Of a DNA stretch of 64,000 bases, positions 1 through 64,000 are shown piece after piece. Numbering within the stretch: position 1 is the first letter of the stretch; each line of letters opens with the position of its first letter. This DNA comes from Deltaproteobacteria bacterium (GTDB lineage: Bacteria > Myxococcota_A > Polyangia > Fen-1088), in contig JANRKS010000016.1 in assembly GCA_033763315.1 (NCBI GenBank), positions 96,001-160,000 of the forward strand, in the 5' to 3' direction. Under the pieces are notes generated by a model, which saw only the letters and a list, made by a program, of their open reading frames with translations, did not search any database and was not told where the DNA came from. The translations under genes were made by a program, and so were the position numbers.

Positions 1-1
1 C

Positions 2-970
2 GCGCGGACCCATAACCTGAAGAACATTTCGGTGAAGATTCCGCTAGGATCGTTTACGTGCGTGACGGGTGTTTCTGGGTCGGGCAAAAGCAGCCTGATC
101 ATCGACACGCTTCTGCCGGCGCTCAAAGCGGCGCTTTATAAATCGAAGCCACCTGCGGTGCCATACGACGGCCTCGAAGGCCTGGTGCACGTGGATCGCG
201 TGATCGACATTGATCAAAGCCCGATCGGCCGCACGCCGCGTTCGAACCCGGCCACTTACACGGGTTTGTTTGGCTTTATTCGCGAGTTGTTTGCGGAGCT
301 ACCAGAATCAAAAGCCCGTGGCTATAAGTCGGGGCGCTATTCCTTCAACATCAAAGGCGGCCGCTGCGAAACGTGCCAAGGCGATGGCATCATCCGCATC
401 GAAATGCACTTTCTGCCCGATGTGTATGTGCAGTGCGATGCGTGCCAAGGCCGCCGCTATAACCGCGAAACGTTGGACATCAAGTACCGCAACGCCTCGA
501 TCGCAGACGTGCTTGATATGACTGTGGCGCAAGCGTGCCCCTTCCTTGAGAACATTCCGAAGATCAGGCAAAAGCTTGAGACGTTGCGCGAAGTGGGCCT
601 GGGCTATATCAAGCTTGGCCAGGCGGCCAACACACTCTCGGGCGGCGAGGCCCAGCGCATGAAGCTGGCGAAAGAGCTGGCCAAGAAATCGACGGGCAGC
701 ACCGTTTACATCTTGGATGAACCCACCACAGGTTTGCATTTGGCCGACATCGATCAACTGCTAGGCGTACTGCAACGTTTGGTGGACGCGGGCAACACGG
801 TGGTGGTGATCGAACACGATCTGAACGTTATCAAAACGGCGGACTGGGTGATCGACATGGGCCCCGAAGGCGGGCCGAGCGGCGGCCAAGTGGTGGCCGA
901 GGGGACCCCGGAGGATGTGGCGAAAGTGTCAGCGAGTTTGACGGGGCAGTATTTGAAGCGCGTGTTGTGA
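2..970 (+). CDS. uvrA: Excinuclease ABC subunit UvrA, C-terminal part (5' end outside window)
   Basis: Frame open from base 2 (ARTHNLKN..). Walker [25 protein letters not shown], zinc finger CxxC..Cxx[18 protein letters not shown]. Confidence 0.97.
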
Positions 971-1242
971 GTGCCGTGTGGTGGTGAGTTGCAACAACGT
1001 GTGATGGCGAAGCACTTGTTGGGCATGCTGCTGTGAGCACGACGAGTTTGCCGCCACGATCCTAATCGCGCCCGCTGTGCATTTGGATTCGGTTGTCACG
1101 CCTGCGCGTCTGCACGAATAAATGGCGTTAACTCGAACACCAATATTGGATTCGCCACACTTACGGTTCAGGATTTTAGTTTATCGACACTTCGAACTGA
1201 ACAAGAACGAGCCGATTCGCGACGGGTTTGGGAATGAGGCCG

Positions 1243-1271
1243 CTGCCAAAGTCGACGACATGGGATATCCT
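1243..1271 (+). promoter_or_regulatory. Putative Pc-like cassette promoter
   Basis: CTGCCA (1243-1248), 17-bp spacer, TATCCT (1266-1271), just upstream of the attI-like crossover; sigma70 resemblance only. Confidence 0.3.
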
Positions 1272-1274
1272 GAA

Positions 1275-1294
1275 CGGTACAAAACGAGTTGGCC
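1275..1294 (+). other. attI-like integron recombination site
   Basis: TACAAAACGAGTTGGCC resembles the attI1 simple site (CTAAAACAAAGTTRRRY). GTTGGCC pairs (1 mismatch) with GTCCAAC opening the first attC. No attC hairpin upstream. Confidence 0.55.
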
Positions 1295-1731
1295 AGACAC
1301 GTAACAAAGCCTGGAAGTTACGGCCATGAGCGGGCCGCGATCCAAATCGCGCTTTCTTTCTAAGCCGCTCAGGCAGAACCACACATCTACGAAGGCCACC
1401 TTGGGCAACGTCTGCTCACTGGCCTAACGGGCGTGTCGCACGCGCGAGCTCGGTACCGGTGAATCGTTGATGGTGTTGTGGCGCCGTCGGGCCAAGCACC
1501 TCTCCTTTCGTTGTGGCTCATGCTCGCAACCCGGGATGTACGCGCGGGCTCAGTAGGCGCTGCTCAGTGGTTGGCGACGGGCAACTGCGACTCGATACTC
1601 AACGACACGAAGGGGCACGCGCCGACGCAGGGTTGCTGCGAGTTGCGGCGCTGGCATATTGTCACCAGGCCACCAACACGACGATCGGAAAAGTACCGCG
1701 GCGTTGTCCCATCAGGGGATTCACCTCCGCT
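1289..1731 (+). other. Gene-less cassette 1
   Basis: Between the attI-like site and attC1; no convincing ORF; colinear homologue of cassette 2. Confidence 0.65.
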
Positions 1732-1857
1732 GTCCAACTGATCGTTTCAGCTGACAAAGAGCACAGGCCAACTAAAACCTAGACACGCCCGTGTGGTGCG
1801 AGCCAGAATGCGGTCTTGTGCCTCAGGGCCTTTGCAGCTGAACTGGGCACGTTGTGC
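1732..1857 (+). repeat. attC site 1
   Basis: GTCCAAC-tgatc-GTTTCAGC ... aaacctagacacg ... aatgcggtcttg ... GCTGAAC-tgggcac-GTTGTGC. Confidence 0.88.
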
Positions 1858-2294
1858 AGACACGCGGCTCAGTCTGGGAACAGGCTTGCATGAGCTGGCC
1901 GCGAAACAAATCGCGCGGTCTGTGTCAGTGGCTCAGGCAGAACCACCAAGCTGCGAAGGCTTTCTTGCGCAAGGCGGGTTCACAGGTCTAACGGGGCGTG
2001 CAGGACGCGCGGGCTCGGTACGGGTGCAAGGGCGGTGAAGTGGCAACGCCAGCCGGCCAACAAACGCCCTTGGTGTTGACTCGCCACCGGGCATGCACCA
2101 GTGCACGTTCGAGCTCAGTATGCGGGGGTCAGCGGGCCGCATGTGCCGTCGATGCTGCAAGCTCAACAACAAGAAGGGGCGCGCGGCAACAGGGTATTGC
2201 TGCGCGCAATGGCAGTGGCGCTGTGTGACCCGGCCACCGAGGTCGTGCTCGGGCATGTATCGGACCTCATCGCGCCCGTGTTTGTAGCCCCGCT
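1858..2294 (+). other. Gene-less cassette 2
   Basis: Bounded by GTTGTGC and GCACAAC; homologous to cassette 1 with no shared ORF. Confidence 0.7.
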
Positions 2295-2421
2295 GCACAA
2301 CCGCTCGTTGCATCTGACAAAGCGTGGGCGCCATCTAAAACCTAGACACGTCCGTGGCTTTCCAGCACCATTGGGGTTGTGCACGCTGCTGAGCTTTGCA
2401 GCTGAACTTCACACGTTAGCC
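2295..2421 (+). repeat. attC site 2
   Basis: GCACAAC-cgctc-GTTGCATC ... aaacctagacacg ... GCTGAAC-ttcacac-GTTAGCC. Confidence 0.88.
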
Positions 2422-2432
2422 GGACGAACGAG

Positions 2433-2912
2433 ATGCACGAGATTCAAGTACTGATCGGCGGGAAAGAAACGACGGAGGCGTTTGCGGCAACATGCAGCGA
2501 AGCGCTTCGCCGAGAGCTAACGTCCGAGCTATTTATGATTCCTCTCACCGAGGCGCTGGTTCTCCAAATGACTAGCCAAGCTCTGCGGCTGCCAGACCTA
2601 GAAGATCCTGATGAAGCGAAAGAGCTGGCTAGCGCCCTGCAACCTGTAGTGACGTCACTACTCGATGCAAATTTGGTTGGGCGTCTCGGGGTCGTTCTGA
2701 CTCAGTACTTTGGAGGCTCTGGAAATCAAGCGGCTTTGCTAGTCGAGAATGGAACTGTCAGCCATGGCCCCTTTGTAGGCGAAGGATCGATCAACAGGAT
2801 TCTTGCACGGCTCGGCGTATGCCGCGATGACAAAACCGGGCGCGACGAATTCGCGGTCGTCGGCTTAGACCGATGGCGTTCGAGCGATCAGATCATTGGC
2901 GGCGCCGGCTAA
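2433..2912 (+). CDS. Cassette-encoded hypothetical protein (159 aa)
   Basis: ATG 11 bp after attC2; stop TAA lies inside the GGCTAAC inverse core, as is typical of cassettes. Confidence 0.8.
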   Translation: MHEIQVLIGGKETTEAFAATCSEALRRELTSELFMIPLTEALVLQMTSQALRLPDLEDPDEAKELASALQPVVTSLLDANLVGRLGVVLTQYFGGSGNQAALLVENGTVSHGPFVGEGSINRILARLGVCRDDKTGRDEFAVVGLDRWRSSDQIIGGAG

Positions 2913-3035
2913 CAGATCGTTCCAGCTGACAGTGCCGCGAGCGTCACTTTGAACCTAGACATGGCAGCGGTGTGCGAGCGACAATGCGGTCTTGGTGCCT
3001 TGTTGGGCACCGCAGCTGAACTTTACACGTTAGCC
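2907..3035 (+). repeat. attC site 3
   Basis: GGCTAAC-agatc-GTTCCAGC ... ttgaacctagacatgg ... gcgagcgacaatgcggtcttgg ... GCTGAAC-tttacac-GTTAGCC. Confidence 0.92.
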
Positions 3036-3047
3036 GGACGGAGAACT

Positions 3048-3893
3048 ATGGACCCAGCTACAGGTCTCACAATTTTAGGAGGAGCCGTTGGATCGGCGAA
3101 GGTGCTCGAGAAGCTGCTTGGTCCAACAGCGGACTATCTTGGCTGCGGGTTCAAGGATTGGACAGAACGCGGATTCAAGAATGTTGGGCGAATTTTCGAA
3201 ATAGCTAAACTTCGCCTCGGCCCGAAGATTGATGACCCCGGAGGAGTTCCGCCGAGAGTGTTGAAGGAAGTTCTCAGCGAGGGGCCCTTCTGCGAGGATG
3301 AACTGTGGGCCGAATACTTTGGAGGGGTTCTAGCCTCGTCGCGCTCCGAAGTTGAGCGCGACGATCGCGGTGCCCGCTTCGCGTCGATAATCAGCCGATT
3401 GAGCACGTACCAAGTTCGTTGCCACTTTGTGCTCTATCGCCTTTTCAAGACGCTCTTTGACGGCGTCGAGGACACAGTGTCAACCGACGACGGACGTCGA
3501 TCCCTAGAAATGTTCGTACCGTTTGCGGCATTCGTGTCCGCTATGGAGCTGACAGGAGCAGAGAAGATCGATATCATTCTCAGCCACACAATAGTTGGGC
3601 TGGCTGGCGAGTCGCTCCTTGACCCCCAATACAAATTTGGTGGTGCCGAGTTCATCAAGACGAACGGTTTTCCGGGTGCGGCCCAGGATGGGATGCTCGT
3701 CCGCCCCTCGACGTTGGGGGCCGAACTCTTCCACTGGGCCCATGGACTCGGCAACGTTCATACCGGTAAATTTCTAGACCCGGCATGTACGTTTCCTTCG
3801 ACGATCATCGTGACTGTAATGCCCGGCGTATGCGCTTCACAGAGGCCGGACCGCAAATTGGATCAGCTGGTTAAGCCAAGTGGGCCCGCATGA
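3048..3893 (+). CDS. Cassette protein, Abi-alpha/DUF4393-like (tentative)
   Basis: True start MDPATGL after GGAG RBS. Segment PPRVLKEVL..EDELWAEYFGGVLASS..FASIISRLS parallels the Abi-alpha core by eye. Confidence 0.6.
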   Translation: MDPATGLTILGGAVGSAKVLEKLLGPTADYLGCGFKDWTERGFKNVGRIFEIAKLRLGPKIDDPGGVPPRVLKEVLSEGPFCEDELWAEYFGGVLASSRSEVERDDRGARFASIISRLSTYQVRCHFVLYRLFKTLFDGVEDTVSTDDGRRSLEMFVPFAAFVSAMELTGAEKIDIILSHTIVGLAGESLLDPQYKFGGAEFIKTNGFPGAAQDGMLVRPSTLGAELFHWAHGLGNVHTGKFLDPACTFPSTIIVTVMPGVCASQRPDRKLDQLVKPSGPA

Positions 3894-3905
3894 CCGGAAC
3901 GCGCC

Positions 3906-4035
3906 GGCTAACTCATCGTTCAAGTCTGACAGCGCCACGGACGCCATCTTGATCCTAGACACGTTAGTGGCTCGCGATCGACAATGCGGTCTTGCGGCGT
4001 TAGTAGGCGCTGCAGCTTAACTTTACACGTTAGAC
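3906..4035 (+). repeat. attC site 4
   Basis: GGCTAAC-tcatc-GTTCAAGT ... tgatcctagacacg ... cgacaatgcggtcttg ... GCTTAAC-tttacac-GTTAGAC. Confidence 0.92.
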
Positions 4036-4269
4036 GCACGGAGAGCTATGGACCCAGCAACAGGCCTAACAATTCTTGGTAGCGCAATCGGATCTGCGAA
4101 GGTGCTCGAAAAGTTGCTCGGTCCTACGGCGGATTATCTCGGCGCCGGACTTAAGGATTGGACGGAACGCAGCTTCAAGAATGTCGGCCGTATCGTTGAG
4201 AGAGCTAAGTTTCGGCTTGGCCCAAAGATAGATGAGCCTGGGCTTGACCCGTTTTCGCGGACAGTTGGG

Positions 4270-4739
4270 TTAAGCGGATCGTTTCTTCAAAGAATGTAGC
4301 AGCTCAAACTCGACGGGCGTTCGGTAGTTGATGGAAGAGTGACGCCGACGATAATTGTAGTTCGCGATGAATTGTTTCGCTGACAGTGTGCCAATGGCCG
4401 GCGTTTCGAGCGTGTCCGCATTGTGCATTTCCCGCTTGAGCGTGGCAAAGAAACTTTCTGCGACGGCATTGTCCCAGCAGTCGCCCTTGCGGCTCATACT
4501 GCACTCGATAGCTCCCTCACGTAGTGCCCTGCGGTAAGCATCGGCAGTGTACGTGCTGCCGCGGTCCGAGTGATGTACAAGGCCCGGCCCAGGCCTGCGT
4601 GATTGTATAGCCATTTCAAGAGCTGCGAGGGCAAGGTTGCAGTCCACGGTTTGGCTTGTCGCCCAGCCAACAATCCGCCGCGAAAACAGGTCCAAGATGA
4701 CTGCGAGATAAAGCCATCCCTGGGTTGTGTGTAGATAGG
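4270..4739 (-). CDS. IS3 transposase OrfB, 3' exon (DDE domain)
   Basis: (T)YLHTTQGWLYLAVILDLFSRRIVGW, HHSDRGSTY, DCWDNAVAESFFATLK. Confidence 0.93.
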
Positions 4740-6590
4740 GGTAAGTAGGCCGGGGCATTTCAGCCCCAGCCCCTCTCAGAACCGGACGTGAACCTCTCGG
4801 CTCATCCGGCTCCCATCATCGAACCGCCGGGATAGATCCCACGTTCCCAATGTACGAAGGATTTCGGAGCGACTGCGGCAATTCGCCCAAGCTCCTTAAT
4901 TGCTCGGCGTACGTGCCGAGCGAGGTGCTTGTACTTTCGCCGAAGCCACCGCACAAGGTATTCATTGACGTGCCGCCACAATGGCTTCAACGCCGACGCG
5001 TAGAACCGACCGTAGTAGTTAGCCCATCCACGAAGGATGGGATTAAACATGTTTGAGAGATCGTCCAGGGACTTGTCGCACTTCAGTTGAAGATGCCATC
5101 CGCGAATTTCTCGCCGCATCGCGCGGAGCGCATCACGGCTCACCCCGGGAGAAAAATTCACGTATAGACGGCCATACCTGTCCCGCGATCTTCGCGGGCG
5201 AAATGTATAACCGAGAAACGTGAATTGTATCGTTGGATATGCGCTCTGCCGATTGATGTCTTTGCAGTACGCTATCCGCGTTTTCTCTGGATGCAGTTCG
5301 AGTCCGCATTCCTTTAAGCGCTCTCCGATCATCCGCAACGCAAGCCGCGCCTGCTCTTCGCTCTTGCAGTGGACAACGCCGTCGTCTGCGTATCGGCAAA
5401 GTTGCACGCTTCGCAGCTCTCGGCGCATCCAAATATCAAGCGCGTAATGCAGAAACAGATTCGCAAGCAACGGGCTGACGACACCCCCTTGTGGGGTCCC
5501 TCGTGTGCGCGCCACCTGCGTTCCATCCTCGATCACCATCGGTGCCTTAAGCCATCTCTCGATGTACAAAAGGACCCAAGGTGTCTTGCAATGCTTGCGA
5601 ACGGCCCGGAGAAGCAGTTCGTGATCAATTGTGTCGAATAGGGCTTTGACGTCAAACTCGACGACCCAGTCATATTTCCAACTTCGCCGCCTAACCATTT
5701 TGATCGCATCCAAGGCAGAGCGCCCCGGACGGTACCCAAACGAATTGTCGTCGAAAATCGGCTCGAGCATTGGCTCAAGGACCATCTTGACCGCGGTTTG
5801 TGCGATCCGATCTGCAACCGTTGGTATCCCCAACATCCGCGTTCCACCCGTTCGTTTTGGGATCGACACGCTCTTAACCGGCGGCGGAAAGTAGCTGCCG
5901 GAGATCATGCGGTTCCAAATCTTATACAGGTTGTCACTTAGGTTTCTCTCAAATACTTCGATCGATTCGCCGTCTACCCCGGCAGATCCTCCTTTGGCCT
6001 TCACCGTCTGGAATGCCTTCCAGATCAGTTGTTTGGGAATTTCAAACGGCTTTGTCATGAGCCGACGCTCCTCCTGCTTGCGCAGTTGACGGCGGTGCAT
6101 GACGCGATGACGCGACCCCTTCGCTCCATCACCATTACAGTGACTTCCTCACTACTACGAGTCGCTCCGTCCCTTGGCTGCACATCAGTACTGTCGGCCT
6201 TGCGTTTTGCGCTTGTACCTTTCCCTTTACATTGCAGCCGAAGGTTCCTGCAGTTCAACATAGGAGCCCGAATCGCGCTGGCGCTGTCTCTATGCCGGAC
6301 GCCGCATGGCCAATAGACAGGCTCCCGCCATGCTGATCCTGGGCAACATCAACTCCCAGTTTCGACGTCATTTGGTTATTTCGACAATTGGACGACAGTT
6401 CACTTTTGTTCGCCTTCTTCGATTCACACCTGACGCCTTACGACGCCTTTTCCGCAACGCTCACGACCGGGGCTTTTGACCCAGGCCGCTTGCGGTGGTT
6501 TGCGACCTGCTCCTGTAAGCCGGTCGCGAGGGGCCAGTTAGATTTTTTTTTCTTACATCCCTCATCTCCTACGCTGCTTCTGCAGCACAC
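4740..6590 (-). mobile_element. Group II intron (class D/IIB3, RmInt1-like), 1851 nt
   Basis: 5' end GTGTGCTGCAGA. Domain V GAGCCGGATGAGCCGAGAGGTTCACGTCCGGTTC. 3' end CCTACTTACC. Removal restores OrfB WVTDI-T-YL in frame. Confidence 0.92.
4802..6058 (-). CDS. ltrA: Group II intron reverse transcriptase/maturase, no endonuclease domain
   Basis: GSAGVDG, LGIPTVADRIAQ, SFGYRPGRS, GTPQGGVVSPLLANLFLH, RYADD, FTFLG, X domain NPILRGWANYY. Confidence 0.95.
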   Translation of the reverse strand: MTKPFEIPKQLIWKAFQTVKAKGGSAGVDGESIEVFERNLSDNLYKIWNRMISGSYFPPPVKSVSIPKRTGGTRMLGIPTVADRIAQTAVKMVLEPMLEPIFDDNSFGYRPGRSALDAIKMVRRRSWKYDWVVEFDVKALFDTIDHELLLRAVRKHCKTPWVLLYIERWLKAPMVIEDGTQVARTRGTPQGGVVSPLLANLFLHYALDIWMRRELRSVQLCRYADDGVVHCKSEEQARLALRMIGERLKECGLELHPEKTRIAYCKDINRQSAYPTIQFTFLGYTFRPRRSRDRYGRLYVNFSPGVSRDALRAMRREIRGWHLQLKCDKSLDDLSNMFNPILRGWANYYGRFYASALKPLWRHVNEYLVRWLRRKYKHLARHVRRAIKELGRIAAVAPKSFVHWERGIYPGGSMMGAG

Positions 6591-6993
6591 TGATGTCCGT
6601 GACCCAGGCCCTGTTGGGACCCGCGGCTGTAAAGTCCCTCTGCAGAAGGTTGGGGGCGATAGGGTGCCCGTGTTTGGAATCTGTGGTCGCCTTGAATCGG
6701 CGTCGAGTGAGTGCTTTGAGCCCGGTTTGTCGCATCAATCGTGCGACGCGCTTACGTGCGACCCGTTGTCCGCTCGCCTTAAGGTCCGCGTGAATTCTAG
6801 GGCTTCCGTAGTTGTAACCGCTGGCCACATGCAGCGCATGAATGCGTCGCGCGAGTTCGGCATCACCTTTTGAGTGACGTGATTCTTTGCGCTGCACGCT
6901 CGCATAAAAGCCACTCGTCGAAACGCCCAGAAGCCTACAAAGCGCCGCCACGGGAAAGGCCACCCTCTGCTCTTGGATGAATGCAAACTTCAT
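6591..6993 (-). CDS. IS3 transposase OrfB, 5' exon
   Basis: LCRLLGVSTSGFY, YGSPRIHADL, KRVARLMR, PNLLQRDF..PNRAWVTDI; ATGA overlap with orfA. Confidence 0.93.
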
Positions 6994-7298
6994 GCATTCT
7001 CCTTCGCGAAGAAGGTGGCCGCACGTTTTAAAATCTCACGCTCCATGCGCAGTGTCTTGACCTCGCGGCGCAGGTGCGAAAGCTCTTCCTTCTCTGATGC
7101 TGTTAAGGCAACTGGTGTGTCCGCGCCCTGAGCGCCGCCGCTTTGCCTAAGCCACTTGCGTATGAGGCTGTCGGCGACATCGAGTTCTCGGGATGCCTCC
7201 GGAACCGTTTTGGCCCCGCTCTGTATCAATTGCACCACCTCCGCCTTGAACTGCCGCCCATGCGTGCGCCGCGGTTTTACTGCCTTCGATTTCCTCAT
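6990..7298 (-). CDS. IS3 transposase OrfA (HTH)
   Basis: FKAEVV..SRELDV..IRKW, leucine zipper LRREVKTLRMEREILKRAATFFAKE. Confidence 0.93.
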   Translation of the reverse strand: MRKSKAVKPRRTHGRQFKAEVVQLIQSGAKTVPEASRELDVADSLIRKWLRQSGGAQGADTPVALTASEKEELSHLRREVKTLRMEREILKRAATFFAKENA

Positions 7299-7988
7299 AT
7301 GGATACCTTTCTACGCTCTTTTCTCTGAGCGTGGGTGTCCACGAAAGCGGGTCAACCTCAGCCTGGGGGAATCCCTCCTCGAGTTGTCCACAAACTTCTT
7401 ACGGAAGGTCCTTTCATCGAGGACGAGGTTGGGGCTGAGTATTTCGGGGGAGTGCTCGCGTCCTCTAGGTCGGAATCATTTCGAGACGACCGCGCCAATT
7501 ATTACCTAGGGCAGATTAGCCGACTTTCATGCTACCAGTTGCGGGCACACTACGTCTTCTACGCCTGCTTCCAGCGCATTTATCTCGGGATCAAGCGGGA
7601 CCTTGGAAACTCGGATCACACAAGTCACGCTTACGTTTTCATTTCCATGTCTGCATTCTCAACCGCGATGAAATTCACCGAGAAAGAGGATCCCGCCAAA
7701 ATCATCGGCCATATCCTGTTTGGTCTCCACCGCGAAGGACTGATTTCGGCGTATGCGTCCGGAAACAAAGAAACAGTGGTTGGCATTGCAAGCACCGCAG
7801 CTTCTGATGGTGTCGCCTTTGTGTTAACGCCTGGAGGTGTTGAACTCTTTCTGTGGGCACACGGGCTGCAAGACTCGGATCTGAACGACATCATCACTGC
7901 CGATTCCCCTTTCGAACCGTTCGACGACGTACAGCTCCCGCCGCCCACTGAGTACTACGGTCCGAGCGGGCCGAATTCGCGAGGCGGC

Positions 7989-8117
7989 GCCTAACTATGC
8001 GTTCAAGCTGCCAAAGCTGCGGAGGTCACCTTGAACCTAGACACGGCAACGCTATGCCAGCAAAAATGCGGTCTTGCGCGTTTGTGAGCTTTGCAGCTTA
8101 ACGGCGCCACGTTAGTC
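7989..8117 (+). repeat. attC site 5
   Basis: GCCTAAC-tatgc-GTTCAAGC ... ttgaacctagacacg ... aatgcggtcttg ... GCTTAAC-ggcgccac-GTTAGTC. Confidence 0.92.
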
Positions 8118-8131
8118 AGACACGGAAGCAA

Positions 8132-8734
8132 ATGCACCCAGACACGAGAGAAGTTGCTGAGCATATGCGGGAATTTGGACTCAATGTGATCGCGCGGGCG
8201 ATTTACGATGTGACCTTTGCGGAGTTCAGTAGGCCATTCGCCCACGCTTTGGCTGTGATACATGCCGCACACGGTGCCGAGATTGTTCTGAAGGCGCGGA
8301 TTGCTGAGGAGCACCCGCTTCTCATATTCAAGAAACTTCCACAGTCATCTTCAACGGAAGAATCACTGACGATTGCGGAGCTTTTTGAGTTTGGCCGAAG
8401 TGTTGACTACGACGACCTTCCGGAACTGCTTTGGGCGACCACAGGCATTCGAATCGAAAGAAGGGACAGGTACCAGGAGTTCGGCCGCTTGCGAAACAAG
8501 ATCATGCATTTTGCCGTTCCGGAGATGGATCATTCTCACGAGGTACTGTCATTCTGTATTGAGGTCCTTGAGCCATTGGTTTTTGCGTTCTGGCAAGAGT
8601 CTGCGGTGCCACTTGCGGCCCACTGGGACGAAGTGATTCTGTCGGATGGCTATCTCGACGACCAGCTAACCGCCCACGTAATTGACGTTCCGCTGCACGT
8701 TCGACAAATCCTCGACGAAGCCAAAGAATCGTAG
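8132..8734 (+). CDS. Cassette protein with HEPN-like signature
   Basis: AHGAEIVLKARI..HPLLIF and an Rx4H motif RNKIMH. Confidence 0.65.
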   Translation: MHPDTREVAEHMREFGLNVIARAIYDVTFAEFSRPFAHALAVIHAAHGAEIVLKARIAEEHPLLIFKKLPQSSSTEESLTIAELFEFGRSVDYDDLPELLWATTGIRIERRDRYQEFGRLRNKIMHFAVPEMDHSHEVLSFCIEVLEPLVFAFWQESAVPLAAHWDEVILSDGYLDDQLTAHVIDVPLHVRQILDEAKES

Positions 8735-8744
8735 GGCGTCTGCT

Positions 8745-8874
8745 GGCTAACCGGGCCTTGAAGACAGACAAAGCGCGGAGCACACTTTGAACCTACACAT
8801 GGCAGCGTGATGCGAGCGACAATGGTGTCTCGGCCATTGATGAGCTTTGCGGGTTAACGCCAAGCACGTTAGCC
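8745..8874 (+). repeat. attC site 6
   Basis: GGCTAAC ... ctttgaacctacacatgg ... gcgagcgacaatgg ... GGTTAAC-gccaagcac-GTTAGCC. Confidence 0.88.
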
Positions 8875-8901
8875 GTACTGTGGCCTCTGTCAGGAGCTGA
8901 T

Positions 8902-9444
8902 TTGTCGGGAGGTAAGAAAAGCACCCGCTTGGATGTCATTGCGGCGATCCTCGCCGTCAATCTGGCCGGGAGTTGTCACCACGTACGGACGTCGTCTGCT
9001 TCATGTCACGACCGGCAGCGAAATCATGTTGGTGGGAAGGTCGAAGATATGGAGAGCAATACACGTTCAGCATGCATCGACGTGCGCGAGAACGATGACG
9101 TCGGACCCGTCCTCGATGCAATTGACGAACCAAGCCGCGAGCCTCAGACAGAGGTCGAGGTCTGCTGGGAATCACGCTGCGAGTGCATCCTCGCACCCAA
9201 ACGGATAAAGGAGGACGCAGCACAAAAAGTCTTCAGTGTCGTTCGCAGCAGGACCAAAGATAGAGTTGTAGTGATCCTTGGCCGATTCGGATTGAGAGAA
9301 GGACGACCTTGTCCACTTGGTGAACTAGATGTCTTGACGGTGACGCCCGACGGAACCAAGGGGTTCACCTACACCTTGGTAAAGAGCGATGGCGAATGGA
9401 AGCTCCATTCCATAGATGCGTTGTTCGCGAAAACAGACGGCTAA
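8902..9444 (+). CDS. Cassette hypothetical protein, possible lipoprotein (start uncertain)
   Basis: Fills the cassette; stop inside GGCTAAC; hydrophobic stretch followed by LAGSC. Confidence 0.65.
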   Translation: MSGGKKSTRLDVIAAILAVNLAGSCHHVRTSSASCHDRQRNHVGGKVEDMESNTRSACIDVRENDDVGPVLDAIDEPSREPQTEVEVCWESRCECILAPKRIKEDAAQKVFSVVRSRTKDRVVVILGRFGLREGRPCPLGELDVLTVTPDGTKGFTYTLVKSDGEWKLHSIDALFAKTDG

Positions 9445-9572
9445 CCCAGGCTTGAAGCTGCCGAAGCCCACTGCCTCGGTGGAGAACCTGAACGCACGGA
9501 GGCTCTTGAGGCGCTGAGGGGGTTGTGAGACTCTTGCGAAGGGCTTCGCAGCTTAAGCCGAGCACGTTATGC
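9439..9572 (+). repeat. attC site 7 (divergent interior)
   Basis: GGCTAAC-ccagg-CTTGAAGCTGCCGAAGCCC ... GGGCTTCGCAGCTTAAG-ccgagcac-GTTATGC. Confidence 0.85.
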
Positions 9573-9597
9573 GTACAGTGCGTGTTTCGTTCGAAGG

Positions 9598-9628
9598 TTG
9601 CTAGCTGTGTATATTGAGGTAATATACA
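9598..9628 (+). promoter_or_regulatory. TA promoter with overlapping inverted-repeat operator
   Basis: TTGCTA-16 bp-TAATAT; perfect 8-bp IR TGTATATT(9608-9615)-gaggt-AATATACA(9621-9628); GTG start at 9632 suggests a leaderless transcript. Confidence 0.6.
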
Positions 9629-9631
9629 GCA

Positions 9632-9949
9632 GTGGCGAGGTTTCCGGATGAGCTTACGGCGTGTACAGGATTTGAATGGGATGAGGGCAATGCGGACAAG
9701 AATTGGGAGTTGCACCAGGTCTCGCGCGGCGAGGCCGAGGATGCGTTCTTCAATCGGCCCTTTGTCATCGCTCCCGATTTCCGACACTCCAACAAGGAGC
9801 CTCGGTACGCGGCATTGGGGTTCACTTCTGCTGGTCGCAAGCTGACGGTTATCTTCACCGTGCGACGAACGCTGATCCGGATCATTTCGGTGCGAGACAT
9901 GAGCAGACAAGAAAGGAGGGTCTATGACCAAGCGAGCAGCAAAAAGTAA
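9632..9949 (+). CDS. brnT: BrnT-family toxin (DUF497)
   Basis: GFEWDEGNADKNWELH, EPRYAALG, IRIISVRDMSRQERRVY. Confidence 0.9.
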   Translation: MARFPDELTACTGFEWDEGNADKNWELHQVSRGEAEDAFFNRPFVIAPDFRHSNKEPRYAALGFTSAGRKLTVIFTVRRTLIRIISVRDMSRQERRVYDQASSKK

Positions 9950-10220
9950 GAGACCGATCCCAATCTTCGCGAACGAAGATGACGAACGACAGTTTTGGTC
10001 AAAAAATGATGCGAGCGCCTTCTTTGATTGGGAACACTCAGTTCAAGTTGCGATGCCGGACCTGAAACCCACCACGGCATCGATTTCCTTACGCCTGCCT
10101 GTTTCCATGCTTGAAGAACTCAAGGCATTGGCCAACAAACGCGACGTACCATATCAATCGTTGATGAAGGTGTATCTGTCTCAGCAGATCATGCGCGAGC
10201 GGAACAAGAAGGCATCATGA
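9924..10220 (+). CDS. BrnA/CopG-type RHH antitoxin
   Basis: IPIFANEDDERQFW..D, ISLRLP..LK.LA..RDVPYQSLMK; overlaps the toxin gene. Confidence 0.88.
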   Translation: MTKRAAKSKRPIPIFANEDDERQFWSKNDASAFFDWEHSVQVAMPDLKPTTASISLRLPVSMLEELKALANKRDVPYQSLMKVYLSQQIMRERNKKAS

Positions 10221-10221
10221 C

Positions 10222-10336
10222 GCATAACAAGGCGTTCAAGGCTGACAGTGCCGCGAGCATCACTTTGAACCTAGGCATGGTAGTGGGATGCGGGCGACAA
10301 TGCGGTTTTGGTGCCGCACTGGGCTTCGCAAGTTAA
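10222..10336 (+). repeat. attC site 8, right end deleted
   Basis: GCATAAC-aaggc-GTTCAAGG ... ctttgaacctaggcatgg ... gcgacaatgcgg ... GGGCTTCGCAAGTTAA, then runs straight into coding sequence. Confidence 0.8.
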
Positions 10337-10447
10337 GGTTACCGCGCCATTCGGCTCAGTGATGCATACAGGGCCATTTACATCGAGCGAAGCGACGGGG
10401 CGGTCGAGGCCGTCTACGTTGAAGAGGTGAACAAGCATGACTACTAA
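10337..10447 (+). pseudogene. C-terminal remnant of a HigB/RelE-type toxin
   Basis: Reads GYRAIRLSDAYRAIYIERSDGAVEAVYVEEVNKHDY*, has no start codon and overlaps the HTH antitoxin start. Confidence 0.75.
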
Positions 10448-10763
10448 GCGGGCAAAGCGAGCTCAAGGGAACGCGTCAGGATACCTCGTGAAGCTTATGA
10501 AAGGGCCGCTGACTCTTGGCGACGCGCTGTCCGCCATCCGCGAGGCCGAAGAAATGAGCCTCTCCGAGTTCGCAGCGGAGCTTGGCGTGTCGCGTTCCCA
10601 TCTTTGTGACATCGAACAGGGTCGCAGAGCTGTCAGTCCAGAGCGCGCCGCCCGGTTAGCTCAGGCACTCAAACAGCATGAAGCTCAGTTCGTGCGCCTT
10701 GCTTTGCAGGACCAAGTGCGTGCGGCGGGCTTGAACTTGAAGGTGGATGTCCACGCCGCATGA
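10437..10763 (+). CDS. HigA-type XRE HTH antitoxin
   Basis: LTLGDAL.AIR...MS..EFA..LGVSRSHLCDIEQGRRAVSPERAARLA..L..FVRLALQD. Confidence 0.85.
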   Translation: MTTKRAKRAQGNASGYLVKLMKGPLTLGDALSAIREAEEMSLSEFAAELGVSRSHLCDIEQGRRAVSPERAARLAQALKQHEAQFVRLALQDQVRAAGLNLKVDVHAA

Positions 10764-10783
10764 CCGTCTGAGGAGGTGCGTCC

Positions 10784-10918
10784 GCCGAACCCGGCGTTGC
10801 ACCCGCCAAACCCGCGCGAGTCAAGGCAAAACCTAGACACGCCAGCGGCCGGTATGCACCATAGGGGATGTGGACTCCACCGATATGGCTTTGCATGTGA
10901 ACGCCACACACGTTAGCC
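10784..10918 (+). repeat. attC site 9
   Basis: GCCGAAC-ccggc-GTTGCACC ... aaacctagacacg ... TGTGAAC-gccacacac-GTTAGCC. Confidence 0.8.
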
Positions 10919-10929
10919 AGTCATAACAC

Positions 10930-11223
10930 ATGAAACCGGCACCGCTACAGATAGGAGGGGCCAGGGTAGTGGCATACACAGCCATCGACCATCGGCATCG
11001 TGCCACTGGACGTACGAAACAGATCGTCGACGGCGTGCAGGTCGGCCCAGCCGCAGGTCTTGCGATCTGCCAATACGAGAACGACGTGGCCTTCTACCTA
11101 TTCGGGTGCGACGTCAATTGGAAGAGCGTTACCGACACCTGGCATCAAAGTATCGGCGATGCGAGGGACCAAGCTGAGTTCGAGTATGCAGGATCCTCTC
11201 AGACATGGGTTGATGTCGGCTAA
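10930..11223 (+). CDS. Cassette hypothetical protein (97 aa)
   Basis: Fills the cassette; stop in GGCTAAC; GLAICQY..FYLFGCD..W..VTDTWH..A..QAEFEY. Confidence 0.8.
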   Translation: MKPAPLQIGGARVVAYTAIDHRHRATGRTKQIVDGVQVGPAAGLAICQYENDVAFYLFGCDVNWKSVTDTWHQSIGDARDQAEFEYAGSSQTWVDVG

Positions 11224-11229
11224 CTCATT

Positions 11230-11554
11230 GTGGGGTGTCTTGATCGCTGGCGACTGTCCCGTGTGTCCGGTTTGGCGCCGCTGTTGCAGTCGCGTCGGTG
11301 CAGACTGGTAAACTGTTCTTCGCTTGTCCTGCTTGTGGGTGCGCCTGGATAAACCGCCGGACGGTTCTATCGATTCGGTGGACCCACCCTTTCGCTTTGC
11401 ACCTGCAGGCTTTCGGCTTGCAGTGCCCGGAGATTTCGAGCGCGCGAACCTGCTATTGCTGATTGTGCGCACTGAGCCCTTTGGCGGAATCCATGATGAT
11501 TTTGAAAGAGTTGACGGCTTCGACCGCGGCGGCCGCTGTATGTTGACCTCCTAA
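11230..11554 (+). pseudogene. Frameshifted cassette gene fragment (CPVC..CPACG) fused to a truncated attC
   Basis: attC stops after GGCTAACTCAT; joining frames gives CPVCP..LFFACPACGCAW..DSVDPP. Confidence 0.45.
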
Positions 11555-11675
11555 GCCGACAAACAAAGCCCGCAGACGCCTCCGCAAACCTAGACAGTCA
11601 AGATCTGTACAGGCACCATAGGTGTCGTGGACGTTCGCAATATGCGCTTTGCAGGTTAACGCCAGCACGTTATCC
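11550..11675 (+). repeat. attC site, degenerate left arm
   Basis: aaacctagac core; right arm GCTTTGCAGGTTAAC-gccagcac-GTTATCC. Confidence 0.7.
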
Positions 11676-11684
11676 AGACTGAAC

Positions 11685-12338
11685 ATGAAGTCACTTTCTG
11701 ATGGTCTAGAAGACGACGTTCCGAGCCCGATCGACTTGCGGGATCCGTCGGACGCCAACGCTTGGGTTGCCGCGTCTGATCGCACGCGTCCATGGCGGGC
11801 TGAGGTTCGGATGGCGATCGCGGAGCTGTTGCGCGGCACCAATCCGGCGCCGCGCCGCGTGCTGGAGCTCGGCTCTGGGCCCGGCCTGCTGGCAGACGCG
11901 ATTTTGAAAGTCTGCGACTTGGATAACTACACGCTATTCGATTTCTCGCTTCCGATGCTCGACATGAGTCGGAAGAAGCTTGCTAGTCACCCATCGGCCG
12001 AGTTCGTTTGTGGTGATTTCAAGCATAAGGATTGGACCGCATCGCTCGTTCCCTCTTTTGACGTTGTTGTTGCGATGCAGGCTGTCCACGAAATCCGCCA
12101 CAAGCGTCACGTGCCTGAACTGTACCGACAAAGCTGTAGTGTTCTGCGACCAGGTGGTTTGCTGGTGGTGTGCGATCACACGCCGCCGGCGCCGAACAGT
12201 CCTTTGGCTAGGCTACACTCTACCGAAGACGAGCAACTTGCCGCGTTTGCCGCCGCTGGTTTCGTGGACGTCAGAACGCATCTCAATTTAAAAGGGTTGT
12301 ATGTTTGTACGGGGCTAAGGCCATACGACGCTGGCTAA
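11685..12338 (+). CDS. Class I SAM-dependent methyltransferase cassette
   Basis: VLELGSGPG, LFDFS..ML, FDVVVAMQAVH, LRPGG; stop in GGCTAAC. Confidence 0.9.
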   Translation: MKSLSDGLEDDVPSPIDLRDPSDANAWVAASDRTRPWRAEVRMAIAELLRGTNPAPRRVLELGSGPGLLADAILKVCDLDNYTLFDFSLPMLDMSRKKLASHPSAEFVCGDFKHKDWTASLVPSFDVVVAMQAVHEIRHKRHVPELYRQSCSVLRPGGLLVVCDHTPPAPNSPLARLHSTEDEQLAAFAAAGFVDVRTHLNLKGLYVCTGLRPYDAG

Positions 12339-12455
12339 CCATACTTTGCCAATGACAAAGTATGGAGGTCTTGAAGCTAGACATGGCAGCATGATGCCGG
12401 CACCATCTGGTTATGGCGGTCAGTGAGCTTTGCAGCTGAACGTCACAAGTTAGCC
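12333..12455 (+). repeat. attC site
   Basis: GGCTAAC ... ttgaagctagacatggcagc ... GCTTTGCAGCTGAAC-gtcacaa-GTTAGCC. Confidence 0.85.
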
Positions 12456-12468
12456 AAACTGGCCACAT

Positions 12469-12551
12469 ATGAGGTTTCGAATACCCTTACTCGCCGCCGC
12501 CTGTGCTGTTGTTCGGGCTGTATGCCACCGTCATGGGGCGCGGGAGCTCTG
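12469..12551 (+). pseudogene. 5' stub of a second copy of the alpha/beta hydrolase cassette
   Basis: Near-identical to 16651-16735 (ctcgccgccgcctgtgctgttgtt..gggctgtatgccaccgtcatggggcgcggg). Confidence 0.8.
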
Positions 12552-12578
12552 GACAGCACGGGCAGGCTGGTATCTCTG

Positions 12579-14114
12579 CTACGGCGTTGCCCGCCCGTAA
12601 AGGCTGGGCAAGAGACGTACGGCCTCGATCTGTCCGTGCAAAAGCGGGTCTTGGAACACGCACCGTGCCTCATCGAGCTGAGGGCACAGGGGTGGCACGA
12701 TGACGTCTCGCAACTCGCTGATGAGCTCGTTCGTCATTGGCCGGCCTGCGCCTTGCGTATGTCGAGCATGAATAAAACGCGAGAGCAGCAAGGGAGTAAT
12801 CCAGGACGTGGTGGTCTGAGTGATCGGAAAAATGTCGACCCCGTATTCATCCACTTGGAGCAGTGGGGTGTCGTTGTATGGAAATGGTCTTTGCGCCAGC
12901 ACGCCGCTGTTTAGATAAACGTCCACGTTTGATCGTGCAGGCCACGCTGAATCGACTGGGAAAGTGCCCCGTCCCGAAGGGTCGAGCCCGGAGGCCAAAG
13001 CCGTAAAGTAGCCGGCGCGCATTCGATTTGAGTACTGCGGCGCTGGCCAATCATAGGGAAAGGATTCTCTGTCGCTGGCATTGATCGCAGCATTCGCCGC
13101 AAAGACGCCTGGCGTACCGAAGAGGCTTGTCATGATGGGTTCGTACGCTCCCAGCCGTGCGTCCAGGACGTCGGTCCCCGCCAAAGGGACACTGCAGTGC
13201 CGCTGCCAATCCGATTGCACGCTCGCCCTCGTCTGCCCCGCGCTGAAGTTTACGAAGTGCACTCCTAGTTCCTTCATCACGCGGCGAAGATCGTCCGCCA
13301 CCCGCCGGGCAAGCGTGCGCAGGCGAACCGTTGCCTCGGGATCGCCAGAGGCGCAGAAGTCGGTTGGGGCAAGCTTCGCTAGACTGATCTGATCCACCAA
13401 CACCAGCCCGTGGTGAGGGTTCGCTTCGACCAACATCGAAAGCACCTGGCTGCCATGTCCTGTGGCGTCCGCCCCGTGCCGTCCAAAGGCGTTGACGATC
13501 GGCTCGCGTAACGAACCTAGGCTCTTCGCTGAAATAAACTGGGCCGTAGCGAAGCGGGTAAGAACCTCGTGCAAGGCAACGGGAACCCGCCACACCGCCC
13601 GCACAGCCTCAAAACGTCCTGACGGCGAGGCACGCAGGAATGCCTTGATCCGATTCTGGTAGCGAATGGCAAACGTCGGCAGAGTGGAAAAGTCGTCGAC
13701 CACGAGGATGGCCTCGCGGGTGTCTTGAGCAATGGAGAAGCGCGTCGGGGAATACTCGAAGTCGCCCCAGTCACACATCGAAACATCGGCACGGCGAAAG
13801 CACGTCTCTGCGCTAAGACGTTCAATGGCTCCAGCAATCGCCGTACCAAGCGAATCGGGCGGGGGCCCTCCGTCTGCGTTCGCGTCGACTCCCGAGCCAT
13901 CAGGCAGCCACAGCCTTCCGTCGATCTCTTCGCCTCCGTCAGCGCGGTTCAGCGCATCGAGCGCCGCGTCTACGACACCGGGCCCGGTCTGATCGTCGCA
14001 AGCACAGACGCCGATTGCCGCCGCAAAGCCGAAGCTCAGAAGCCATTTGGTAGCTGGGACAAGCTTGGCCGTTTGCGAAGGGGCTGTTTTTCGCTGCTGG
14101 TAAATGTGGCCCAT
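12579..14114 (-). CDS. Exported or lipoprotein hypothetical, divergent subtilase-like
   Basis: Signal ending GVCAC; ordered motifs ILVVDD, GHGSQV, FVNFSAG, TTSWITP. Confidence 0.6.
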   Translation of the reverse strand: MGHIYQQRKTAPSQTAKLVPATKWLLSFGFAAAIGVCACDDQTGPGVVDAALDALNRADGGEEIDGRLWLPDGSGVDANADGGPPPDSLGTAIAGAIERLSAETCFRRADVSMCDWGDFEYSPTRFSIAQDTREAILVVDDFSTLPTFAIRYQNRIKAFLRASPSGRFEAVRAVWRVPVALHEVLTRFATAQFISAKSLGSLREPIVNAFGRHGADATGHGSQVLSMLVEANPHHGLVLVDQISLAKLAPTDFCASGDPEATVRLRTLARRVADDLRRVMKELGVHFVNFSAGQTRASVQSDWQRHCSVPLAGTDVLDARLGAYEPIMTSLFGTPGVFAANAAINASDRESFPYDWPAPQYSNRMRAGYFTALASGLDPSGRGTFPVDSAWPARSNVDVYLNSGVLAQRPFPYNDTPLLQVDEYGVDIFPITQTTTSWITPLLLSRFIHARHTQGAGRPMTNELISELRDVIVPPLCPQLDEARCVFQDPLLHGQIEAVRLLPSLYGRATP

Positions 14115-14466
14115 CGTTTCCCCTGCTTAAGTTTGTTATTCGATGAATATAGTGGCCATCACACGCACCGGGAGTCACTCGCGTCGTTTCCGTAGCCCAA
14201 GGGGGTGCGCGCAGATTGCAGCGACGGTTGTCGGTTCACGAGTGCGGGCAGCGAGGCTCTCCAAATTCGGCGATGGCAGTTGCTACAACCGCGGTTGTTC
14301 CATGTGCTCGCGAATTTCCGAGGCTGCGAACCCGTTGTGTCCCTTCCGCGATGGCGGCGCTGATCGTTTCTGCATGTTCATGCAAGCCAAGATTTCGGGT
14401 ATTCTTGCGTAACCCACGCCTCAAGGTTGAGCCGGTCCTTCCATTGTGACTAGCCGGACTGATACG

Positions 14467-14820
14467 ATGACAAATCCTATGGCCCAAAGCTGGTTGGATG
14501 CTGCGGAGGACCTCGGTATTCGCGTTGTGCACCCCTTTCGGTTCACCACCGCGTCGGCTGTCGCGGCAGAGACAGTCGGTGTCTTCTTACCTGACTTCGG
14601 ATCTGAAGATGGCATGCTTCTAACGTGCCGCTTCGATCCCGACGAAATGTCCGAACTCGTTGACGACACCCCCTATCGCACTTCAGGTCTCAGTCCTCGC
14701 TACTACGAACCTTACTCGCGCACTCGGTTCATACAGACACTTTCCGATTGGGGGTGGTTCGGGCCCGAAGGCCAACGGCCGCATTGGTACGATCCAGATT
14801 GGCGCAACAGATCAGGTTAG
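14467..14820 (+). CDS. Cassette hypothetical protein (117 aa)
   Basis: W..AA.DLGIRV..PF..LPDFGS..G..F...L.DWGWFG..P.W; followed by an attC. Confidence 0.75.
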   Translation: MTNPMAQSWLDAAEDLGIRVVHPFRFTTASAVAAETVGVFLPDFGSEDGMLLTCRFDPDEMSELVDDTPYRTSGLSPRYYEPYSRTRFIQTLSDWGWFGPEGQRPHWYDPDWRNRSG

Positions 14821-14842
14821 AGCGAGATGCCGCTTTGACGCT

Positions 14843-14978
14843 GACGAACTGATCATTCTGATCATTGCAGCTGACAATGCATGGAGGTCACTTTGAACAT
14901 AGACACGGGGGTGGTATGCGGGCGACAATCTGACCTTAAGGCTTGCTGGGCTTTGCGGCTGAATTTTTCATGTTGGGC
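14843..14978 (+). repeat. attC site, degenerate
   Basis: TTGCAGCTGAC ... ctttgaacatagacacg ... gggcgacaat ... GCTGAAT-ttttcat-GTTGGGC. Confidence 0.75.
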
Positions 14979-15055
14979 AGACAATCGAGATGCTCGAAAC
15001 AGTCGATCAGATTGAGTCGTCGCGACTTCAGAAGCCGGTGGACGTATTACACGGT

Positions 15056-15144
15056 GACATGGCAGTGATGTGCAAGCGACAATGCGGTCTTGGTGCCTTA
15101 GGCGTGCACCTCTGGGCACTGTAGCTGAACTTCACACGTTAGCC
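15056..15144 (+). repeat. attC site, left arm deleted
   Basis: gacatggcag..gcgacaatgcggtcttggtgcc ... GCTGAAC-ttcacac-GTTAGCC, preceded by a ~65-bp gene stub from ATG 14990. Confidence 0.78.
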
Positions 15145-15160
15145 GGACTCGAGGATCATT

Positions 15161-15682
15161 GTGGTGACGGAAAACCGCGTCAGTTCGCGATCTCAAGCGG
15201 GCTCCGAACCGCCGGAGTGTGCAGCCGCTTTCCTGTTAGCGATCCCTGCTCAGGTGCTGGCGTTGTCGTTGGTGTGGCTTTACATGAGTCATCCACACCG
15301 CGCTTCTGTGGTGCTTCCTCGCTGGTGGGGTCTCTGTCCGTACACCCCAGTGTTCGTCCTACCCTTCTGGTCGGCGGTGTACCGGTACAAGCTAAATCGC
15401 TGGCCGCTGATCAGTCCCCTCTTACGCCGTATTGGAGTGGTACTTCTCATCATCGTCCCCTACCTGGGCGTGCTGAGTACTCCGCGAGGGCGGCGGCCCG
15501 CGCCCGAAGTATGGCTGATCTGCATCCCCGTCGCTGCGAATCTCGCCGCGCTTGCTGTCCTTGACGGCGCTGGCCGAACAAACTTCCGCCGGTCCATGAG
15601 ATATCTGTTCTATTTTTTGGGAGGTTTTCTGTTCGCAGCGTTGGTGGGGGAATGTGCCGGAGTGGGTGCCGCCCTGGGCTGA
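15161..15682 (+). CDS. Cassette membrane protein
   Basis: About 5 hydrophobic segments; followed by the truncated attC GGCTAACTCATCGTT at 15711. Confidence 0.65.
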   Translation: MVTENRVSSRSQAGSEPPECAAAFLLAIPAQVLALSLVWLYMSHPHRASVVLPRWWGLCPYTPVFVLPFWSAVYRYKLNRWPLISPLLRRIGVVLLIIVPYLGVLSTPRGRRPAPEVWLICIPVAANLAALAVLDGAGRTNFRRSMRYLFYFLGGFLFAALVGECAGVGAALG

Positions 15683-15840
15683 CGGCTATCTCGAAACGAC
15701 TGGCCGTGCCGGCTAACTCATCGTTTGGGGGAACCAATGTACTTTCCTGATCTTGGAACAAAGACGCAGATTTACCTATGTGAGCAAGTGGGGGCAATCG
15801 GTGTTCGCCTCTGAACCACGAGTGACCTCGGACACAAACG

Positions 15841-16413
15841 ATGACGGCTGAGAAGACACATACCGGGTGGGCAATGCCGCGGCTAGAAGGGGAACGCTGC
15901 GTGCTCCGACCACTCACGTTTGATGACGCTTCGTCTGTCATCCAAATCTTGGGTGATGACGACGCTCTTCGTTATTGGGCGGGTGAGCTTGTGACCACGA
16001 CAGCCGCAGCAACGCAGTTTATCGAGAGTGTTCTCGAAGCGTGCCAACAACATCGTTTCATGCAGTGGGCGGTCGAGACGCCCGCGGCGGCGATGGCCAT
16101 AGGGCTATGCAAGATCTACGATCTGAAGGCATCGCACAAGGTGGCTGCCATCGGCTTTACTTTGCGACGCGCTGACTGGGGACATGGCATCATGTCAGAC
16201 GCACTAAACGCCCTCCTTCGCTTCGCCTTCGAGCAGCTGCACCTGCGAAGAGTGGAAGCGTTTACCCATCCTGATAATGACCGCGCTCTGCGTCTTCTCT
16301 CCCGCCAGGGGTTTGTGGTTGAGGGACGGTTACGCGAGAAATACATGGGGCGCGGGGGAGCTCAGGACGCATTGGCGCTTGCACTACTGAAGTCGGATTG
16401 GGCAGCAAGATAA
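15841..16413 (+). CDS. GNAT N-acetyltransferase (RimJ/RimL type)
   Basis: LRPLT..DA, IGFTL...WGHGIMSDAL, HPDNDRALRLL...GF..EG.LR. Confidence 0.9.
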   Translation: MTAEKTHTGWAMPRLEGERCVLRPLTFDDASSVIQILGDDDALRYWAGELVTTTAAATQFIESVLEACQQHRFMQWAVETPAAAMAIGLCKIYDLKASHKVAAIGFTLRRADWGHGIMSDALNALLRFAFEQLHLRRVEAFTHPDNDRALRLLSRQGFVVEGRLREKYMGRGGAQDALALALLKSDWAAR

Positions 16414-16444
16414 ATCTGCCGCGGCAGTTCACAAGCCATTGGCG

Positions 16445-16579
16445 CCGCCCATGCAGGCTTGCAGCTGCCAAAGCCGGGAGCGCTTTCGAAAAATCAGATG
16501 CACCTGTGGTACTTGAAGCGCCAAAGCGGTTGTGCAACCCTGCCGAAGGGCGTTGCAGATGAGGCCGCACACGTTGGAC
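16445..16579 (+). repeat. attC site, degenerate
   Basis: GCTTGCAGCTGCCAAAGC ... GTTGCAGATGAG-gccgcacac-GTTGGAC. Confidence 0.6.
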
Positions 16580-16650
16580 GGATTAACAGATGCACGAGAT
16601 TCAGGCGCTGATCGGTCTGAACTTTGCGCGTTGTCCCGACAGGCCACCAC

Positions 16651-17496
16651 ATGAGGCTTCAATTACTCTTGCTCGCCGCCGCCTGTGCTGTTGTTACGGG
16701 CTGTATGCCACCGTCATGGGGCGCGGGGGCTCTTCTGCACCCTTCTCGCAGTCAGGTTCACAAGCGGCCGATACGAGCTGTGGAAGAAGTCGATATTCAG
16801 GGTCAGGGAGTGAAACTGCGGGCTTGGTGGTTCCGCGCGGAGGGAGAGCGCCGGGGGACAGTCATCTACCTGCATGGAGTGGCAGACAACCGCGGGTCGA
16901 GCATTTCAATTGCGGATCGGTTCGTTCCCCAAGGCTTCGATGTCCTTGCGTACGATAGCCGCGCGCATGGCGAATCAACCGGCGACGCCTGCACCTACGG
17001 TTTCTATGAAAAACGCGACCTCATGCATGTTCTCAACAAGGTGGACGCGAGACCCATCATCGTTATCGGAACGTCCTTAGGTGCAGCGGTTGCGATACAA
17101 GCGGCCGCCGATGATGACAGGATTGATCTGGTCGTCGCTGTTGCAACCTTCTCCGATCTTAGGACTGTGGCCAATGAACGGGCTCCCTTTTTTGCGAGTA
17201 AGGCAAACATAGATGAAGCCCTCAGAATTGCGGAACAACGCGGATCCTTCAAAGTGAACGAGGTCAGTCCGGTCTTGGCCGCGGGCAAAGTGGGCGTGCC
17301 GGTGCTCGTGATTCATGGCGAGAAGGACCACGAAACGCCACCCGTTCACTCACGCCGAGTACACGCCGCACTCCGATCGCCTAAACGCCTGATTGTCGTC
17401 CCAAACGCCGGACACAATGATTGCCTCACGTCTGAGGTATGGATCGAGATCGAGAAGTGGCTTGCGGCCGCGCTGCAGGGCAAGCGGGCGGGCTAA
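16651..17496 (+). CDS. Alpha/beta hydrolase lipoprotein cassette
   Basis: VTGC lipobox, YLHG, DSRAHGES, GTSLG nucleophile, IHGEKD, AGHN. Confidence 0.9.
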   Translation: MRLQLLLLAAACAVVTGCMPPSWGAGALLHPSRSQVHKRPIRAVEEVDIQGQGVKLRAWWFRAEGERRGTVIYLHGVADNRGSSISIADRFVPQGFDVLAYDSRAHGESTGDACTYGFYEKRDLMHVLNKVDARPIIVIGTSLGAAVAIQAAADDDRIDLVVAVATFSDLRTVANERAPFFASKANIDEALRIAEQRGSFKVNEVSPVLAAGKVGVPVLVIHGEKDHETPPVHSRRVHAALRSPKRLIVVPNAGHNDCLTSEVWIEIEKWLAAALQGKRAG

Positions 17497-17510
17497 ACCG
17501 TAACCGTCCG

Positions 17511-17536
17511 AGCTGCGACCGACGCAGCTTTTGTTT
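17511..17536 (+). terminator. Hairpin plus T-tract (terminator or collapsed attC)
   Basis: AGCTGCG-accga-CGCAGCT-TTTGTTT after the hydrolase stop. Confidence 0.4.
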
Positions 17537-17549
17537 ATCGGGAAGAAAC

Positions 17550-17963
17550 ATGAAAGACCAACACCCCAATTTCATTCAAAGCTATTTCCACGGCACCAAA
17601 TGCAATCTAAGCATCGGAGATCTTATCGTCCCCGGACACAATGCCAATTACGGTGAACGGAAGGCGAAATTCGTGTATGCATCGTCGAATTTGAATGTGG
17701 CGATATGGGGAGCAGAGCTGGCCGTTGGCGATGGGCCCGGTAGGGTTTACGTTGTTGAACCCTTGGATACGATTGAGAACGATCCCAATCTCACCGACAA
17801 AAAGTTTCCCGGAAATCCCACGAACTCATTTCGATCAAGGGAAGGCTTCAGGGTGGTTGCTGAAGTAAAGGATTGGCAGGGACACCCTCCTGACGAAATC
17901 AAAGCCGCTAGAGAAAAAGTCGACCTGGCTTTGACGAACGGTGCTCCAATCATTGAAGACTAG
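17550..17963 (+). CDS. arr: NAD(+)-rifampin ADP-ribosyltransferase
   Basis: FHGTK..L..GDL, VY, AIWGAELA.G.G..RVYVVEP...ENDPNLTDKKFPGNPT.S.RS, WQGH. Confidence 0.92.
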   Translation: MKDQHPNFIQSYFHGTKCNLSIGDLIVPGHNANYGERKAKFVYASSNLNVAIWGAELAVGDGPGRVYVVEPLDTIENDPNLTDKKFPGNPTNSFRSREGFRVVAEVKDWQGHPPDEIKAAREKVDLALTNGAPIIED

Positions 17964-18286
17964 AAGCGCGTACACTCATCGAGTATTGGTTGGTGCAAGT
18001 CGTTTAGCGCCGCCCAAGCGATCGTTTCCGATTTTTGAACTACGACTAGGTGGAGGTGGTCGTTGATGATGCGGCCCAAGCCTCCGTTGGCGGCACACGC
18101 GATCTCTCACGTCGTACGTATGAGCTACGCTTTATTCCCTGCGTTTTTATACTTCCGTAAGCCGATAAAATTCGCCGGCTGTCTCACTCTTGTCGCTTGA
18201 CGATGGCCCTAGCAAAGTGATGTCATGCGCTGGCGCAGATGGTTCATCACGTGCTGCGAAGGTTCTTGTGACGACGGAGGTTCACC

Positions 18287-19396
18287 ATGATTCGTGTTGC
18301 AACGTTCAATGTAGAGAACTTGTTTTGTCGGCCTCTAGCCATGGACTTGGATGACTGGAGCGAGGGACAACCGGCCATTGATGCGGCGGCGCAGTTGAAC
18401 AGCCTGTTCAATCAGCCGATCTACTCGGATGCCGACAAGAAAACCATGTTGGCCCTACTGGAACAATGGGGGCTGCTTTCTTCGAGGCCCAACAACAGGT
18501 TCCTCGAGTTTCGTAAGATCCGTGGTGACCTGTTTCGCCTGCCAAGCGATGAACCGCCGGAAATTGTTGCGAACGGGCGCGCGAGCTGGGTCGGTTGGGT
18601 CGAGCTCAAGGAAGCGCCCGTCAATGACGAAGCGATCAAGAACACGGCACGCGTGATCTCCGAGGTTAATGCCGACATAATTTGTCTTGTTGAAGTCGAC
18701 AGCCGCATTGCGCTCCAGCGATTTTACGATGCCTTCATCGTGCCGCTGCAAACGAAGAGTGGCCAGAAGCCGTACCCGTACAACATGGCAATTGATGGCA
18801 ACGATCAGCGCGGCATCGACGTTGCAATTCTGAGTCGCTACCCGATCACTTCGATGCGGTCACACATTGATGCCGAAATCGACGGCAAAAAGGTCTTCAG
18901 CCGTGACTGCCCCGAGTATTACGTTCAGTTGCCATCCGGCGAAGAACTCGTGCTACTCCCCAACCATTTCGCGAGTAAAGGCAGCGATGTTTACGGCGAG
19001 CGGCGCCGGGTTCAAAGCAAAGCAGTTGCCGAGATTTATGAGGCTGTCAGAGAGACCCATGAGCAAGTGATCATCGCCGGGGATTTAAACGATCATCCAG
19101 CTGGCGAATCGCTCGACGACCTACTCAAACACCCCGAATTGGTGGATGTCATGGCCATGCCTCAGTACAAGCAAACGGATCTTCCGGGCACGTACAAAAC
19201 AGGCACAGCGGCTCAGAAACTTGACTACCTCTTGCTCTCGCCGCATTTACAAAAGCGGGTCAAAGCCGTCGAGGTCTTCCGCAAAGGCTCTTACGCGCCC
19301 CAGAAGTGGGCCTCCTTCGAGAACATCAATAAGGACACCCGCTATCGATACCAGGCCTCCGATCATCAATGCGTGTGGGCCGATCTAGACATCTAG
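18287..19396 (+). CDS. Endonuclease/exonuclease/phosphatase family protein
   Basis: ATFNVENLF, LVEV, GNDQRGIDV, NHF.SK, AGDLND, LDYLL, SDH. Confidence 0.9.
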   Translation: MIRVATFNVENLFCRPLAMDLDDWSEGQPAIDAAAQLNSLFNQPIYSDADKKTMLALLEQWGLLSSRPNNRFLEFRKIRGDLFRLPSDEPPEIVANGRASWVGWVELKEAPVNDEAIKNTARVISEVNADIICLVEVDSRIALQRFYDAFIVPLQTKSGQKPYPYNMAIDGNDQRGIDVAILSRYPITSMRSHIDAEIDGKKVFSRDCPEYYVQLPSGEELVLLPNHFASKGSDVYGERRRVQSKAVAEIYEAVRETHEQVIIAGDLNDHPAGESLDDLLKHPELVDVMAMPQYKQTDLPGTYKTGTAAQKLDYLLLSPHLQKRVKAVEVFRKGSYAPQKWASFENINKDTRYRYQASDHQCVWADLDI

Positions 19397-19483
19397 CTCC
19401 GTGAAGCGGTTTGGTGTCGGCAGCGAGCGAAATCAAGCAATGCTGCCGCGCCTTCTTCTCAGATACGTGAGAAAATCCCAGTC

Positions 19484-19843
19484 GTGGATCTGTTCACGAT
19501 TTACGGACTCGGACCGCTTTTTGTTCTCGTCAGTCTGCCCCTGGCGCTGGGCAAGATTCCCCCAAATGGCCTTTACGGAATCCGGCTGCCTTCGATCATG
19601 GAAGACCCGGCGTTATGGTATCCCGTCAACCGGGGCGTTGGCCGTGAGATGGTCTACCTTGGTGTTGCACAAACCGTCGTCATGCTGACCATTGGTTTGG
19701 GCGCCTCACGATGGGGAGTGCCACAAAGGACGGTGGTGAACATTGGTGCCGGGCTTGCCCTCGTCTTTACCCTCTGCCTCGTTGTGCGCTCCCTGCAGTG
19801 GAGTCGCAAAGTGCGTGCTGCACACCGCGATGATTCTGTTTGA
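19484..19843 (+). CDS. SdpI-family membrane protein
   Basis: GKIPPNGLYGIR.......W...NR..G between TM helices. Confidence 0.75.
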   Translation: MDLFTIYGLGPLFVLVSLPLALGKIPPNGLYGIRLPSIMEDPALWYPVNRGVGREMVYLGVAQTVVMLTIGLGASRWGVPQRTVVNIGAGLALVFTLCLVVRSLQWSRKVRAAHRDDSV

Positions 19844-20181
19844 TGGTCATCCAGCACGCGGAGCACGGAGTGGTTTCGTTCTGGAGGTATCCACAAGGCG
19901 CCGTCGTGACGTCGTGCTTGCTCGTTGCGGCTGAGGCGGTGGTCCTTTGGTTGATCATGTGTAGGTCGCGAACACCGCGGCTTTGGCGGCGGTCTCTGAT
20001 TTGCGTTATGTTGACAGTGCCAGCCGCCCTGATCGCAATGATGCTGCTCATGCATGCACCGCCACATTTCGGTTACCATGCCATCTGGCTTGCTAACGTC
20101 GCGGCCCTGTCGCTCGCAACCTTTCTTCTCACCGGCATCGCCCGTTTGTGTCTTTGGGTCGGCGGCAGGTCGCGTCCTTAG
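19840..20181 (+). CDS. Small membrane protein
   Basis: Three hydrophobic helices; overlaps the previous stop. Confidence 0.5.
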   Translation: MMVIQHAEHGVVSFWRYPQGAVVTSCLLVAAEAVVLWLIMCRSRTPRLWRRSLICVMLTVPAALIAMMLLMHAPPHFGYHAIWLANVAALSLATFLLTGIARLCLWVGGRSRP

Positions 20182-20251
20182 CGGACGGATGCAACGCAGT
20201 CGCCCTCCTCGTACCACGCTCGTGCTATCGTGTTCCTCAAGCGAAGCTGTC

Positions 20252-20566
20252 ATGTACGTTTTCATCCGAGCGAACAACCCACGCCCAACTTTCCTTGTAG
20301 ACATGACAACTGAGGAGCGCGCAGCAATGCAACGGCACGTTGCGTATTGGACTGAAAAGGCTGCGCAGGGCATCGCCATTGTATTCGGTCCGGTCGCTGA
20401 TCCCAAAGGGGTGTGGGGGATGGGGGTCTATCGAGTAGACGATCTTGCGCATATGCAGCGCATGCTTGATGCGGATCCGGCCCGCCACATTCTGACCTAC
20501 GATGCCTTCGAAATGCCTCGTGGTGTTCTGGGCCCCGGTGAGCCGGGCGTACACCCCTTTCCCTGA
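20252..20566 (+). CDS. YCII-related domain protein
   Basis: PRPTF..DMT.EERA.MQ.H..YW..GPVADP.G.WG..DP. Confidence 0.8.
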   Translation: MYVFIRANNPRPTFLVDMTTEERAAMQRHVAYWTEKAAQGIAIVFGPVADPKGVWGMGVYRVDDLAHMQRMLDADPARHILTYDAFEMPRGVLGPGEPGVHPFP

Positions 20567-20611
20567 CCGCGGTCGTCGCACGCGCGGTTCTTCTTGCTGG
20601 CTTCCCTTTGT

Positions 20612-20866
20612 GCGAGAGCAGCAAGGGAGTAATCCACGACGTGGTGGTCTGAGTAATCGGAAAAATGTCGACCCCGTATTCATCCACTTGGAGCAGTGGG
20701 GTGTCGTTGTATGGGAATGGTCTTTGCGCCAGCACGCCGCTGTTTAGATAGACGTCCACGTTTTATCGCGCAGGCCGCGCTGAATCGACCGGGAAAGTGA
20801 CCCGTCCCCAAGGGTCGAGCCCGGAGGCCAAAGCCACATTCGGCGATGGCAGTTGCTACAACCGCG
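20612..20866 (-). repeat. Internally deleted copy of the 12779-14293 region
   Basis: 20612-20835 matches 12779-13002 with scattered substitutions and joins directly to a match of 14265-14293. Confidence 0.88.
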
Positions 20867-20869
20867 CAA

Positions 20870-21170
20870 ACGTCGGTATGCAAAAGCGCTTGCGGTATGC
20901 CCCCGGCGCCATGCCTGTGATGCGCTTGAACAGACGGCGGAAAAAGGCGGCGTCCTCGTAGCCGACGCGCCAACTGATCTCGTCGATGGGCGCATCGGTG
21001 CGTTCAAGACGGCGTTTGGCGTCTTCGATTCGCAGGCGTTGCACATAGTCGGTGGGCGCAGACCCGTGGCGGCCGGGAAGCGACGTTTGAAGGTGCGCTC
21101 TGCAAGCTTCGAACGCTTGATCATTTCTTCAACTGGGTGCGCCATGGCGTAGTTCTTACTGAGCCGATGG
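20870..21170 (-). pseudogene. GlxA/AraC-family regulator C-terminal fragment, frameshifted
   Basis: PVEEMI..S.LAERTFKRRF..ATG / YVQRLRIEDAKRRLE..ISWRVGYEDAAFFRRLFKR.TG..PGAYR.RF. Confidence 0.8.
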
Positions 21171-21523
21171 CCGAATACAGATACAGATACCCATGTCGTA
21201 TCGGGCCTCCGTGAGGATCTACTGACCTCGGGCGCATCCACAACCTTACTACACAGGATCCAAGCTTATTTGCTGTGCCCACGCAATATCGGAAGGCGGT
21301 GAGCTGTTTTTAGGAAGGCAGGTTTTACTCACTTTCGGCGCACAGCCGAAACCCCGTTCAACTTGATCCTCGAAGCCCGGGTTTAAGGGTGGATCAAGGG
21401 CGGCACGCCCTTTGACATCGATGCGGCTTGGTCGATCCGGCTCTAAGCATCAGCGTCGAAGCCAAAAATATGTGAGCAGCGATCCCCTCGCCAGGACACT
21501 ACGGGGAGAGGACGAGGTCATAA

Positions 21524-21790
21524 GTGGAGTATACGGAGGCGGACCACACCGCAGACTTTCTCGACCGCGGCGCATTCGTCTCTCTCATTTGGCCTTGGGC
21601 CGTCGTCGCTTACTACTGTGCCCTCGAGGCACCAAAGGACCCGATCAAATGGGAATCTCCGCAGGCCCGCCAAGCAGTCCTAGACTGGTTAAGGCGCTAT
21701 GCCGGGGACGGAGGTCGGACCCTACGCTGGATCGAAGGACGGGAAAATGGCGAGCCGTTGTGGGTCCAAGCAACTTTGGATCTCCCATGA
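21524..21790 (+). CDS. Hypothetical protein
   Basis: ORF with GAGG RBS upstream; no recognisable motif. Confidence 0.4.
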   Translation: MEYTEADHTADFLDRGAFVSLIWPWAVVAYYCALEAPKDPIKWESPQARQAVLDWLRRYAGDGGRTLRWIEGRENGEPLWVQATLDLP

Positions 21791-21811
21791 TGAACCCCTG
21801 CTCCTGCTTGG

Positions 21812-22720
21812 TCATAGGCGCTTTGGGGCACGCTTGGGGTTCGGGGCAAGTGGATACATGGGTTCGATCAAAGTGGTAAGCCCGTCCAGAAAGACACGAA
21901 CTTTGGCAGGTAAGAACTGACGGCTGGGAAAAACCACATGCACATCGCTGCGTTTCGCGGGCGACGGACCAAAAAGCACCCGCAGCCGGCCACTGGCAAC
22001 CGCTTTGCGGCAGACGATCGAGGGCACAAGGGCCACACCGATCCCGGCAACGGCGGTTTCGCAGGCCACCTCCAGGTCGTTCACCAACAGCACGGGTTTG
22101 ATTTTGAATGTCTCTCCCTGAAGTTCCCAGGTCTCAGCGGCTCTGGTGCCGATGCAAGGCGCAGCCCTAAGTCCCGCCGCAGTCTTCACAACATGTTTGG
22201 CCAAGAACGCAGGGCTTGCCACATAATAGACGTGCCCGTCGCCCAGTTTTCGGGCGGTAAGCGTGGAGTCATCAAGCGGCCCGATACGAATCGCGAGGTC
22301 GACGCTCTCTTCAATCAGGTGAACGCGTCTATCGGCCAACATCAGGTCCACACTCGTCTTCGGGTGCCGTTGAAGAAACCGTGTGACCACAGGAGCAAGA
22401 TAACGGCGCCCGTATAGAACAGGGGCCGACACCCGCAACAAACCCACAGGTTCAGCTTGGCGTTGCTGCACCTCCAGGTTTGCCTCGTCAACCTGAGTGG
22501 CGATCGCGTCGCACCTTTTGAAATACACGGCTCCCGCTTCGGTCACGCGAAGCGTGCGAGTCGTCCGCTCGAGCAAGCGCACCCCCAGGCTTTCTTCAAG
22601 CTTGGCGATGCGTTCACTGGTCGACTGTTTGGTGATGCCCACAAGCTTTGCTGCGCGCGTAAAACTGCCTTCGCGCACAACAGCCGCAAACAACAACATA
22701 TCCGCGGGCGATGTCATCAT
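21812..22720 (-). CDS. LysR-family transcriptional regulator (CrgA-like)
   Basis: GSFTRAA..LE..LGVRLLERTTR.L..TEAG, GLLRVSAP, DLAIRIG. Confidence 0.95.
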   Translation of the reverse strand: MMTSPADMLLFAAVVREGSFTRAAKLVGITKQSTSERIAKLEESLGVRLLERTTRTLRVTEAGAVYFKRCDAIATQVDEANLEVQQRQAEPVGLLRVSAPVLYGRRYLAPVVTRFLQRHPKTSVDLMLADRRVHLIEESVDLAIRIGPLDDSTLTARKLGDGHVYYVASPAFLAKHVVKTAAGLRAAPCIGTRAAETWELQGETFKIKPVLLVNDLEVACETAVAGIGVALVPSIVCRKAVASGRLRVLFGPSPAKRSDVHVVFPSRQFLPAKVRVFLDGLTTLIEPMYPLAPNPKRAPKRL

Positions 22721-22865
22721 TGTCCATTTATACTGACAAACTGTCGTATCACACGCCATTGTCTGGGGACGGACTGGGGCACATGATTTGGCTCATGAAG
22801 AACGAAACTCGTGACAAGGGCTTCCCCGTTTTGCAAACGCGGACCGGCGCGATCTTAAGGAGGAT

Positions 22866-23720
22866 GTGATGGATAAGGTGCGATCCGTACGCGGTAGAAC
22901 CAGCGTTTCTCACAGCCGGATGTCACAGGGCTTCGACACCTACGGACTGCGCGGCATCCCAGGCTCTGCCATCGACCCGTTCTTGAACGTGGACGACTTC
23001 CGCATGTCCGAGCCAACATTTCCCCCGCACCCGCACGCGGGTTTTTCAGCCGTCACGTACATGTTCGAGGACTCGAAGGGATCGTTCGTCAACCGCGATA
23101 GTCTTGGCGACCGTAGCGTCATCGGGCCTGGGGCGTTCCATTGGACCCAAGCGGCCAGGGGCATGATGCACGAGGAGGTTCCACAGCTGCCTGGCATCGA
23201 GTGTCACGGTCTGCAGATCTTTGTGAACCTTCGCTCTGATCATAAACACGAACCACCGCGCGCGTTTCATCTGGAAGCCGCTGACATCCCGGTCGTTGCG
23301 CTTGGGAATGGCTCGCGTGCGCGCGTCTTAGCTGGCCGCGTGATGGGAACATCGTCGCCAATGACCGGCTTGCTCACACCGGTACTCCTACTTGACGTAC
23401 GCATCGCTGCTGGCGATCGGATTCGCATCCCCGTGGAACGCGATTGGAACTGCTTCGTGATGTCGATATCCGGCGCAGGTGAAACCGGGCCCGAGGCTGC
23501 CCGCCAGTCTCTACAAGCCCATGAGGCCCTCGGCTTTGGCGTTGATGGCGATGCTGTTGAACTTGTGGCCGGGGCCGCGGGGCTTCAGATCTTGCTTGGG
23601 GCCGGGCAACCCATCGGCGAGCCCGTCGTTTTTGGTGGGCCGTTCGCCATGACGAACGCGAATGACATCGCGGCTGCCCAGCAACGATACAGAAGGGGAG
23701 AGATGGGTCGACTGGTTTGA
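22866..23720 (+). CDS. Pirin family protein
   Basis: DPFL, FPPHPHAGF, W..A.RG.MHEE, GLQIFVNL, GPFAM. Confidence 0.93.
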   Translation: MMDKVRSVRGRTSVSHSRMSQGFDTYGLRGIPGSAIDPFLNVDDFRMSEPTFPPHPHAGFSAVTYMFEDSKGSFVNRDSLGDRSVIGPGAFHWTQAARGMMHEEVPQLPGIECHGLQIFVNLRSDHKHEPPRAFHLEAADIPVVALGNGSRARVLAGRVMGTSSPMTGLLTPVLLLDVRIAAGDRIRIPVERDWNCFVMSISGAGETGPEAARQSLQAHEALGFGVDGDAVELVAGAAGLQILLGAGQPIGEPVVFGGPFAMTNANDIAAAQQRYRRGEMGRLV

Positions 23721-24113
23721 AGGGGTGGCCCTAAGTCCAAGGGAACGCGCAACATCAACACTCCCTTGCTCAATAACAGTGACTGCCGGCGGGTAGGGGT
23801 TAGCGTCAGCGCGGGTTCGTTCTGGAGCGCCTTCGTAATTTGCGAGCGTCTCTAGAGCGTATCTAGGTATCGCTGTCGACTAAAGCGTTTCCGAAAGACT
23901 TGGACGCTGGTGTGCACATGCCCTCCGTCAACGCGCGCCAAACCCTGGTGACATTGCTGTCGATGCCCACCGCACCATGAAGTATGCTGACCTCGCAAAG
24001 CACCATGTAGATGGCACTAGCACGTCACTGATCGCCTGGCATTTCTGCCTTTGGATCAGTATGGTCGCTTCCACGGCCTCGTGTTTCGACAAAAGAATTC
24101 GTAGGATGCCGGC

Positions 24114-24464
24114 ATGCACACTATGAAGCGAGCCGGCCTATGCATGCTGACAGTCTTGCTGTTGGCGAACTGCGGTCGTTCAAAGCAGATCGTTCAGGTC
24201 GATGGCATCAGCATTTATTTGGCGGAGTGGGAGAAGACAAAGTCCGAACTTGCAAGTCGAATGAGGTTCGACGCCAATTGTGCAAGCCCAAATTTGCGTT
24301 ACACCCTGTTTGCAAAATCGTATCGCTATCCCACTGAAGTTGGTGTTGCTGGATGTGGCAAGAAGGTCGTATACATCCGCGAATACATCGGCAGAATGAA
24401 CCTGTATCTCACACCCTGGTATGCAAACACTGTCACGCAAGGCGTGTCATCGTCCCCGCGTTGA
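24114..24464 (+). CDS. Small putative lipoprotein
   Basis: LLLANCG lipobox; FD..C..GV.GCG...VY. Confidence 0.55.
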   Translation: MHTMKRAGLCMLTVLLLANCGRSKQIVQVDGISIYLAEWEKTKSELASRMRFDANCASPNLRYTLFAKSYRYPTEVGVAGCGKKVVYIREYIGRMNLYLTPWYANTVTQGVSSSPR

Positions 24465-24489
24465 CTGGCGTGGTTGACTTGGCGCAACC

Positions 24490-26856
24490 GTGAAGCGTTC
24501 GCGAAGATACAACGCCTGTAAATTCGGAAACGAAAAGGTGGCGCGACGCTGGTGTTTAGCCATTTTGGCTTATTGCCTTTGCGGGTTGTGGGGCCCGCAC
24601 GTCTTTGCCCAGGCCGCCTCACCTGCAAGCCAGCCACGGCCGCAAACGCGCGCGCTGCGTGTGGCTGAAGGGGCCATCACCGTTGATGGCAGGCTCACGG
24701 AACCCGCGTGGGCTCTCGTGCCGGCGGCCAGTGGATTTCGCCAGCGCGAGCCCTTCGATGGGCCGCCAGCCACTGAAGACACGCAGGTGCAGGTGGCCTA
24801 CGATGACGCCAACCTTTACATCGGCATCCGCGCCCACGATCGCTTCGCCGAACACATTGTGTCGCGCATTCGCGAGCGTGATCAAGTGATGGTGGATCGG
24901 GGCGAAGCGTTTGGCTTTGCCAGCGATGATGCGGTGGCCGTGTTGCTTGATCCGTTTTTGGATGGGCGCAACGCCATGTTGTTCGCCACGAACCCCAACG
25001 GCGCTGAATTCGATGCACTGATCACAGATGAATCGGGCAGCTTCAACCAGAATTGGCGAACCGTGTTCAGCGTGGCCGCCACACGCGATGACGGCGGTTA
25101 TAGCGTTGAGTTTGCCATCCCCTTTCGATCGCTTCGCTATCCCGCCAACAGCGGGCCGCAAACGTGGGGATTCAATGTGGCGCGCGTGGTGCGGCGGCTG
25201 CATGAAGAAACGCTTTGGTCGGCGTGGTCACGCGTGGATGGGGGCCTGGCGCGTGTGAGCCGTGCCGGCACGCTGCAAGGCCTGGAAGCCCTGCCCCGCT
25301 TTCCAATCAATCTTGAAGTGAAGCCTTACGCGCTGCTGGGGCGGGACCAAGCGCGGGCCGACGCAGACGCACAGCTTGTGGGCAACACGCAAACGCAAGT
25401 GGGCCTTGATGCCAAATGGGAAGCCAAACCGGGCCTTGTGCTGGATGCCACCGTCAATCCGGATTTTTCGCAAGCCGAGCTCGATCAGCTGCGCGTGAAC
25501 TTGTCGCGCTTTGCACTGTTCTATCCCGAGAAGCGCGAGTTCTTTCTTGAAAACGCAGGCGTGTTTGATTTTGGAACGTACGGCTACTACGACGAAGCCC
25601 CGCCCTATTTGATGTTTTTTTCTCGTCGCATTGGAGCGGCCGATCCAGAAACGGGCCAGGGGCCTACGCCTGTGCGTGGGGGTTTGCGGCTTTCGGGCCG
25701 CGTGGGACAGCAAACCGTGGGCGCGATGACCATGGTTACCCAAGGCAGTGTGGCAGGGCAACCATCACAACCATTGACGAATCACGCGGTTCTGCGGTGG
25801 AAACGGGATGTGACCACGAAGCGCGGCAATGGCTATGTGGGCTTCATGCTCACGGACACGCGTGCGCCATGGGAGTCTGCTCCCAACGACGCGCAAGCTC
25901 TCTCGGCCGCTTCCACATCCTTGGGCATCGATGGTGGCGCATTCTTTGGAGATTCAACGCGCCTCTCGTCGTTTTACGCGCGCAATGTGGTGATCAACGA
26001 ACAAGGGTTGCAGGGGGCCACGCAAGCCTTGGACGCAGCCAACGATGCCTACCGCGTGGCGGTTGAACACGATGATGGACGCTGGAAACTTTTGGCTGAA
26101 GCCACAACGTTGGGCAGCCGTGTGCGTGCCGGATCCGGCTTTGTGCCGCGGCCTGATATGCGGAGGTTCGCCGCTTACGGTGGCCCCACGTTTCGCCCCC
26201 GTGTGCTTGGTTTGCGTAAGCTGACGATCGCAGCTGGCCCTTGGGTGCTTACTGGCCACGATTGGCGCAAACAAGATCTGTGGGTGGGTGGCGACTTGAC
26301 GTTGGAATGGAACTCGAACGACACCTTCACCTTGACCGGCGCTCTGGGCCACAACGTGGCCGACGCCCCTTGGCTTGTTTCAGCGCGCGTCGGCGTGCCA
26401 GCCGGCGACTATGATTACAAGCAATCGCAGGTGGTTTTTGCCTCTAACCCTAGCCGCCGGCTTTCGGTGGTGTTGTTGAACAACGTGGAATGGATGTGGG
26501 GCGGGCGCTTTTGGCAGGCAAGTGCGGGCGTTAACGTTGTGTGGGGCGGGCGCCTAAGCACCGGCGCTTCGGTCACGCGTGTTGATGTGGACGTCCCTGC
26601 AGGCAAGCTGCTTTCCTACGTCAACGAATTGCGCGTAAGCCTGCCCTTGACCACACGCTGGGTGTTTTCCTTTTATGGCCAGCACCGCCAGCTTGACGAT
26701 CGCATTGCGCTTTACGGTCGCATGGTTTACACGTGGCGACCCGGCAGCGATGTGTTTCTTGTTGTGGCTGATGAACGCGGCTTCGATGGCGTGCCTGGAC
26801 GGTTGGCACAACAGAATCTGGTGGCGAAGATAAGTTACTTGGCACGCTTGTTTTGA
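24490..26856 (+). CDS. CBM9-like/DUF5916 outer-membrane-associated protein
   Basis: VDGRL.E..W, YDDANLYIG, WGFN, TVNPDFSQ.E.D, NLSRF.LFYPEKREFFLE; C-terminal Phe. Confidence 0.85.
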   Translation: MKRSRRYNACKFGNEKVARRWCLAILAYCLCGLWGPHVFAQAASPASQPRPQTRALRVAEGAITVDGRLTEPAWALVPAASGFRQREPFDGPPATEDTQVQVAYDDANLYIGIRAHDRFAEHIVSRIRERDQVMVDRGEAFGFASDDAVAVLLDPFLDGRNAMLFATNPNGAEFDALITDESGSFNQNWRTVFSVAATRDDGGYSVEFAIPFRSLRYPANSGPQTWGFNVARVVRRLHEETLWSAWSRVDGGLARVSRAGTLQGLEALPRFPINLEVKPYALLGRDQARADADAQLVGNTQTQVGLDAKWEAKPGLVLDATVNPDFSQAELDQLRVNLSRFALFYPEKREFFLENAGVFDFGTYGYYDEAPPYLMFFSRRIGAADPETGQGPTPVRGGLRLSGRVGQQTVGAMTMVTQGSVAGQPSQPLTNHAVLRWKRDVTTKRGNGYVGFMLTDTRAPWESAPNDAQALSAASTSLGIDGGAFFGDSTRLSSFYARNVVINEQGLQGATQALDAANDAYRVAVEHDDGRWKLLAEATTLGSRVRAGSGFVPRPDMRRFAAYGGPTFRPRVLGLRKLTIAAGPWVLTGHDWRKQDLWVGGDLTLEWNSNDTFTLTGALGHNVADAPWLVSARVGVPAGDYDYKQSQVVFASNPSRRLSVVLLNNVEWMWGGRFWQASAGVNVVWGGRLSTGASVTRVDVDVPAGKLLSYVNELRVSLPLTTRWVFSFYGQHRQLDDRIALYGRMVYTWRPGSDVFLVVADERGFDGVPGRLAQQNLVAKISYLARLF

Positions 26857-27093
26857 TCCCGCTCATACCGCGCCTAAAACGATCGATCTTGCATCGGCGC
26901 AACTCGCTCTTCTTTCGTACACAGCATGGTGCTCACCTGGGCGACGCTTGCCCATGGGACACTGCCGTCGTTGTGGTGGGGGCCGTCGTTCGAATATCGA
27001 AAGATCAAAAAGGCGTGCGACAAGCCGGCGAGCGCGCGTCATCGGGGGAGTGGGCAGATGGTTCTGCCCGAGACTTCGATAAGGGATACTCAG

Positions 27094-29394
27094 ATGCATA
27101 AACTCGTTCGTTCTCACGGCACGAAAAAATTCTCCAGATTGGCGCTCGTTGGTTCCTGTCTTTTCGGTATGTTGGCGGTCGGATGCGGGGAGGGCGGATC
27201 GAAAGACGATTCGCTTGAAGACGTCGAAGTTTCGACGTCAGCGCTGACGACGTCGGTCGGAACGGTCGCGATCGACTACCAAATGTATCAGGGCACGCCG
27301 GTTGAGAGTATGGTTGGCTTGGACAGTATCCAACGTCCCCCATTCTACAGAATCGTGCTGGATGGCTGTGGCTCCCACATGCCAGGACGTACCATTCAGA
27401 CCTATATGTGGGAGGCCACTCCCGCTGGGATCACCGGGTTGGACTTGAACGCGAGAAATGTTGTTAACACCGAATTCGTCGCAAAGGCTCAGACCACCAC
27501 TTGCCGATCCCCGGTTTTCGGATTCACGAGCCTGAACAACGTGACCGTGAAACTCACCTTGGTGGCCACTGATGGGGTGCAACTTTCCGAAACCAAGAGG
27601 CTGTATCCCAAGGATATTCTGGTTGTGAGTATGGGGGATTCCTTTGCGTCCGGTGAAGGTAATCCCGATACTCGTGCTCCTTTTTTTGCCCTTCCTGCGA
27701 AATGGGCGAACTCTACTTGTCATCGCTCGGCCCTTTCGTCCCACGTGCTCGCTGCGCGAAAATTGGAGGACCAAGATCCGCACTCCGTCGTGACGCTCTT
27801 CTCTACCACTTGCTCTGGGGCGAGCATCACGAATGGGTTGTTGGGCTCGCAGTCAAGAGGCGCATCTGTACTGTGGCCACAGGTCGATCAGATAAGGACC
27901 GCCATGAGTAATGTGGGGCGCCAAGTCGACGTTTTACTCTTGAGCATCGGCGGAAATGATTTGGGATTCTCATCCATCATTGTGGAGTTAGCGAAGGGGA
28001 ACACACCCAACGTAACCTCCAAGCTCGCCGAGTTGCCGTCGCGCTACGATCAGCTGGCAGTAGCGCTGCGCGAGAAAATTGGTGTTACTCCGAATCGGGT
28101 TTTTGTTTCTGAATATCCCGACATGCTCCGCCGCACCGATGGTTACATCTGTAACGAAGTTGTCTTCAAGGATGGGGTGTCAGATCACGAATATGTACCG
28201 GACGTTCTCGGGATAGACGCCAGCATCCCATCTTCACGGCTACTGTGGGCTCATGAACAAGTTGTCGTGCCGCTGAACAGAACGATCAGAGACAGGAGTT
28301 CTCAACATGGATGGTCGCTGGTTGGTGGCATTGTCGAAACTATGAGCCGCAATGGTTACTGCACACCGGCAAGTACCCGCATGGTACGCACGTACGACGA
28401 ATCAAAAGCTATCCAGCATGATATATCCGGAACGTTCCATCCGAACGAAGCTGGGCATCGAGCCGCGGCGGATCTGATCTTCAACCGAGTTCAGCAGTCA
28501 CTGAGCGGCAAGGTGCCTCCAGCCGTCTCATTCCAGGCGAACACTGGCGCGCTTTGGGTTGTCGAAAACGGCCTAGGCACCGACACCCGTCTTGGAATGA
28601 TGCCGGGAACGGTACCAAGTTCGGCGACGTTGCCAAACGGTGTGGCGGTCGTCGCATTTCAGGCAAACACCAGCTCGCTCTACATCAAGAAGGGCAACGT
28701 CATCACCAACACGGGTCTTGGCATGTTGCCGGGAACCAGCCCAAGCCTTACCTTGCTCCCGAACGGGCAGGTCGCCGTCGCATTCCAGGCCAACACAAAC
28801 CAACTTTGGACGTGGACAGAAGCCGCCGGTGCACGGAACCTCGGCTATGGCATGCGACCCGGTACCAGTCCGAGCATTGCAAGCAACCTCAACGGCAACC
28901 TGTCGATCGCATTCCAGGCAAATACGGGGACGTTGTGGAAATGGACCGAGGGCCTTGGTGGGAACAACGTGGGCGCCGGCATGAAAGCCGATACCAGTCC
29001 CAGCCTCGGCATCTTGCCGGACGGTCAACTTGCCATCGCGTTTCAGGGGTTCACAGGATCTCTCGCCACCTGGATAAACGGAACGCTGACAGACATCCGT
29101 CTGGGAATGATGCCGGGCACCAGCCCCAGCCTTCGTATCCTTCCGGGCGGGCAAAACCCGATTGGTATTGCGTTTCAGGCCAACACCTCGAGTCTCTGGC
29201 TGTACAAGCCGGCGGGAAGTTCGCCGGCCAGTTCATTCAACTCGGGATTGGGCATGAACCCCAAAGCAAGTCCCGTTCTGGATGTCATGGGTGATGGTTC
29301 CACCCAGATTGCGATGCAAGCCAATACCAACAGCCTTTGGTTGGTGACAAACACGACGCCGGTCGATATGCGCTTGGGCATGGCGGCTCTCTGA
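27094..29394 (+). CDS. SGNH/GDSL hydrolase lipoprotein with 7 C-terminal repeats
   Basis: AVGC lipobox, GDSFASGEG, CSGA, SIGGND, FHPN..GH; repeats AFQANT..LW..LGM.PGTSPS. Confidence 0.88.
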   Translation: MHKLVRSHGTKKFSRLALVGSCLFGMLAVGCGEGGSKDDSLEDVEVSTSALTTSVGTVAIDYQMYQGTPVESMVGLDSIQRPPFYRIVLDGCGSHMPGRTIQTYMWEATPAGITGLDLNARNVVNTEFVAKAQTTTCRSPVFGFTSLNNVTVKLTLVATDGVQLSETKRLYPKDILVVSMGDSFASGEGNPDTRAPFFALPAKWANSTCHRSALSSHVLAARKLEDQDPHSVVTLFSTTCSGASITNGLLGSQSRGASVLWPQVDQIRTAMSNVGRQVDVLLLSIGGNDLGFSSIIVELAKGNTPNVTSKLAELPSRYDQLAVALREKIGVTPNRVFVSEYPDMLRRTDGYICNEVVFKDGVSDHEYVPDVLGIDASIPSSRLLWAHEQVVVPLNRTIRDRSSQHGWSLVGGIVETMSRNGYCTPASTRMVRTYDESKAIQHDISGTFHPNEAGHRAAADLIFNRVQQSLSGKVPPAVSFQANTGALWVVENGLGTDTRLGMMPGTVPSSATLPNGVAVVAFQANTSSLYIKKGNVITNTGLGMLPGTSPSLTLLPNGQVAVAFQANTNQLWTWTEAAGARNLGYGMRPGTSPSIASNLNGNLSIAFQANTGTLWKWTEGLGGNNVGAGMKADTSPSLGILPDGQLAIAFQGFTGSLATWINGTLTDIRLGMMPGTSPSLRILPGGQNPIGIAFQANTSSLWLYKPAGSSPASSFNSGLGMNPKASPVLDVMGDGSTQIAMQANTNSLWLVTNTTPVDMRLGMAAL

Positions 29395-29418
29395 TAGTCA
29401 AGAGGATGGTCGCAAACG

Positions 29419-29453
29419 ATGGCCCTGGACAGTCCTCGTCCAGGGCCATTTTT
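29419..29453 (+). terminator. Rho-independent terminator
   Basis: 12-bp stem ATGGCCCTGGAC/GTCCAGGGCCAT followed by TTTT. Confidence 0.75.
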
Positions 29454-29655
29454 CGCCGTGGTGTCCAGTTGCGCGGAACCAGTAAAATTCTACACATGCA
29501 GACGAGCCACCGCCCCGATGCGGGAATTGATCTCGGGGCCGTTGAGCCAAGATAACGCAGTGCACGTCGGGCGTTCCTCGGTGTTCGCTAAAGGTCGGAG
29601 GAGGGCGACGCATCGTATTGAAGCTAGACTCGCATAGCATTCGGTCGTTCGGACG

Positions 29656-32244
29656 ATGGCGACTTGCATCTGCCGCGGCGATGACCTTGTATGTCCCTGC
29701 GTGTCCTTGGTTGTCAAAGCTGGCGTTCAAATTGCCTCCTACACCGTCATTCGTCGGTTGGGGTCTGGGGGGATGGGTGAGGTATTTCTTGCGCGCCACC
29801 GCGTGTTAGGGCGCATGACCGCCATCAAGGTGCTGCGTGAGACTGTTCATCAGTCCGCAGATGCGATCCCGCGCTTCTTGGCGGAGGCAAGGGCGGCGGC
29901 CCGAATTCTCCATCCCGGCATTGTCGAGATCCTCGACTGCGACGTACTCGACAACGCAAGGGCGTTTCTTGTTATGGAGTATCTTCGTGGCGAGAGCATG
30001 CGGGCGTTCATGGATCGCCAGATGCCAGCTCGCCGCGACGTCCGCTTCATCGCCGCCACAATTGGCCTTGTGGCCGATGCGTTGCGCGCGGCGCATGAGC
30101 GTAAAATCATTCACCGCGATCTTAAACCGGACAACATATTCTTTTCCCTTCCTTCGCCCGACGCAGAGAAGATTCAGGTCAAGGTCCTGGACTTCGGGGT
30201 TGCAAAACTACTCGACAGCGAAGGCCCAGGCTCGCAAACCCAAACGGGCGCGTTGTTGGGAACCCCCATGTACATGTCACCCGAACAATGCCGTGGAGCA
30301 CGCGACCTTGACGAACGCTCTGACATCTACTCATTGGGTTGCGTGGCATACGAGCTGGTGGCGGGGCACGTACCGTTTTCAGCCGACTCAGTCGTCATGA
30401 TGTTGATGGCGCACAACGCGAATGCTTTGCCCTCCTTGGCAAAAGCAGCACCTGCCACACCTACGCAGTTGGTGAACTTGATCGAATCCATGCTGGCAAA
30501 GAATCCGGATGACCGCCCGCAATCGATGGATGCTGTTGTGCATGCAATCGCCGAGTTTCTCGGCTGCGATGCCACGGAGCTTTCGCAGCGTTTGGTCGTT
30601 CCCGACGGATTTCCAGTCACCTCGTTCGAACCAGCGATAGAACCTCCAGGCTCTGAGGATCCGACGGCGCACGGGAGCTTGCAGCCCATGGCTACGGACG
30701 CTCAACGAAGCCCACGGACATTCTGGGGCCGGGGAGGCAAGCGATGGGCTGCAACCACTGCACTTTTTCTTGCGGCCATAGTGACGCTTGTCGGCGTTAC
30801 GCTGTGGCTCGCGCGCCGCCCGGGCAACAACGACTCGGCTTCCAAAACTTACAAATCGATTGCCGTTTTACCGTTTGACGCAGGCGGGGAAGACAAAAGC
30901 GCCCAGTATCTGGGTGACGGCATCAGTGAAGAGCTCATCAGCTTACTTACACAGATTCCGCAGTTGCGCGTTGTTGCCCGGGCAACGTCGTTTCGCTTTC
31001 GCGGCCGCGAACTTAATCTAAAGGAGGTTGGTGAGCGGTTGAACGCCGAGGTGCTTCTCGAAGGCAGCGTAGCGCGACACGAAGGTAAGTTGAAAGTGAA
31101 CGTTAGCGCCGTGGAGGCAGCCACTGGATTTAACATTTGGTCGCGAACCTTCGAAAAGCCTTTAGGGGACATCTTCGCGTTACAACGTGCGATTGCCGAA
31201 GATGTGGCGCAGCAAACTGGGGCTGGGCAACACGCTGCGCTTACAACGAATTACGAAACGCGAAACACTCAAAGCTACGATGCGTTTTTGAAGGGGCGCT
31301 TTCATTTCTACCGCCGCACTGGCGCCGACTTGGCTCTCGCTGTCGACTACTTTAAGCAAGCGTCGCAGGATGATTCCACCGCGGCCGAGCCATTGGCTTG
31401 GCTTTCTCAAAGCTACTCTCTGCTGTCGTACTATTCTTCCCTTACGCCCAAGGAAGCGTTCGAGCTTGCGCTAGATGCGGCTGATAGAGCGCTGCGCCTC
31501 AATCCGGAATCCCCCAGTGCAATCGCAGCGAAAGCCTTTGCCATCTACTTTTACCTTTGGGATTTTCCACGTGCCGACGCCATGTTTCGCAAAGCGAAGG
31601 CCCTCGATCCCTTAAATCCACAAATTCACCATTGGCATGCCCTTGTGCAGTTCGCGCTAGGCGACGGGAAAGCGTACGTTGATTCGATCGCTCGGGCCAG
31701 GGATCTGGATCCAATGTCGAGCATCTACAACACCGATGTTGGTGAATCCTTGTTGCTCAACGCTCGCAGTAAGGAAGGCCTCCGAACGATCGAGATGGTG
31801 GTCGAAATGGACCCAGGTTTCGCTCGAGGACATTTTGTCCTAGGCCTGTATCGCCTTGAGAGAAAAATGGTTGATAAAGCGCTGTCTGAGTTCCGCCGCG
31901 CACTGGAACTAACCCAGGGCAAGAACACGTATTACCGAGCCATGGTGGGGTACACGTTGGCCGTGGCCAATCAAACCACTGAGGCCCGCGAGATCCTCGC
32001 CGAATTTCGCCATCCAGCCACAGGCGCTCCCGCTGCCGCGTTCGATCAGGCCCTGGTCGCGTACGGGTTGGGCGAGCTGGATGTTTTTTTTGACTTGCTG
32101 GAGCAGGCGTTCATAGAACGGTCCAGGCACTTGCCGTTTTGGCTGGAAAACCTATGGATTTTTGACCCCATTCGCACCGACCAACGTTACCGTGACTTGA
32201 TCGAGCGCATGAAGACCTTGCATACGAAGACCACCAGTGACTAA
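29656..32244 (+). CDS. Ser/Thr protein kinase with TM, TolB-like and TPR domains
   Basis: LGSGGMGEV, AIKVL, HRDLKPDN, DFG, GTPMYMSPEQ; SIAVLPF..LRVVARATSF; TPR-like C-terminus. Confidence 0.95.
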   Translation: MATCICRGDDLVCPCVSLVVKAGVQIASYTVIRRLGSGGMGEVFLARHRVLGRMTAIKVLRETVHQSADAIPRFLAEARAAARILHPGIVEILDCDVLDNARAFLVMEYLRGESMRAFMDRQMPARRDVRFIAATIGLVADALRAAHERKIIHRDLKPDNIFFSLPSPDAEKIQVKVLDFGVAKLLDSEGPGSQTQTGALLGTPMYMSPEQCRGARDLDERSDIYSLGCVAYELVAGHVPFSADSVVMMLMAHNANALPSLAKAAPATPTQLVNLIESMLAKNPDDRPQSMDAVVHAIAEFLGCDATELSQRLVVPDGFPVTSFEPAIEPPGSEDPTAHGSLQPMATDAQRSPRTFWGRGGKRWAATTALFLAAIVTLVGVTLWLARRPGNNDSASKTYKSIAVLPFDAGGEDKSAQYLGDGISEELISLLTQIPQLRVVARATSFRFRGRELNLKEVGERLNAEVLLEGSVARHEGKLKVNVSAVEAATGFNIWSRTFEKPLGDIFALQRAIAEDVAQQTGAGQHAALTTNYETRNTQSYDAFLKGRFHFYRRTGADLALAVDYFKQASQDDSTAAEPLAWLSQSYSLLSYYSSLTPKEAFELALDAADRALRLNPESPSAIAAKAFAIYFYLWDFPRADAMFRKAKALDPLNPQIHHWHALVQFALGDGKAYVDSIARARDLDPMSSIYNTDVGESLLLNARSKEGLRTIEMVVEMDPGFARGHFVLGLYRLERKMVDKALSEFRRALELTQGKNTYYRAMVGYTLAVANQTTEAREILAEFRHPATGAPAAAFDQALVAYGLGELDVFFDLLEQAFIERSRHLPFWLENLWIFDPIRTDQRYRDLIERMKTLHTKTTSD

Positions 32245-32272
32245 CACCTGTTGCAGCCGCCTTATTGCACCG

Positions 32273-33301
32273 TCATTTCGGATAGAGCATGTGAAACACT
32301 TCGTCTGCGGTGCGCGGACGCGCTGAGGCATCACGTTCCAGACATTGGGCAATAACCCGTTCCCAGTTCTGGTCGACTTCGGGCGCGAATTGCCGAGGAG
32401 ACGGTGCGGCTTCATTTAGCCTCTGAGCTGCGATTTCGTAGGGACTGCGTCCGTTGGTGGGCAAGGCCCCTGAGGTCGCCAGTTCAAACAACACTACGCC
32501 CAACGCGTAGATGTCCGTGGCCAGTGTAACAGCGCCGCCGCGTAACTGTTCCGGTGACGCGTGGGTTATCGTTCCGGCGAAACGCGCACCCAAGGTTGAG
32601 ACTGGTGTTCCAGGCCCTACCCACGCCGCAAGCCCGAAATCCGTGATGACCGCGCGGGTCGGCGCCGCAGAACCTGGGACGAGGATTACATTCTCCGTTT
32701 TGAAATCTCGGTGCACGACTCCAGCGTCGTGAGCGGCCTTTAAGCCATCAGTCAACTGCTGCACAACAGACCGCACGATGTGAGGAGCCATGGGAGTGCC
32801 GGCACAAATGTGCTGGCGCAGCGTCGTTCCTGGCAGAAACTCCATGGTAAGGAAACACATGTCCGGCGTGACGCCGAAATCGAAGATGCGGCATACGTTG
32901 CGATGTGTAACTTGGCGGGCCACCAACACTTCGCGCCGCAGGCGCTTTTGGCTTTCGTCTTGCTGGAGCTCAGCAACCGTTAAGCTCTTGAAGCCAATGG
33001 TCGTTCGCAGGATCTCGTCAGTGGCTTCGTAAACCTCGCCCATTCCCCCCCGACCGACCAACCGATCAATTCGGTAGCGACCCGCCAGAACCGTTCCCGG
33101 GGCGATCGTGCCTAAAACGGGAGCTTGCAACCAGGTTTGTGCGCCGGACCGTCGTTCGCCTTTGAGCGCCGACAACAACATTCGACACTCGGGGCAAACG
33201 TCCAGGTGGGTCTCAAGTTGATGCAGCGCCAACGGTGGCAGCGTGCCGCTGGCGAATTGCGTCAGGATTTCATCGGGAGGGCAACTTTGGCTACTTGACA
33301 T
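32273..33301 (-). CDS. Ser/Thr protein kinase with N-terminal zf-HC2
   Basis: HLDVCPEC, GRGGMGEVY, HRDFKTEN, TDFG, SPEQ. Confidence 0.92.
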   Translation of the reverse strand: MSSSQSCPPDEILTQFASGTLPPLALHQLETHLDVCPECRMLLSALKGERRSGAQTWLQAPVLGTIAPGTVLAGRYRIDRLVGRGGMGEVYEATDEILRTTIGFKSLTVAELQQDESQKRLRREVLVARQVTHRNVCRIFDFGVTPDMCFLTMEFLPGTTLRQHICAGTPMAPHIVRSVVQQLTDGLKAAHDAGVVHRDFKTENVILVPGSAAPTRAVITDFGLAAWVGPGTPVSTLGARFAGTITHASPEQLRGGAVTLATDIYALGVVLFELATSGALPTNGRSPYEIAAQRLNEAAPSPRQFAPEVDQNWERVIAQCLERDASARPRTADEVFHMLYPK

Positions 33302-33342
33302 TGAAAACCGGGCAGTTGAACTTGCCGCCACCGGGGATCAGC

Positions 33343-34140
33343 ATGGGGGAGCAGAAAAGCAGTATCGCATTGGCCCAGCGGCTTTGCAGCGCGGTCAACG
33401 AGCGGTGGCCAACTTTGTCGTGTCAGTCCGAAACCATCGCCCGCTATTTGGAAACCCGGGACCTTGACGCTATTACCCACCCGGACGAATTGGCGTTGGC
33501 CTTTCTGTGCGCGCAGGGCAATCAGGCGGCCTTGGGTATTTTGGAAAACGAATTCTTACGCGCTATTCCGTTGTACATCTCGCGGATTGATTCCAGCGAT
33601 GATTTCGCTGATGAACTGACACAAACCTTGAGAGAGCGACTGCTGGTCGGGTCGGCTGAGGAGCCTCCAAAGATACTGACGTATTTAGGATCGGGCCCAC
33701 TGGGCGGGTGGCTTCGGGTGACGGCGGTTCGCAAAGCCATTTCCATCAAACGATTGCGCGAACCCGCGAGCCTAAATACTGCCGATCTGGCCGAATTGGC
33801 GATCCCCATCGACGATGTCGTAACCCGGGCGGCCTCGGTTGAGCCGTTTCAGAAAGCCTTGCGCTCGGCGCTTACCCGCATTTCTCCTCGCGAACGCAAC
33901 GTGCTTCGACTGCGGTTTGTGGATAACTGGAGCCCTGAAGATATTGGTAAAAGCTACGGCGTTCACAGAGCAACGATAGCGCGATGGATCGAGGGCGCTC
34001 GAAGCGCTATGCGTGCGGCCATGGCCGAAGAGCTGATGGCGACCATGGGATTTAATCAATCCGAATTTGATTCGTTGGTTCGACTCGTGGAAAGCCGTCT
34101 TCACATCAGCTTGTCCCAGCTCAATATCATCGACGAATAG
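33343..34140 (+). CDS. Myxobacterial-type ECF-like sigma factor
   Basis: L.LA..C..G...A, LRERLLVG, Y.G.GPL.GWLRV.AVR, region 4 RERNVLRL..IG..YGVHRATIARW. Confidence 0.8.
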   Translation: MGEQKSSIALAQRLCSAVNERWPTLSCQSETIARYLETRDLDAITHPDELALAFLCAQGNQAALGILENEFLRAIPLYISRIDSSDDFADELTQTLRERLLVGSAEEPPKILTYLGSGPLGGWLRVTAVRKAISIKRLREPASLNTADLAELAIPIDDVVTRAASVEPFQKALRSALTRISPRERNVLRLRFVDNWSPEDIGKSYGVHRATIARWIEGARSAMRAAMAEELMATMGFNQSEFDSLVRLVESRLHISLSQLNIIDE

Positions 34141-34596
34141 ACGAGTTGCGCGACCGCGTGGCCCGCACCGGTTTGTTGGCACTCACCAAATACAAATCGT
34201 CGGCGACAAAGCGGCTTCGCAACCATTTGCAGCGTTTGCGTGTGACCGCACGCTCGCCTGTGGTTCGCGCCACACGGCCGTGATTGAAGGCACGATGCTG
34301 TAGTGCTGCCGCTACATGCAAAATGCAATCGCGCTTTGCACCCTCAAACGGTTTCGCCTCTACGACTGCGATGTGTCCGTTCTTCCCGTCAGCACGGCGG
34401 CAAATCCTGTGAGGGCATTGGCCGGCTTGGCGCTGCGGCTTTCGCAGCATCTCGCTTAGTGTTCGGGAGCACCCATGGCATCACCTGATCGGTGCGCGGC
34501 ATGATCGTTTGCCTTACGCCGCGATACTAACGGGTTTGCGATAGCTCTTCGCAAACGCAATCGTCGGCGTCTAGCGCCTTCAGAAGGAACACATCC

Positions 34597-35076
34597 ATGA
34601 TTCGAAGCTCTGTTCTACTCTCCATACTCTTTGCGGCCATCTGGGCTGTGGCCTGTTCGTCCGATGGCGAAAACAAGAATGAAGGTTCAGGTGGAAAAGC
34701 AGCCGGGGGCAAGGGGGGCAGCGTTGGCTTGGATGCCGGCACATCTTTTGGCGGCGGTGGGGGCGGATCGTCAACACTGGCTGGTGGCTCCGGTGGAAGC
34801 TTGATCGGCTCGGGTGGCGCGGCCCAATCAGGCGGGTCGGGTGGTGGCGAGCCACTTGACGCAGGTGCGGGTGGCGAAGGCGGCGGAGCGGCCGCGGATC
34901 CAGATGATGAGGATAACCAGCCGACGGTGGATGGTTCCGCTCCAAACAACGACGATGACGATGACCAGCAGGGCATGGGCGGCTCCTCCGGCACGCCCGC
35001 AGACGACGATGACGACAATCAAGGTGGCACAACAGGCCAAGTCGACGCAGGGACAGCAGATGACGACGAGCCCTAA
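34597..35076 (+). CDS. Gly/Asp-rich low-complexity lipoprotein
   Basis: AAGGA RBS, AVAC lipobox, disordered G/D-rich body. Confidence 0.7.
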   Translation: MIRSSVLLSILFAAIWAVACSSDGENKNEGSGGKAAGGKGGSVGLDAGTSFGGGGGGSSTLAGGSGGSLIGSGGAAQSGGSGGGEPLDAGAGGEGGGAAADPDDEDNQPTVDGSAPNNDDDDDQQGMGGSSGTPADDDDDNQGGTTGQVDAGTADDDEP

Positions 35077-35153
35077 GCGGCCTGGCGCGCTGTGAGTGAA
35101 ACGGCCGAGACCTCACCGATGATCGTTTCGCCTCTGCCAAAGCACTAGAGAGG

Positions 35154-36860
35154 GTGGCAATACAAACACGGGTATCCGGGCAAACGGTGGGTGTATTCCA
35201 ATTTCGCAGGGGTGCCGCCCTAAGCCTCGTTGCCGCCTTGGTGGCAGCGGGCGCAAGTGGGTGCACAGCAAAGGTCGAAGGCAACGCCAAAGGGCCGGAT
35301 CCAGGAGCAGATGATGACCCTGGAACAAATGAACCCGCCCCAACGGGCGCCGAAAAGATACCGGCCGGCGCGCCTGGCCCCACGGCGTTGCGAAAACTGA
35401 CAAACGAGGAATACCGCAACAGCTTGCAGGACTTACTGGGGTTGCCTGCGCCGCCCACCGATGCTCTGCAACCCGAAACGTGGACACTCGGCTACGACAA
35501 CTTCGCATCGGCGGGCACGGTGTCGGCAACCATCGGCGGCCAATACGCCGAGATTGCGGCCCGCCTCGCTACCGAGGCGCCCCTTGCCACATTGGCGCCC
35601 TGTGCTTCGCCCGCCAAGGAGAGCGACTGCGCCAACAGCTTCATCACGAGCTTCGGCAAGCGGGCTCATCGCCGGCCACTGAACGCCGAAGAGACGCAGG
35701 CTTACCGTCGCATCTACGATCTTGTGCGAAAGACGGGAACGTTCGCCGAGGGCATCAAGCTGGTTGCCGAAGTGATGCTGCAATCGCCGTATTTTCTCTA
35801 TCGATCCGAATACGGCACCAGCGGTGCCAAGCGAACGCTGACGCCTTACGAGGTGGCTTCGGAGCTTTCATACACATTCCTTGGAACGATGCCTGACGCC
35901 GAACTGATGGCAGCGGCGGACAACAACGCGCTTGCCACACCAGCCCAGCTCGAAACGCAGGCGCGCCGCTTGCTTAAGTCGCCACGCGCAAGAGCCACGC
36001 TGCGACGGTTCGTCAACCAATGGTTGACCGTCAACAGCATCACGGGTGTGCAAAAGAATCTTTCCAAGTTCCCGATGTTCGACGACAAGCTGAAGAGCGC
36101 CATGCTTGCCGAAAGCGCGGGTGTGGTCGATTCGGTGCTGTGGGAACAAGACGGCTCTGTAAAGACCTTGTTGACGACGCCGTTTAGCTTCATCAACAGC
36201 GCGCTGGCCGAACTTTATGGTGTTCCGGATCCGGGCAAAGGTGATGTGCTGGTGAAGACCACGCTTAACGCGGCAGAGCGAAGCGGGATCTTAACCCATC
36301 CAGCGGTACTCGCGGTTCATTCAAAGCAGGACGATTCATTTCCTATCGCGCGCGGCACATTCCTTCGCGTGCGCATGTTGTGCCAGGCCTTACCGCCGCC
36401 GCCAAAGAACGTGAACTTGTCCCCGCCGGCGCCCGATCCCAACCTCACCACGCGCGAGCGCTTTGCGCGACACTCAGCGGATCCCGCTTGCGCCGGCTGC
36501 CACGCGCTCATCGATCCCGTGGGGTTTGGACTTGAGGGGTACGATGCCATTGGCCGCTTCCGAACCACAGAAAATGGCCGTCCGATCGATGCCAGTGGCG
36601 TGCTGACCGACACCGACGTTGACGGGCCCTACACGGGCGGCGTTGAGTTGGCACGCAAGCTGGCGTCAAGCGCGCTGGTTCGGCAGTGCGCCGCCGTGCA
36701 GGCCGCGCGGTGGGTTTATGGCCGGGCCGAGATCGAAACCGACAAGCAACTCGCCGCGACGATCGACACCCAACTCGGCGCTGAGGGGATGAACATTCGC
36801 GAGATGCTGATCGCCCTCGTCAAGAGTGAGAGCTTTCTCACGCGGACGTTTGTGCAATGA
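35154..36860 (+). CDS. DUF1592/DUF1588-family c-type cytochrome lipoprotein (pair 1)
   Basis: LRKLTNEEYRNSL.DL, LQSPYFLYR, ERSGILT, PIARG, CAGCH..IDPVGF. Confidence 0.9.
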   Translation: MAIQTRVSGQTVGVFQFRRGAALSLVAALVAAGASGCTAKVEGNAKGPDPGADDDPGTNEPAPTGAEKIPAGAPGPTALRKLTNEEYRNSLQDLLGLPAPPTDALQPETWTLGYDNFASAGTVSATIGGQYAEIAARLATEAPLATLAPCASPAKESDCANSFITSFGKRAHRRPLNAEETQAYRRIYDLVRKTGTFAEGIKLVAEVMLQSPYFLYRSEYGTSGAKRTLTPYEVASELSYTFLGTMPDAELMAAADNNALATPAQLETQARRLLKSPRARATLRRFVNQWLTVNSITGVQKNLSKFPMFDDKLKSAMLAESAGVVDSVLWEQDGSVKTLLTTPFSFINSALAELYGVPDPGKGDVLVKTTLNAAERSGILTHPAVLAVHSKQDDSFPIARGTFLRVRMLCQALPPPPKNVNLSPPAPDPNLTTRERFARHSADPACAGCHALIDPVGFGLEGYDAIGRFRTTENGRPIDASGVLTDTDVDGPYTGGVELARKLASSALVRQCAAVQAARWVYGRAEIETDKQLAATIDTQLGAEGMNIREMLIALVKSESFLTRTFVQ

Positions 36861-36907
36861 ACCTCCCTCCTTTTCATTCCCACTCGCCTCTGCCAAGGAG
36901 TGTTCCG

Positions 36908-38266
36908 ATGTCTAAGGCCCTGATGCGTCGACGCACGCTGATCAAACAACTGGGTGCCGCCAGCTTTTTAGCAACGCCCGTGTTTCGTGCCGCGCTCGCC
37001 GAGGCTCAGATGGCGCCCCTTCGGTTCATTGTGGTCACGTTTCCCGGTGGTTGTAGGGAGCAATCAAACTTTTCGTTCGGCAGATATCTGTCGCCGCTCA
37101 CACCTTACAAGTCAGACATCATCCTGTTTGAGAATCTGCATAACCCCTGTGTGCCTGAGGGCTGGGGCCATGGGGGCGAACAAACGATCTTGACGGGCAA
37201 CGGCGTGGGTGTGAGTGAGGACGTTCCCGCGACGCAGTTTCCATCTAACTTCGTTTCAGTTGATCAACTCATCGCTCAAGCCATCGGCACGAAAACGCGC
37301 TTTGGCTCTTTGCAGTTTGCGGTGCAAACCGATCGGCCGCCCAAGGGCGACGATCCGGCCGCACGAAGCCGCATCGCCTTTTCCGGTGGTGTGCCCATCG
37401 CACCGCTTCAGGATCCAAACGCCATGTTCACGCGGCTGTTCGGCGGTACAAAGCCGGTGGCGCCAGCGCCCACACCAGGATCGCCGCCCGCACCCGTGGA
37501 CATGCAGGCGTTGGCCAAGGCACAAGCGGCCGCTGAACAGCGCAAAAGCGTAATCGATTTGCTCAAGGCTCAAGTGACAACCATTAAAGGTGTGGTTGGC
37601 ACGCAGGAGAAGCAACGATTAGACGAGCACCTCAATTCCCTTCGGGAGTTGGAGAAGTCGATTCCCGCAATCCCCGGTGGCAGCACCTTGCCAGCGGGCG
37701 ACGGGGGACCGGCGCCTATGGCGGGAAGCGGATGCAAGACGCCCAGCGCTTTCGATAAAGCCATCACCGATGTGCCGGCGGTGGGCGCCGCGATGAACGA
37801 GCTTGTGTATCAAGCCATCGCGTGTGATCTCACCCGGGTCGCCACGCTGCAATGGCTTAGCACGGGCACCGACATTCCGTTCTCGTGGGTTGGCGTTTCC
37901 AAGAGCCATCACGATTGCCAGCACGCGCCTGACGCAAACCTCGACAAGTCCCAAACGTGGTTGATGTCGCAGGTCGCCGCGCTCATCAAGCGCCTCAAAG
38001 ATACGCCTGAAGGCAATGGCTCGATGCTCGACAACAGCTTGGTCCTGGTGACGTCAGAGATGGGTGATGCCGCGGCCCACAGCACGAAGTTCCTGCCCGC
38101 CTTGCTTGCTGGCAAAGCCGGGGGCGCCGTTCGCCCGGGGCGCACCATCAACGCGGCCAACGGATTCCACAACAATCTGTTGTTGAGCGTCGCCAACGCG
38201 ATGGGCCTCAAGCTGAGCACGATCGGCGAAGCCAGGTATTGCACTGGCGCATACAACATCGGATAA
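36908..38266 (+). CDS. DUF1552-family Tat-exported protein (pair 1)
   Basis: RRRTLI signal, SVDQLIA, LDEHL.SLRELEK, ACDLTRVAT, HH..QH, MLDNS, EMGD...H. Confidence 0.9.
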   Translation: MSKALMRRRTLIKQLGAASFLATPVFRAALAEAQMAPLRFIVVTFPGGCREQSNFSFGRYLSPLTPYKSDIILFENLHNPCVPEGWGHGGEQTILTGNGVGVSEDVPATQFPSNFVSVDQLIAQAIGTKTRFGSLQFAVQTDRPPKGDDPAARSRIAFSGGVPIAPLQDPNAMFTRLFGGTKPVAPAPTPGSPPAPVDMQALAKAQAAAEQRKSVIDLLKAQVTTIKGVVGTQEKQRLDEHLNSLRELEKSIPAIPGGSTLPAGDGGPAPMAGSGCKTPSAFDKAITDVPAVGAAMNELVYQAIACDLTRVATLQWLSTGTDIPFSWVGVSKSHHDCQHAPDANLDKSQTWLMSQVAALIKRLKDTPEGNGSMLDNSLVLVTSEMGDAAAHSTKFLPALLAGKAGGAVRPGRTINAANGFHNNLLLSVANAMGLKLSTIGEARYCTGAYNIG

Positions 38267-38281
38267 GCACGCGACGTGTGA

Positions 38282-40057
38282 TTGGCAAAACCAATCTCTT
38301 CGTTCCCAAGTGATCGATGCTTCCCGCTCGCGATACAAGAGATTATGGACGTGGACCACTTCTGCCGGCGGGTGCTCCGATCTTCTAGTGGACTGTGTCT
38401 GGGGGCCCTCGCGGCGTGCGTCTTCGCGGGCGCATGCACAGGGTCCACAGAGCCCTCTGGAGGCGATTCGGGAGGTGCGTCTGGCTCGGCTGGCAACAAC
38501 GCCAATCCCAACGGAGCGGCGCCAAGCGAATGCAACGCCAAACTTTCGCTGGCCCCGGCGCGCATTTGGCGTCTCACAGACGATCAGGTTGCAAACGCCG
38601 TGCGTGATCTCTTCGGCGTCACGATTTCAAGGGAGGTCAGCGGCGCGCGCGCCTTGGGCGGGTCGTTGAACTTAGCCGAAACGGGCGTGATCACTGGCAC
38701 CACGGCGTCGAACTACGCAACGGCGGCGCAGGCGGCCGCAAAAGAGATCACTCGCGTCATGCCTTCATCGCTTGGTTGCGGCGCAAAGCTAGACGACGCC
38801 TGCATCACGGGATTTCTTCGCAACAAGGTTGCGCGGGCCTTTCGCCGGCCTTTGCAAGATACGGAAGTGGCGGAGCTGCTCGCTGTCTATCGACTGGGCG
38901 CCCCTGATGGTGCCGCTGCGGGCCTTGAATTGATGCTTGAGGCGGTGTTGCAGTCCGGTTCGTTTTTGTGGCGCACGGAGATCGGAGCCGACGCGGCACC
39001 AGCGCCCGGAAGGAAAGTCACGCTGACGCCGTTCGAGGTCGCCGCCGCCTTGGGCTTCTTCTTTCTCGACTCCGTGCCAGACGATGAACTGTGGGCCGCC
39101 GCTCAGGACGGCAGCCTCGCCAAGCGACAAGTCTTATCAGCACAGGTTGATCGCTTGCTGGCGGTGCCTCGCGTGCGCGAAACGTTGGTTAAAAACGCGG
39201 GGCAATGGGTGGGGCTTGGTCGGCTTGCGCGCATCGAAAAGGACAAGCAACTTTTTCCGAAGTTTACCGCCGAGATACGTGATGCCTTGATCCAAGGTGA
39301 GGAACGATTTCTGTCTGACGTGATGTGGAGTGGAAGCTTGCGCGACCTGTTCACGTCGAGCCGCGTTTACGTGAACGATCAAATCGCCAGCCTCTACGGC
39401 TTGCCAAGTGTGGGCGGCCAAGCGGGGCTCACGAAGGTCGAGCCCACATCGCGCGAGCGGGGCGCGGGGATCTTGACTCATCCCGCGATCTTGGCGGCGC
39501 ACAGCAGCCCCAGCCGAGGGGACGTGGTTCACCGCGGTTTGTTCGTCTACAACAAACTGTTTTGTGGCTCCACCGTGCCGCCACCGCCTGCCTCGCTCGC
39601 GGCTGTGATCGCAGCGCAGCCCAAAGACGCAAGTGAACGAGAGCTTTCAGGATTGCGCGCCACCAATCCCTCGTGCAAAGGATGCCACGCCTTCTTCGAT
39701 CCGTTAGGGCTCGCGCACGATCGCTACGATGCCATTGGCGTGTACCGCGAGAAGGATCCTGGGGGTCGAACCATCGATCAATCATCCGTCATCGTGAACC
39801 TGGGAGAGGGCATTGATGGCCCCATCGATGGTCTTGGCGATGTGGCCCAACGGCTGGCCGGCAGCCGGCGCGCGGCCGATTGCGCTGTTGCCGAACTTGC
39901 GACGATGGCGCTTGGCCGACAGGCAAAAGACGACGTCACGTGTGCGCTTGCCACCGTCAAAAACGAATTTGCAAAGTCAGGCTCATTCATAGATCTTTAC
40001 CGCGCGTTGGCCACATCTGAGGGGTTCACAACGCGAGACGTAGGCGAAGGGAAATGA
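38282..40057 (+). CDS. DUF1592-family protein (pair 2; start possibly 38345)
   Basis: WRLT..Q..N.VRDL, LQS..FLWR, GILT, VHRG, CKGCH..FDPLG. Confidence 0.9.
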   Translation: MAKPISSFPSDRCFPLAIQEIMDVDHFCRRVLRSSSGLCLGALAACVFAGACTGSTEPSGGDSGGASGSAGNNANPNGAAPSECNAKLSLAPARIWRLTDDQVANAVRDLFGVTISREVSGARALGGSLNLAETGVITGTTASNYATAAQAAAKEITRVMPSSLGCGAKLDDACITGFLRNKVARAFRRPLQDTEVAELLAVYRLGAPDGAAAGLELMLEAVLQSGSFLWRTEIGADAAPAPGRKVTLTPFEVAAALGFFFLDSVPDDELWAAAQDGSLAKRQVLSAQVDRLLAVPRVRETLVKNAGQWVGLGRLARIEKDKQLFPKFTAEIRDALIQGEERFLSDVMWSGSLRDLFTSSRVYVNDQIASLYGLPSVGGQAGLTKVEPTSRERGAGILTHPAILAAHSSPSRGDVVHRGLFVYNKLFCGSTVPPPPASLAAVIAAQPKDASERELSGLRATNPSCKGCHAFFDPLGLAHDRYDAIGVYREKDPGGRTIDQSSVIVNLGEGIDGPIDGLGDVAQRLAGSRRAADCAVAELATMALGRQAKDDVTCALATVKNEFAKSGSFIDLYRALATSEGFTTRDVGEGK

Positions 40058-41436
40058 TGATGCGGCCATTTGAAAGACGTTCATTTTTGGGCCTGGCCGG
40101 AGTCTCTGCATTTGAAGCGGCGATGCTAAGACCCCTTATGGCGCGTGCGCAGAACGGGGCGCCGAAGCGGCTGTGCGTGCTTTATTATCCGTGCGGAACG
40201 GTGCAATCGCAGTTCTGGCCCAAGGCTGGCAGCACCGACTTCGCAAGCGGCCCCATTCTTGGCAACTTTGCGAAGGTCAAGAACGACATGGTGTTACTGG
40301 GTGGCGTGTGGAACTCTTTGGATGAGAATTGGGAAGGCGACGCGCACAGCCGCGGGCTCATTTCGTTCATGACCGGCTCGCGTTTCGCCAAGCTGCCCGG
40401 ATTCGGTGTCGCGGACGGCGCTGCGGACAGCCAACACATCGTGGCAAACGCCCGCTCGATTGACCAAATCCTTCTGGAGAAAGCGGCGGCACTCAAAGGC
40501 ACGGCGCGGCCTTCCATTCAACTGGGTGGGGCTCGATCTTTGGCGGCGGACGCGGGGCTGCCAGGCTCGCGAATTATGAGCTACAAGGGGCCCGGTGCCA
40601 CAGGAGGGCTTTTCGCGGAAACCCGACCTGGCGTTGCGCTGACGAACGTGTTCGGTGATCTGATGCCAGGCAACACGGATTCCGCGGCGCTTGAACGCAT
40701 GCGTCTGCGACGACAAGGTGTGCTCGACTTCGTTGCCAAAGATCTTGGACGTCTTAAGGCAAAGGTGCCCGCCTCCGAGCGATCGCGGCTTGAAGAGCAC
40801 CTTGGCGCTGTGACCGATCTCGGGCGTCAGGTCGTCACAGCTGGCACCGCTGCTGGATGTGCTCGGCCCACACTCGCACCCTTGCCGTCCGCAACAGAGG
40901 GCGCCGAATCCAAGCAGCACGAGGCTGTGTCTCGACAGATGTTGCAGATCATCAAGACGGCGTTCCAATGCGACCTTACGCGCGTCGCAACGTTCGCGTT
41001 CGACAACGCATTAACGGAATTGCCTTTCGACGGGGTCATCCCGGGGTTCGGCAACTCCGATGGCCACCACAGCGTGACTCATTTTTCGGATCCCCGCTTT
41101 CACATCGGCATCGACGCGTTCTATTGCAAGCTGGTGGCCGACTTTGTCATGGATTTGAAGAATACGCCCGATGGCGCAGGCGCGAGCCTTCTTGACAACA
41201 CGCTTGTTGTCCTATTTACCGACGTCAATGACGGCAACGGCCACGGCAACGAAGATCTGCCCGTCATGCTCTTCGGCGCGAAATCCATGGGTCTTGCAGG
41301 TGGGCGCTATGCGAAGTTCCCTGGCCGGTTCACCACCGATGTGTGGCTTTCCATCGCCCGTGCCTTTGGCGCAGAACTGCCCGCGTTCGGCGATCCAGCG
41401 TTCGCCAAGGGACCAGTGACAGGGTTGTTTGCTTAA
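40054..41436 (+). CDS. DUF1552-family Tat-exported protein (pair 2)
   Basis: ERRSFL, SIDQ, RLEEHL, CDLTRVAT, GHHSVTH, LLDNT. Confidence 0.9.
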   Translation: MMMRPFERRSFLGLAGVSAFEAAMLRPLMARAQNGAPKRLCVLYYPCGTVQSQFWPKAGSTDFASGPILGNFAKVKNDMVLLGGVWNSLDENWEGDAHSRGLISFMTGSRFAKLPGFGVADGAADSQHIVANARSIDQILLEKAAALKGTARPSIQLGGARSLAADAGLPGSRIMSYKGPGATGGLFAETRPGVALTNVFGDLMPGNTDSAALERMRLRRQGVLDFVAKDLGRLKAKVPASERSRLEEHLGAVTDLGRQVVTAGTAAGCARPTLAPLPSATEGAESKQHEAVSRQMLQIIKTAFQCDLTRVATFAFDNALTELPFDGVIPGFGNSDGHHSVTHFSDPRFHIGIDAFYCKLVADFVMDLKNTPDGAGASLLDNTLVVLFTDVNDGNGHGNEDLPVMLFGAKSMGLAGGRYAKFPGRFTTDVWLSIARAFGAELPAFGDPAFAKGPVTGLFA

Positions 41437-41489
41437 ACGCACTACGTGGTCATTGAGGTGGCCTATGGACGAGGCCATCCGCGCGGGCG

Positions 41490-43700
41490 CTACTTCTTCA
41501 TATCGGTAAGGATGTTGAGGCTTTCGTCCACCCAGGGGTCGCGCGCCAGGTTGTCACTCCACTTGGCCACGCGTGAATCTTTTTTGCCGTTGGCGGCCGC
41601 AGCCACCGGCGCGCGTTGATCGATCGGCATCACCGAGAACCGCTTGGGAGACTCATCGAGCTTGGGGCTGGCGGCGGCGATCTCAGCGCGCTGTTGCTCC
41701 CGCTGCTTCATGAAGTCGGCCTCGGCAAGGGGCACGCGCGTGTCCGCCTCGCGCGCCTTCATCAGCTGCGTGAGCTTGGTGACTTTTGCGAACACGGGAT
41801 CTTTGCTAACTCGAGCCACGCTTGCGGCCGACAGAGCGGCCGCGTTCCAACTTGACTTCCAGTCGTCGTGCTCGGCAGGCGTGATCTGCGACCATGGCAG
41901 CGCATGCTCCAGCTCGCGCTCGCCCGATTCGATGTAGCCCGCGGGATCCGGCAGCGTCACGTCGGGGCTGACGCCCCTGCTCTGGGTTGAACTGCCGTTG
42001 ACGCGAAAGAACTGCTGGATGGTCAGCTTGAAGACGCCGAGACCCAGCTGGCCGCCAGTGGCACGATCAAGGTCGATCAGCGTTTGCACCGTGCCTTTGC
42101 CGTGCGTGGCGCTTGTGCCCACGATGACGGCCCTGCGGTAATCCTGCAAAGAGCCCGCCAAGATCTCTGAAGCAGAGGCGCTGAAACGATCCACCAAAAT
42201 GATCACGGGACCGGTGAAGTCCGCTCCCGCATCGTCGTCGGTCAAAACCTGCCGCCGGCCCTTACTGTCGCGCACCTGCACAATAGGACCCTTTTCAATG
42301 AACGCCCCGCTCATCTCGATGGCAGAGCCAAGCAAACCGCCACCATTGCCGCGAACGTCTAGAATGACGCCGGCAACTTTTTTGGCGTTGAGTTCACGCA
42401 GCAAGTGGCGCACGTCGCTTGCCGAATCGCGCGCGCTGCCCTCGCCGCCATAAAAGCTGGGCAAGTGAATGTAGCCATAGGCAGGCTGCCCCTTCTTCGT
42501 GATCAGCGCGGCTTTGGCATATGCCTCTTCAACCACAACCACGTCGCGCGTGATCGCCACCGTTTCCTCTAAACCCGTTGCTTTGCGCACACGCAACGTC
42601 ACCACAGTGCCCTTCGGTCCGCGGATCATGTTGACGACTTCATCAATCCGCATGTTGACGGCGTCGACCGCGTCCTGCGTTCCCGAAGCGATGGCCAAAA
42701 TGAGATCGCCCGGATCCAGCTGGCCTTGGCGCCACGCTGCACCGCCGGGGACGAGCTCGACGATTTCGATGTAGTCGTCCTTTTCGCGCAACACAGCGCC
42801 GATGCCCTCGAGCGAGCCGCGCATCTGAATATCAAAGTTGGCCCTGTCCGCAGGTGGCAGGTAGTTGGTGTGAGGATCCACCGACGCGGCCACGGCATTC
42901 ACCAGATCCGCCGCCGCATCCACCGGGGCCGGGTGTGCGAGCCGAACGAACCGCGCAGCGTACGATTTTGCCAGGTCGGCGCGCGCTTTGGTTTCGCGCC
43001 CTTGTGGCGTCTTTGGAATCTCGGCAAGGCGAAGCGCGCCAGCCTTCTCATCATCATCACCGTTGGACTTCTCTTTGGGGCGCCCCGGGGCGCTGGCAAC
43101 GGCGGGCGTCTTTACGGTTTTGCTTGGCGCAAGACGGGCTTGCATCTGAGCCACGCGCTCAAGCACTTCCAGCTCCAACCGTCGGCGCCACCTATCTTTG
43201 AGTTCCGCCTCGTTTGCTGCGGGCGTCACCTTTTTAGGATCAAGCTCAACATCCTCTTTGTTGGTGTGATCCAGAGGAGAGGCGAGGAGCGCGGCCACCC
43301 AAGCTTCGACCATCGACACCCGCTTGATCAGAATCCGCTGGCCCTCGTGCCCCAGTTCAAGCGAGCCGGCGCGCAGCTGATCGTCGATCTTATCGGCATA
43401 TTTACCAAGCGCGTCGCGATCCGCTTTCAGCAAAAACATCTTGCCGCTGTCAAGCCGATCGAGATATGTGGCGAACGCAACCCGCGAAAGCTCATCGTCA
43501 ACGCGTTTATGGAGCAGGTGTTCCTTCTCCAGCAACTCAAGCGTCGCGCGCGCCAAGGTCGCTTCTCGAAGATCTTGCGGAACGCCGCTCTTGCGCGAAT
43601 GACCGGTGTCGGGGGCGGCTCCGTACGCGCGTGGCAGCCCGCGAAAGGCCGGTGGCAACATTGCGAGCAAGGTGCAGACAAACAGGGCTGTAAAACGCAT
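41490..43700 (-). CDS. prc: Carboxy-terminal processing protease (Prc/Tsp, S41)
   Basis: DPHTNYL, LEGIGA, PDZ IRGPKGTVV.L, DVRGNGGG, SASASEI, GKGTVQ, GSSTQ..GV. Confidence 0.9.
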   Translation of the reverse strand: MRFTALFVCTLLAMLPPAFRGLPRAYGAAPDTGHSRKSGVPQDLREATLARATLELLEKEHLLHKRVDDELSRVAFATYLDRLDSGKMFLLKADRDALGKYADKIDDQLRAGSLELGHEGQRILIKRVSMVEAWVAALLASPLDHTNKEDVELDPKKVTPAANEAELKDRWRRRLELEVLERVAQMQARLAPSKTVKTPAVASAPGRPKEKSNGDDDEKAGALRLAEIPKTPQGRETKARADLAKSYAARFVRLAHPAPVDAAADLVNAVAASVDPHTNYLPPADRANFDIQMRGSLEGIGAVLREKDDYIEIVELVPGGAAWRQGQLDPGDLILAIASGTQDAVDAVNMRIDEVVNMIRGPKGTVVTLRVRKATGLEETVAITRDVVVVEEAYAKAALITKKGQPAYGYIHLPSFYGGEGSARDSASDVRHLLRELNAKKVAGVILDVRGNGGGLLGSAIEMSGAFIEKGPIVQVRDSKGRRQVLTDDDAGADFTGPVIILVDRFSASASEILAGSLQDYRRAVIVGTSATHGKGTVQTLIDLDRATGGQLGLGVFKLTIQQFFRVNGSSTQSRGVSPDVTLPDPAGYIESGERELEHALPWSQITPAEHDDWKSSWNAAALSAASVARVSKDPVFAKVTKLTQLMKAREADTRVPLAEADFMKQREQQRAEIAAASPKLDESPKRFSVMPIDQRAPVAAAANGKKDSRVAKWSDNLARDPWVDESLNILTDMKK

Positions 43701-43875
43701 CTTCTAGGAATCTAATGCGCCGCCGATCTTGGCGACAGGCTAGGGCTGCTTTTTCTGACCGTTTGTTGAGGCATTCCTCTCGCCACGTCGAACATGGGCC
43801 TGCGGCGGGCCTTGAAAAGAAGTGCGCCGGCCGCGGAAACAATCCCACGGCCAGCGCACTGTTCAAAGCGCGGCC

Positions 43876-46800
43876 CTACTTCACCCAGCCCACAGCCGCA
43901 TCAAACAACGCCCAGCCGTTGGTGTTGAGTTGGCTGGGCACGCCACCCGTGGGGAACAGGCCCACGCGGCGGGCGGGCGCCGTGCCCGAAACCATAGCCG
44001 CACCGGCGGTGTAGCCGTAAACCGTGGCCCGTGTGGGGGCCCCCACCAATGTGGCCACGATTTGGGCCGAGGCACTCGGTTGGCCCCACAAGAAATTGGC
44101 GCCACTTGTAACGACGCTCGGCTGCCCCGAAAGGCCCCCGGCCAAAGGATGGGTTGGCAAAGCGATGGTCACGGCCGTTTGTGAAGCGGCGCTGCCCATG
44201 CTGGTGTCCCACGTGGTGCTGGTCATTCCCAGATCATCCTGAAGCGCGGGCTCAAGGTTGATCACTGGAACTGTCACGGCTGTGAACTTCGTGTTCACCG
44301 CTCCCGACGCCACCGTTTCTGAGATGAGGACCAGCGCCTTGCCCGTGGCATCTGCCGTAACGCTCGCGTCCGCCGTCTTTGTGACCACCGTCAACGCGTG
44401 CTGGGTTTGCAGGCGCTGAACCAAAGCCGCGTCACCCGCGGAAAGCGGCACGGCGCCCACAACAACCAAAGCGGTCCCCGGCACGGGAGGGCTGGCCACC
44501 ACAACCTGCACGTCGTCGAAAGCCAAGAGCGCACCGTCATTCGCCGTCAAGCGCAGCACATAACTTCCGGGTACATCGAAGCGCACATGCGTTGTGGCCA
44601 ACGTGCTGTCGTTCTGCGGCCATTGCGGCGATTGCGGTCCGCTCACCATCGTCCACTGCAAAGCAAGCGTGCCCGGCGGGTTCGGCAACCCATCATCCGT
44701 GGCCTGCCCCACAAGCGTAAGCGTTGTGCCTGCAGTTGTGTTGTGATCAGTGCCAGCATTCACCGTGGGCGCGGCGTTCGCCGGCGGCGGGCTGGCCGTA
44801 CCCAAAGCCCAATTGATCGCGGCATCGAACAAACTCCAGCCCGCGGTGTTGAGCAGACCAGGTGTCGTGCTGTTGGCGAAAAACGCAACCCGGCGCGCAG
44901 GCGCAGTTCCGGCGGCCATAGGCACGCCAGCTTCATATGCGAAGATCGCTGCCCGCGTGGCAGAGCCCACGACGCGCGCCACAACCTTCGCATTCCCGTT
45001 AGGGACGCCCCACACCACGGTGGTTGCCGCCGAAGCGACCGAAGGTGTGCCCGTGAGCCCAGCGGCCAGGGGCGACGATGCATCCACGATTTGCACGGCC
45101 GTTTGCGAAGCCGTCGCCCCCATCACCACGTCCCAGGCGCCTGCAACAAGGCCAAGATCATCAAACAATGCAGGCTCTGTGGTAACCACCGGCACTGCCA
45201 CCGAGGTGAACTTGGTGCCTACCGAGCCGGATGACACCGATTCCGAAATGAACACCAACTGCTTTCCATTGGCATCGGATGCGGCGCTGGCGGCTCCTTG
45301 TTTCACCGTCACGGCGAAACCCAGTTGAGTTTCGAGGCGGCTGCGAAGCGCATTGTCATGGCTATCGAGCGGCTCGGCCCCCACGACCAACAAAGCGCTT
45401 TTGGCTGCGGGCGGCTTGGTGACCGTGACCGATGCTTGTGCGTCGCCTTGGTTGTTTGCGGCGTCCTTGGCACGAGCCACAATGGTATGCGATCCCGCAG
45501 GCACGCCGATTGTATCCCAAGAGTGCGTAAATGGCGGTGTCGTAATCGTGGCCACCACGGCGTCGTCGATCAGGATCTGCATCTGCGTGACGCCAACGTT
45601 GTCTGTGGCTGTGGCTTCGATGTTCACAACCCCCGTGACGGACGCGCCGTTGGACGGGCTTAACAAGGTTGTGACAGGCGCTTGCGTATCGCCACTTTGC
45701 ACCTGGAAAACAAGGTCATCCCGATCGTTGTATCCGCCTGCGGCGCAGGCTGTGGCAGCGCCCAAATAGCGAAACTGTGTGCGGATGGCTTGCGTGGCGC
45801 CGGCGCCCAGGATCACAGGAACCGTCATCGTTCGCAGCCCCGAGCCGGAAGGCGAAACAGTGCCAGCCAAAACCCACGTGGGCGCTGACGCGTCCGTTGC
45901 ATAGAACACATCCATGAAATTCGAACTCGCGCTAAAGACCCATACGGTCGCGGTGACGTTCACAACTTCGCCTGGAGCGAAAGGTTTGCCACTGGCGGTT
46001 TCGATGCGGACGCGATCCAGAGATTCGTCGCTGTGAAAGCTTCCTGAAGTGCCATCAGCACAGCTCGAAGACAACGTGTTCGGTTGATTCAGCTCAGGAC
46101 CAACATTGGCGCCGCGGCCCACCACCAAAGCGTTGGTGTCACAAAAGCTGCCGACCGTTGCGCAGCGAGGCGCCTTGAAAGTGGCGTCATACACGGCAAC
46201 GCCTGGGTTATTGACCGTGACCGTAATTGCGGCGGAGGTGCCCACGTTGCCCGCTTTGTCCCTCGCGCTGGCCGTCAACGTATGAGACCCGTTCGCCACC
46301 GGCGCCGTATTCCAATCGAACACATAAGGCGCGGCAACCAACGTTTTGGCGACCACGCCATCAACGGTGAATTTCACCTCTTCAACGGAAACGTTGTCTG
46401 TGGCGGTGATTGCAACCTGTGTGTTGCCCGCCACCGTGGCGCCATCCACCGGCGCGGTGATTTGCACCACGGGTGGCACAAGTTCATTGTTCACCACAAC
46501 GTTGACGGCCGCGCTGGTGCCCACGTTGTTCTTGGCATCGTACGCTTTCACGGTCAGAACGTGAGGGCCGTTGCCGCTTGTGCCCGTGAGCCAGCTGAGC
46601 GAAAAAGGCGCAGCCGTTGACGATGCCTTTACGGCGCCGTCCACCAACAGATCCACTTGCTTCACAGCCACGTTGTCGCTGGCCTGCACCGTAACGGTTG
46701 CCATCTCAGACAAGGTGGCACCAGCCGCGGGCGCTGTGATCGCCACGCTCGGCGCTTCAGTGTCTGCCGTAACGCCCACAAGCGACCAGGCCTTGAGAAC

Positions 46801-48441
46801 CGTTTGAGCCTCCACGCTGCTGTCGCCGTAAAGCTCCTGAGCGGCGTGATAGAAGGCCACAGACGCTTGCTCAAAGGTGGCACTGGGCGTGAGGTACGAA
46901 GTCAATGCCTTGAACCAAATCGCGGCCGCGGTGTCAGCGCCGATGCCCACAACCGATCCACCCAGGTGATGCGTGCCACCCACAGCCGTTAGATAGAAGG
47001 CATGGTTCGCAATCCCCGAATTGATGTGCACGCCGCCGTTGTCAAAAGATCCCGTATACCGTTCAGAATAATGATCGGGATCATCGTCGGCTGTAAAGCC
47101 ATCGTCGGTTGCCAAGTGCGTGTTCGCGAAATATCTGAGCGCATCGTTGTTGCCGTTGCCAGGCGTGTAACATTCTTCGCCCAACAGCCACGTGGCCGCG
47201 CTTTCGCCTTTAACGGAACGTTCGACCATCGCGCCGAACACATCCGACATTGATTCATTCAAGGCGCCGCTTTCGCCTGAATAGATGAGGCCTGCGGTGT
47301 GTTCCGTCACTCCGTGGGTCATCTCATGCCCAACGATGTCAAGGCTGACAAGCGGCGTGAACGTGCTTCCATCGCCATCGCCGTAAGTCATCTGTGTGCC
47401 ATCCCAAAAGGCGTTGTTGTAGCCACTGCTATAGTGGACGCCTGACGTCATAAGCGGCGTCACACCATCGGCACTGGTCATCGGCGCAGGGCCGCCGTTG
47501 TCGTCGATGCCGTTGCGGCCGTGCACGTCTTTGTAGTACCGCAAGGTCGAGACAGCGCCATACTGAGCGTCGACGCCCGCCCTCTGCACGGCGCTTTCCC
47601 ACACGTCATCCGAGTCCGTGAAACGCGCTTTGCTAGAGGTGCCGTTGTTGTAATTGAAGGTTCCGGCTTTCGTGGCCACGTCTTCAAGAAAGAAGCTTGA
47701 ACCGCCAGGCGCCGCATAGGTGTTCAAGGTCACATTGCCGCTGTAGAGCGAGTTACCGGTGCCGGTTTGCAAATTGTTATAGGACCACACCACGCGGCCT
47801 GCGTTTGCGTCGACAAAAACCACGGGCAAGGCGGTGTTGGCCGAGCCATCAAGGACCTTCAGCTCAATCTTCCACGTAAGATAATCGCGACCCTCATGTC
47901 GCAGGACAAACAGTTCAGCCTTAGGCGCGGCCGTCACGCAGCGAGGGCAAGGCAACGATTCCCGCGCAATGGCAACGGCGTCATCTGCCGTGAGCGAAGG
48001 CTGCGTATCCACATGAATGTCTCTCGCGGCGCCATCCGAGAGCCCCACCACTTCGCCCGACACACTTTCCATGTGAACGATGGTTTCGGCGCCGAACACC
48101 GGCACGCCGCGATGAAATTGCTTCATGCGCACATGCGTGCGTCGCTTGCCCTTATGCGTGGCACCCGGAACAAAATCCTGCGGCCGCGGCAAATTCAGCC
48201 GCGCCCCGGCCGTTTTCAGGTAGTGCGCCGCAATCAACTGCGGCGAACGCCCGCCCAAAGGGGTCGCGCTCTTGGATGGCGCAGGCTCCTCTACCCTTTG
48301 ATCTGCGCATCCGTATAGCCCAACCGAAGCTATAAGCGCCACACTCAGCAAACCACGACCCGAAACACCACGCTGACTTAATCCACGCATAACACCAAAC
48401 CTCCGTGTAATTGACGAAGTGTTTTCGGCAACCAACCACAA
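43876..48441 (-). CDS. M4 (thermolysin-like) metalloprotease with Ig-like/PKD and duplicated C-terminal domains
   Basis: FTP/PepSY propeptide, NNAFWDG, HEMTH, GALNESMSD, GGVHINSGI; three ATDNV.V Ig-like repeats. Confidence 0.93.
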   Translation of the reverse strand: MWLVAENTSSITRRFGVMRGLSQRGVSGRGLLSVALIASVGLYGCADQRVEEPAPSKSATPLGGRSPQLIAAHYLKTAGARLNLPRPQDFVPGATHKGKRRTHVRMKQFHRGVPVFGAETIVHMESVSGEVVGLSDGAARDIHVDTQPSLTADDAVAIARESLPCPRCVTAAPKAELFVLRHEGRDYLTWKIELKVLDGSANTALPVVFVDANAGRVVWSYNNLQTGTGNSLYSGNVTLNTYAAPGGSSFFLEDVATKAGTFNYNNGTSSKARFTDSDDVWESAVQRAGVDAQYGAVSTLRYYKDVHGRNGIDDNGGPAPMTSADGVTPLMTSGVHYSSGYNNAFWDGTQMTYGDGDGSTFTPLVSLDIVGHEMTHGVTEHTAGLIYSGESGALNESMSDVFGAMVERSVKGESAATWLLGEECYTPGNGNNDALRYFANTHLATDDGFTADDDPDHYSERYTGSFDNGGVHINSGIANHAFYLTAVGGTHHLGGSVVGIGADTAAAIWFKALTSYLTPSATFEQASVAFYHAAQELYGDSSVEAQTVLKAWSLVGVTADTEAPSVAITAPAAGATLSEMATVTVQASDNVAVKQVDLLVDGAVKASSTAAPFSLSWLTGTSGNGPHVLTVKAYDAKNNVGTSAAVNVVVNNELVPPVVQITAPVDGATVAGNTQVAITATDNVSVEEVKFTVDGVVAKTLVAAPYVFDWNTAPVANGSHTLTASARDKAGNVGTSAAITVTVNNPGVAVYDATFKAPRCATVGSFCDTNALVVGRGANVGPELNQPNTLSSSCADGTSGSFHSDESLDRVRIETASGKPFAPGEVVNVTATVWVFSASSNFMDVFYATDASAPTWVLAGTVSPSGSGLRTMTVPVILGAGATQAIRTQFRYLGAATACAAGGYNDRDDLVFQVQSGDTQAPVTTLLSPSNGASVTGVVNIEATATDNVGVTQMQILIDDAVVATITTPPFTHSWDTIGVPAGSHTIVARAKDAANNQGDAQASVTVTKPPAAKSALLVVGAEPLDSHDNALRSRLETQLGFAVTVKQGAASAASDANGKQLVFISESVSSGSVGTKFTSVAVPVVTTEPALFDDLGLVAGAWDVVMGATASQTAVQIVDASSPLAAGLTGTPSVASAATTVVWGVPNGNAKVVARVVGSATRAAIFAYEAGVPMAAGTAPARRVAFFANSTTPGLLNTAGWSLFDAAINWALGTASPPPANAAPTVNAGTDHNTTAGTTLTLVGQATDDGLPNPPGTLALQWTMVSGPQSPQWPQNDSTLATTHVRFDVPGSYVLRLTANDGALLAFDDVQVVVASPPVPGTALVVVGAVPLSAGDAALVQRLQTQHALTVVTKTADASVTADATGKALVLISETVASGAVNTKFTAVTVPVINLEPALQDDLGMTSTTWDTSMGSAASQTAVTIALPTHPLAGGLSGQPSVVTSGANFLWGQPSASAQIVATLVGAPTRATVYGYTAGAAMVSGTAPARRVGLFPTGGVPSQLNTNGWALFDAAVGWVK

Positions 48442-48561
48442 AATGTTGCGGATTGTTTGCGCCCAACTGGTAGATGAGGGCGCGGCAAAGCCCGCGTCGC
48501 AGATAAATCACTGTCGGCCCACCTGAGCGCCTGGGTCGAAGAGTGGAGACTCTTGCCCTGC

Positions 48562-51500
48562 CTACGTGTTGTTCCAGCGCGCCAGGGGCAACGTGAGCCG
48601 CACCTGTGTGCCCACGGGGCCTGCGGGCGTGACGCTGAGGGCGGCGCCGATGCGGGTCGCTCGTTCACGCATGCCCACCAGCCCGAAGTGCCCTGCCGAT
48701 GCCAAAGCGGCGAGGTCGGCGGTGAACCCTCGACCATCGTCGCAGACCACAAGTTCCACGACACCTTCGGCCACTGTCAGTTCCACTCGGATCTCGTTGG
48801 CGTTTGCATGTTTGAGGGCATTCCAAACCGCTTCGCTTGCAATTTGCGAAACCTCGTACTCGACATGCGCCGAGCGCGGAAGTGGATCGCCCCATTGACT
48901 AAAAACGATCTTGGCTTTGCGTTCCGCCTTCGCGCGCAGGTTTGCAAACGTTTGCTCAAGCAGGGCCGTGAACGGCAAGCGTTCGATGACATCTTCGCGC
49001 AAGTTCCAAATGGCGTGTCGAAGGTTCGTCTTGGCTTGTGACACCGTCGCGCGCGCTTCGTCTAATGTGTGCAGTGCGGCCGAGGCATCCTGCGTTACGA
49101 GACGTCGTGCTGATTCGACTTGCAGAGCCACCGCTGTGAAACTTTGCCCCAGCAGATCGTGAAGTTCGCGCGCCACGCGCGCTCTGTCTGCCGCGATCAA
49201 CGAGAACCGCTTTCTTGTGCGCGTCAGCCGCAGACCGAGGATCGCTGCCGTCAAGGCCACCAACGAGAGGGCCAAAGCCACCAGCACGCCCGTGCGTTGC
49301 TGCCAAGGCCGCGCCACGCGAACTTTTAGCGACGCTTGATCTGCAAGCCATCCTCCCACCCCATCCGACGCACGAATCACGATGGTGTGTTCACCTTCCA
49401 TCAAATCGGCGATCTGCAGCGGCGCTTGCGGAACCATCACATTCACCCAGGGCGACTGGTCGCGCCGGTAAACCACGTGGACGCGTGAGGCAGAGACAAG
49501 ACTGGGCACTTGTAAAAGGATCTGCAGCTGGCTCGGAACCGTTGCCGCCGAAAGCACCGCAGTTGCCGGTTGCAACTTGCCATTGAGGGTTGCCGACAAC
49601 ACGCGCGGCCCGCGTGCAATGGCCGACTTCGGCAAGGGCGTCACCGCGCGCACAAGCGCGGCCCCCGAGGACGTGGCCGCCAATAGGCCACCATCCGCCG
49701 TTAAAGCCGCACTGGGAGTTCCTTCGTTGATTCCAGACGCACTGCGAAGATCGTCGAGCTCAGAAAAGCCCACCGCAGCCACGACTGGAAATGCCCCATG
49801 GGCTGCATCGATGACGGATTGTTTGCGCATCCACTGCAGTCCGTGACCGCACGTGGTCCAAAGACCTCCATGATGATCGTCAACGAGAGTGAGCAAAGAA
49901 TCGCAATAGAGGCCGCGATCGGAATTCACATTGAAGAATGGTCCCTCCTTCTCGCGCACGAACAACCCTTGATCGTTCGTGGCACCAACCCACATTCGTG
50001 TGTCATCCATGACGACGGCGCGAATGCCTTTGGTTGGCAAACCGTGGCCTCTCAAACATGTCACCTGGCCACCCGCACCGAGGCGCCCGATCCCCGTTTC
50101 CATCGCCAAGACCACCCTGCCATCCGCTGCCTCATGCCCGCTCCAAACCGCTCCTTCGCAAAGTCCATTCGATCCATTGACGACGCTTTGCACACGAAAG
50201 TCACCCGCAGCGTCTCCCTTACCGACCGGGGCTATGTGTGTCACGCGGCCGTCGCTCGTTCCCACAAGCAGGGAGTGGTCACGCAAGCGGAGCAACATCC
50301 GCACGTTCGCGGGCAGCGGTTCATTGACATTCACCTTCGCAACGGATTGCTCTGAGACATGAAAAAGAGCACCTGCGGTTGTGGCCACAAAGACGCTCTG
50401 GTCAGACGCCGCCGCAATCGCCACAGCTTGATCCTTTCTGTCTGTGAGCGGCAGTGAATGACAATCGTTGGTTTGATTTTGACGTCGACAAACACGGGCG
50501 CCGCCTGCAAACCAAAGTGCACCATCGTTGGTTGCATAAACGGCAACGCTAAGTGCGGGCAAGCCCTCGGGCTTTCCCAGATTTTCAACCAAAGGTGTGC
50601 GTACACGAGCGATCCCTCCCACCCGGGTCCCCACCCATATAGCACCCGCCTCGTCCTGCAAAAGGCTGAGCACGTGTTCGTTGGGCAAGCCTTGGGCGAC
50701 ACCATAGGTGGCCACGCGCGCACCTTGTGGATCGAAGACATAAACGCCATTTGAAGTGCCAAGCCAGAGATGTTTGTCGCGGGTTGCCAGCATGGCTCCG
50801 AGCTCGGGCCGGTCCTCGGTTTGTTGAAGATAGGCCTCACGAACTTCGCCGCTCGGTCGCACGATGTGCAGGGCACGCGTGGATGCTGCCCAAACGCCGC
50901 CATCGCTATGGGCCGCCATCCAGCGAACGTGCGGAACAGCGGCGATTCTTTCAAACTGCGTTGGTCCTTGTCGCCACACCGCTGCCGTCGTAGCCACCCA
51001 TAGGCGGCCATCTGCATTCGTCAAGGCGGTCACCGCTTCACCCTTCGGTAGCCCCTCTGCAATCCAACGCATCGCTTGGGTCTTCGTATTCAAGTGCAGC
51101 AAGCCCTGCGCGGTCGCAACGAATAAGGCGTCTCCGGCGGCAGCAAGCAGTGAGAACACCCGCACCGAGGGCGGCAGCTCGGGCGTTATGTGTTGCCATT
51201 GATCTTGTTGCTTTGGCATCCGCCACACCCCGGCGCCGTAGCGAGTTCCCAGCTGCTGCACAGGCGCTTCCTTCGTGTCGGGAGACGGATCCCAATAGCC
51301 TGGGCTCGCAAATAGCTCTCCTTGCCCGTTGCCTACAAGCAAGTGTATCCACGCCGCGCCGAACGCAGAATGAAGCGATAGATTCTGTGTTGACTTGCCA
51401 TCGAACCTCGCAAGTTCGAAAACGCCCCCGACATAGAGGAAGCCGTCACCCGGGCTGGCCAGCGACGCGCCCACGATGGGTGGACGAAAGACGTCGATCT

Positions 51501-51576
51501 TGGGCGTCGGATAGGCAATAGCCCTTGAGGGAAGGCACAGCCAAGCCACAGCCACAAGCCATGTGCCTAAACGCAT
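48562..51576 (-). CDS. Sensor histidine kinase (beta-propeller sensor, HisKA_3)
   Basis: LWLGT/IWVGT repeats, TM helix, RVARELHD, EAVWNALKHA, DDGRGF, GHFGLVGMRER. Confidence 0.92.
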   Translation of the reverse strand: MRLGTWLVAVAWLCLPSRAIAYPTPKIDVFRPPIVGASLASPGDGFLYVGGVFELARFDGKSTQNLSLHSAFGAAWIHLLVGNGQGELFASPGYWDPSPDTKEAPVQQLGTRYGAGVWRMPKQQDQWQHITPELPPSVRVFSLLAAAGDALFVATAQGLLHLNTKTQAMRWIAEGLPKGEAVTALTNADGRLWVATTAAVWRQGPTQFERIAAVPHVRWMAAHSDGGVWAASTRALHIVRPSGEVREAYLQQTEDRPELGAMLATRDKHLWLGTSNGVYVFDPQGARVATYGVAQGLPNEHVLSLLQDEAGAIWVGTRVGGIARVRTPLVENLGKPEGLPALSVAVYATNDGALWFAGGARVCRRQNQTNDCHSLPLTDRKDQAVAIAAASDQSVFVATTAGALFHVSEQSVAKVNVNEPLPANVRMLLRLRDHSLLVGTSDGRVTHIAPVGKGDAAGDFRVQSVVNGSNGLCEGAVWSGHEAADGRVVLAMETGIGRLGAGGQVTCLRGHGLPTKGIRAVVMDDTRMWVGATNDQGLFVREKEGPFFNVNSDRGLYCDSLLTLVDDHHGGLWTTCGHGLQWMRKQSVIDAAHGAFPVVAAVGFSELDDLRSASGINEGTPSAALTADGGLLAATSSGAALVRAVTPLPKSAIARGPRVLSATLNGKLQPATAVLSAATVPSQLQILLQVPSLVSASRVHVVYRRDQSPWVNVMVPQAPLQIADLMEGEHTIVIRASDGVGGWLADQASLKVRVARPWQQRTGVLVALALSLVALTAAILGLRLTRTRKRFSLIAADRARVARELHDLLGQSFTAVALQVESARRLVTQDASAALHTLDEARATVSQAKTNLRHAIWNLREDVIERLPFTALLEQTFANLRAKAERKAKIVFSQWGDPLPRSAHVEYEVSQIASEAVWNALKHANANEIRVELTVAEGVVELVVCDDGRGFTADLAALASAGHFGLVGMRERATRIGAALSVTPAGPVGTQVRLTLPLARWNNT

Positions 51577-51579
51577 GGG

Positions 51580-52200
51580 CTAAATAAGGTGTCTCTTCAA
51601 AGCCGTCGAGGCGGCTTCAGCGCGGTTTTTCACGCCTAATTTGAAAAGAATGCTGGCGACGTGTGTTGCCACCGTGCGTTCCGAAACGCGCATCAGCGAT
51701 GCAATGCTGCGGTTCGAGTGCCCGTCGGCCAACGCCCGAAGCACCTGTGTCTCTCGCAAAGTCAGGGACTCTCCCATGACGTGCTCCGCAAGTTTAGCGC
51801 CCACGGATGTGGGTAGGAACTTTCGACCTTGGGCAGCGGCTGCAATGGCCTCTAGAATCTGATCACCGGCTGCATCTTTTGTGACGTAGCCTAAAGCACC
51901 TGCGCGAAGCGCGCGCAGGATGTCGTCGCTTCCCTCAAGCTGGGTTAAGGCCACGCAGCGTCCCGGGGGCGATTCAAGAACGAGGGCCTGGATCACCTGA
52001 ACGCCATCGACGCGAGGCATGTTCAGATCAAGCAACACGACGTCGGGGCGCGCTTCCTTGTAAAGGCTCAGCGCCTCCACGCCGTCGCGCGCCTCTGCAC
52101 AAACTTCGATGCCCGAAGCGGTCTTGAGCAGGCTAACAATTCCGAGGCGCGCCAATAGGTTGTCGTCCACAACCAGAACTCGGATCACCGCGTCCGTCAT
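51580..52200 (-). CDS. NarL/LuxR-family response regulator
   Basis: VLVVDD, PDVVLLDLNMP, GY..K, LT.RE..VL..G.SN..IA. Confidence 0.95.
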   Translation of the reverse strand: MTDAVIRVLVVDDNLLARLGIVSLLKTASGIEVCAEARDGVEALSLYKEARPDVVLLDLNMPRVDGVQVIQALVLESPPGRCVALTQLEGSDDILRALRAGALGYVTKDAAGDQILEAIAAAAQGRKFLPTSVGAKLAEHVMGESLTLRETQVLRALADGHSNRSIASLMRVSERTVATHVASILFKLGVKNRAEAASTALKRHLI

Positions 52201-52295
52201 GACGACGCCCTATATGAAGCGGCAATGAACCCCATCGACCAAAGATTGTGAGGCCTTTTGCCGCTTTAGGCTAGGGCCCGCGCGTGTGAGACAGA

Positions 52296-53693
52296 CTAAG
52301 CCTTCAAACCCGGCATGGGCCCTTTGCATACCGATGCCTTGCCAAAGGTTGTGATGGGGATACCCATGGCGTTTGCTATCGAGACAAACAGATCGTTGTG
52401 AGCGATGGTCTTTCCTGGGCGGATGTAGCGCCCTGTCTTGAAATATCCGCCTGCACTGCCAGCCAATAACCACGGCAACCGGTCAAGCCCATGGTTGCCC
52501 GTGGCAATCTCGCCAGCCCACAGCACCACCGTGTGGTCTAAAACAGATTTGCCATCCGCTTCTGGAATTTCATCCAGCGCTTTGAGCAACTTGGCGAACG
52601 CGCGCGCGTAAACCAAGTGGTATTGGCGGTTCATTTCCATCGCTTCGGGATTGAGAAATAGCCCACCCGAGCGCTCGTCAGTGCCGTGAGCAAGCTCGTG
52701 AAGGTCGGGAGCGCCAAACTTGCCCGGCGTCCACCCCACCCCACTGAGCACAGATTCGGGAAGCTCGTCGAAGTTGAGCGTGGCCACGCGGGTCAGATCA
52801 CAGGCCAACGCCGCGGCCGTGAGGCGGGCCCAGACCTCGAAGTTGGCCTCTGTCTTGTCGCCAGCGGCTGTGAGAATCTCAGAGCCGGGCCGGGCACAGG
52901 CGGCACCCGTCGCGGGAAGCAGCAACGACTTCTCAAGATCGCGAAGCGCCTGCGCGTGGGCATCGAGCTTGGTTTTGTCGGCGGCGGAAAGGCTGGATTT
53001 GATCGCGTTAAATTCGTCGGGAAGTCCCGCCAAGACGCTACGCCTGAACTTCAACGCAGTCTGTTCCGGGCCATCACCACTTGCGGACGGAGCACTGCCA
53101 AAAAGTCGTGTGTATGCCGTTTTGGCTTGGCATTCGCCCGTATAAGTTTGCCCGGGGCCCACAGAATTGATGTCGTGGTACTTGGTCTCACAACTGCCAC
53201 CGAAAAAATCCAATGACTTGTACTTGGTGACGGGACCGTTCTTGTTCAGCTCCTGTGCGATGAACTGATCGATAGAAATGCCCCCCGGTTTTGCGCCGCT
53301 TGCGCGGTTGACCGGTGCAAGCGAGTGGGTTTGGCCGGCATAATGCGAGTTGGCAGGGGGCGTGGGATCGTCGACGGTCGACAACATATTCAAGTTGTCG
53401 AGAATCAGCAGATCGTTTTTCCACTGCGCGAACGGCTGCATGATCGAGGCAAGCTCGAAATCATTCTCGGTTCCGATGCCACCCGCGGCATTCCTGGGGA
53501 ACCACGAGCGCGGTTGCGTGCCGTGGTAGGTGTAATACACCACAAAGCGCGTGGGGATGCCCTGCGCTTGCGCCTGCTTCTCGCGCAAGTGAAACGGCAA
53601 CAGGCCGCCCAAGGCCCCGAGGCCGCGCAGCAAAGTTCTTCGGTTTGGGTTTAGCCCTGTGGCGATAGACGGAAATGAGGAAAAGCGTTTCAT
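52296..53693 (-). CDS. DUF1552-family Tat-exported protein (pair 3)
   Basis: NRRTLLRG, SIDQ.IA, KLDAH..ALRDLEK, ACDLTRVAT, LHELAH, VLDHT. Confidence 0.9.
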   Translation of the reverse strand: MKRFSSFPSIATGLNPNRRTLLRGLGALGGLLPFHLREKQAQAQGIPTRFVVYYTYHGTQPRSWFPRNAAGGIGTENDFELASIMQPFAQWKNDLLILDNLNMLSTVDDPTPPANSHYAGQTHSLAPVNRASGAKPGGISIDQFIAQELNKNGPVTKYKSLDFFGGSCETKYHDINSVGPGQTYTGECQAKTAYTRLFGSAPSASGDGPEQTALKFRRSVLAGLPDEFNAIKSSLSAADKTKLDAHAQALRDLEKSLLLPATGAACARPGSEILTAAGDKTEANFEVWARLTAAALACDLTRVATLNFDELPESVLSGVGWTPGKFGAPDLHELAHGTDERSGGLFLNPEAMEMNRQYHLVYARAFAKLLKALDEIPEADGKSVLDHTVVLWAGEIATGNHGLDRLPWLLAGSAGGYFKTGRYIRPGKTIAHNDLFVSIANAMGIPITTFGKASVCKGPMPGLKA

Positions 53694-53715
53694 TGTGTCT
53701 CCGTAACGGCAAGAG

Positions 53716-55431
53716 CTAGGGGGCGGTGCCGCGGTAGCGGAAGGCGTCGCTTTTCACAAGCGCCACAATCATCGACTTCATGTCGCCTTCGGATTGCATG
53801 AGGCTTTGGGTCAGTTGATCGCGAGCACATTCGTCCGCATCAGTTTCGGCGCGGTTGAGCGAGAACCGGAAGAAGTTGGTGGCCAAGCACGCGGCGAAAG
53901 CCTCGCTTTGCGCCACGCGAGACGACAACTCGACGGCGCCTTCAAAGCGACCGTCGAGGTCGGCGCTGACGTCGACCAATTCGCCCCCCGCGTCGACGAG
54001 CAAATCGTTTTCACGATCACGGTAGCGGCCAAGGGAATCATAGTGGCTGAACCCAAAGCCGATGCCGTCAATGTAACGGTGGCAGCTCGCGCACTCGGGG
54101 CGCCCGTGGCTTACTTCAAAGAGCTGCCGCGTGGTACGCGGTGCCTCGCCAGGCTTGGGCTCAGGCAAAGTGGTGTCGATGCCCACGGGTGGCGGGATGG
54201 GCGAACACAGCAAGTTCTCACGAACATAGATGCCTCGCAGCACGGGCGAATCGATTTGTGGCTTCGCCAACGCCGCCAAGAGAGCGGCCTGGGTCAGCAA
54301 GCCCGAACGTTGCGCCTTGTCGAGCTCAACCTCGCGAAGGTTGGCCCCCGTGATCCCAGACAAGCCATACAGAGGTGCAAGATTGCCATTCACGAACGCT
54401 CGTCTGTCGGTGAGCAACCGCCGCATGTTGCCCGTTTTAGGGTTGAGCACGGCCTCCACATACGCCTCAAGTGACGCGCGCAAATCGGCCTTGAGCTGGT
54501 CGTTGAAGTTGGGAAACAATTTTGTGTCCTTGGACGTCTTTTCAAGACGTGAAAATCCCAACCATTGTTGCGTGAAGCTGGCCATCGCTTTGCTGCTGCG
54601 GGGACTTTGCAGCAAACGCTCCACTTGCGCCTCCAACGTATCCGTATCCTGCAGTTTGCCGTCGTCAGCTAACGCCGTAAGTTCGGCGTCGGGCAAGCTC
54701 TCCCACAGCAACAGGGAAAGCCGTGCCGCCATCTCTTTGGAGTTCAGCTTACGCAGATCTTCGTGGCCCTCTACCGCTTCGCCCACTTCAACCCGGTAGA
54801 GGAACTGCGGAGATTGAAGAACCCGCGACAGAGTCGCACGCAGCGCCGTCGTTGCGTCGGCGCCCTGTTGGGAGGTGGCAAAGAATGTCTTGAGCCGCGA
54901 TAGCTCTGCACTCTCAGGTTTGCGGCGGAAGGCTCGCGCCGCCAAAGCTTCCACGAGCGCGGGCCCACAAGTGGAGGGGGCCGCCGTGAGGCTGCAATTG
55001 ACGCCAAGTGCGGTTGTGAGCTGGCCGGGCGACTTCAGAACGGCATCGGCGATGTTGTTCGCTGCCTTCTCGTAAGCCTCGATGAACTGCGGTGTTGGTG
55101 CCTGCGTGTTGGCGTCATTGTCTAAGCCGTGAAACACCGGTTCCGAAGGTAAGGCCACCTCAGGAAGACTGAGGCCTGGGAAGAGATCTTTGACGGCGTT
55201 GCGGTACTGGCGGTTGGTTAACCGAACAATGGGCGCCCAACCGCCCCCCTGGATGCCGTTACATGCCGAAGGACGATTGCCTTCGCCACCTTCCCCTCCC
55301 TCGCCTCCGCTGCCACCTTTGCCATCATCGACAGAGCCATCGTTTGACCCCGCCGAACCGGAACAGCCTGCCGCTGTGCCAATGCCCAATAGAGCTACGA
55401 GCGCCAATCCGAACTGCTTGGTCTTCGACAT
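53716..55431 (-). CDS. DUF1592-family lipoprotein (pair 3)
   Basis: AAGC lipobox, RLTNRQYRN, LQSPQFLYR, RSGLLT, SPVLRG, CASCH. Confidence 0.9.
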   Translation of the reverse strand: MSKTKQFGLALVALLGIGTAAGCSGSAGSNDGSVDDGKGGSGGEGGEGGEGNRPSACNGIQGGGWAPIVRLTNRQYRNAVKDLFPGLSLPEVALPSEPVFHGLDNDANTQAPTPQFIEAYEKAANNIADAVLKSPGQLTTALGVNCSLTAAPSTCGPALVEALAARAFRRKPESAELSRLKTFFATSQQGADATTALRATLSRVLQSPQFLYRVEVGEAVEGHEDLRKLNSKEMAARLSLLLWESLPDAELTALADDGKLQDTDTLEAQVERLLQSPRSSKAMASFTQQWLGFSRLEKTSKDTKLFPNFNDQLKADLRASLEAYVEAVLNPKTGNMRRLLTDRRAFVNGNLAPLYGLSGITGANLREVELDKAQRSGLLTQAALLAALAKPQIDSPVLRGIYVRENLLCSPIPPPVGIDTTLPEPKPGEAPRTTRQLFEVSHGRPECASCHRYIDGIGFGFSHYDSLGRYRDRENDLLVDAGGELVDVSADLDGRFEGAVELSSRVAQSEAFAACLATNFFRFSLNRAETDADECARDQLTQSLMQSEGDMKSMIVALVKSDAFRYRGTAP

Positions 55432-55611
55432 GCGTAAGTTCTCCTAACGGCCGCACGAGTTGCACGGGCGGCAGCAGTCGTAGGCTACGAGAACGCACTA
55501 CAGGGGCCCATGGCCTGTCAACGCTTCATGAGCTGCGTGAACTGCTTAGCGCAACACGACTTTCGCACCTCGCCCAGCATTTCATGCAGTGGATCGAGAG
55601 CGAAAGGCTGA

Positions 55612-57387
55612 GTGCTGCTTGCCGCTCGGTGGCTATGTTTACGTTCGCTGCAAGGGCTACGCCCTTGCGCTTTGTGCCTTACTGACTGGAGTAGTTGCAT
55701 GCAGTACGGGTCTTTCGGGAGGAGCTTCGGGTCGCTGGCGTCTCGCAAGCGTTGTGGTCGCTCATCCGCGCTCTTGGCGATAACCGTCGTCGTCGCGTGC
55801 GGTGGCACGTCAACCCGCGATGACACAGGCAACAAGCCAGGACCGGGCGGGAACGGCCCGGGTGGTGAAGATTCAACGTACAACGTTTGCGACACCGTGG
55901 GACCCGCTCCCGTGCGCCGTCTCACCAGATCGGAGTATACAAACACGCTCAAAGATCTCCTGGGATCGTTGCCGCTCAACTCCGACAGCCTTGTGGCGGA
56001 TGGCTCTGCGGGAATCTTTCGCAGCAACGTCAGCGTTCCAGTCACACCTTCGGTTGCGAATGAATACCGTGACCTTGCCGAGAAGGTGGCGGGCGAAGCC
56101 GCGAAACAATTAGGAGCTGTCACTGGTTGCAAATCTGCCAGTGACGAGTGCGCCAAGTCGTTTATCAGTGATTTCGGCCAACGCGCTTTCCGCCGCCCCC
56201 TGAGTGAAGACGAACGCCTGCGCTACGTGGGCCTTTATACAAGCCTGCGCGACGAGGCGAAGCAAAGCTACGAAGCGTCCTTGCAAACCGTGATCGCGGC
56301 CTTCTTGCAATCGCCGTATTTCTTGAACCGCATTGAACGGCAGGGCGCCGAGGGCAAGTTGACATCGTGGGATATGGCGTCTCGGCTGTCCTACTTCCTG
56401 TGGGGAACCATGCCGGATACGGCGCTTTTCGATGCGGCGGCTTCAAATGAGCTTCTGACAGACGAAGGGATCCAGGCGCAGACGGATCGCCTCTTACGGG
56501 ATCCACGTGCGCAGCCGATGGTACGAAGCTTTTACGCGCAGTGGCTTGAGCTTGAAAAGCTTGACCGTGTCACGCGCAGCTCGGAGAGGTTTCCTGAAAT
56601 GTCGCATGACTTGCTCGTCGACATGCGAACGGAGGTCGAAAAGTTTAGCGAGAGCCTTCACGCGCGCGAGGGTGGGTCTTTAACCGATCTTCTCACACAA
56701 CCCTTTGGCTATGTGACGCCCAGGTTGGCTGCAATTTACGGATTAAAGAACGCGAAAGACGGAGAAGTTGACCTAAACCGAGAAGAGCGCGCCGGCATTC
56801 TCACAAGCGCGGCCTTCTTAACTCTGAACGCACACTTTGAAGACACTTCGCCCGTACATCGGGGCAAGTTCGTAAGAGAGCGGCTGCTATGCCAGCTGAT
56901 GCCCTCGCCCCCAGGTGATGTGCAAGTGGTATTGCCGCCGCCAGACCCCAACCTTAGCACCAGAGAGCGGTATCAAAAGCATCTGGACGACCCGTACTGC
57001 CGCGGTTGTCACATCCTCATGAACCCCATCGGCCTTGCGTTCGAGGGCTATGATCCTGTGGGCCGCCACCGCACGAACGAAAACGGGTTGACCATCGACA
57101 CATCGGGTGAACTGGGCAGCACCGCCGACATTAATGGAGCGTTCAAAGATCCGATCGAGTTGGCCAACAGGCTGGCGACAAGCCAAGAAGTGGCAGGGTG
57201 TATGGCGAAGCATTGGTTCACCTTCGCCATGGGTCGGCCTGTGGAGGATGAAGACGAGTGCACCTTGCAGGCCGTCACGCAGGCGTTTGTGTCAGCGCGG
57301 CTTGATTTGCGATCGTTAATTTATTCCATCGTGACAAGCGACGGGTTCCGCAAGATTGCGCCCCCGACGAAGGAGCAGTGCGAATGA
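55612..57387 (+). CDS. DUF1592-family lipoprotein (pair 4; start likely downstream)
   Basis: VVAC lipobox, RRLTRSEY.N, LQSPYFL, SPVHRG, CRGCH. Confidence 0.9.
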   Translation: MLLAARWLCLRSLQGLRPCALCLTDWSSCMQYGSFGRSFGSLASRKRCGRSSALLAITVVVACGGTSTRDDTGNKPGPGGNGPGGEDSTYNVCDTVGPAPVRRLTRSEYTNTLKDLLGSLPLNSDSLVADGSAGIFRSNVSVPVTPSVANEYRDLAEKVAGEAAKQLGAVTGCKSASDECAKSFISDFGQRAFRRPLSEDERLRYVGLYTSLRDEAKQSYEASLQTVIAAFLQSPYFLNRIERQGAEGKLTSWDMASRLSYFLWGTMPDTALFDAAASNELLTDEGIQAQTDRLLRDPRAQPMVRSFYAQWLELEKLDRVTRSSERFPEMSHDLLVDMRTEVEKFSESLHAREGGSLTDLLTQPFGYVTPRLAAIYGLKNAKDGEVDLNREERAGILTSAAFLTLNAHFEDTSPVHRGKFVRERLLCQLMPSPPGDVQVVLPPPDPNLSTRERYQKHLDDPYCRGCHILMNPIGLAFEGYDPVGRHRTNENGLTIDTSGELGSTADINGAFKDPIELANRLATSQEVAGCMAKHWFTFAMGRPVEDEDECTLQAVTQAFVSARLDLRSLIYSIVTSDGFRKIAPPTKEQCE

Positions 57388-58688
57388 GCTTCGGACGAAG
57401 AACTTTGGTACGTCGCTTTGGGGCGTCGCTGCTGGCATCACCGGCATTCACCTTGATGGGATTAGGAGCACAAGCGGCCGAGAAGCCGCCCCGTCGGCTG
57501 GTCGTCTTTGCCACACCGAACGGAACGGTAATGAATTCGTTCTGGGGTCCGAACGCCGACACGTTGGGGCCGATCCTATCGCCGCTTAAGGCCTACCAAA
57601 AGCGGCTCTTGGTGATGCGTGGCATCGACATGCTATCGGCGTACGAGGAGCCGATTCCCGCCGATCATCGTCCCGACTTTGCCAACGCACTCATTGCGAA
57701 GCAGCCATTCCTGACGACCGCAGGGTTTCCGATTGCGGCGGACATCTCAATCGATCAGCACATCGCCAACACGGTGGGCAAATCCACCCGCGTCGCCTCC
57801 TTGCAAATGGGCGTGGACTCGGAGATTGGGTTCGGTCCGATCAACGGCGTGGGACCCAGGCGCGGCATCCAACCTCAAAACGTCACGTCCGCGATATACG
57901 AAAGAACATTTGGTGAGCTGGCCAAGAGCGCCGGCGAAGCAAGCGCGATGGTGGGCAACCGAACGCGCAAGAGCGTGCTGGACGTCATCAACAAGGACTT
58001 GCTGGCAGCGCGCTGTGTGGTCTCGAAAGAGGAACGACTGAAGCTGGATTCGCACGCCGAGGCGCTCCGCGAACTTGAGCGCGAACTCTCCTTGGACGCC
58101 GCGCCGGTGGGCGCGTGTGCGGCACCTCCTGCGCCTTCGGCAAACAAGGTGGATTTTCCGACGCGGGGAAAGATGCAGATGGATCTCATTGCCAGTCTGC
58201 TTGCATGCGATTTAACGCGTGTGATCACACTGCAATGGAGCACGGGGCAATCACAGATCGCGTATCCGTGGGCGGGCGTGATGGGCTCCCACCACGCAAT
58301 CTCCCACGGCACGGACGGAAGCAGCCGCGACCCCGTTGAGCGCGACAAGTTGATTGTGAAGATTGAAACTTGGTACGCCGAACAGTTTGCTTACCTTTGC
58401 GGAAAGCTGGATGCCATCAAAGAGGCGGACGGAACGAGCGTCTTAGACAACACAGCTTTGCTTTGGATCCATGAACAAAGCGATGGGTTTAGTCACAGCC
58501 GCAAGGATATGCCGTACGTGTTGGCCGGTGGGTGCCAAGGGCAGTTTCGTGTGGGCCGCCAATTGAACCTCAACGGGGTTCCCCACAACGGTCTTCTCAT
58601 CTCGCTGGCCGAAGCCATGGGCGTGCCAACGCCCAGCTTTGGTCTCGCCAAGCACTCACAAGGAAAGATTGGGTCGCTTCATGCTTAA
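57384..58688 (+). CDS. DUF1552-family protein (pair 4)
   Basis: GRRTLV, SIDQHIA, KLDSH..ALRELER, ACDLTRV, SHHAISH, VLDNT. Confidence 0.9.
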   Translation: MSFGRRTLVRRFGASLLASPAFTLMGLGAQAAEKPPRRLVVFATPNGTVMNSFWGPNADTLGPILSPLKAYQKRLLVMRGIDMLSAYEEPIPADHRPDFANALIAKQPFLTTAGFPIAADISIDQHIANTVGKSTRVASLQMGVDSEIGFGPINGVGPRRGIQPQNVTSAIYERTFGELAKSAGEASAMVGNRTRKSVLDVINKDLLAARCVVSKEERLKLDSHAEALRELERELSLDAAPVGACAAPPAPSANKVDFPTRGKMQMDLIASLLACDLTRVITLQWSTGQSQIAYPWAGVMGSHHAISHGTDGSSRDPVERDKLIVKIETWYAEQFAYLCGKLDAIKEADGTSVLDNTALLWIHEQSDGFSHSRKDMPYVLAGGCQGQFRVGRQLNLNGVPHNGLLISLAEAMGVPTPSFGLAKHSQGKIGSLHA

Positions 58689-59751
58689 ACGCGGCTGGCT
58701 CTTGTTCATGTGTTTGAGCGTGGGCTGTGCTTCAGGCGCTGGGGATTCAGGCAGTAAAGAAGACGAAGCCGATGCCGAAGCCGGCGGCAATGGTGGGGCT
58801 GGTGGAGGTGAACAGAATCAGTCCAGTGCCGACGCGATGGATGAACAGGTGAAGGCGGATGCGGCGGCGCCCGTTGTTCCCGATGCCGCGAGCGCAGGTG
58901 GCCGCGGCGGAGCGGGCGGCGGGACGACTACACCACGACCGGCGCCTCCCGATGGCACTTATTACGAGGCGCCCCCTTATGCCCTTGGTCCCGATTCACT
59001 CGGTTCGTCTTCGCTCAAGCGGGGAAAGTTGCAGCCAATCTTAACGGCAAAAAGCGCGATCTATGGTGATCGAACTTTCACATATCGATTTTATATGCCA
59101 CCCGGCTACGACCCCGCCAAGCCGGTGGCGTTGCTCATTGCTCTTGATGGCGACGTCTATTTGTCGAACCCGCAGTGGCGGACCACGGTGGTGCTCGACG
59201 CTTTGACGGCACGCCAAGAGATCCCCATGACGCTCACGATGTTCGTAAACCCGATCGAAAACGCCCGCGGAGAGCAGTACAACGGCAGCGATGACAAATT
59301 CGCCCGCCATACGATTGATGAGCTTTTACCTTTGGCGGCTGCACAAGCCAACTTGGTTGATTCACCCAAAGCCCGCGCCATCATGGGCCACAGCTCTGGC
59401 GGCTTGGCGGCGTTTCGCGTGGGATGGCATCGGCCCGACAAATTCATGCGCATCATCACCCACAGTGGCAGCTTTGCGGCTCCCACCCAAGGCGATGTTT
59501 TCGTCAACATGATTGCCTCAACCTCCCCAGCCAAAGCCATCCGCGTCTTCTTGCAAAGCGGAACGATGGACATCAATGGATGGCTAGACAAAAACAAGGC
59601 CATGGCCACAGCCTTGGCCGCCAAGGGGTACGCACACCGTTTGGTGTGGGGCGATTCCGGTCACGGGTTCGAGCACAACGGCGCCGTGTTGCCCGAGACG
59701 ATGCGATGGGCTTGGAAGGACTTTGATCCCGCTTGGAACCAAGCGCAGTAG
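58681..59751 (+). CDS. Enterochelin-esterase-like alpha/beta hydrolase lipoprotein
   Basis: SVGC lipobox, YMPPGYD, LDG, DELLP, GHSSGG, GH..G....P...W. Confidence 0.85.
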   Translation: MLKRGWLLFMCLSVGCASGAGDSGSKEDEADAEAGGNGGAGGGEQNQSSADAMDEQVKADAAAPVVPDAASAGGRGGAGGGTTTPRPAPPDGTYYEAPPYALGPDSLGSSSLKRGKLQPILTAKSAIYGDRTFTYRFYMPPGYDPAKPVALLIALDGDVYLSNPQWRTTVVLDALTARQEIPMTLTMFVNPIENARGEQYNGSDDKFARHTIDELLPLAAAQANLVDSPKARAIMGHSSGGLAAFRVGWHRPDKFMRIITHSGSFAAPTQGDVFVNMIASTSPAKAIRVFLQSGTMDINGWLDKNKAMATALAAKGYAHRLVWGDSGHGFEHNGAVLPETMRWAWKDFDPAWNQAQ

Positions 59752-59807
59752 GCGGTTGGTGAGCGGAGGAGGCCCGCAGTGGGTCCCCCCGCTCGATCTA
59801 CAACTGT

Positions 59808-61349
59808 CTAGGCCTTCAGCAGCGGCAGAGGCTGGCTGGCAGATGAAAAGGCGCCAGGGTTAAGCTTGAAGCTCTTGAGGTTTGGATCCTGCAGATTCAG
59901 CCCATATCCCGGTACGTTGTTGCGCTCAAACTCGGCGGGGGCCAGCCCCATGGCCTGCAGCGCCGTCGCGAGCCACTGGTTCCACGTGAGTCCGTAGTAC
60001 AAGACCGAAGGAGACGTTGCGCTGCCAAACCGCTGCGCCGGCGTCTTGCAACGATAGTCGAGAAATTGCCCCGTTTTGAAATAGCCACCCGCGGAGCCGG
60101 CGAGGATGAGAGGCATGTTGGCATTGTCATGCGTTGACATTCCCGACTCTTGCGACCACGCCATCAGCGTGTTGTCCAAATAGGTTCGCCCCGCGAAGTC
60201 TTCAACGGCATCTAGCTTGCGCGCGAGATCAGCGTAGATCCATTCGAACACGTTGCGGTTGTGCTGCACGAGCCTCGTTTGCGCGTCGGCTTGTTGCCAC
60301 ATGTGCGCGGTGTCTTGATGCCAAGATCCAGAGAAGTCAACAAGCGGGGCCGCCGCTCCGATGGTGGCAATGCCACTCGTTCCACAAAGGAAGGCGGCAA
60401 CAATGACGTCGTTGTAGGCCTGGAAGCGCAGCTTGAGATCTGCGGGCCGCGAAGAGTTGGTGTTGACGCTGCCAGGTCGTTTGGCTGTTCCGCACGACTT
60501 TGCAGAGGACGCCATCGCCGCCAATTTGCGCTCGAGTTCATTGAGGCGAGCGATGTGGTCATCGAGTCTTTGTTTGTCTTCAACGGACAACCGCCGGTTG
60601 CTTTCGCGCAGCGATCGGTAGTTGGCGCGCACTTTATCGACGATGCTTTTGCGCGTAGGCACCGGCGAGGACGGCTGTTGCACCTGCCCAACCGTGGAAT
60701 CAAACAAGGCCTGCGGATCGTACTCGGACCGGATGCCCTGAATGTTTCCCGACTTGGTCGTGGTGTTCGACCAATAGAACGAAAAGCCTCCGCGCGATCC
60801 TGTCGCGATGGTTCGTTCCCGCACACTTGAGAGTTGGGTATAAAAGCCCGGGGCGTAAGCCATCAACTGATCGATGGTGGGCATGGGGAACTGTTGGGCG
60901 TAGGACCCTTCGCCACCGTTGCCGTCATTGCGCGCGTAATTGCCTAGGTGCCCGCCCGTGTTGTGGGCGATGTAAAATGGGATGCACAGGCCCTGCACCA
61001 CATTCATTTTGGCCACGAGCGACGTGGGAAAGACGGTTGTGGGCGCGCGAAGTACGGGCGACAAAACCGTGTCCGCACCTTCGATTTTGGCTTCGAGGTT
61101 TCCGTAGTGCATGTCGAACCCGGGAAACAGGTTCTTGACGTTCGGCGCCATTGCGTCGGGCGGAAACATGTTCGACTGATAAACGCCGCCATGGTCCGTC
61201 ATGACGGCGACAAACCGCTTTTGAAGCGGGGGTGTCACCTCAGCGGCGTAGGCCGCTATCGGCACCAACGATCGCAAAAAGGGAACACCCAGCGTAAACC
61301 CACCTGCTCCACTTATGAACTGCCTGCGGCGCATCAAGAGTTTTTTCAT
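59808..61349 (-). CDS. DUF1552-family Tat-exported protein without an adjacent DUF1592 gene
   Basis: RRRQFI, PFLRSL, TIDQ, RLDDH...L.ELER, WHQD.AH, YLDNT, ESG..TH. Confidence 0.85.
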   Translation of the reverse strand: MKKLLMRRRQFISGAGGFTLGVPFLRSLVPIAAYAAEVTPPLQKRFVAVMTDHGGVYQSNMFPPDAMAPNVKNLFPGFDMHYGNLEAKIEGADTVLSPVLRAPTTVFPTSLVAKMNVVQGLCIPFYIAHNTGGHLGNYARNDGNGGEGSYAQQFPMPTIDQLMAYAPGFYTQLSSVRERTIATGSRGGFSFYWSNTTTKSGNIQGIRSEYDPQALFDSTVGQVQQPSSPVPTRKSIVDKVRANYRSLRESNRRLSVEDKQRLDDHIARLNELERKLAAMASSAKSCGTAKRPGSVNTNSSRPADLKLRFQAYNDVIVAAFLCGTSGIATIGAAAPLVDFSGSWHQDTAHMWQQADAQTRLVQHNRNVFEWIYADLARKLDAVEDFAGRTYLDNTLMAWSQESGMSTHDNANMPLILAGSAGGYFKTGQFLDYRCKTPAQRFGSATSPSVLYYGLTWNQWLATALQAMGLAPAEFERNNVPGYGLNLQDPNLKSFKLNPGAFSSASQPLPLLKA

Positions 61350-61451
61350 TTTTGAACTGCCTGTACGCAAAAGGTTGTACTCACTTTACGCGCGCCACCA
61401 TGTCAACCCCTGCGCGTCGTCGTGCGCGAAATGACGAAGGGTGTACTGAAG

Positions 61452-64000
61452 CTACGGTGCTGCGCATTCACCTTTGAAACGGTGCTGGCCTGATCCTACG
61501 TCTTGGGTCTTTGACGCCGTTGCTGTAGACGATGATGACGAGGGCAACGTCACCTTGGCGCGGGCGTTGGGAGGAATCGTAATTTGAAGCTGGAATTTCC
61601 CTTGGTCGCAGCGCCATTCGCTCTTCACCAATCCGTAGGGTGTCTCCACCGCGCCCGTGGCGCGCGTCAACCCGCCCCCCGGCTGAGGAGCGATTTGCAC
61701 CAAGCGGTAGCCGGGCTCAAGAGGCGAGATGCCCGCCACGGTGTCGTACAGCCATTCGCCCACCGCACCTAAAGAGTAGTGGTTGAAGCTGTTCATCGTG
61801 GGCGAGGCAAACCCCTTCTCTTTCGTCCACCCATCCCAGCGTTCCCAAATGGTGGTGGCGCCGGCCTTGATGCTGTAGCCCCATGACGGAAACGTTTCTT
61901 TCGTAAGCAGCTTGTAGGCCACATCAAGCCGACCAAACCGAGACAACGTCGGCAATAGGTGGCCCACGCCTATGAATCCCGTGGTTAGGTGCCCCGCGTG
62001 AGACTCGATGTCTTGCACCAAGTGCTGCAGTGCCTTTTCACGAAGCGGCTCAGGCAAAAGGTTAAAACGAAGCGCCAATACGTAAGCCGTTTGCGTATCG
62101 CTCTTGATACGCGCGTCCGACGAAACAAACGCCTTTACAAACGCGTCCCGAATTTGTTTTGCCAGTGATTGATAGGCATGGGCGTCGTCAAGGTAGCCAA
62201 GGGCGTGCGCCGTTTGCGCGACGAGCGACGTTGTTTGCGCAAAGAACGCCGTCGCCAAAACCGTCTTGTCTGTGTTTGCGTTAAGGGATAGCCAATCACC
62301 AAAGTTGCCGCCCTGCTTTTTCTCCCACAGCAGATTCGGGTTGTTGCTGCGAATCCACGCCACCCAACTTTTCATGGCCGCATAGTTGTCACGCAGCAGC
62401 TGCAGGTCGCCGAATTCCTCGTAGAGGGCCCAAGGTATGATGACGCCTGCGTCACCCCACCCCGGGGTTGAATCTCCCGTCGCCGGGGCGCGCGGCGCAA
62501 CATCCGAAAACGCGCCGGCCGGGCTTTGCGCATCCCGCACATCGGCCAGCCATTTTGCCAAAAATGGCAACACGTTACGGTTGCGCGCAGCCGTGCGTAC
62601 AAACACTTGAGCGTCACCCAACCAGCCAAGGCGTTCATCACGTTGCGGGCAATCCGTGGGCACGCTGATGAAATTTCCTCTTTGACCCCACTCAATGTTG
62701 GAGACAAGTTGGTTCACGAGTGCATTTGAGGTTTGGAGCCGGCCCGTGACGGGCATCTCTGAATGCACCACCGCGGCTGTTAGAACATCGCGCGAAGGTC
62801 GGCCCGGAAAACCAACAAGCTCAACGAACCGAAATCCATGGATCGAAAAGCGCGGCTGCCAAACCTCCTTTCGATCCAAGCCCGCGAACGTATACCGATC
62901 CGTAGCCTGGGCCGTTCGGAGGTTCTCAGTGTAAAGCGATCCATCCTGATTCAGCATCTCGCCAAAGCGCAGGGTGATCTGTGTTCCGCGCGGCGCCTGA
63001 GCACGCAGTTTCGCAAACCCTGGCATGTTTTGGCCGAAGTCAAAGATATAGACGCCGGGCGACGGCTGTGTCACAGCAACCGCCTTGCGCTCCTCGAACA
63101 CACGTACAGGCAAGCTGGCTTCTGCAACCAATCGAGGATCTTGCGGTGTTCGCGCTATCACGTGTGCAGGCGCCCACTCGTGATCGTCATAAGTTGGGGT
63201 TGACCAACGTGCGTCGAGCGCGGTGGCGTCGAACGTTTCACCGTCTTGTAAGTCCGCTGCTTTGATGGGGCCCGGCGTTGCCTTCCAGCCTGGACCGGAA
63301 TGAATCACCTGGCGTTTGCCATCTTGTGTTTCGATGACCAGGTTCAACAGCAAACGCGCATGGTCTCCGTAAGCGCTTCTACCCGCATACCCCACCTTCC
63401 CCGCATACCAACCATCTGCCACGTAGGCGCCAATCGCGTTTCGCCCTGAGATAACCTGAGACGTAACGTCGTGCGTTTGGTATTGCAGCCGCTTGCCATA
63501 GTCTGTCCACCCAGGCGCAAGCTGTTCACTGCCAACCTTGTGGCCATTGAGCTCCACTTCGTAAAGTCCCAACGCCGTGACGTAAAGCCGCGCGGATCGA
63601 ACTTTTCCACTGATGTCGAAGACCCTCCGCAGCTGCGGCGCAGGGCGCGCTCGAAAGTAGTCGATGACGTTTAAGTTGGCCACACCTCGCCAAAATTTTC
63701 CCTGCCCGGCAGGTGCGGCTTCTTTGGCTGCCACCCACACGTGATTGCCGTTGTGCGCTTGCCAGCGTCTGTCCGTTGAAAGGATGATTGTGGAACCGCC
63801 TTCAAGTTGCACGCGCAGTTGAGCGGCCACGCCAGCGGCATCGCTCCCGTTGGAGGCGGCAAAAACGATCTCATTTTCGCCAGCGTGAAGCGCTTGTCGC
63901 ACATCGAAGGGATAAAGGCGATACAGCCCGGGCGCCCTGCCGATGTGTTGGTTGTTCACAGTGATGTTGGCTTCACCATCCGCGGCCACACCCAAGTACG
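61452..64000 (-). CDS. Alpha-L-rhamnosidase, GH78 (5' end outside window)
   Basis: LAPGWTDY, DFGQN, PTDCPQRDERLGWLGD, FGDWL, GATTIWERW, MNSFNHY. Confidence 0.95.
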   Translation of the reverse strand, partial: YLGVAADGEANITVNNQHIGRAPGLYRLYPFDVRQALHAGENEIVFAASNGSDAAGVAAQLRVQLEGGSTIILSTDRRWQAHNGNHVWVAAKEAAPAGQGKFWRGVANLNVIDYFRARPAPQLRRVFDISGKVRSARLYVTALGLYEVELNGHKVGSEQLAPGWTDYGKRLQYQTHDVTSQVISGRNAIGAYVADGWYAGKVGYAGRSAYGDHARLLLNLVIETQDGKRQVIHSGPGWKATPGPIKAADLQDGETFDATALDARWSTPTYDDHEWAPAHVIARTPQDPRLVAEASLPVRVFEERKAVAVTQPSPGVYIFDFGQNMPGFAKLRAQAPRGTQITLRFGEMLNQDGSLYTENLRTAQATDRYTFAGLDRKEVWQPRFSIHGFRFVELVGFPGRPSRDVLTAAVVHSEMPVTGRLQTSNALVNQLVSNIEWGQRGNFISVPTDCPQRDERLGWLGDAQVFVRTAARNRNVLPFLAKWLADVRDAQSPAGAFSDVAPRAPATGDSTPGWGDAGVIIPWALYEEFGDLQLLRDNYAAMKSWVAWIRSNNPNLLWEKKQGGNFGDWLSLNANTDKTVLATAFFAQTTSLVAQTAHALGYLDDAHAYQSLAKQIRDAFVKAFVSSDARIKSDTQTAYVLALRFNLLPEPLREKALQHLVQDIESHAGHLTTGFIGVGHLLPTLSRFGRLDVAYKLLTKETFPSWGYSIKAGATTIWERWDGWTKEKGFASPTMNSFNHYSLGAVGEWLYDTVAGISPLEPGYRLVQIAPQPGGGLTRATGAVETPYGLVKSEWRCDQGKFQLQITIPPNARAKVTLPSSSSSTATASKTQDVGSGQHRFKGECAAP

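Follow-up and report, generated by a model that had tools for sequence, protein, structure and literature searches.

Two gene-less cassettes in the analysed window (the whole stretch of DNA, 64 kb), cas1 at 1288..1738 and cas2 at 1851..2301, both on the plus strand, are genuine, mobile integron cassettes and represent two lineages (lineage 1 and lineage 2, respectively) of one family of homologous gene-less cassettes. Their cargo encodes no protein. Judged from the aligned copies, the conserved feature is a series of short sequence blocks kept in fixed register, and selection appears to target these blocks instead of a reading frame or any stable RNA fold. Because there is no protein gene and yet sequence blocks are conserved, the cassettes probably act as regulatory DNA or RNA, which makes regulation their candidate function.

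The cassette boundaries and the equal length claimed in an earlier note on this DNA hold exactly, with GTT at 1288-1290 and 1851-1853, AAC at 1736-1738 and 2299-2301, and a cargo of 451 nt in both cases. cas1 extends from the R' core GTTGGCC to R'' GTCCAAC and cas2 from R' GTTGTGC to R'' GCACAAC, each R'' being complementary to the start of its own cassette. The attC of cas1 (1739..1853, plus strand), in which L'' TTCAGCTGAC pairs with L' CAGCTGAA and the R' GTT lies at 1851, and the attC of cas2 (2302..2417, plus strand), which is 85% identical to the attC of a related copy on contig C27 of the same genome, follow directly. Both cassettes thus show the organization expected of integron cassettes, an R' core (G|TTRRRY) at the 5' end and an attC with the imperfect inverted repeats R''-L''...L'-R' at the 3' end, and they lie in an array; attC-like sites number 13 in the window and 33 genome-wide. 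That the cassettes move is indicated by the presence of four copies at three genomic loci with different neighbours, and by other junctions in metagenome contigs.

An integrase and an attI that could serve the array are also present, although the integrase is located on another contig. The only integron integrase gene of the genome, intI at C27:4470-5411 (TIGR02249, 441.6 bits with a cut-off of 265), faces the same direction as the cassettes. In the window, uvrA ends at 970, no intI is found in the array, and an attI-like leader (1107..1287, plus strand) precedes cas1 as an orphan without adjacent intI. This leader is homologous to C27:4471-4290, directly downstream of intI (72% identity), and to C1:310698-310878 (58% identity), and it terminates in GGATATCnTGAACGGTACAA....GTT, the cassette insertion point. 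The homology to the region downstream of intI shows that cas1 and cas2 had rightly been placed next to attI. Because the integrase is encoded on another contig, the array is best described as a cluster of attC sites that lacks an integrase and has retained a remnant of attI. In both intI-less arrays of the genome, the cassette directly behind the leader is of lineage 1. However, this position is not obligatory, since in contigs of one metagenome run (X1) one lineage-1 start is preceded by an attC instead of an attI. The suggestion of the earlier note that the cassettes are in the newest and best expressed positions would depend on an attI-like leader that has no integrase next to it.

cas1 and cas2 are colinear and identical at 284 of 449 aligned positions (63.3%) with four single-base gaps, and the shared blocks quoted in the earlier note are real; although the lineages differ at 37% of their sites, only four 1-nt indels separate them. 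The genome contains one further copy of each lineage, at C1:310879-311329 (89.5% identical to cas1) and at C27:701-250 on the minus strand (90.0% identical to cas2). Identical runs of at least eight bases between cas1 and cas2 number 8, whereas shuffling of the match/mismatch string leads to an expectation of 3.7 (P=0.0115), and the clustered identical blocks recur in all four copies. Conservation is strongest in the 5' third of the cargo, with 77% identity between the lineages in alignment columns 38-175 versus 51% in columns 176-310. Between the two lineage-1 loci, the cargo is 89.5% identical versus only 58% for the upstream leader and 59% for the downstream attC, and the differences within the cargo are unevenly spread (5 in the 5' 190 nt versus 42 in the remainder). 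High cargo identity next to diverged flanks could also stem from gene conversion. Substitutions between the lineage-2 copies strike columns conserved across the lineages as readily as other columns (odds ratio 0.95, P=1.0). The G+C content of the cargos is 61.4% and 64.1%, compared to 56.0% for neighbouring cassettes and 60.6% for the genome.

Each cargo contains two direct repeats of about 28 nt, built around a semi-palindromic 16-nt box; no other internal duplication was found in the cargo. The boxes of cas1 read ACGCGCGAGCTCGGTA (box 1, 1440..1455) and ACGCGCGGGCTCAGTA (box 2, 1540..1555), those of cas2 ACGCGCGGGCTCGGTA (box 1, 2005..2020) and ACGTTCGAGCTCAGTA (box 2, 2105..2120), all on the plus strand and with box 2 located 100 nt after box 1. 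A scan of the 64-kb window with the pattern ACGYKCGRGCTCRGTA, allowing up to two mismatches, gave four matches, all of them exact, at 1440, 1540, 2005 and 2105, with a chance expectation of 0.36 and none of 100 shuffles reaching four. This bears out the description of a 16-nt motif occurring twice per cassette at a distance of 100 bp. The conservation of cargo length and motif spacing, which had also been proposed, is near but not strict, as the two further copies bring the lengths to 451, 451, 451 and 452 nt and the box spacings to 100, 97, 100 and 100; the C1 copy has a cargo of 451 nt and a spacing of 97, the C27 copy one of 452 nt and a spacing of 100. At the core of box 1 of cas1 lies the 8-bp palindrome CGAGCTCG, which is perfect in two of the eight boxes and one or two positions off in the others. 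The fixed differences that distinguish box 1 from box 2 are likewise retained in each lineage (GCTCGGTAC versus GCTCAGTA), and the 84 nt between the boxes are the least conserved part of the cargo (51% identity). A slightly looser form of the box has eight exact matches in the 7.6-Mb genome, all within the four family copies, and hence a genome-wide regulon with exact sites outside the family was not found. The same form occurs in the genome with one mismatch at 4 sites and with two mismatches at 61 sites.

Beyond this genome, contigs from four public metagenome runs (X1, X2, X3 and X5) contain variants with 80-99% identity to cas2. Seven public runs are listed as containing homologous sequence, none of them an RNA run, and 95 contigs from four of the seven were compared. 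The runs with the family come from different studies, labelled as wastewater, soil and lake water, with one unlabelled. Single metagenomes contain several distinct variants, on up to seven contigs at one place, and the family cargo also occurs there beside other neighbours. In runs X3 and X1, there are joints at which the end of a lineage-2 attC is followed by a return to a lineage-2 start; such joints can arise as an artefact of contig assembly where attC sites are repeated. Pattern searches added no members: an exact two-block pattern gave 22 loci in genome contigs and 9 in metagenome contigs, none of the 22 (nhmmer, family profile) and none of the 9 being confirmed, and two pattern scans of viral contigs gave 0 and 4 loci, with no family member among the latter. 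A weak nhmmer match at C40:3875-4000 was rejected, as it comprises only a related attC and about 25-36 nt before R''. BLAST searches with the cargo over 60 relatives matched attC parts only, in the two genomes of the same genus, and found no match in the 88 other genomes of the family (the order consists of the same 89 genomes). Among 400 other genomes of the class there was one 43-nt match in a G+C-rich ORF, which nhmmer did not confirm, and among 400 other genomes of the phylum 17 had matches of 21-58 nt with E-values from 4e-4 to 1e-2, which we take as chance. Plasmid and phage collections yielded no match with blastn. The cassette family was not found in the genomes searched, which are samples of their groups.

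Several lines of evidence show that the cargo is non-coding. Substitutions between close copies are distributed over the three phases as 19/15/13 and 16/16/13, i.e. without phase bias, and in all six frames the codons changed between the lineages comprise 10-17 synonymous versus 83-90 non-synonymous changes. As a control, the paralogous protein cassettes at 3048 and 4048 (72.5% identical) show 31 synonymous versus 18 non-synonymous changes and differences by codon position of 14/9/41, and thus behave as coding. Chance ORFs of 76-133 codons are present in the cargo, but Pfam gave no match for six ORFs of the cassettes, and the cas2 ORFs of 133 codons (minus strand) and 117 codons (plus strand) had no match in a word-indexed protein collection. 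A conserved ORF with synonymous bias, the outcome the earlier note had regarded as fatal to its view, was not detected in any of the six frames of the four copies. Its statement that the cassettes share no reading frame is correct in substance, yet one frame is shared by position, a 33-codon ATG...TAA frame on the plus strand at 1326..1427 in cas1 and 1890-1991 in cas2. Since its ATG and TAA fall in the same alignment columns of all four copies with no indel between them, and since it covers the best conserved part of the element, a small protein might be suspected as the function of the cassettes. The substitutions make this very improbable: between cas1 and cas2, 77 of 102 nt (75%) but only 17 of 33 amino acids are identical, the changed codons are synonymous in 2 and non-synonymous in 16 cases, and the differences by codon position are 11/9/5. 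Furthermore, codon 14 is an in-frame stop in the C27 copy, and ACG replaces the start codon (cas2 position 1891) in metagenome variants on five contigs of X1, one of X2 and two of X3. The frame is therefore not conserved as a protein and does not show the purifying selection expected of an ORF.

Signals resembling those of transcription are present. Scanning revealed a terminator-like hairpin, CGCGAT-CCAA-ATCGCG, with a T-rich tail behind it (1336..1361, plus strand). It is complete in lineage 1 only, i.e. in the window and the C1 copies; the scan of the C27 copy did not report it, and in lineage 2 the hairpin is kept while the T-tract is absent. A weak promoter-like sequence, TTGCTG-18-TATTGT (1633..1662, plus strand), read by eye and below the scan threshold, is likewise confined to lineage 1, with lineage 2 having CTGTGT or CTGTGC at the place of the -10 element. 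A consensus scan for sigma-70-like promoters inside the cargo found none that passes in any of the four copies. Since the T-tract and the promoter read by eye occur in lineage 1 only, they cannot explain the blocks common to both lineages. In addition, the attC of cas1 carries an outward promoter-like sequence, TAGACA-18-CAGAAT (1780-1809, plus strand), about 40 nt upstream of cas2, and the form TAGACA-N18-(G/C)A(C/G)AAT is found in 11 of the 33 attC-like sites. If these sites work, a promoter cassette would be less needed.

Our best reading, held tentatively and well short of even confidence, is that the cargo is read as nucleic-acid signals acting in cis on the array, a predicted transcription-control module. 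Its candidate parts would be the boxes, as sites for protein binding, and in lineage 1 also the terminator-like hairpin at the 5' end and the weak promoter at the 3' end, and the family would be a counterpart of the promoter cassettes of Vibrio and Treponema integrons. Both lineage-1 arrays may have lost the upstream integrase gene together with whatever promoter came with it. In favour of such a module, these are real non-coding cassettes whose cargo is constrained and better kept than its flanks, the exact box occurs in this genome within the family only, and lineage 1 stands first after the leader. Against it, the cargo has a higher G+C content than its neighbours, in contrast to the AT-rich promoter cassettes of Vibrio; conservation peaks in the 5' third, although a promoter for downstream cassettes would be expected at the 3' end; the genome contains no exact match to the box outside the family; and the consensus scan gave no promoter in the four copies.

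Alternatively, the cargo might be the gene of a plus-strand non-coding RNA, whose predicted transcript would start, in lineage 2, at the promoter-like site of the attC before the cargo and, in lineage 1, in the leader, with the blocks serving as single-stranded recognition or seed elements or as tertiary contacts, and with the two boxes possibly pairing with each other (GAGCUCG with CGRGCUC). The conservation in blocks, their fixed register, the scarcity of indels and a G+C content above that of the surroundings fit an RNA, an attC-embedded TAGACA-18-(C/G)A(G/C)AAT is found about 40 nt upstream of each of the two lineage-2 copies, and a trans-acting sRNA carried by an integron cassette reportedly exists in Xanthomonas (sRNA-Xcc1). 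Moreover, 10 helices of at least 5 bp are kept with covariation in all four copies on the plus strand, a number that 2 of 200 column shuffles (3.4 +/- 2.1 helices) reach, compared to 6 such helices on the minus strand; RNAalifold counts 17 fully compensated pairs versus 9.8 +/- 3.1 in shuffles (1 of 60 reaches this number), and several kept helices tolerate A/G opposite U, which works on the plus strand only (columns 161-167/260-266 and 166-171/409-414). Nevertheless, the structured non-coding RNA suggested by the earlier note found little backing in the remaining tests. Rfam at gathering score matched only a group II intron in the whole window (4740-6559), and up to E=10 it gave four chance-level matches in 900-2600 (E 4.6-8.7), the two inside the cargo scoring 17 and 16 bits versus gathering scores of 40-54.5. 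The z-scores of single-sequence folding are -0.42 and -0.82. Consensus folding is no better than in column-shuffled alignments, with an energy of -76.4 versus -71.1 +/- 7.4 (15 of 60 shuffles as good) and a structure conservation index of 0.40 versus 0.39; for three sub-regions on both strands, z ranges from -0.71 to +1.39. High pairing probability in both lineages is limited to the R'/R'' terminal stem and one 5-bp hairpin, which is the terminator-like hairpin mentioned above (columns 51-55/60-64), and compensated substitution pairs between close copies are not in excess (13 and 10 versus 18.5 and 13.1 simulated). The covariation tests have low power either way, because they rest on effectively two independent lineages, and one set of pair counts was set aside as circular since the four sequences counted had also served to derive the structure. 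There is no support for a conserved RNA fold, while a weak excess of plus-strand compensatory pairs remains, and we consider an RNA gene possible but doubtful.

It is rather unlikely that the cargo is primarily a platform for protein binding instead of a promoter, in which the boxes about 100 bp apart, together with other blocks, would recruit or titrate a putative DNA-binding protein and act as a decoy, in a nucleoprotein complex, or in the modulation of recombination or array stability. The palindromic box core, intact or nearly so in all eight boxes, the differences between box 1 and box 2 retained in both lineages, and the block register kept with almost no indels would suit such a platform, and adjacent members (cas1-cas2 and the lineage-2 joints in X3 and X1) would raise the dosage of sites. 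However, there is no candidate binding protein in or beside the cassettes, the neighbours differ between loci, the spacing is 97 instead of 100 in one copy, the region between the boxes is the least conserved part, and the joints leading back to lineage 2 may be artefacts of assembly. We also regard it as unlikely that the cassettes have no function and are captured junk or what is left of a decayed gene, persisting and duplicating passively, with the shared blocks produced by uneven mutation or by gene conversion of short patches among copies. Degenerated genes are described among the gene-less Vibrio cassettes (PMC11014356), the uneven distribution of differences in the lineage-1 pair is typical of gene conversion, the lineage-2 substitutions are spread irrespective of conserved columns, and tandem paralogous cassettes, such as those at 3048 and 4048, are common in the array. 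Relics are nonetheless hard to reconcile with lineages 37% apart that are still colinear, with four 1-nt indels and clustered blocks in all four copies, with a cargo much better kept than its flanks, and with distinct variants coexisting in single metagenomes from different studies and habitats; a decayed gene is further at odds with the lack of residual coding signal in any frame and of Pfam or protein-collection relatives for the ORFs searched.

In searches of Pfam, Rfam and a protein collection, and of the literature by words only, we could not match this family to anything described. It may even be an undescribed, environmentally widespread mobile non-coding family that forms a predicted dedicated functional RNA or nucleoprotein platform with a role of its own (trans regulation, protein titration or a defence-related decoy) and is not merely a source of promoters, a proposal we put forward with reserve. 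Gene-less cassettes are a sizeable, poorly understood share of integron arrays, and to our knowledge promoter activity, in AT-rich cassettes of Vibrio and Treponema, is the only function yet demonstrated for them. The family is a clean test case in this respect, with a G+C-rich host in which promoter-like sequence is less likely to arise from base composition by chance, lineages that are 37% apart and colinear, a cargo better kept than its own recombination site, and occurrence in several habitats. If the blocks are operator, terminator or promoter signals, as in our best reading, arrays, among them those that no longer have an integrase, would prove to recruit modules dedicated to regulation; if an RNA is made, a long non-coding RNA would be added to the integron cassette pool.

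Compared by description, sRNA-Xcc1 is likewise a non-coding integron cassette and a precedent for an RNA, but the present cargo is, with 451 nt, far longer than a typical sRNA. Conserved non-coding elements between ORFs of cassette-like arrays are also known from the DUF1874 motif and attC-like multistem motifs (Weinberg et al., NAR 2017, PMC5737381), which illustrate how difficult it is to tell single-stranded DNA from RNA readings. The DUF1874 motif is probably an attC-type site (PMC5737381), whereas in the present cassettes it is the cargo that is conserved, and the attC sites are ordinary ones separate from it. The ORF-less cassettes of Treponema integrons from an oral metagenome, which according to their description also act as promoters (Tansirichaiya et al., Sci Rep 2019, PMC6557892), are similar in that a promoter cassette in first position is explicitly considered; set side by side from the descriptions, they differ in host and base composition (PMC6557892). 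A close resemblance is to the gene-less cassettes of Vibrio, most of which (of 29 tested) are reported to show sense-strand promoter activity (Blanco et al., NAR 2024, PMC11014356). Like cas1 and cas2, these promoter cassettes of Vibrionaceae superintegrons lack a protein gene, lie in sense orientation in chromosomal arrays, and are of similar size (491-666 bp, with 335-515 bp outside attC, versus about 565 bp and a cargo of 451 bp here; PMC11014356). The rule given in that study for gene-less cassettes, no ORF over 210 bp (PMC11014356), would exclude cas1 and cas2, because chance ORFs of 76-133 codons occur in their G+C-rich cargo. Unlike the Vibrio cassettes, our cassettes have no consensus promoter common to both lineages, and their cargo is G+C-rich compared to its neighbours and not AT-rich. 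By analogy with these cassettes, a regulatory role toward neighbouring cassettes is plausible and predicted for cas1 and cas2, which, in contrast to the Vibrio cassettes, belong to a conserved and diversified family with blocks in fixed register and a repeated box.

The gene-less units at positions 1288-1738 (cas1, lineage 1) and 1851-2301 (cas2, lineage 2) belong to a family of true, mobile, non-protein-coding integron cassettes that are constrained at the nucleotide level and lack a supported RNA fold. In each of them R'' can pair with the bases that open the cassette, and both attC sites have ordinary L''/L' arms, which identifies them as true cassettes; each of the features tested for cassette membership was found (3/3). 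Their edges lie where the earlier note had placed them, with GTT at 1288 and 1851 and AAC ending at 1738 and 2301, and its description of two colinear but diverged cassettes of equal length was borne out: each cargo (the cassette part outside attC) measures 451 nt, and an end-to-end alignment holds 284 identical positions out of 449 (63.3%) with four 1-base gaps. Identity is clustered, as runs of at least 8 identical bases number 8 versus 3.7 expected (P=0.0115).

The 16-nt box occurs twice per cassette, as had been noticed from the sequence. A search of the 64-kb window allowing up to two mismatches gave four matches, all of them exact and at the positions named in the earlier note (chance expectation 0.36; four matches reached in 0 of 100 shuffles), and a slightly looser form gave eight exact matches in the 7.6-Mb genome, all eight within family copies. 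Fixed differences between box 1 and box 2 are kept in both lineages. In box 1 of cas1 a SacI site is directly followed by a KpnI site (GAGCTC GGTACC, 1447-1458); both sites are also present in the copies on contigs C1 and C27, and cas2 lacks both (GGGCTC, GGTACG). This order of sites resembles that of common cloning polylinkers, and so short a stretch does not point to vector origin.

A profile of both cassettes detected exactly four full-length copies in the whole genome (E 1e-135 to 2e-108) and no other credible match. In addition to cas1 and cas2 (box spacing 100 nt in both), these are a lineage-1 copy at C1:310879-311329 (89.5% identical to cas1, length 451, box spacing 97), which is also the first cassette after a leader, and a lineage-2 copy on the minus strand at C27:701-250 (90.0% to cas2, length 452, spacing 100), located between attC sites and preceded by other cassettes. 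The lineages are 61-63% identical to each other. The expectation that length and spacing would recur in further copies came close to holding, with lengths of 451 and 452 nt and spacings of 97 and 100 nt; the C1 copy, which has the spacing of 97, differs from cas1 by one 3-nt loss and one 3-nt gain. The near-constant length (451, 451, 451 and 452 despite indels) may be due to chance.

BLAST searches with the cargo matched attC parts alone among 60 relatives (in two same-genus genomes), nothing in 88 other genomes of the family (the whole order), a single unconfirmed 43-nt stretch in 400 other genomes of the class, and nothing beyond chance-level matches of 21-58 nt (in 17 genomes) in 400 other genomes of the phylum. 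Plasmid and phage collections contained no family match, and exact two-block pattern scans were confirmed at 0 of 22 loci in genome contigs, 0 of 9 in metagenome contigs and 0 of 4 in viral contigs. Logan contigs of public metagenome runs, in contrast, contain family variants at 80-99% identity: run X1 has 55 records, which include both lineages and the leader, X2 (wastewater) has 12 and X3 (soil) 27, in both cases of lineage 2, and X5 (lake water) has one, differing at 3 positions in 182 nt. Up to seven different contigs cover one place. Their junctions include an array without cas2, a lineage-2 attC followed by another lineage-2 start, and a lineage-1 start after an attC. The family is therefore rare in the searched species genomes but diversified in the environment.

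Conservation consists of short blocks in fixed register, present in all four copies; identity is 77% in alignment columns 38-175, 68% in 311-390 and 51-58% elsewhere. Between the two lineage-1 loci the cargo shows 89.5% identity, with five differences in the first 190 nt, whereas identity falls to 58% in the leaders and to 59% in attC, where the alignment has 13 gap columns. Either constraint on the cargo is much above that on its flanks, or gene conversion has occurred. A simple cassette move would have brought the attC as well, yet this cargo is joined to two very different sites (C1:311330-311457 and window 1739-1853), whose R''/R' cores are the same. Cargo G+C is 61.4% and 64.1%, compared with 56.0% in the next two cassettes and 60.6% in the genome.

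The earlier note saw no shared reading frame, and in substance this stands. Substitutions between close copies are spread over the phases (19/15/13 and 16/16/13); whichever of the six frames is read, changed codons between lineages are 10-17 synonymous versus 83-90 non-synonymous, and within lineages they range from 5 versus 31 to 14 versus 23. The paralogous protein cassettes at 3048 and 4048, used as positive control, show 31 synonymous versus 18 non-synonymous changes in the true frame and differences by codon position of 14/9/41. No Pfam match was found for six cassette ORFs and no relative in the protein collection for two. A 33-codon ATG...TAA frame occupies identical columns in all copies; as a protein it was rejected, with 77/102 nt but just 17/33 residues identical, 2 synonymous versus 16 non-synonymous changed codons, a stop at codon 14 in the C27 copy and ACG as start in several metagenome variants.

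Upstream of cas1 in the window, which covers C16:96001-160000, uvrA has its 3' end at 970 and an attI-like leader spans 1107-1287. The sole integron integrase of the genome (TIGR02249, 441.6 bits) is located on C27 and reads in the direction of its cassettes, a Treponema-like inverted layout (G000:C27:4290-5558, G000 being this genome). The 180 nt following its catalytic domain are homologous to the leaders at window 1107-1287 and C1:310698-310878, and all three terminate in GGATATCnTGAACGGTACAA....GTT; the C27 integrase ORF continues through the leader for 42 further codons. The window and C1 arrays begin with a copy of just these last ~180 nt, without the integrase. This homology indicates integrase-less arrays that kept an attI-like leader, so that the attI-proximal position claimed for the cassettes agrees with the leader, although the array itself has no integrase. 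Directly after the C27 attI, C27:2133-4279 carries a second tyrosine-recombinase-like ORF (319 codons, TIGR02249 below cut-off) and, behind it, an ORF of 404 codons; insertion of a mobile element is the probable origin of this segment, which is then not a cassette. After the attC of the C1 and C27 copies the same 132 nt follow, 100% identical (C1:311455-311586; C27:1-132), and both contigs end there; the stretch belongs to a repeat that the assembly left unresolved, be it a cassette or an insertion element.

There are 33 attC-like sites on seven contigs of the genome, 13 of them in the window (1732 to 16578; the last at 16459-16578). Eleven of the 33 carry an outward TAGACA-N18-(G/C)A(C/G)AAT, among them the sites immediately upstream of both lineage-2 copies. 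This conserved sigma-70-like element, present in the window at 1780-1809 and 2956-2985, is central in the attC and directed toward the next cassette. If it is active, each recombination site of this kind would supply a promoter that cassettes of this organism bring with them or receive.

Tandem related cassettes are a feature of the array and not peculiar to cas1 and cas2: the paralogous protein cassettes at 3048-3893 and 4048-4299 agree at 72.5% of their first 249 nt and show a clear synonymous bias (no Pfam match for 3048-3893). A nested insertion occupies 4029-8116, where the cassette with the ORF from 4048 is broken at ~4300 by an IS3-family element on the minus strand (orfA 6990-7298, HTH_21 part 6562-6993, rve part 4270-4758), whose transposase is itself interrupted: a group II intron lies within it, matched by Rfam at 4740-4814 and 6428-6559 and with an RT/maturase ORF at 4802-6100. 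Near or just past the last attC-like site are ORFs for a GNAT acetyltransferase (15841-16413) and an alpha/beta hydrolase (16624-17496), and one that strongly matches the rifampin ADP-ribosyltransferase family (17439-17963; Arr-ms, E=3.4e-41).

As to function, we tentatively favour a cargo that would act in cis as a transcription-control module. This reading draws on experimental precedent from gene-less cassettes (PMC11014356, PMC6557892), on lineage 1 being first in both integrase-less arrays, and on the semi-palindromic boxes; the G+C-rich cargo, the lack of a promoter common to both lineages and the bias of conservation to the 5' part argue against it. A sigma-70-like promoter scan passed nothing within any of the four copies. 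In lineage 1 a terminator-like hairpin with T-tract lies at 1336-1361, and a weak promoter-like TTGCTG-18-TATTGT can be read by eye at 1633-1662; lineage 2 lacks the T-tract and the -10 element.

That the cargo is instead a plus-strand non-coding RNA is only slightly less probable. Plus-strand helices kept with covariation in all four copies (10 versus 3.4 +/- 2.1 in shuffles, reached by 2/200; 6 on the minus strand) and fully compensated pairs (17 versus 9.8 +/- 3.1, reached by 1/60) exceed shuffled alignments, and a 7-bp helix can form between the boxes, in which A/G changes face U; these signals are weak, and all covariation tests rest on two independent lineages. A further count of pairs was set aside as circular, since the structure behind it was derived from these four sequences. 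The majority of tests go against a conserved fold: minimum free energies are ordinary (z = -0.42 and -0.82), the plus-strand RNAalifold energy of -76.4 kcal/mol compares with -71.1 +/- 7.4 after column shuffling (equalled or bettered in 15/60), shuffled alignments have a structure conservation index of 0.39 versus 0.40 here, compensated pairs between close copies show no excess (13 versus 18.5 simulated; 10 versus 13.1), and Rfam gave no match to cas1 or cas2. Three sub-regions folded on both strands with z from -0.71 to +1.39, and just two elements pair with high probability in both lineages, the R'/R'' stem at the termini and a hairpin of 5 bp (columns 51-55/60-64). The structured RNA suggested initially therefore found no positive support as a stable conserved fold. 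A protein-binding platform or decoy is unlikely, a functionless relic a little less probable again, and action through a small protein, the 33-codon frame having failed, highly improbable.

The finding belongs with gene-less cassettes, and a word-based literature search cannot show a sequence family to be undescribed. Its closest known counterparts are promoter cassettes without a gene in Vibrio (PMC11014356) and cassettes without an ORF in Treponema integrons (PMC6557892); the latter integrons share with the C27 integron the unusual same-strand integrase.
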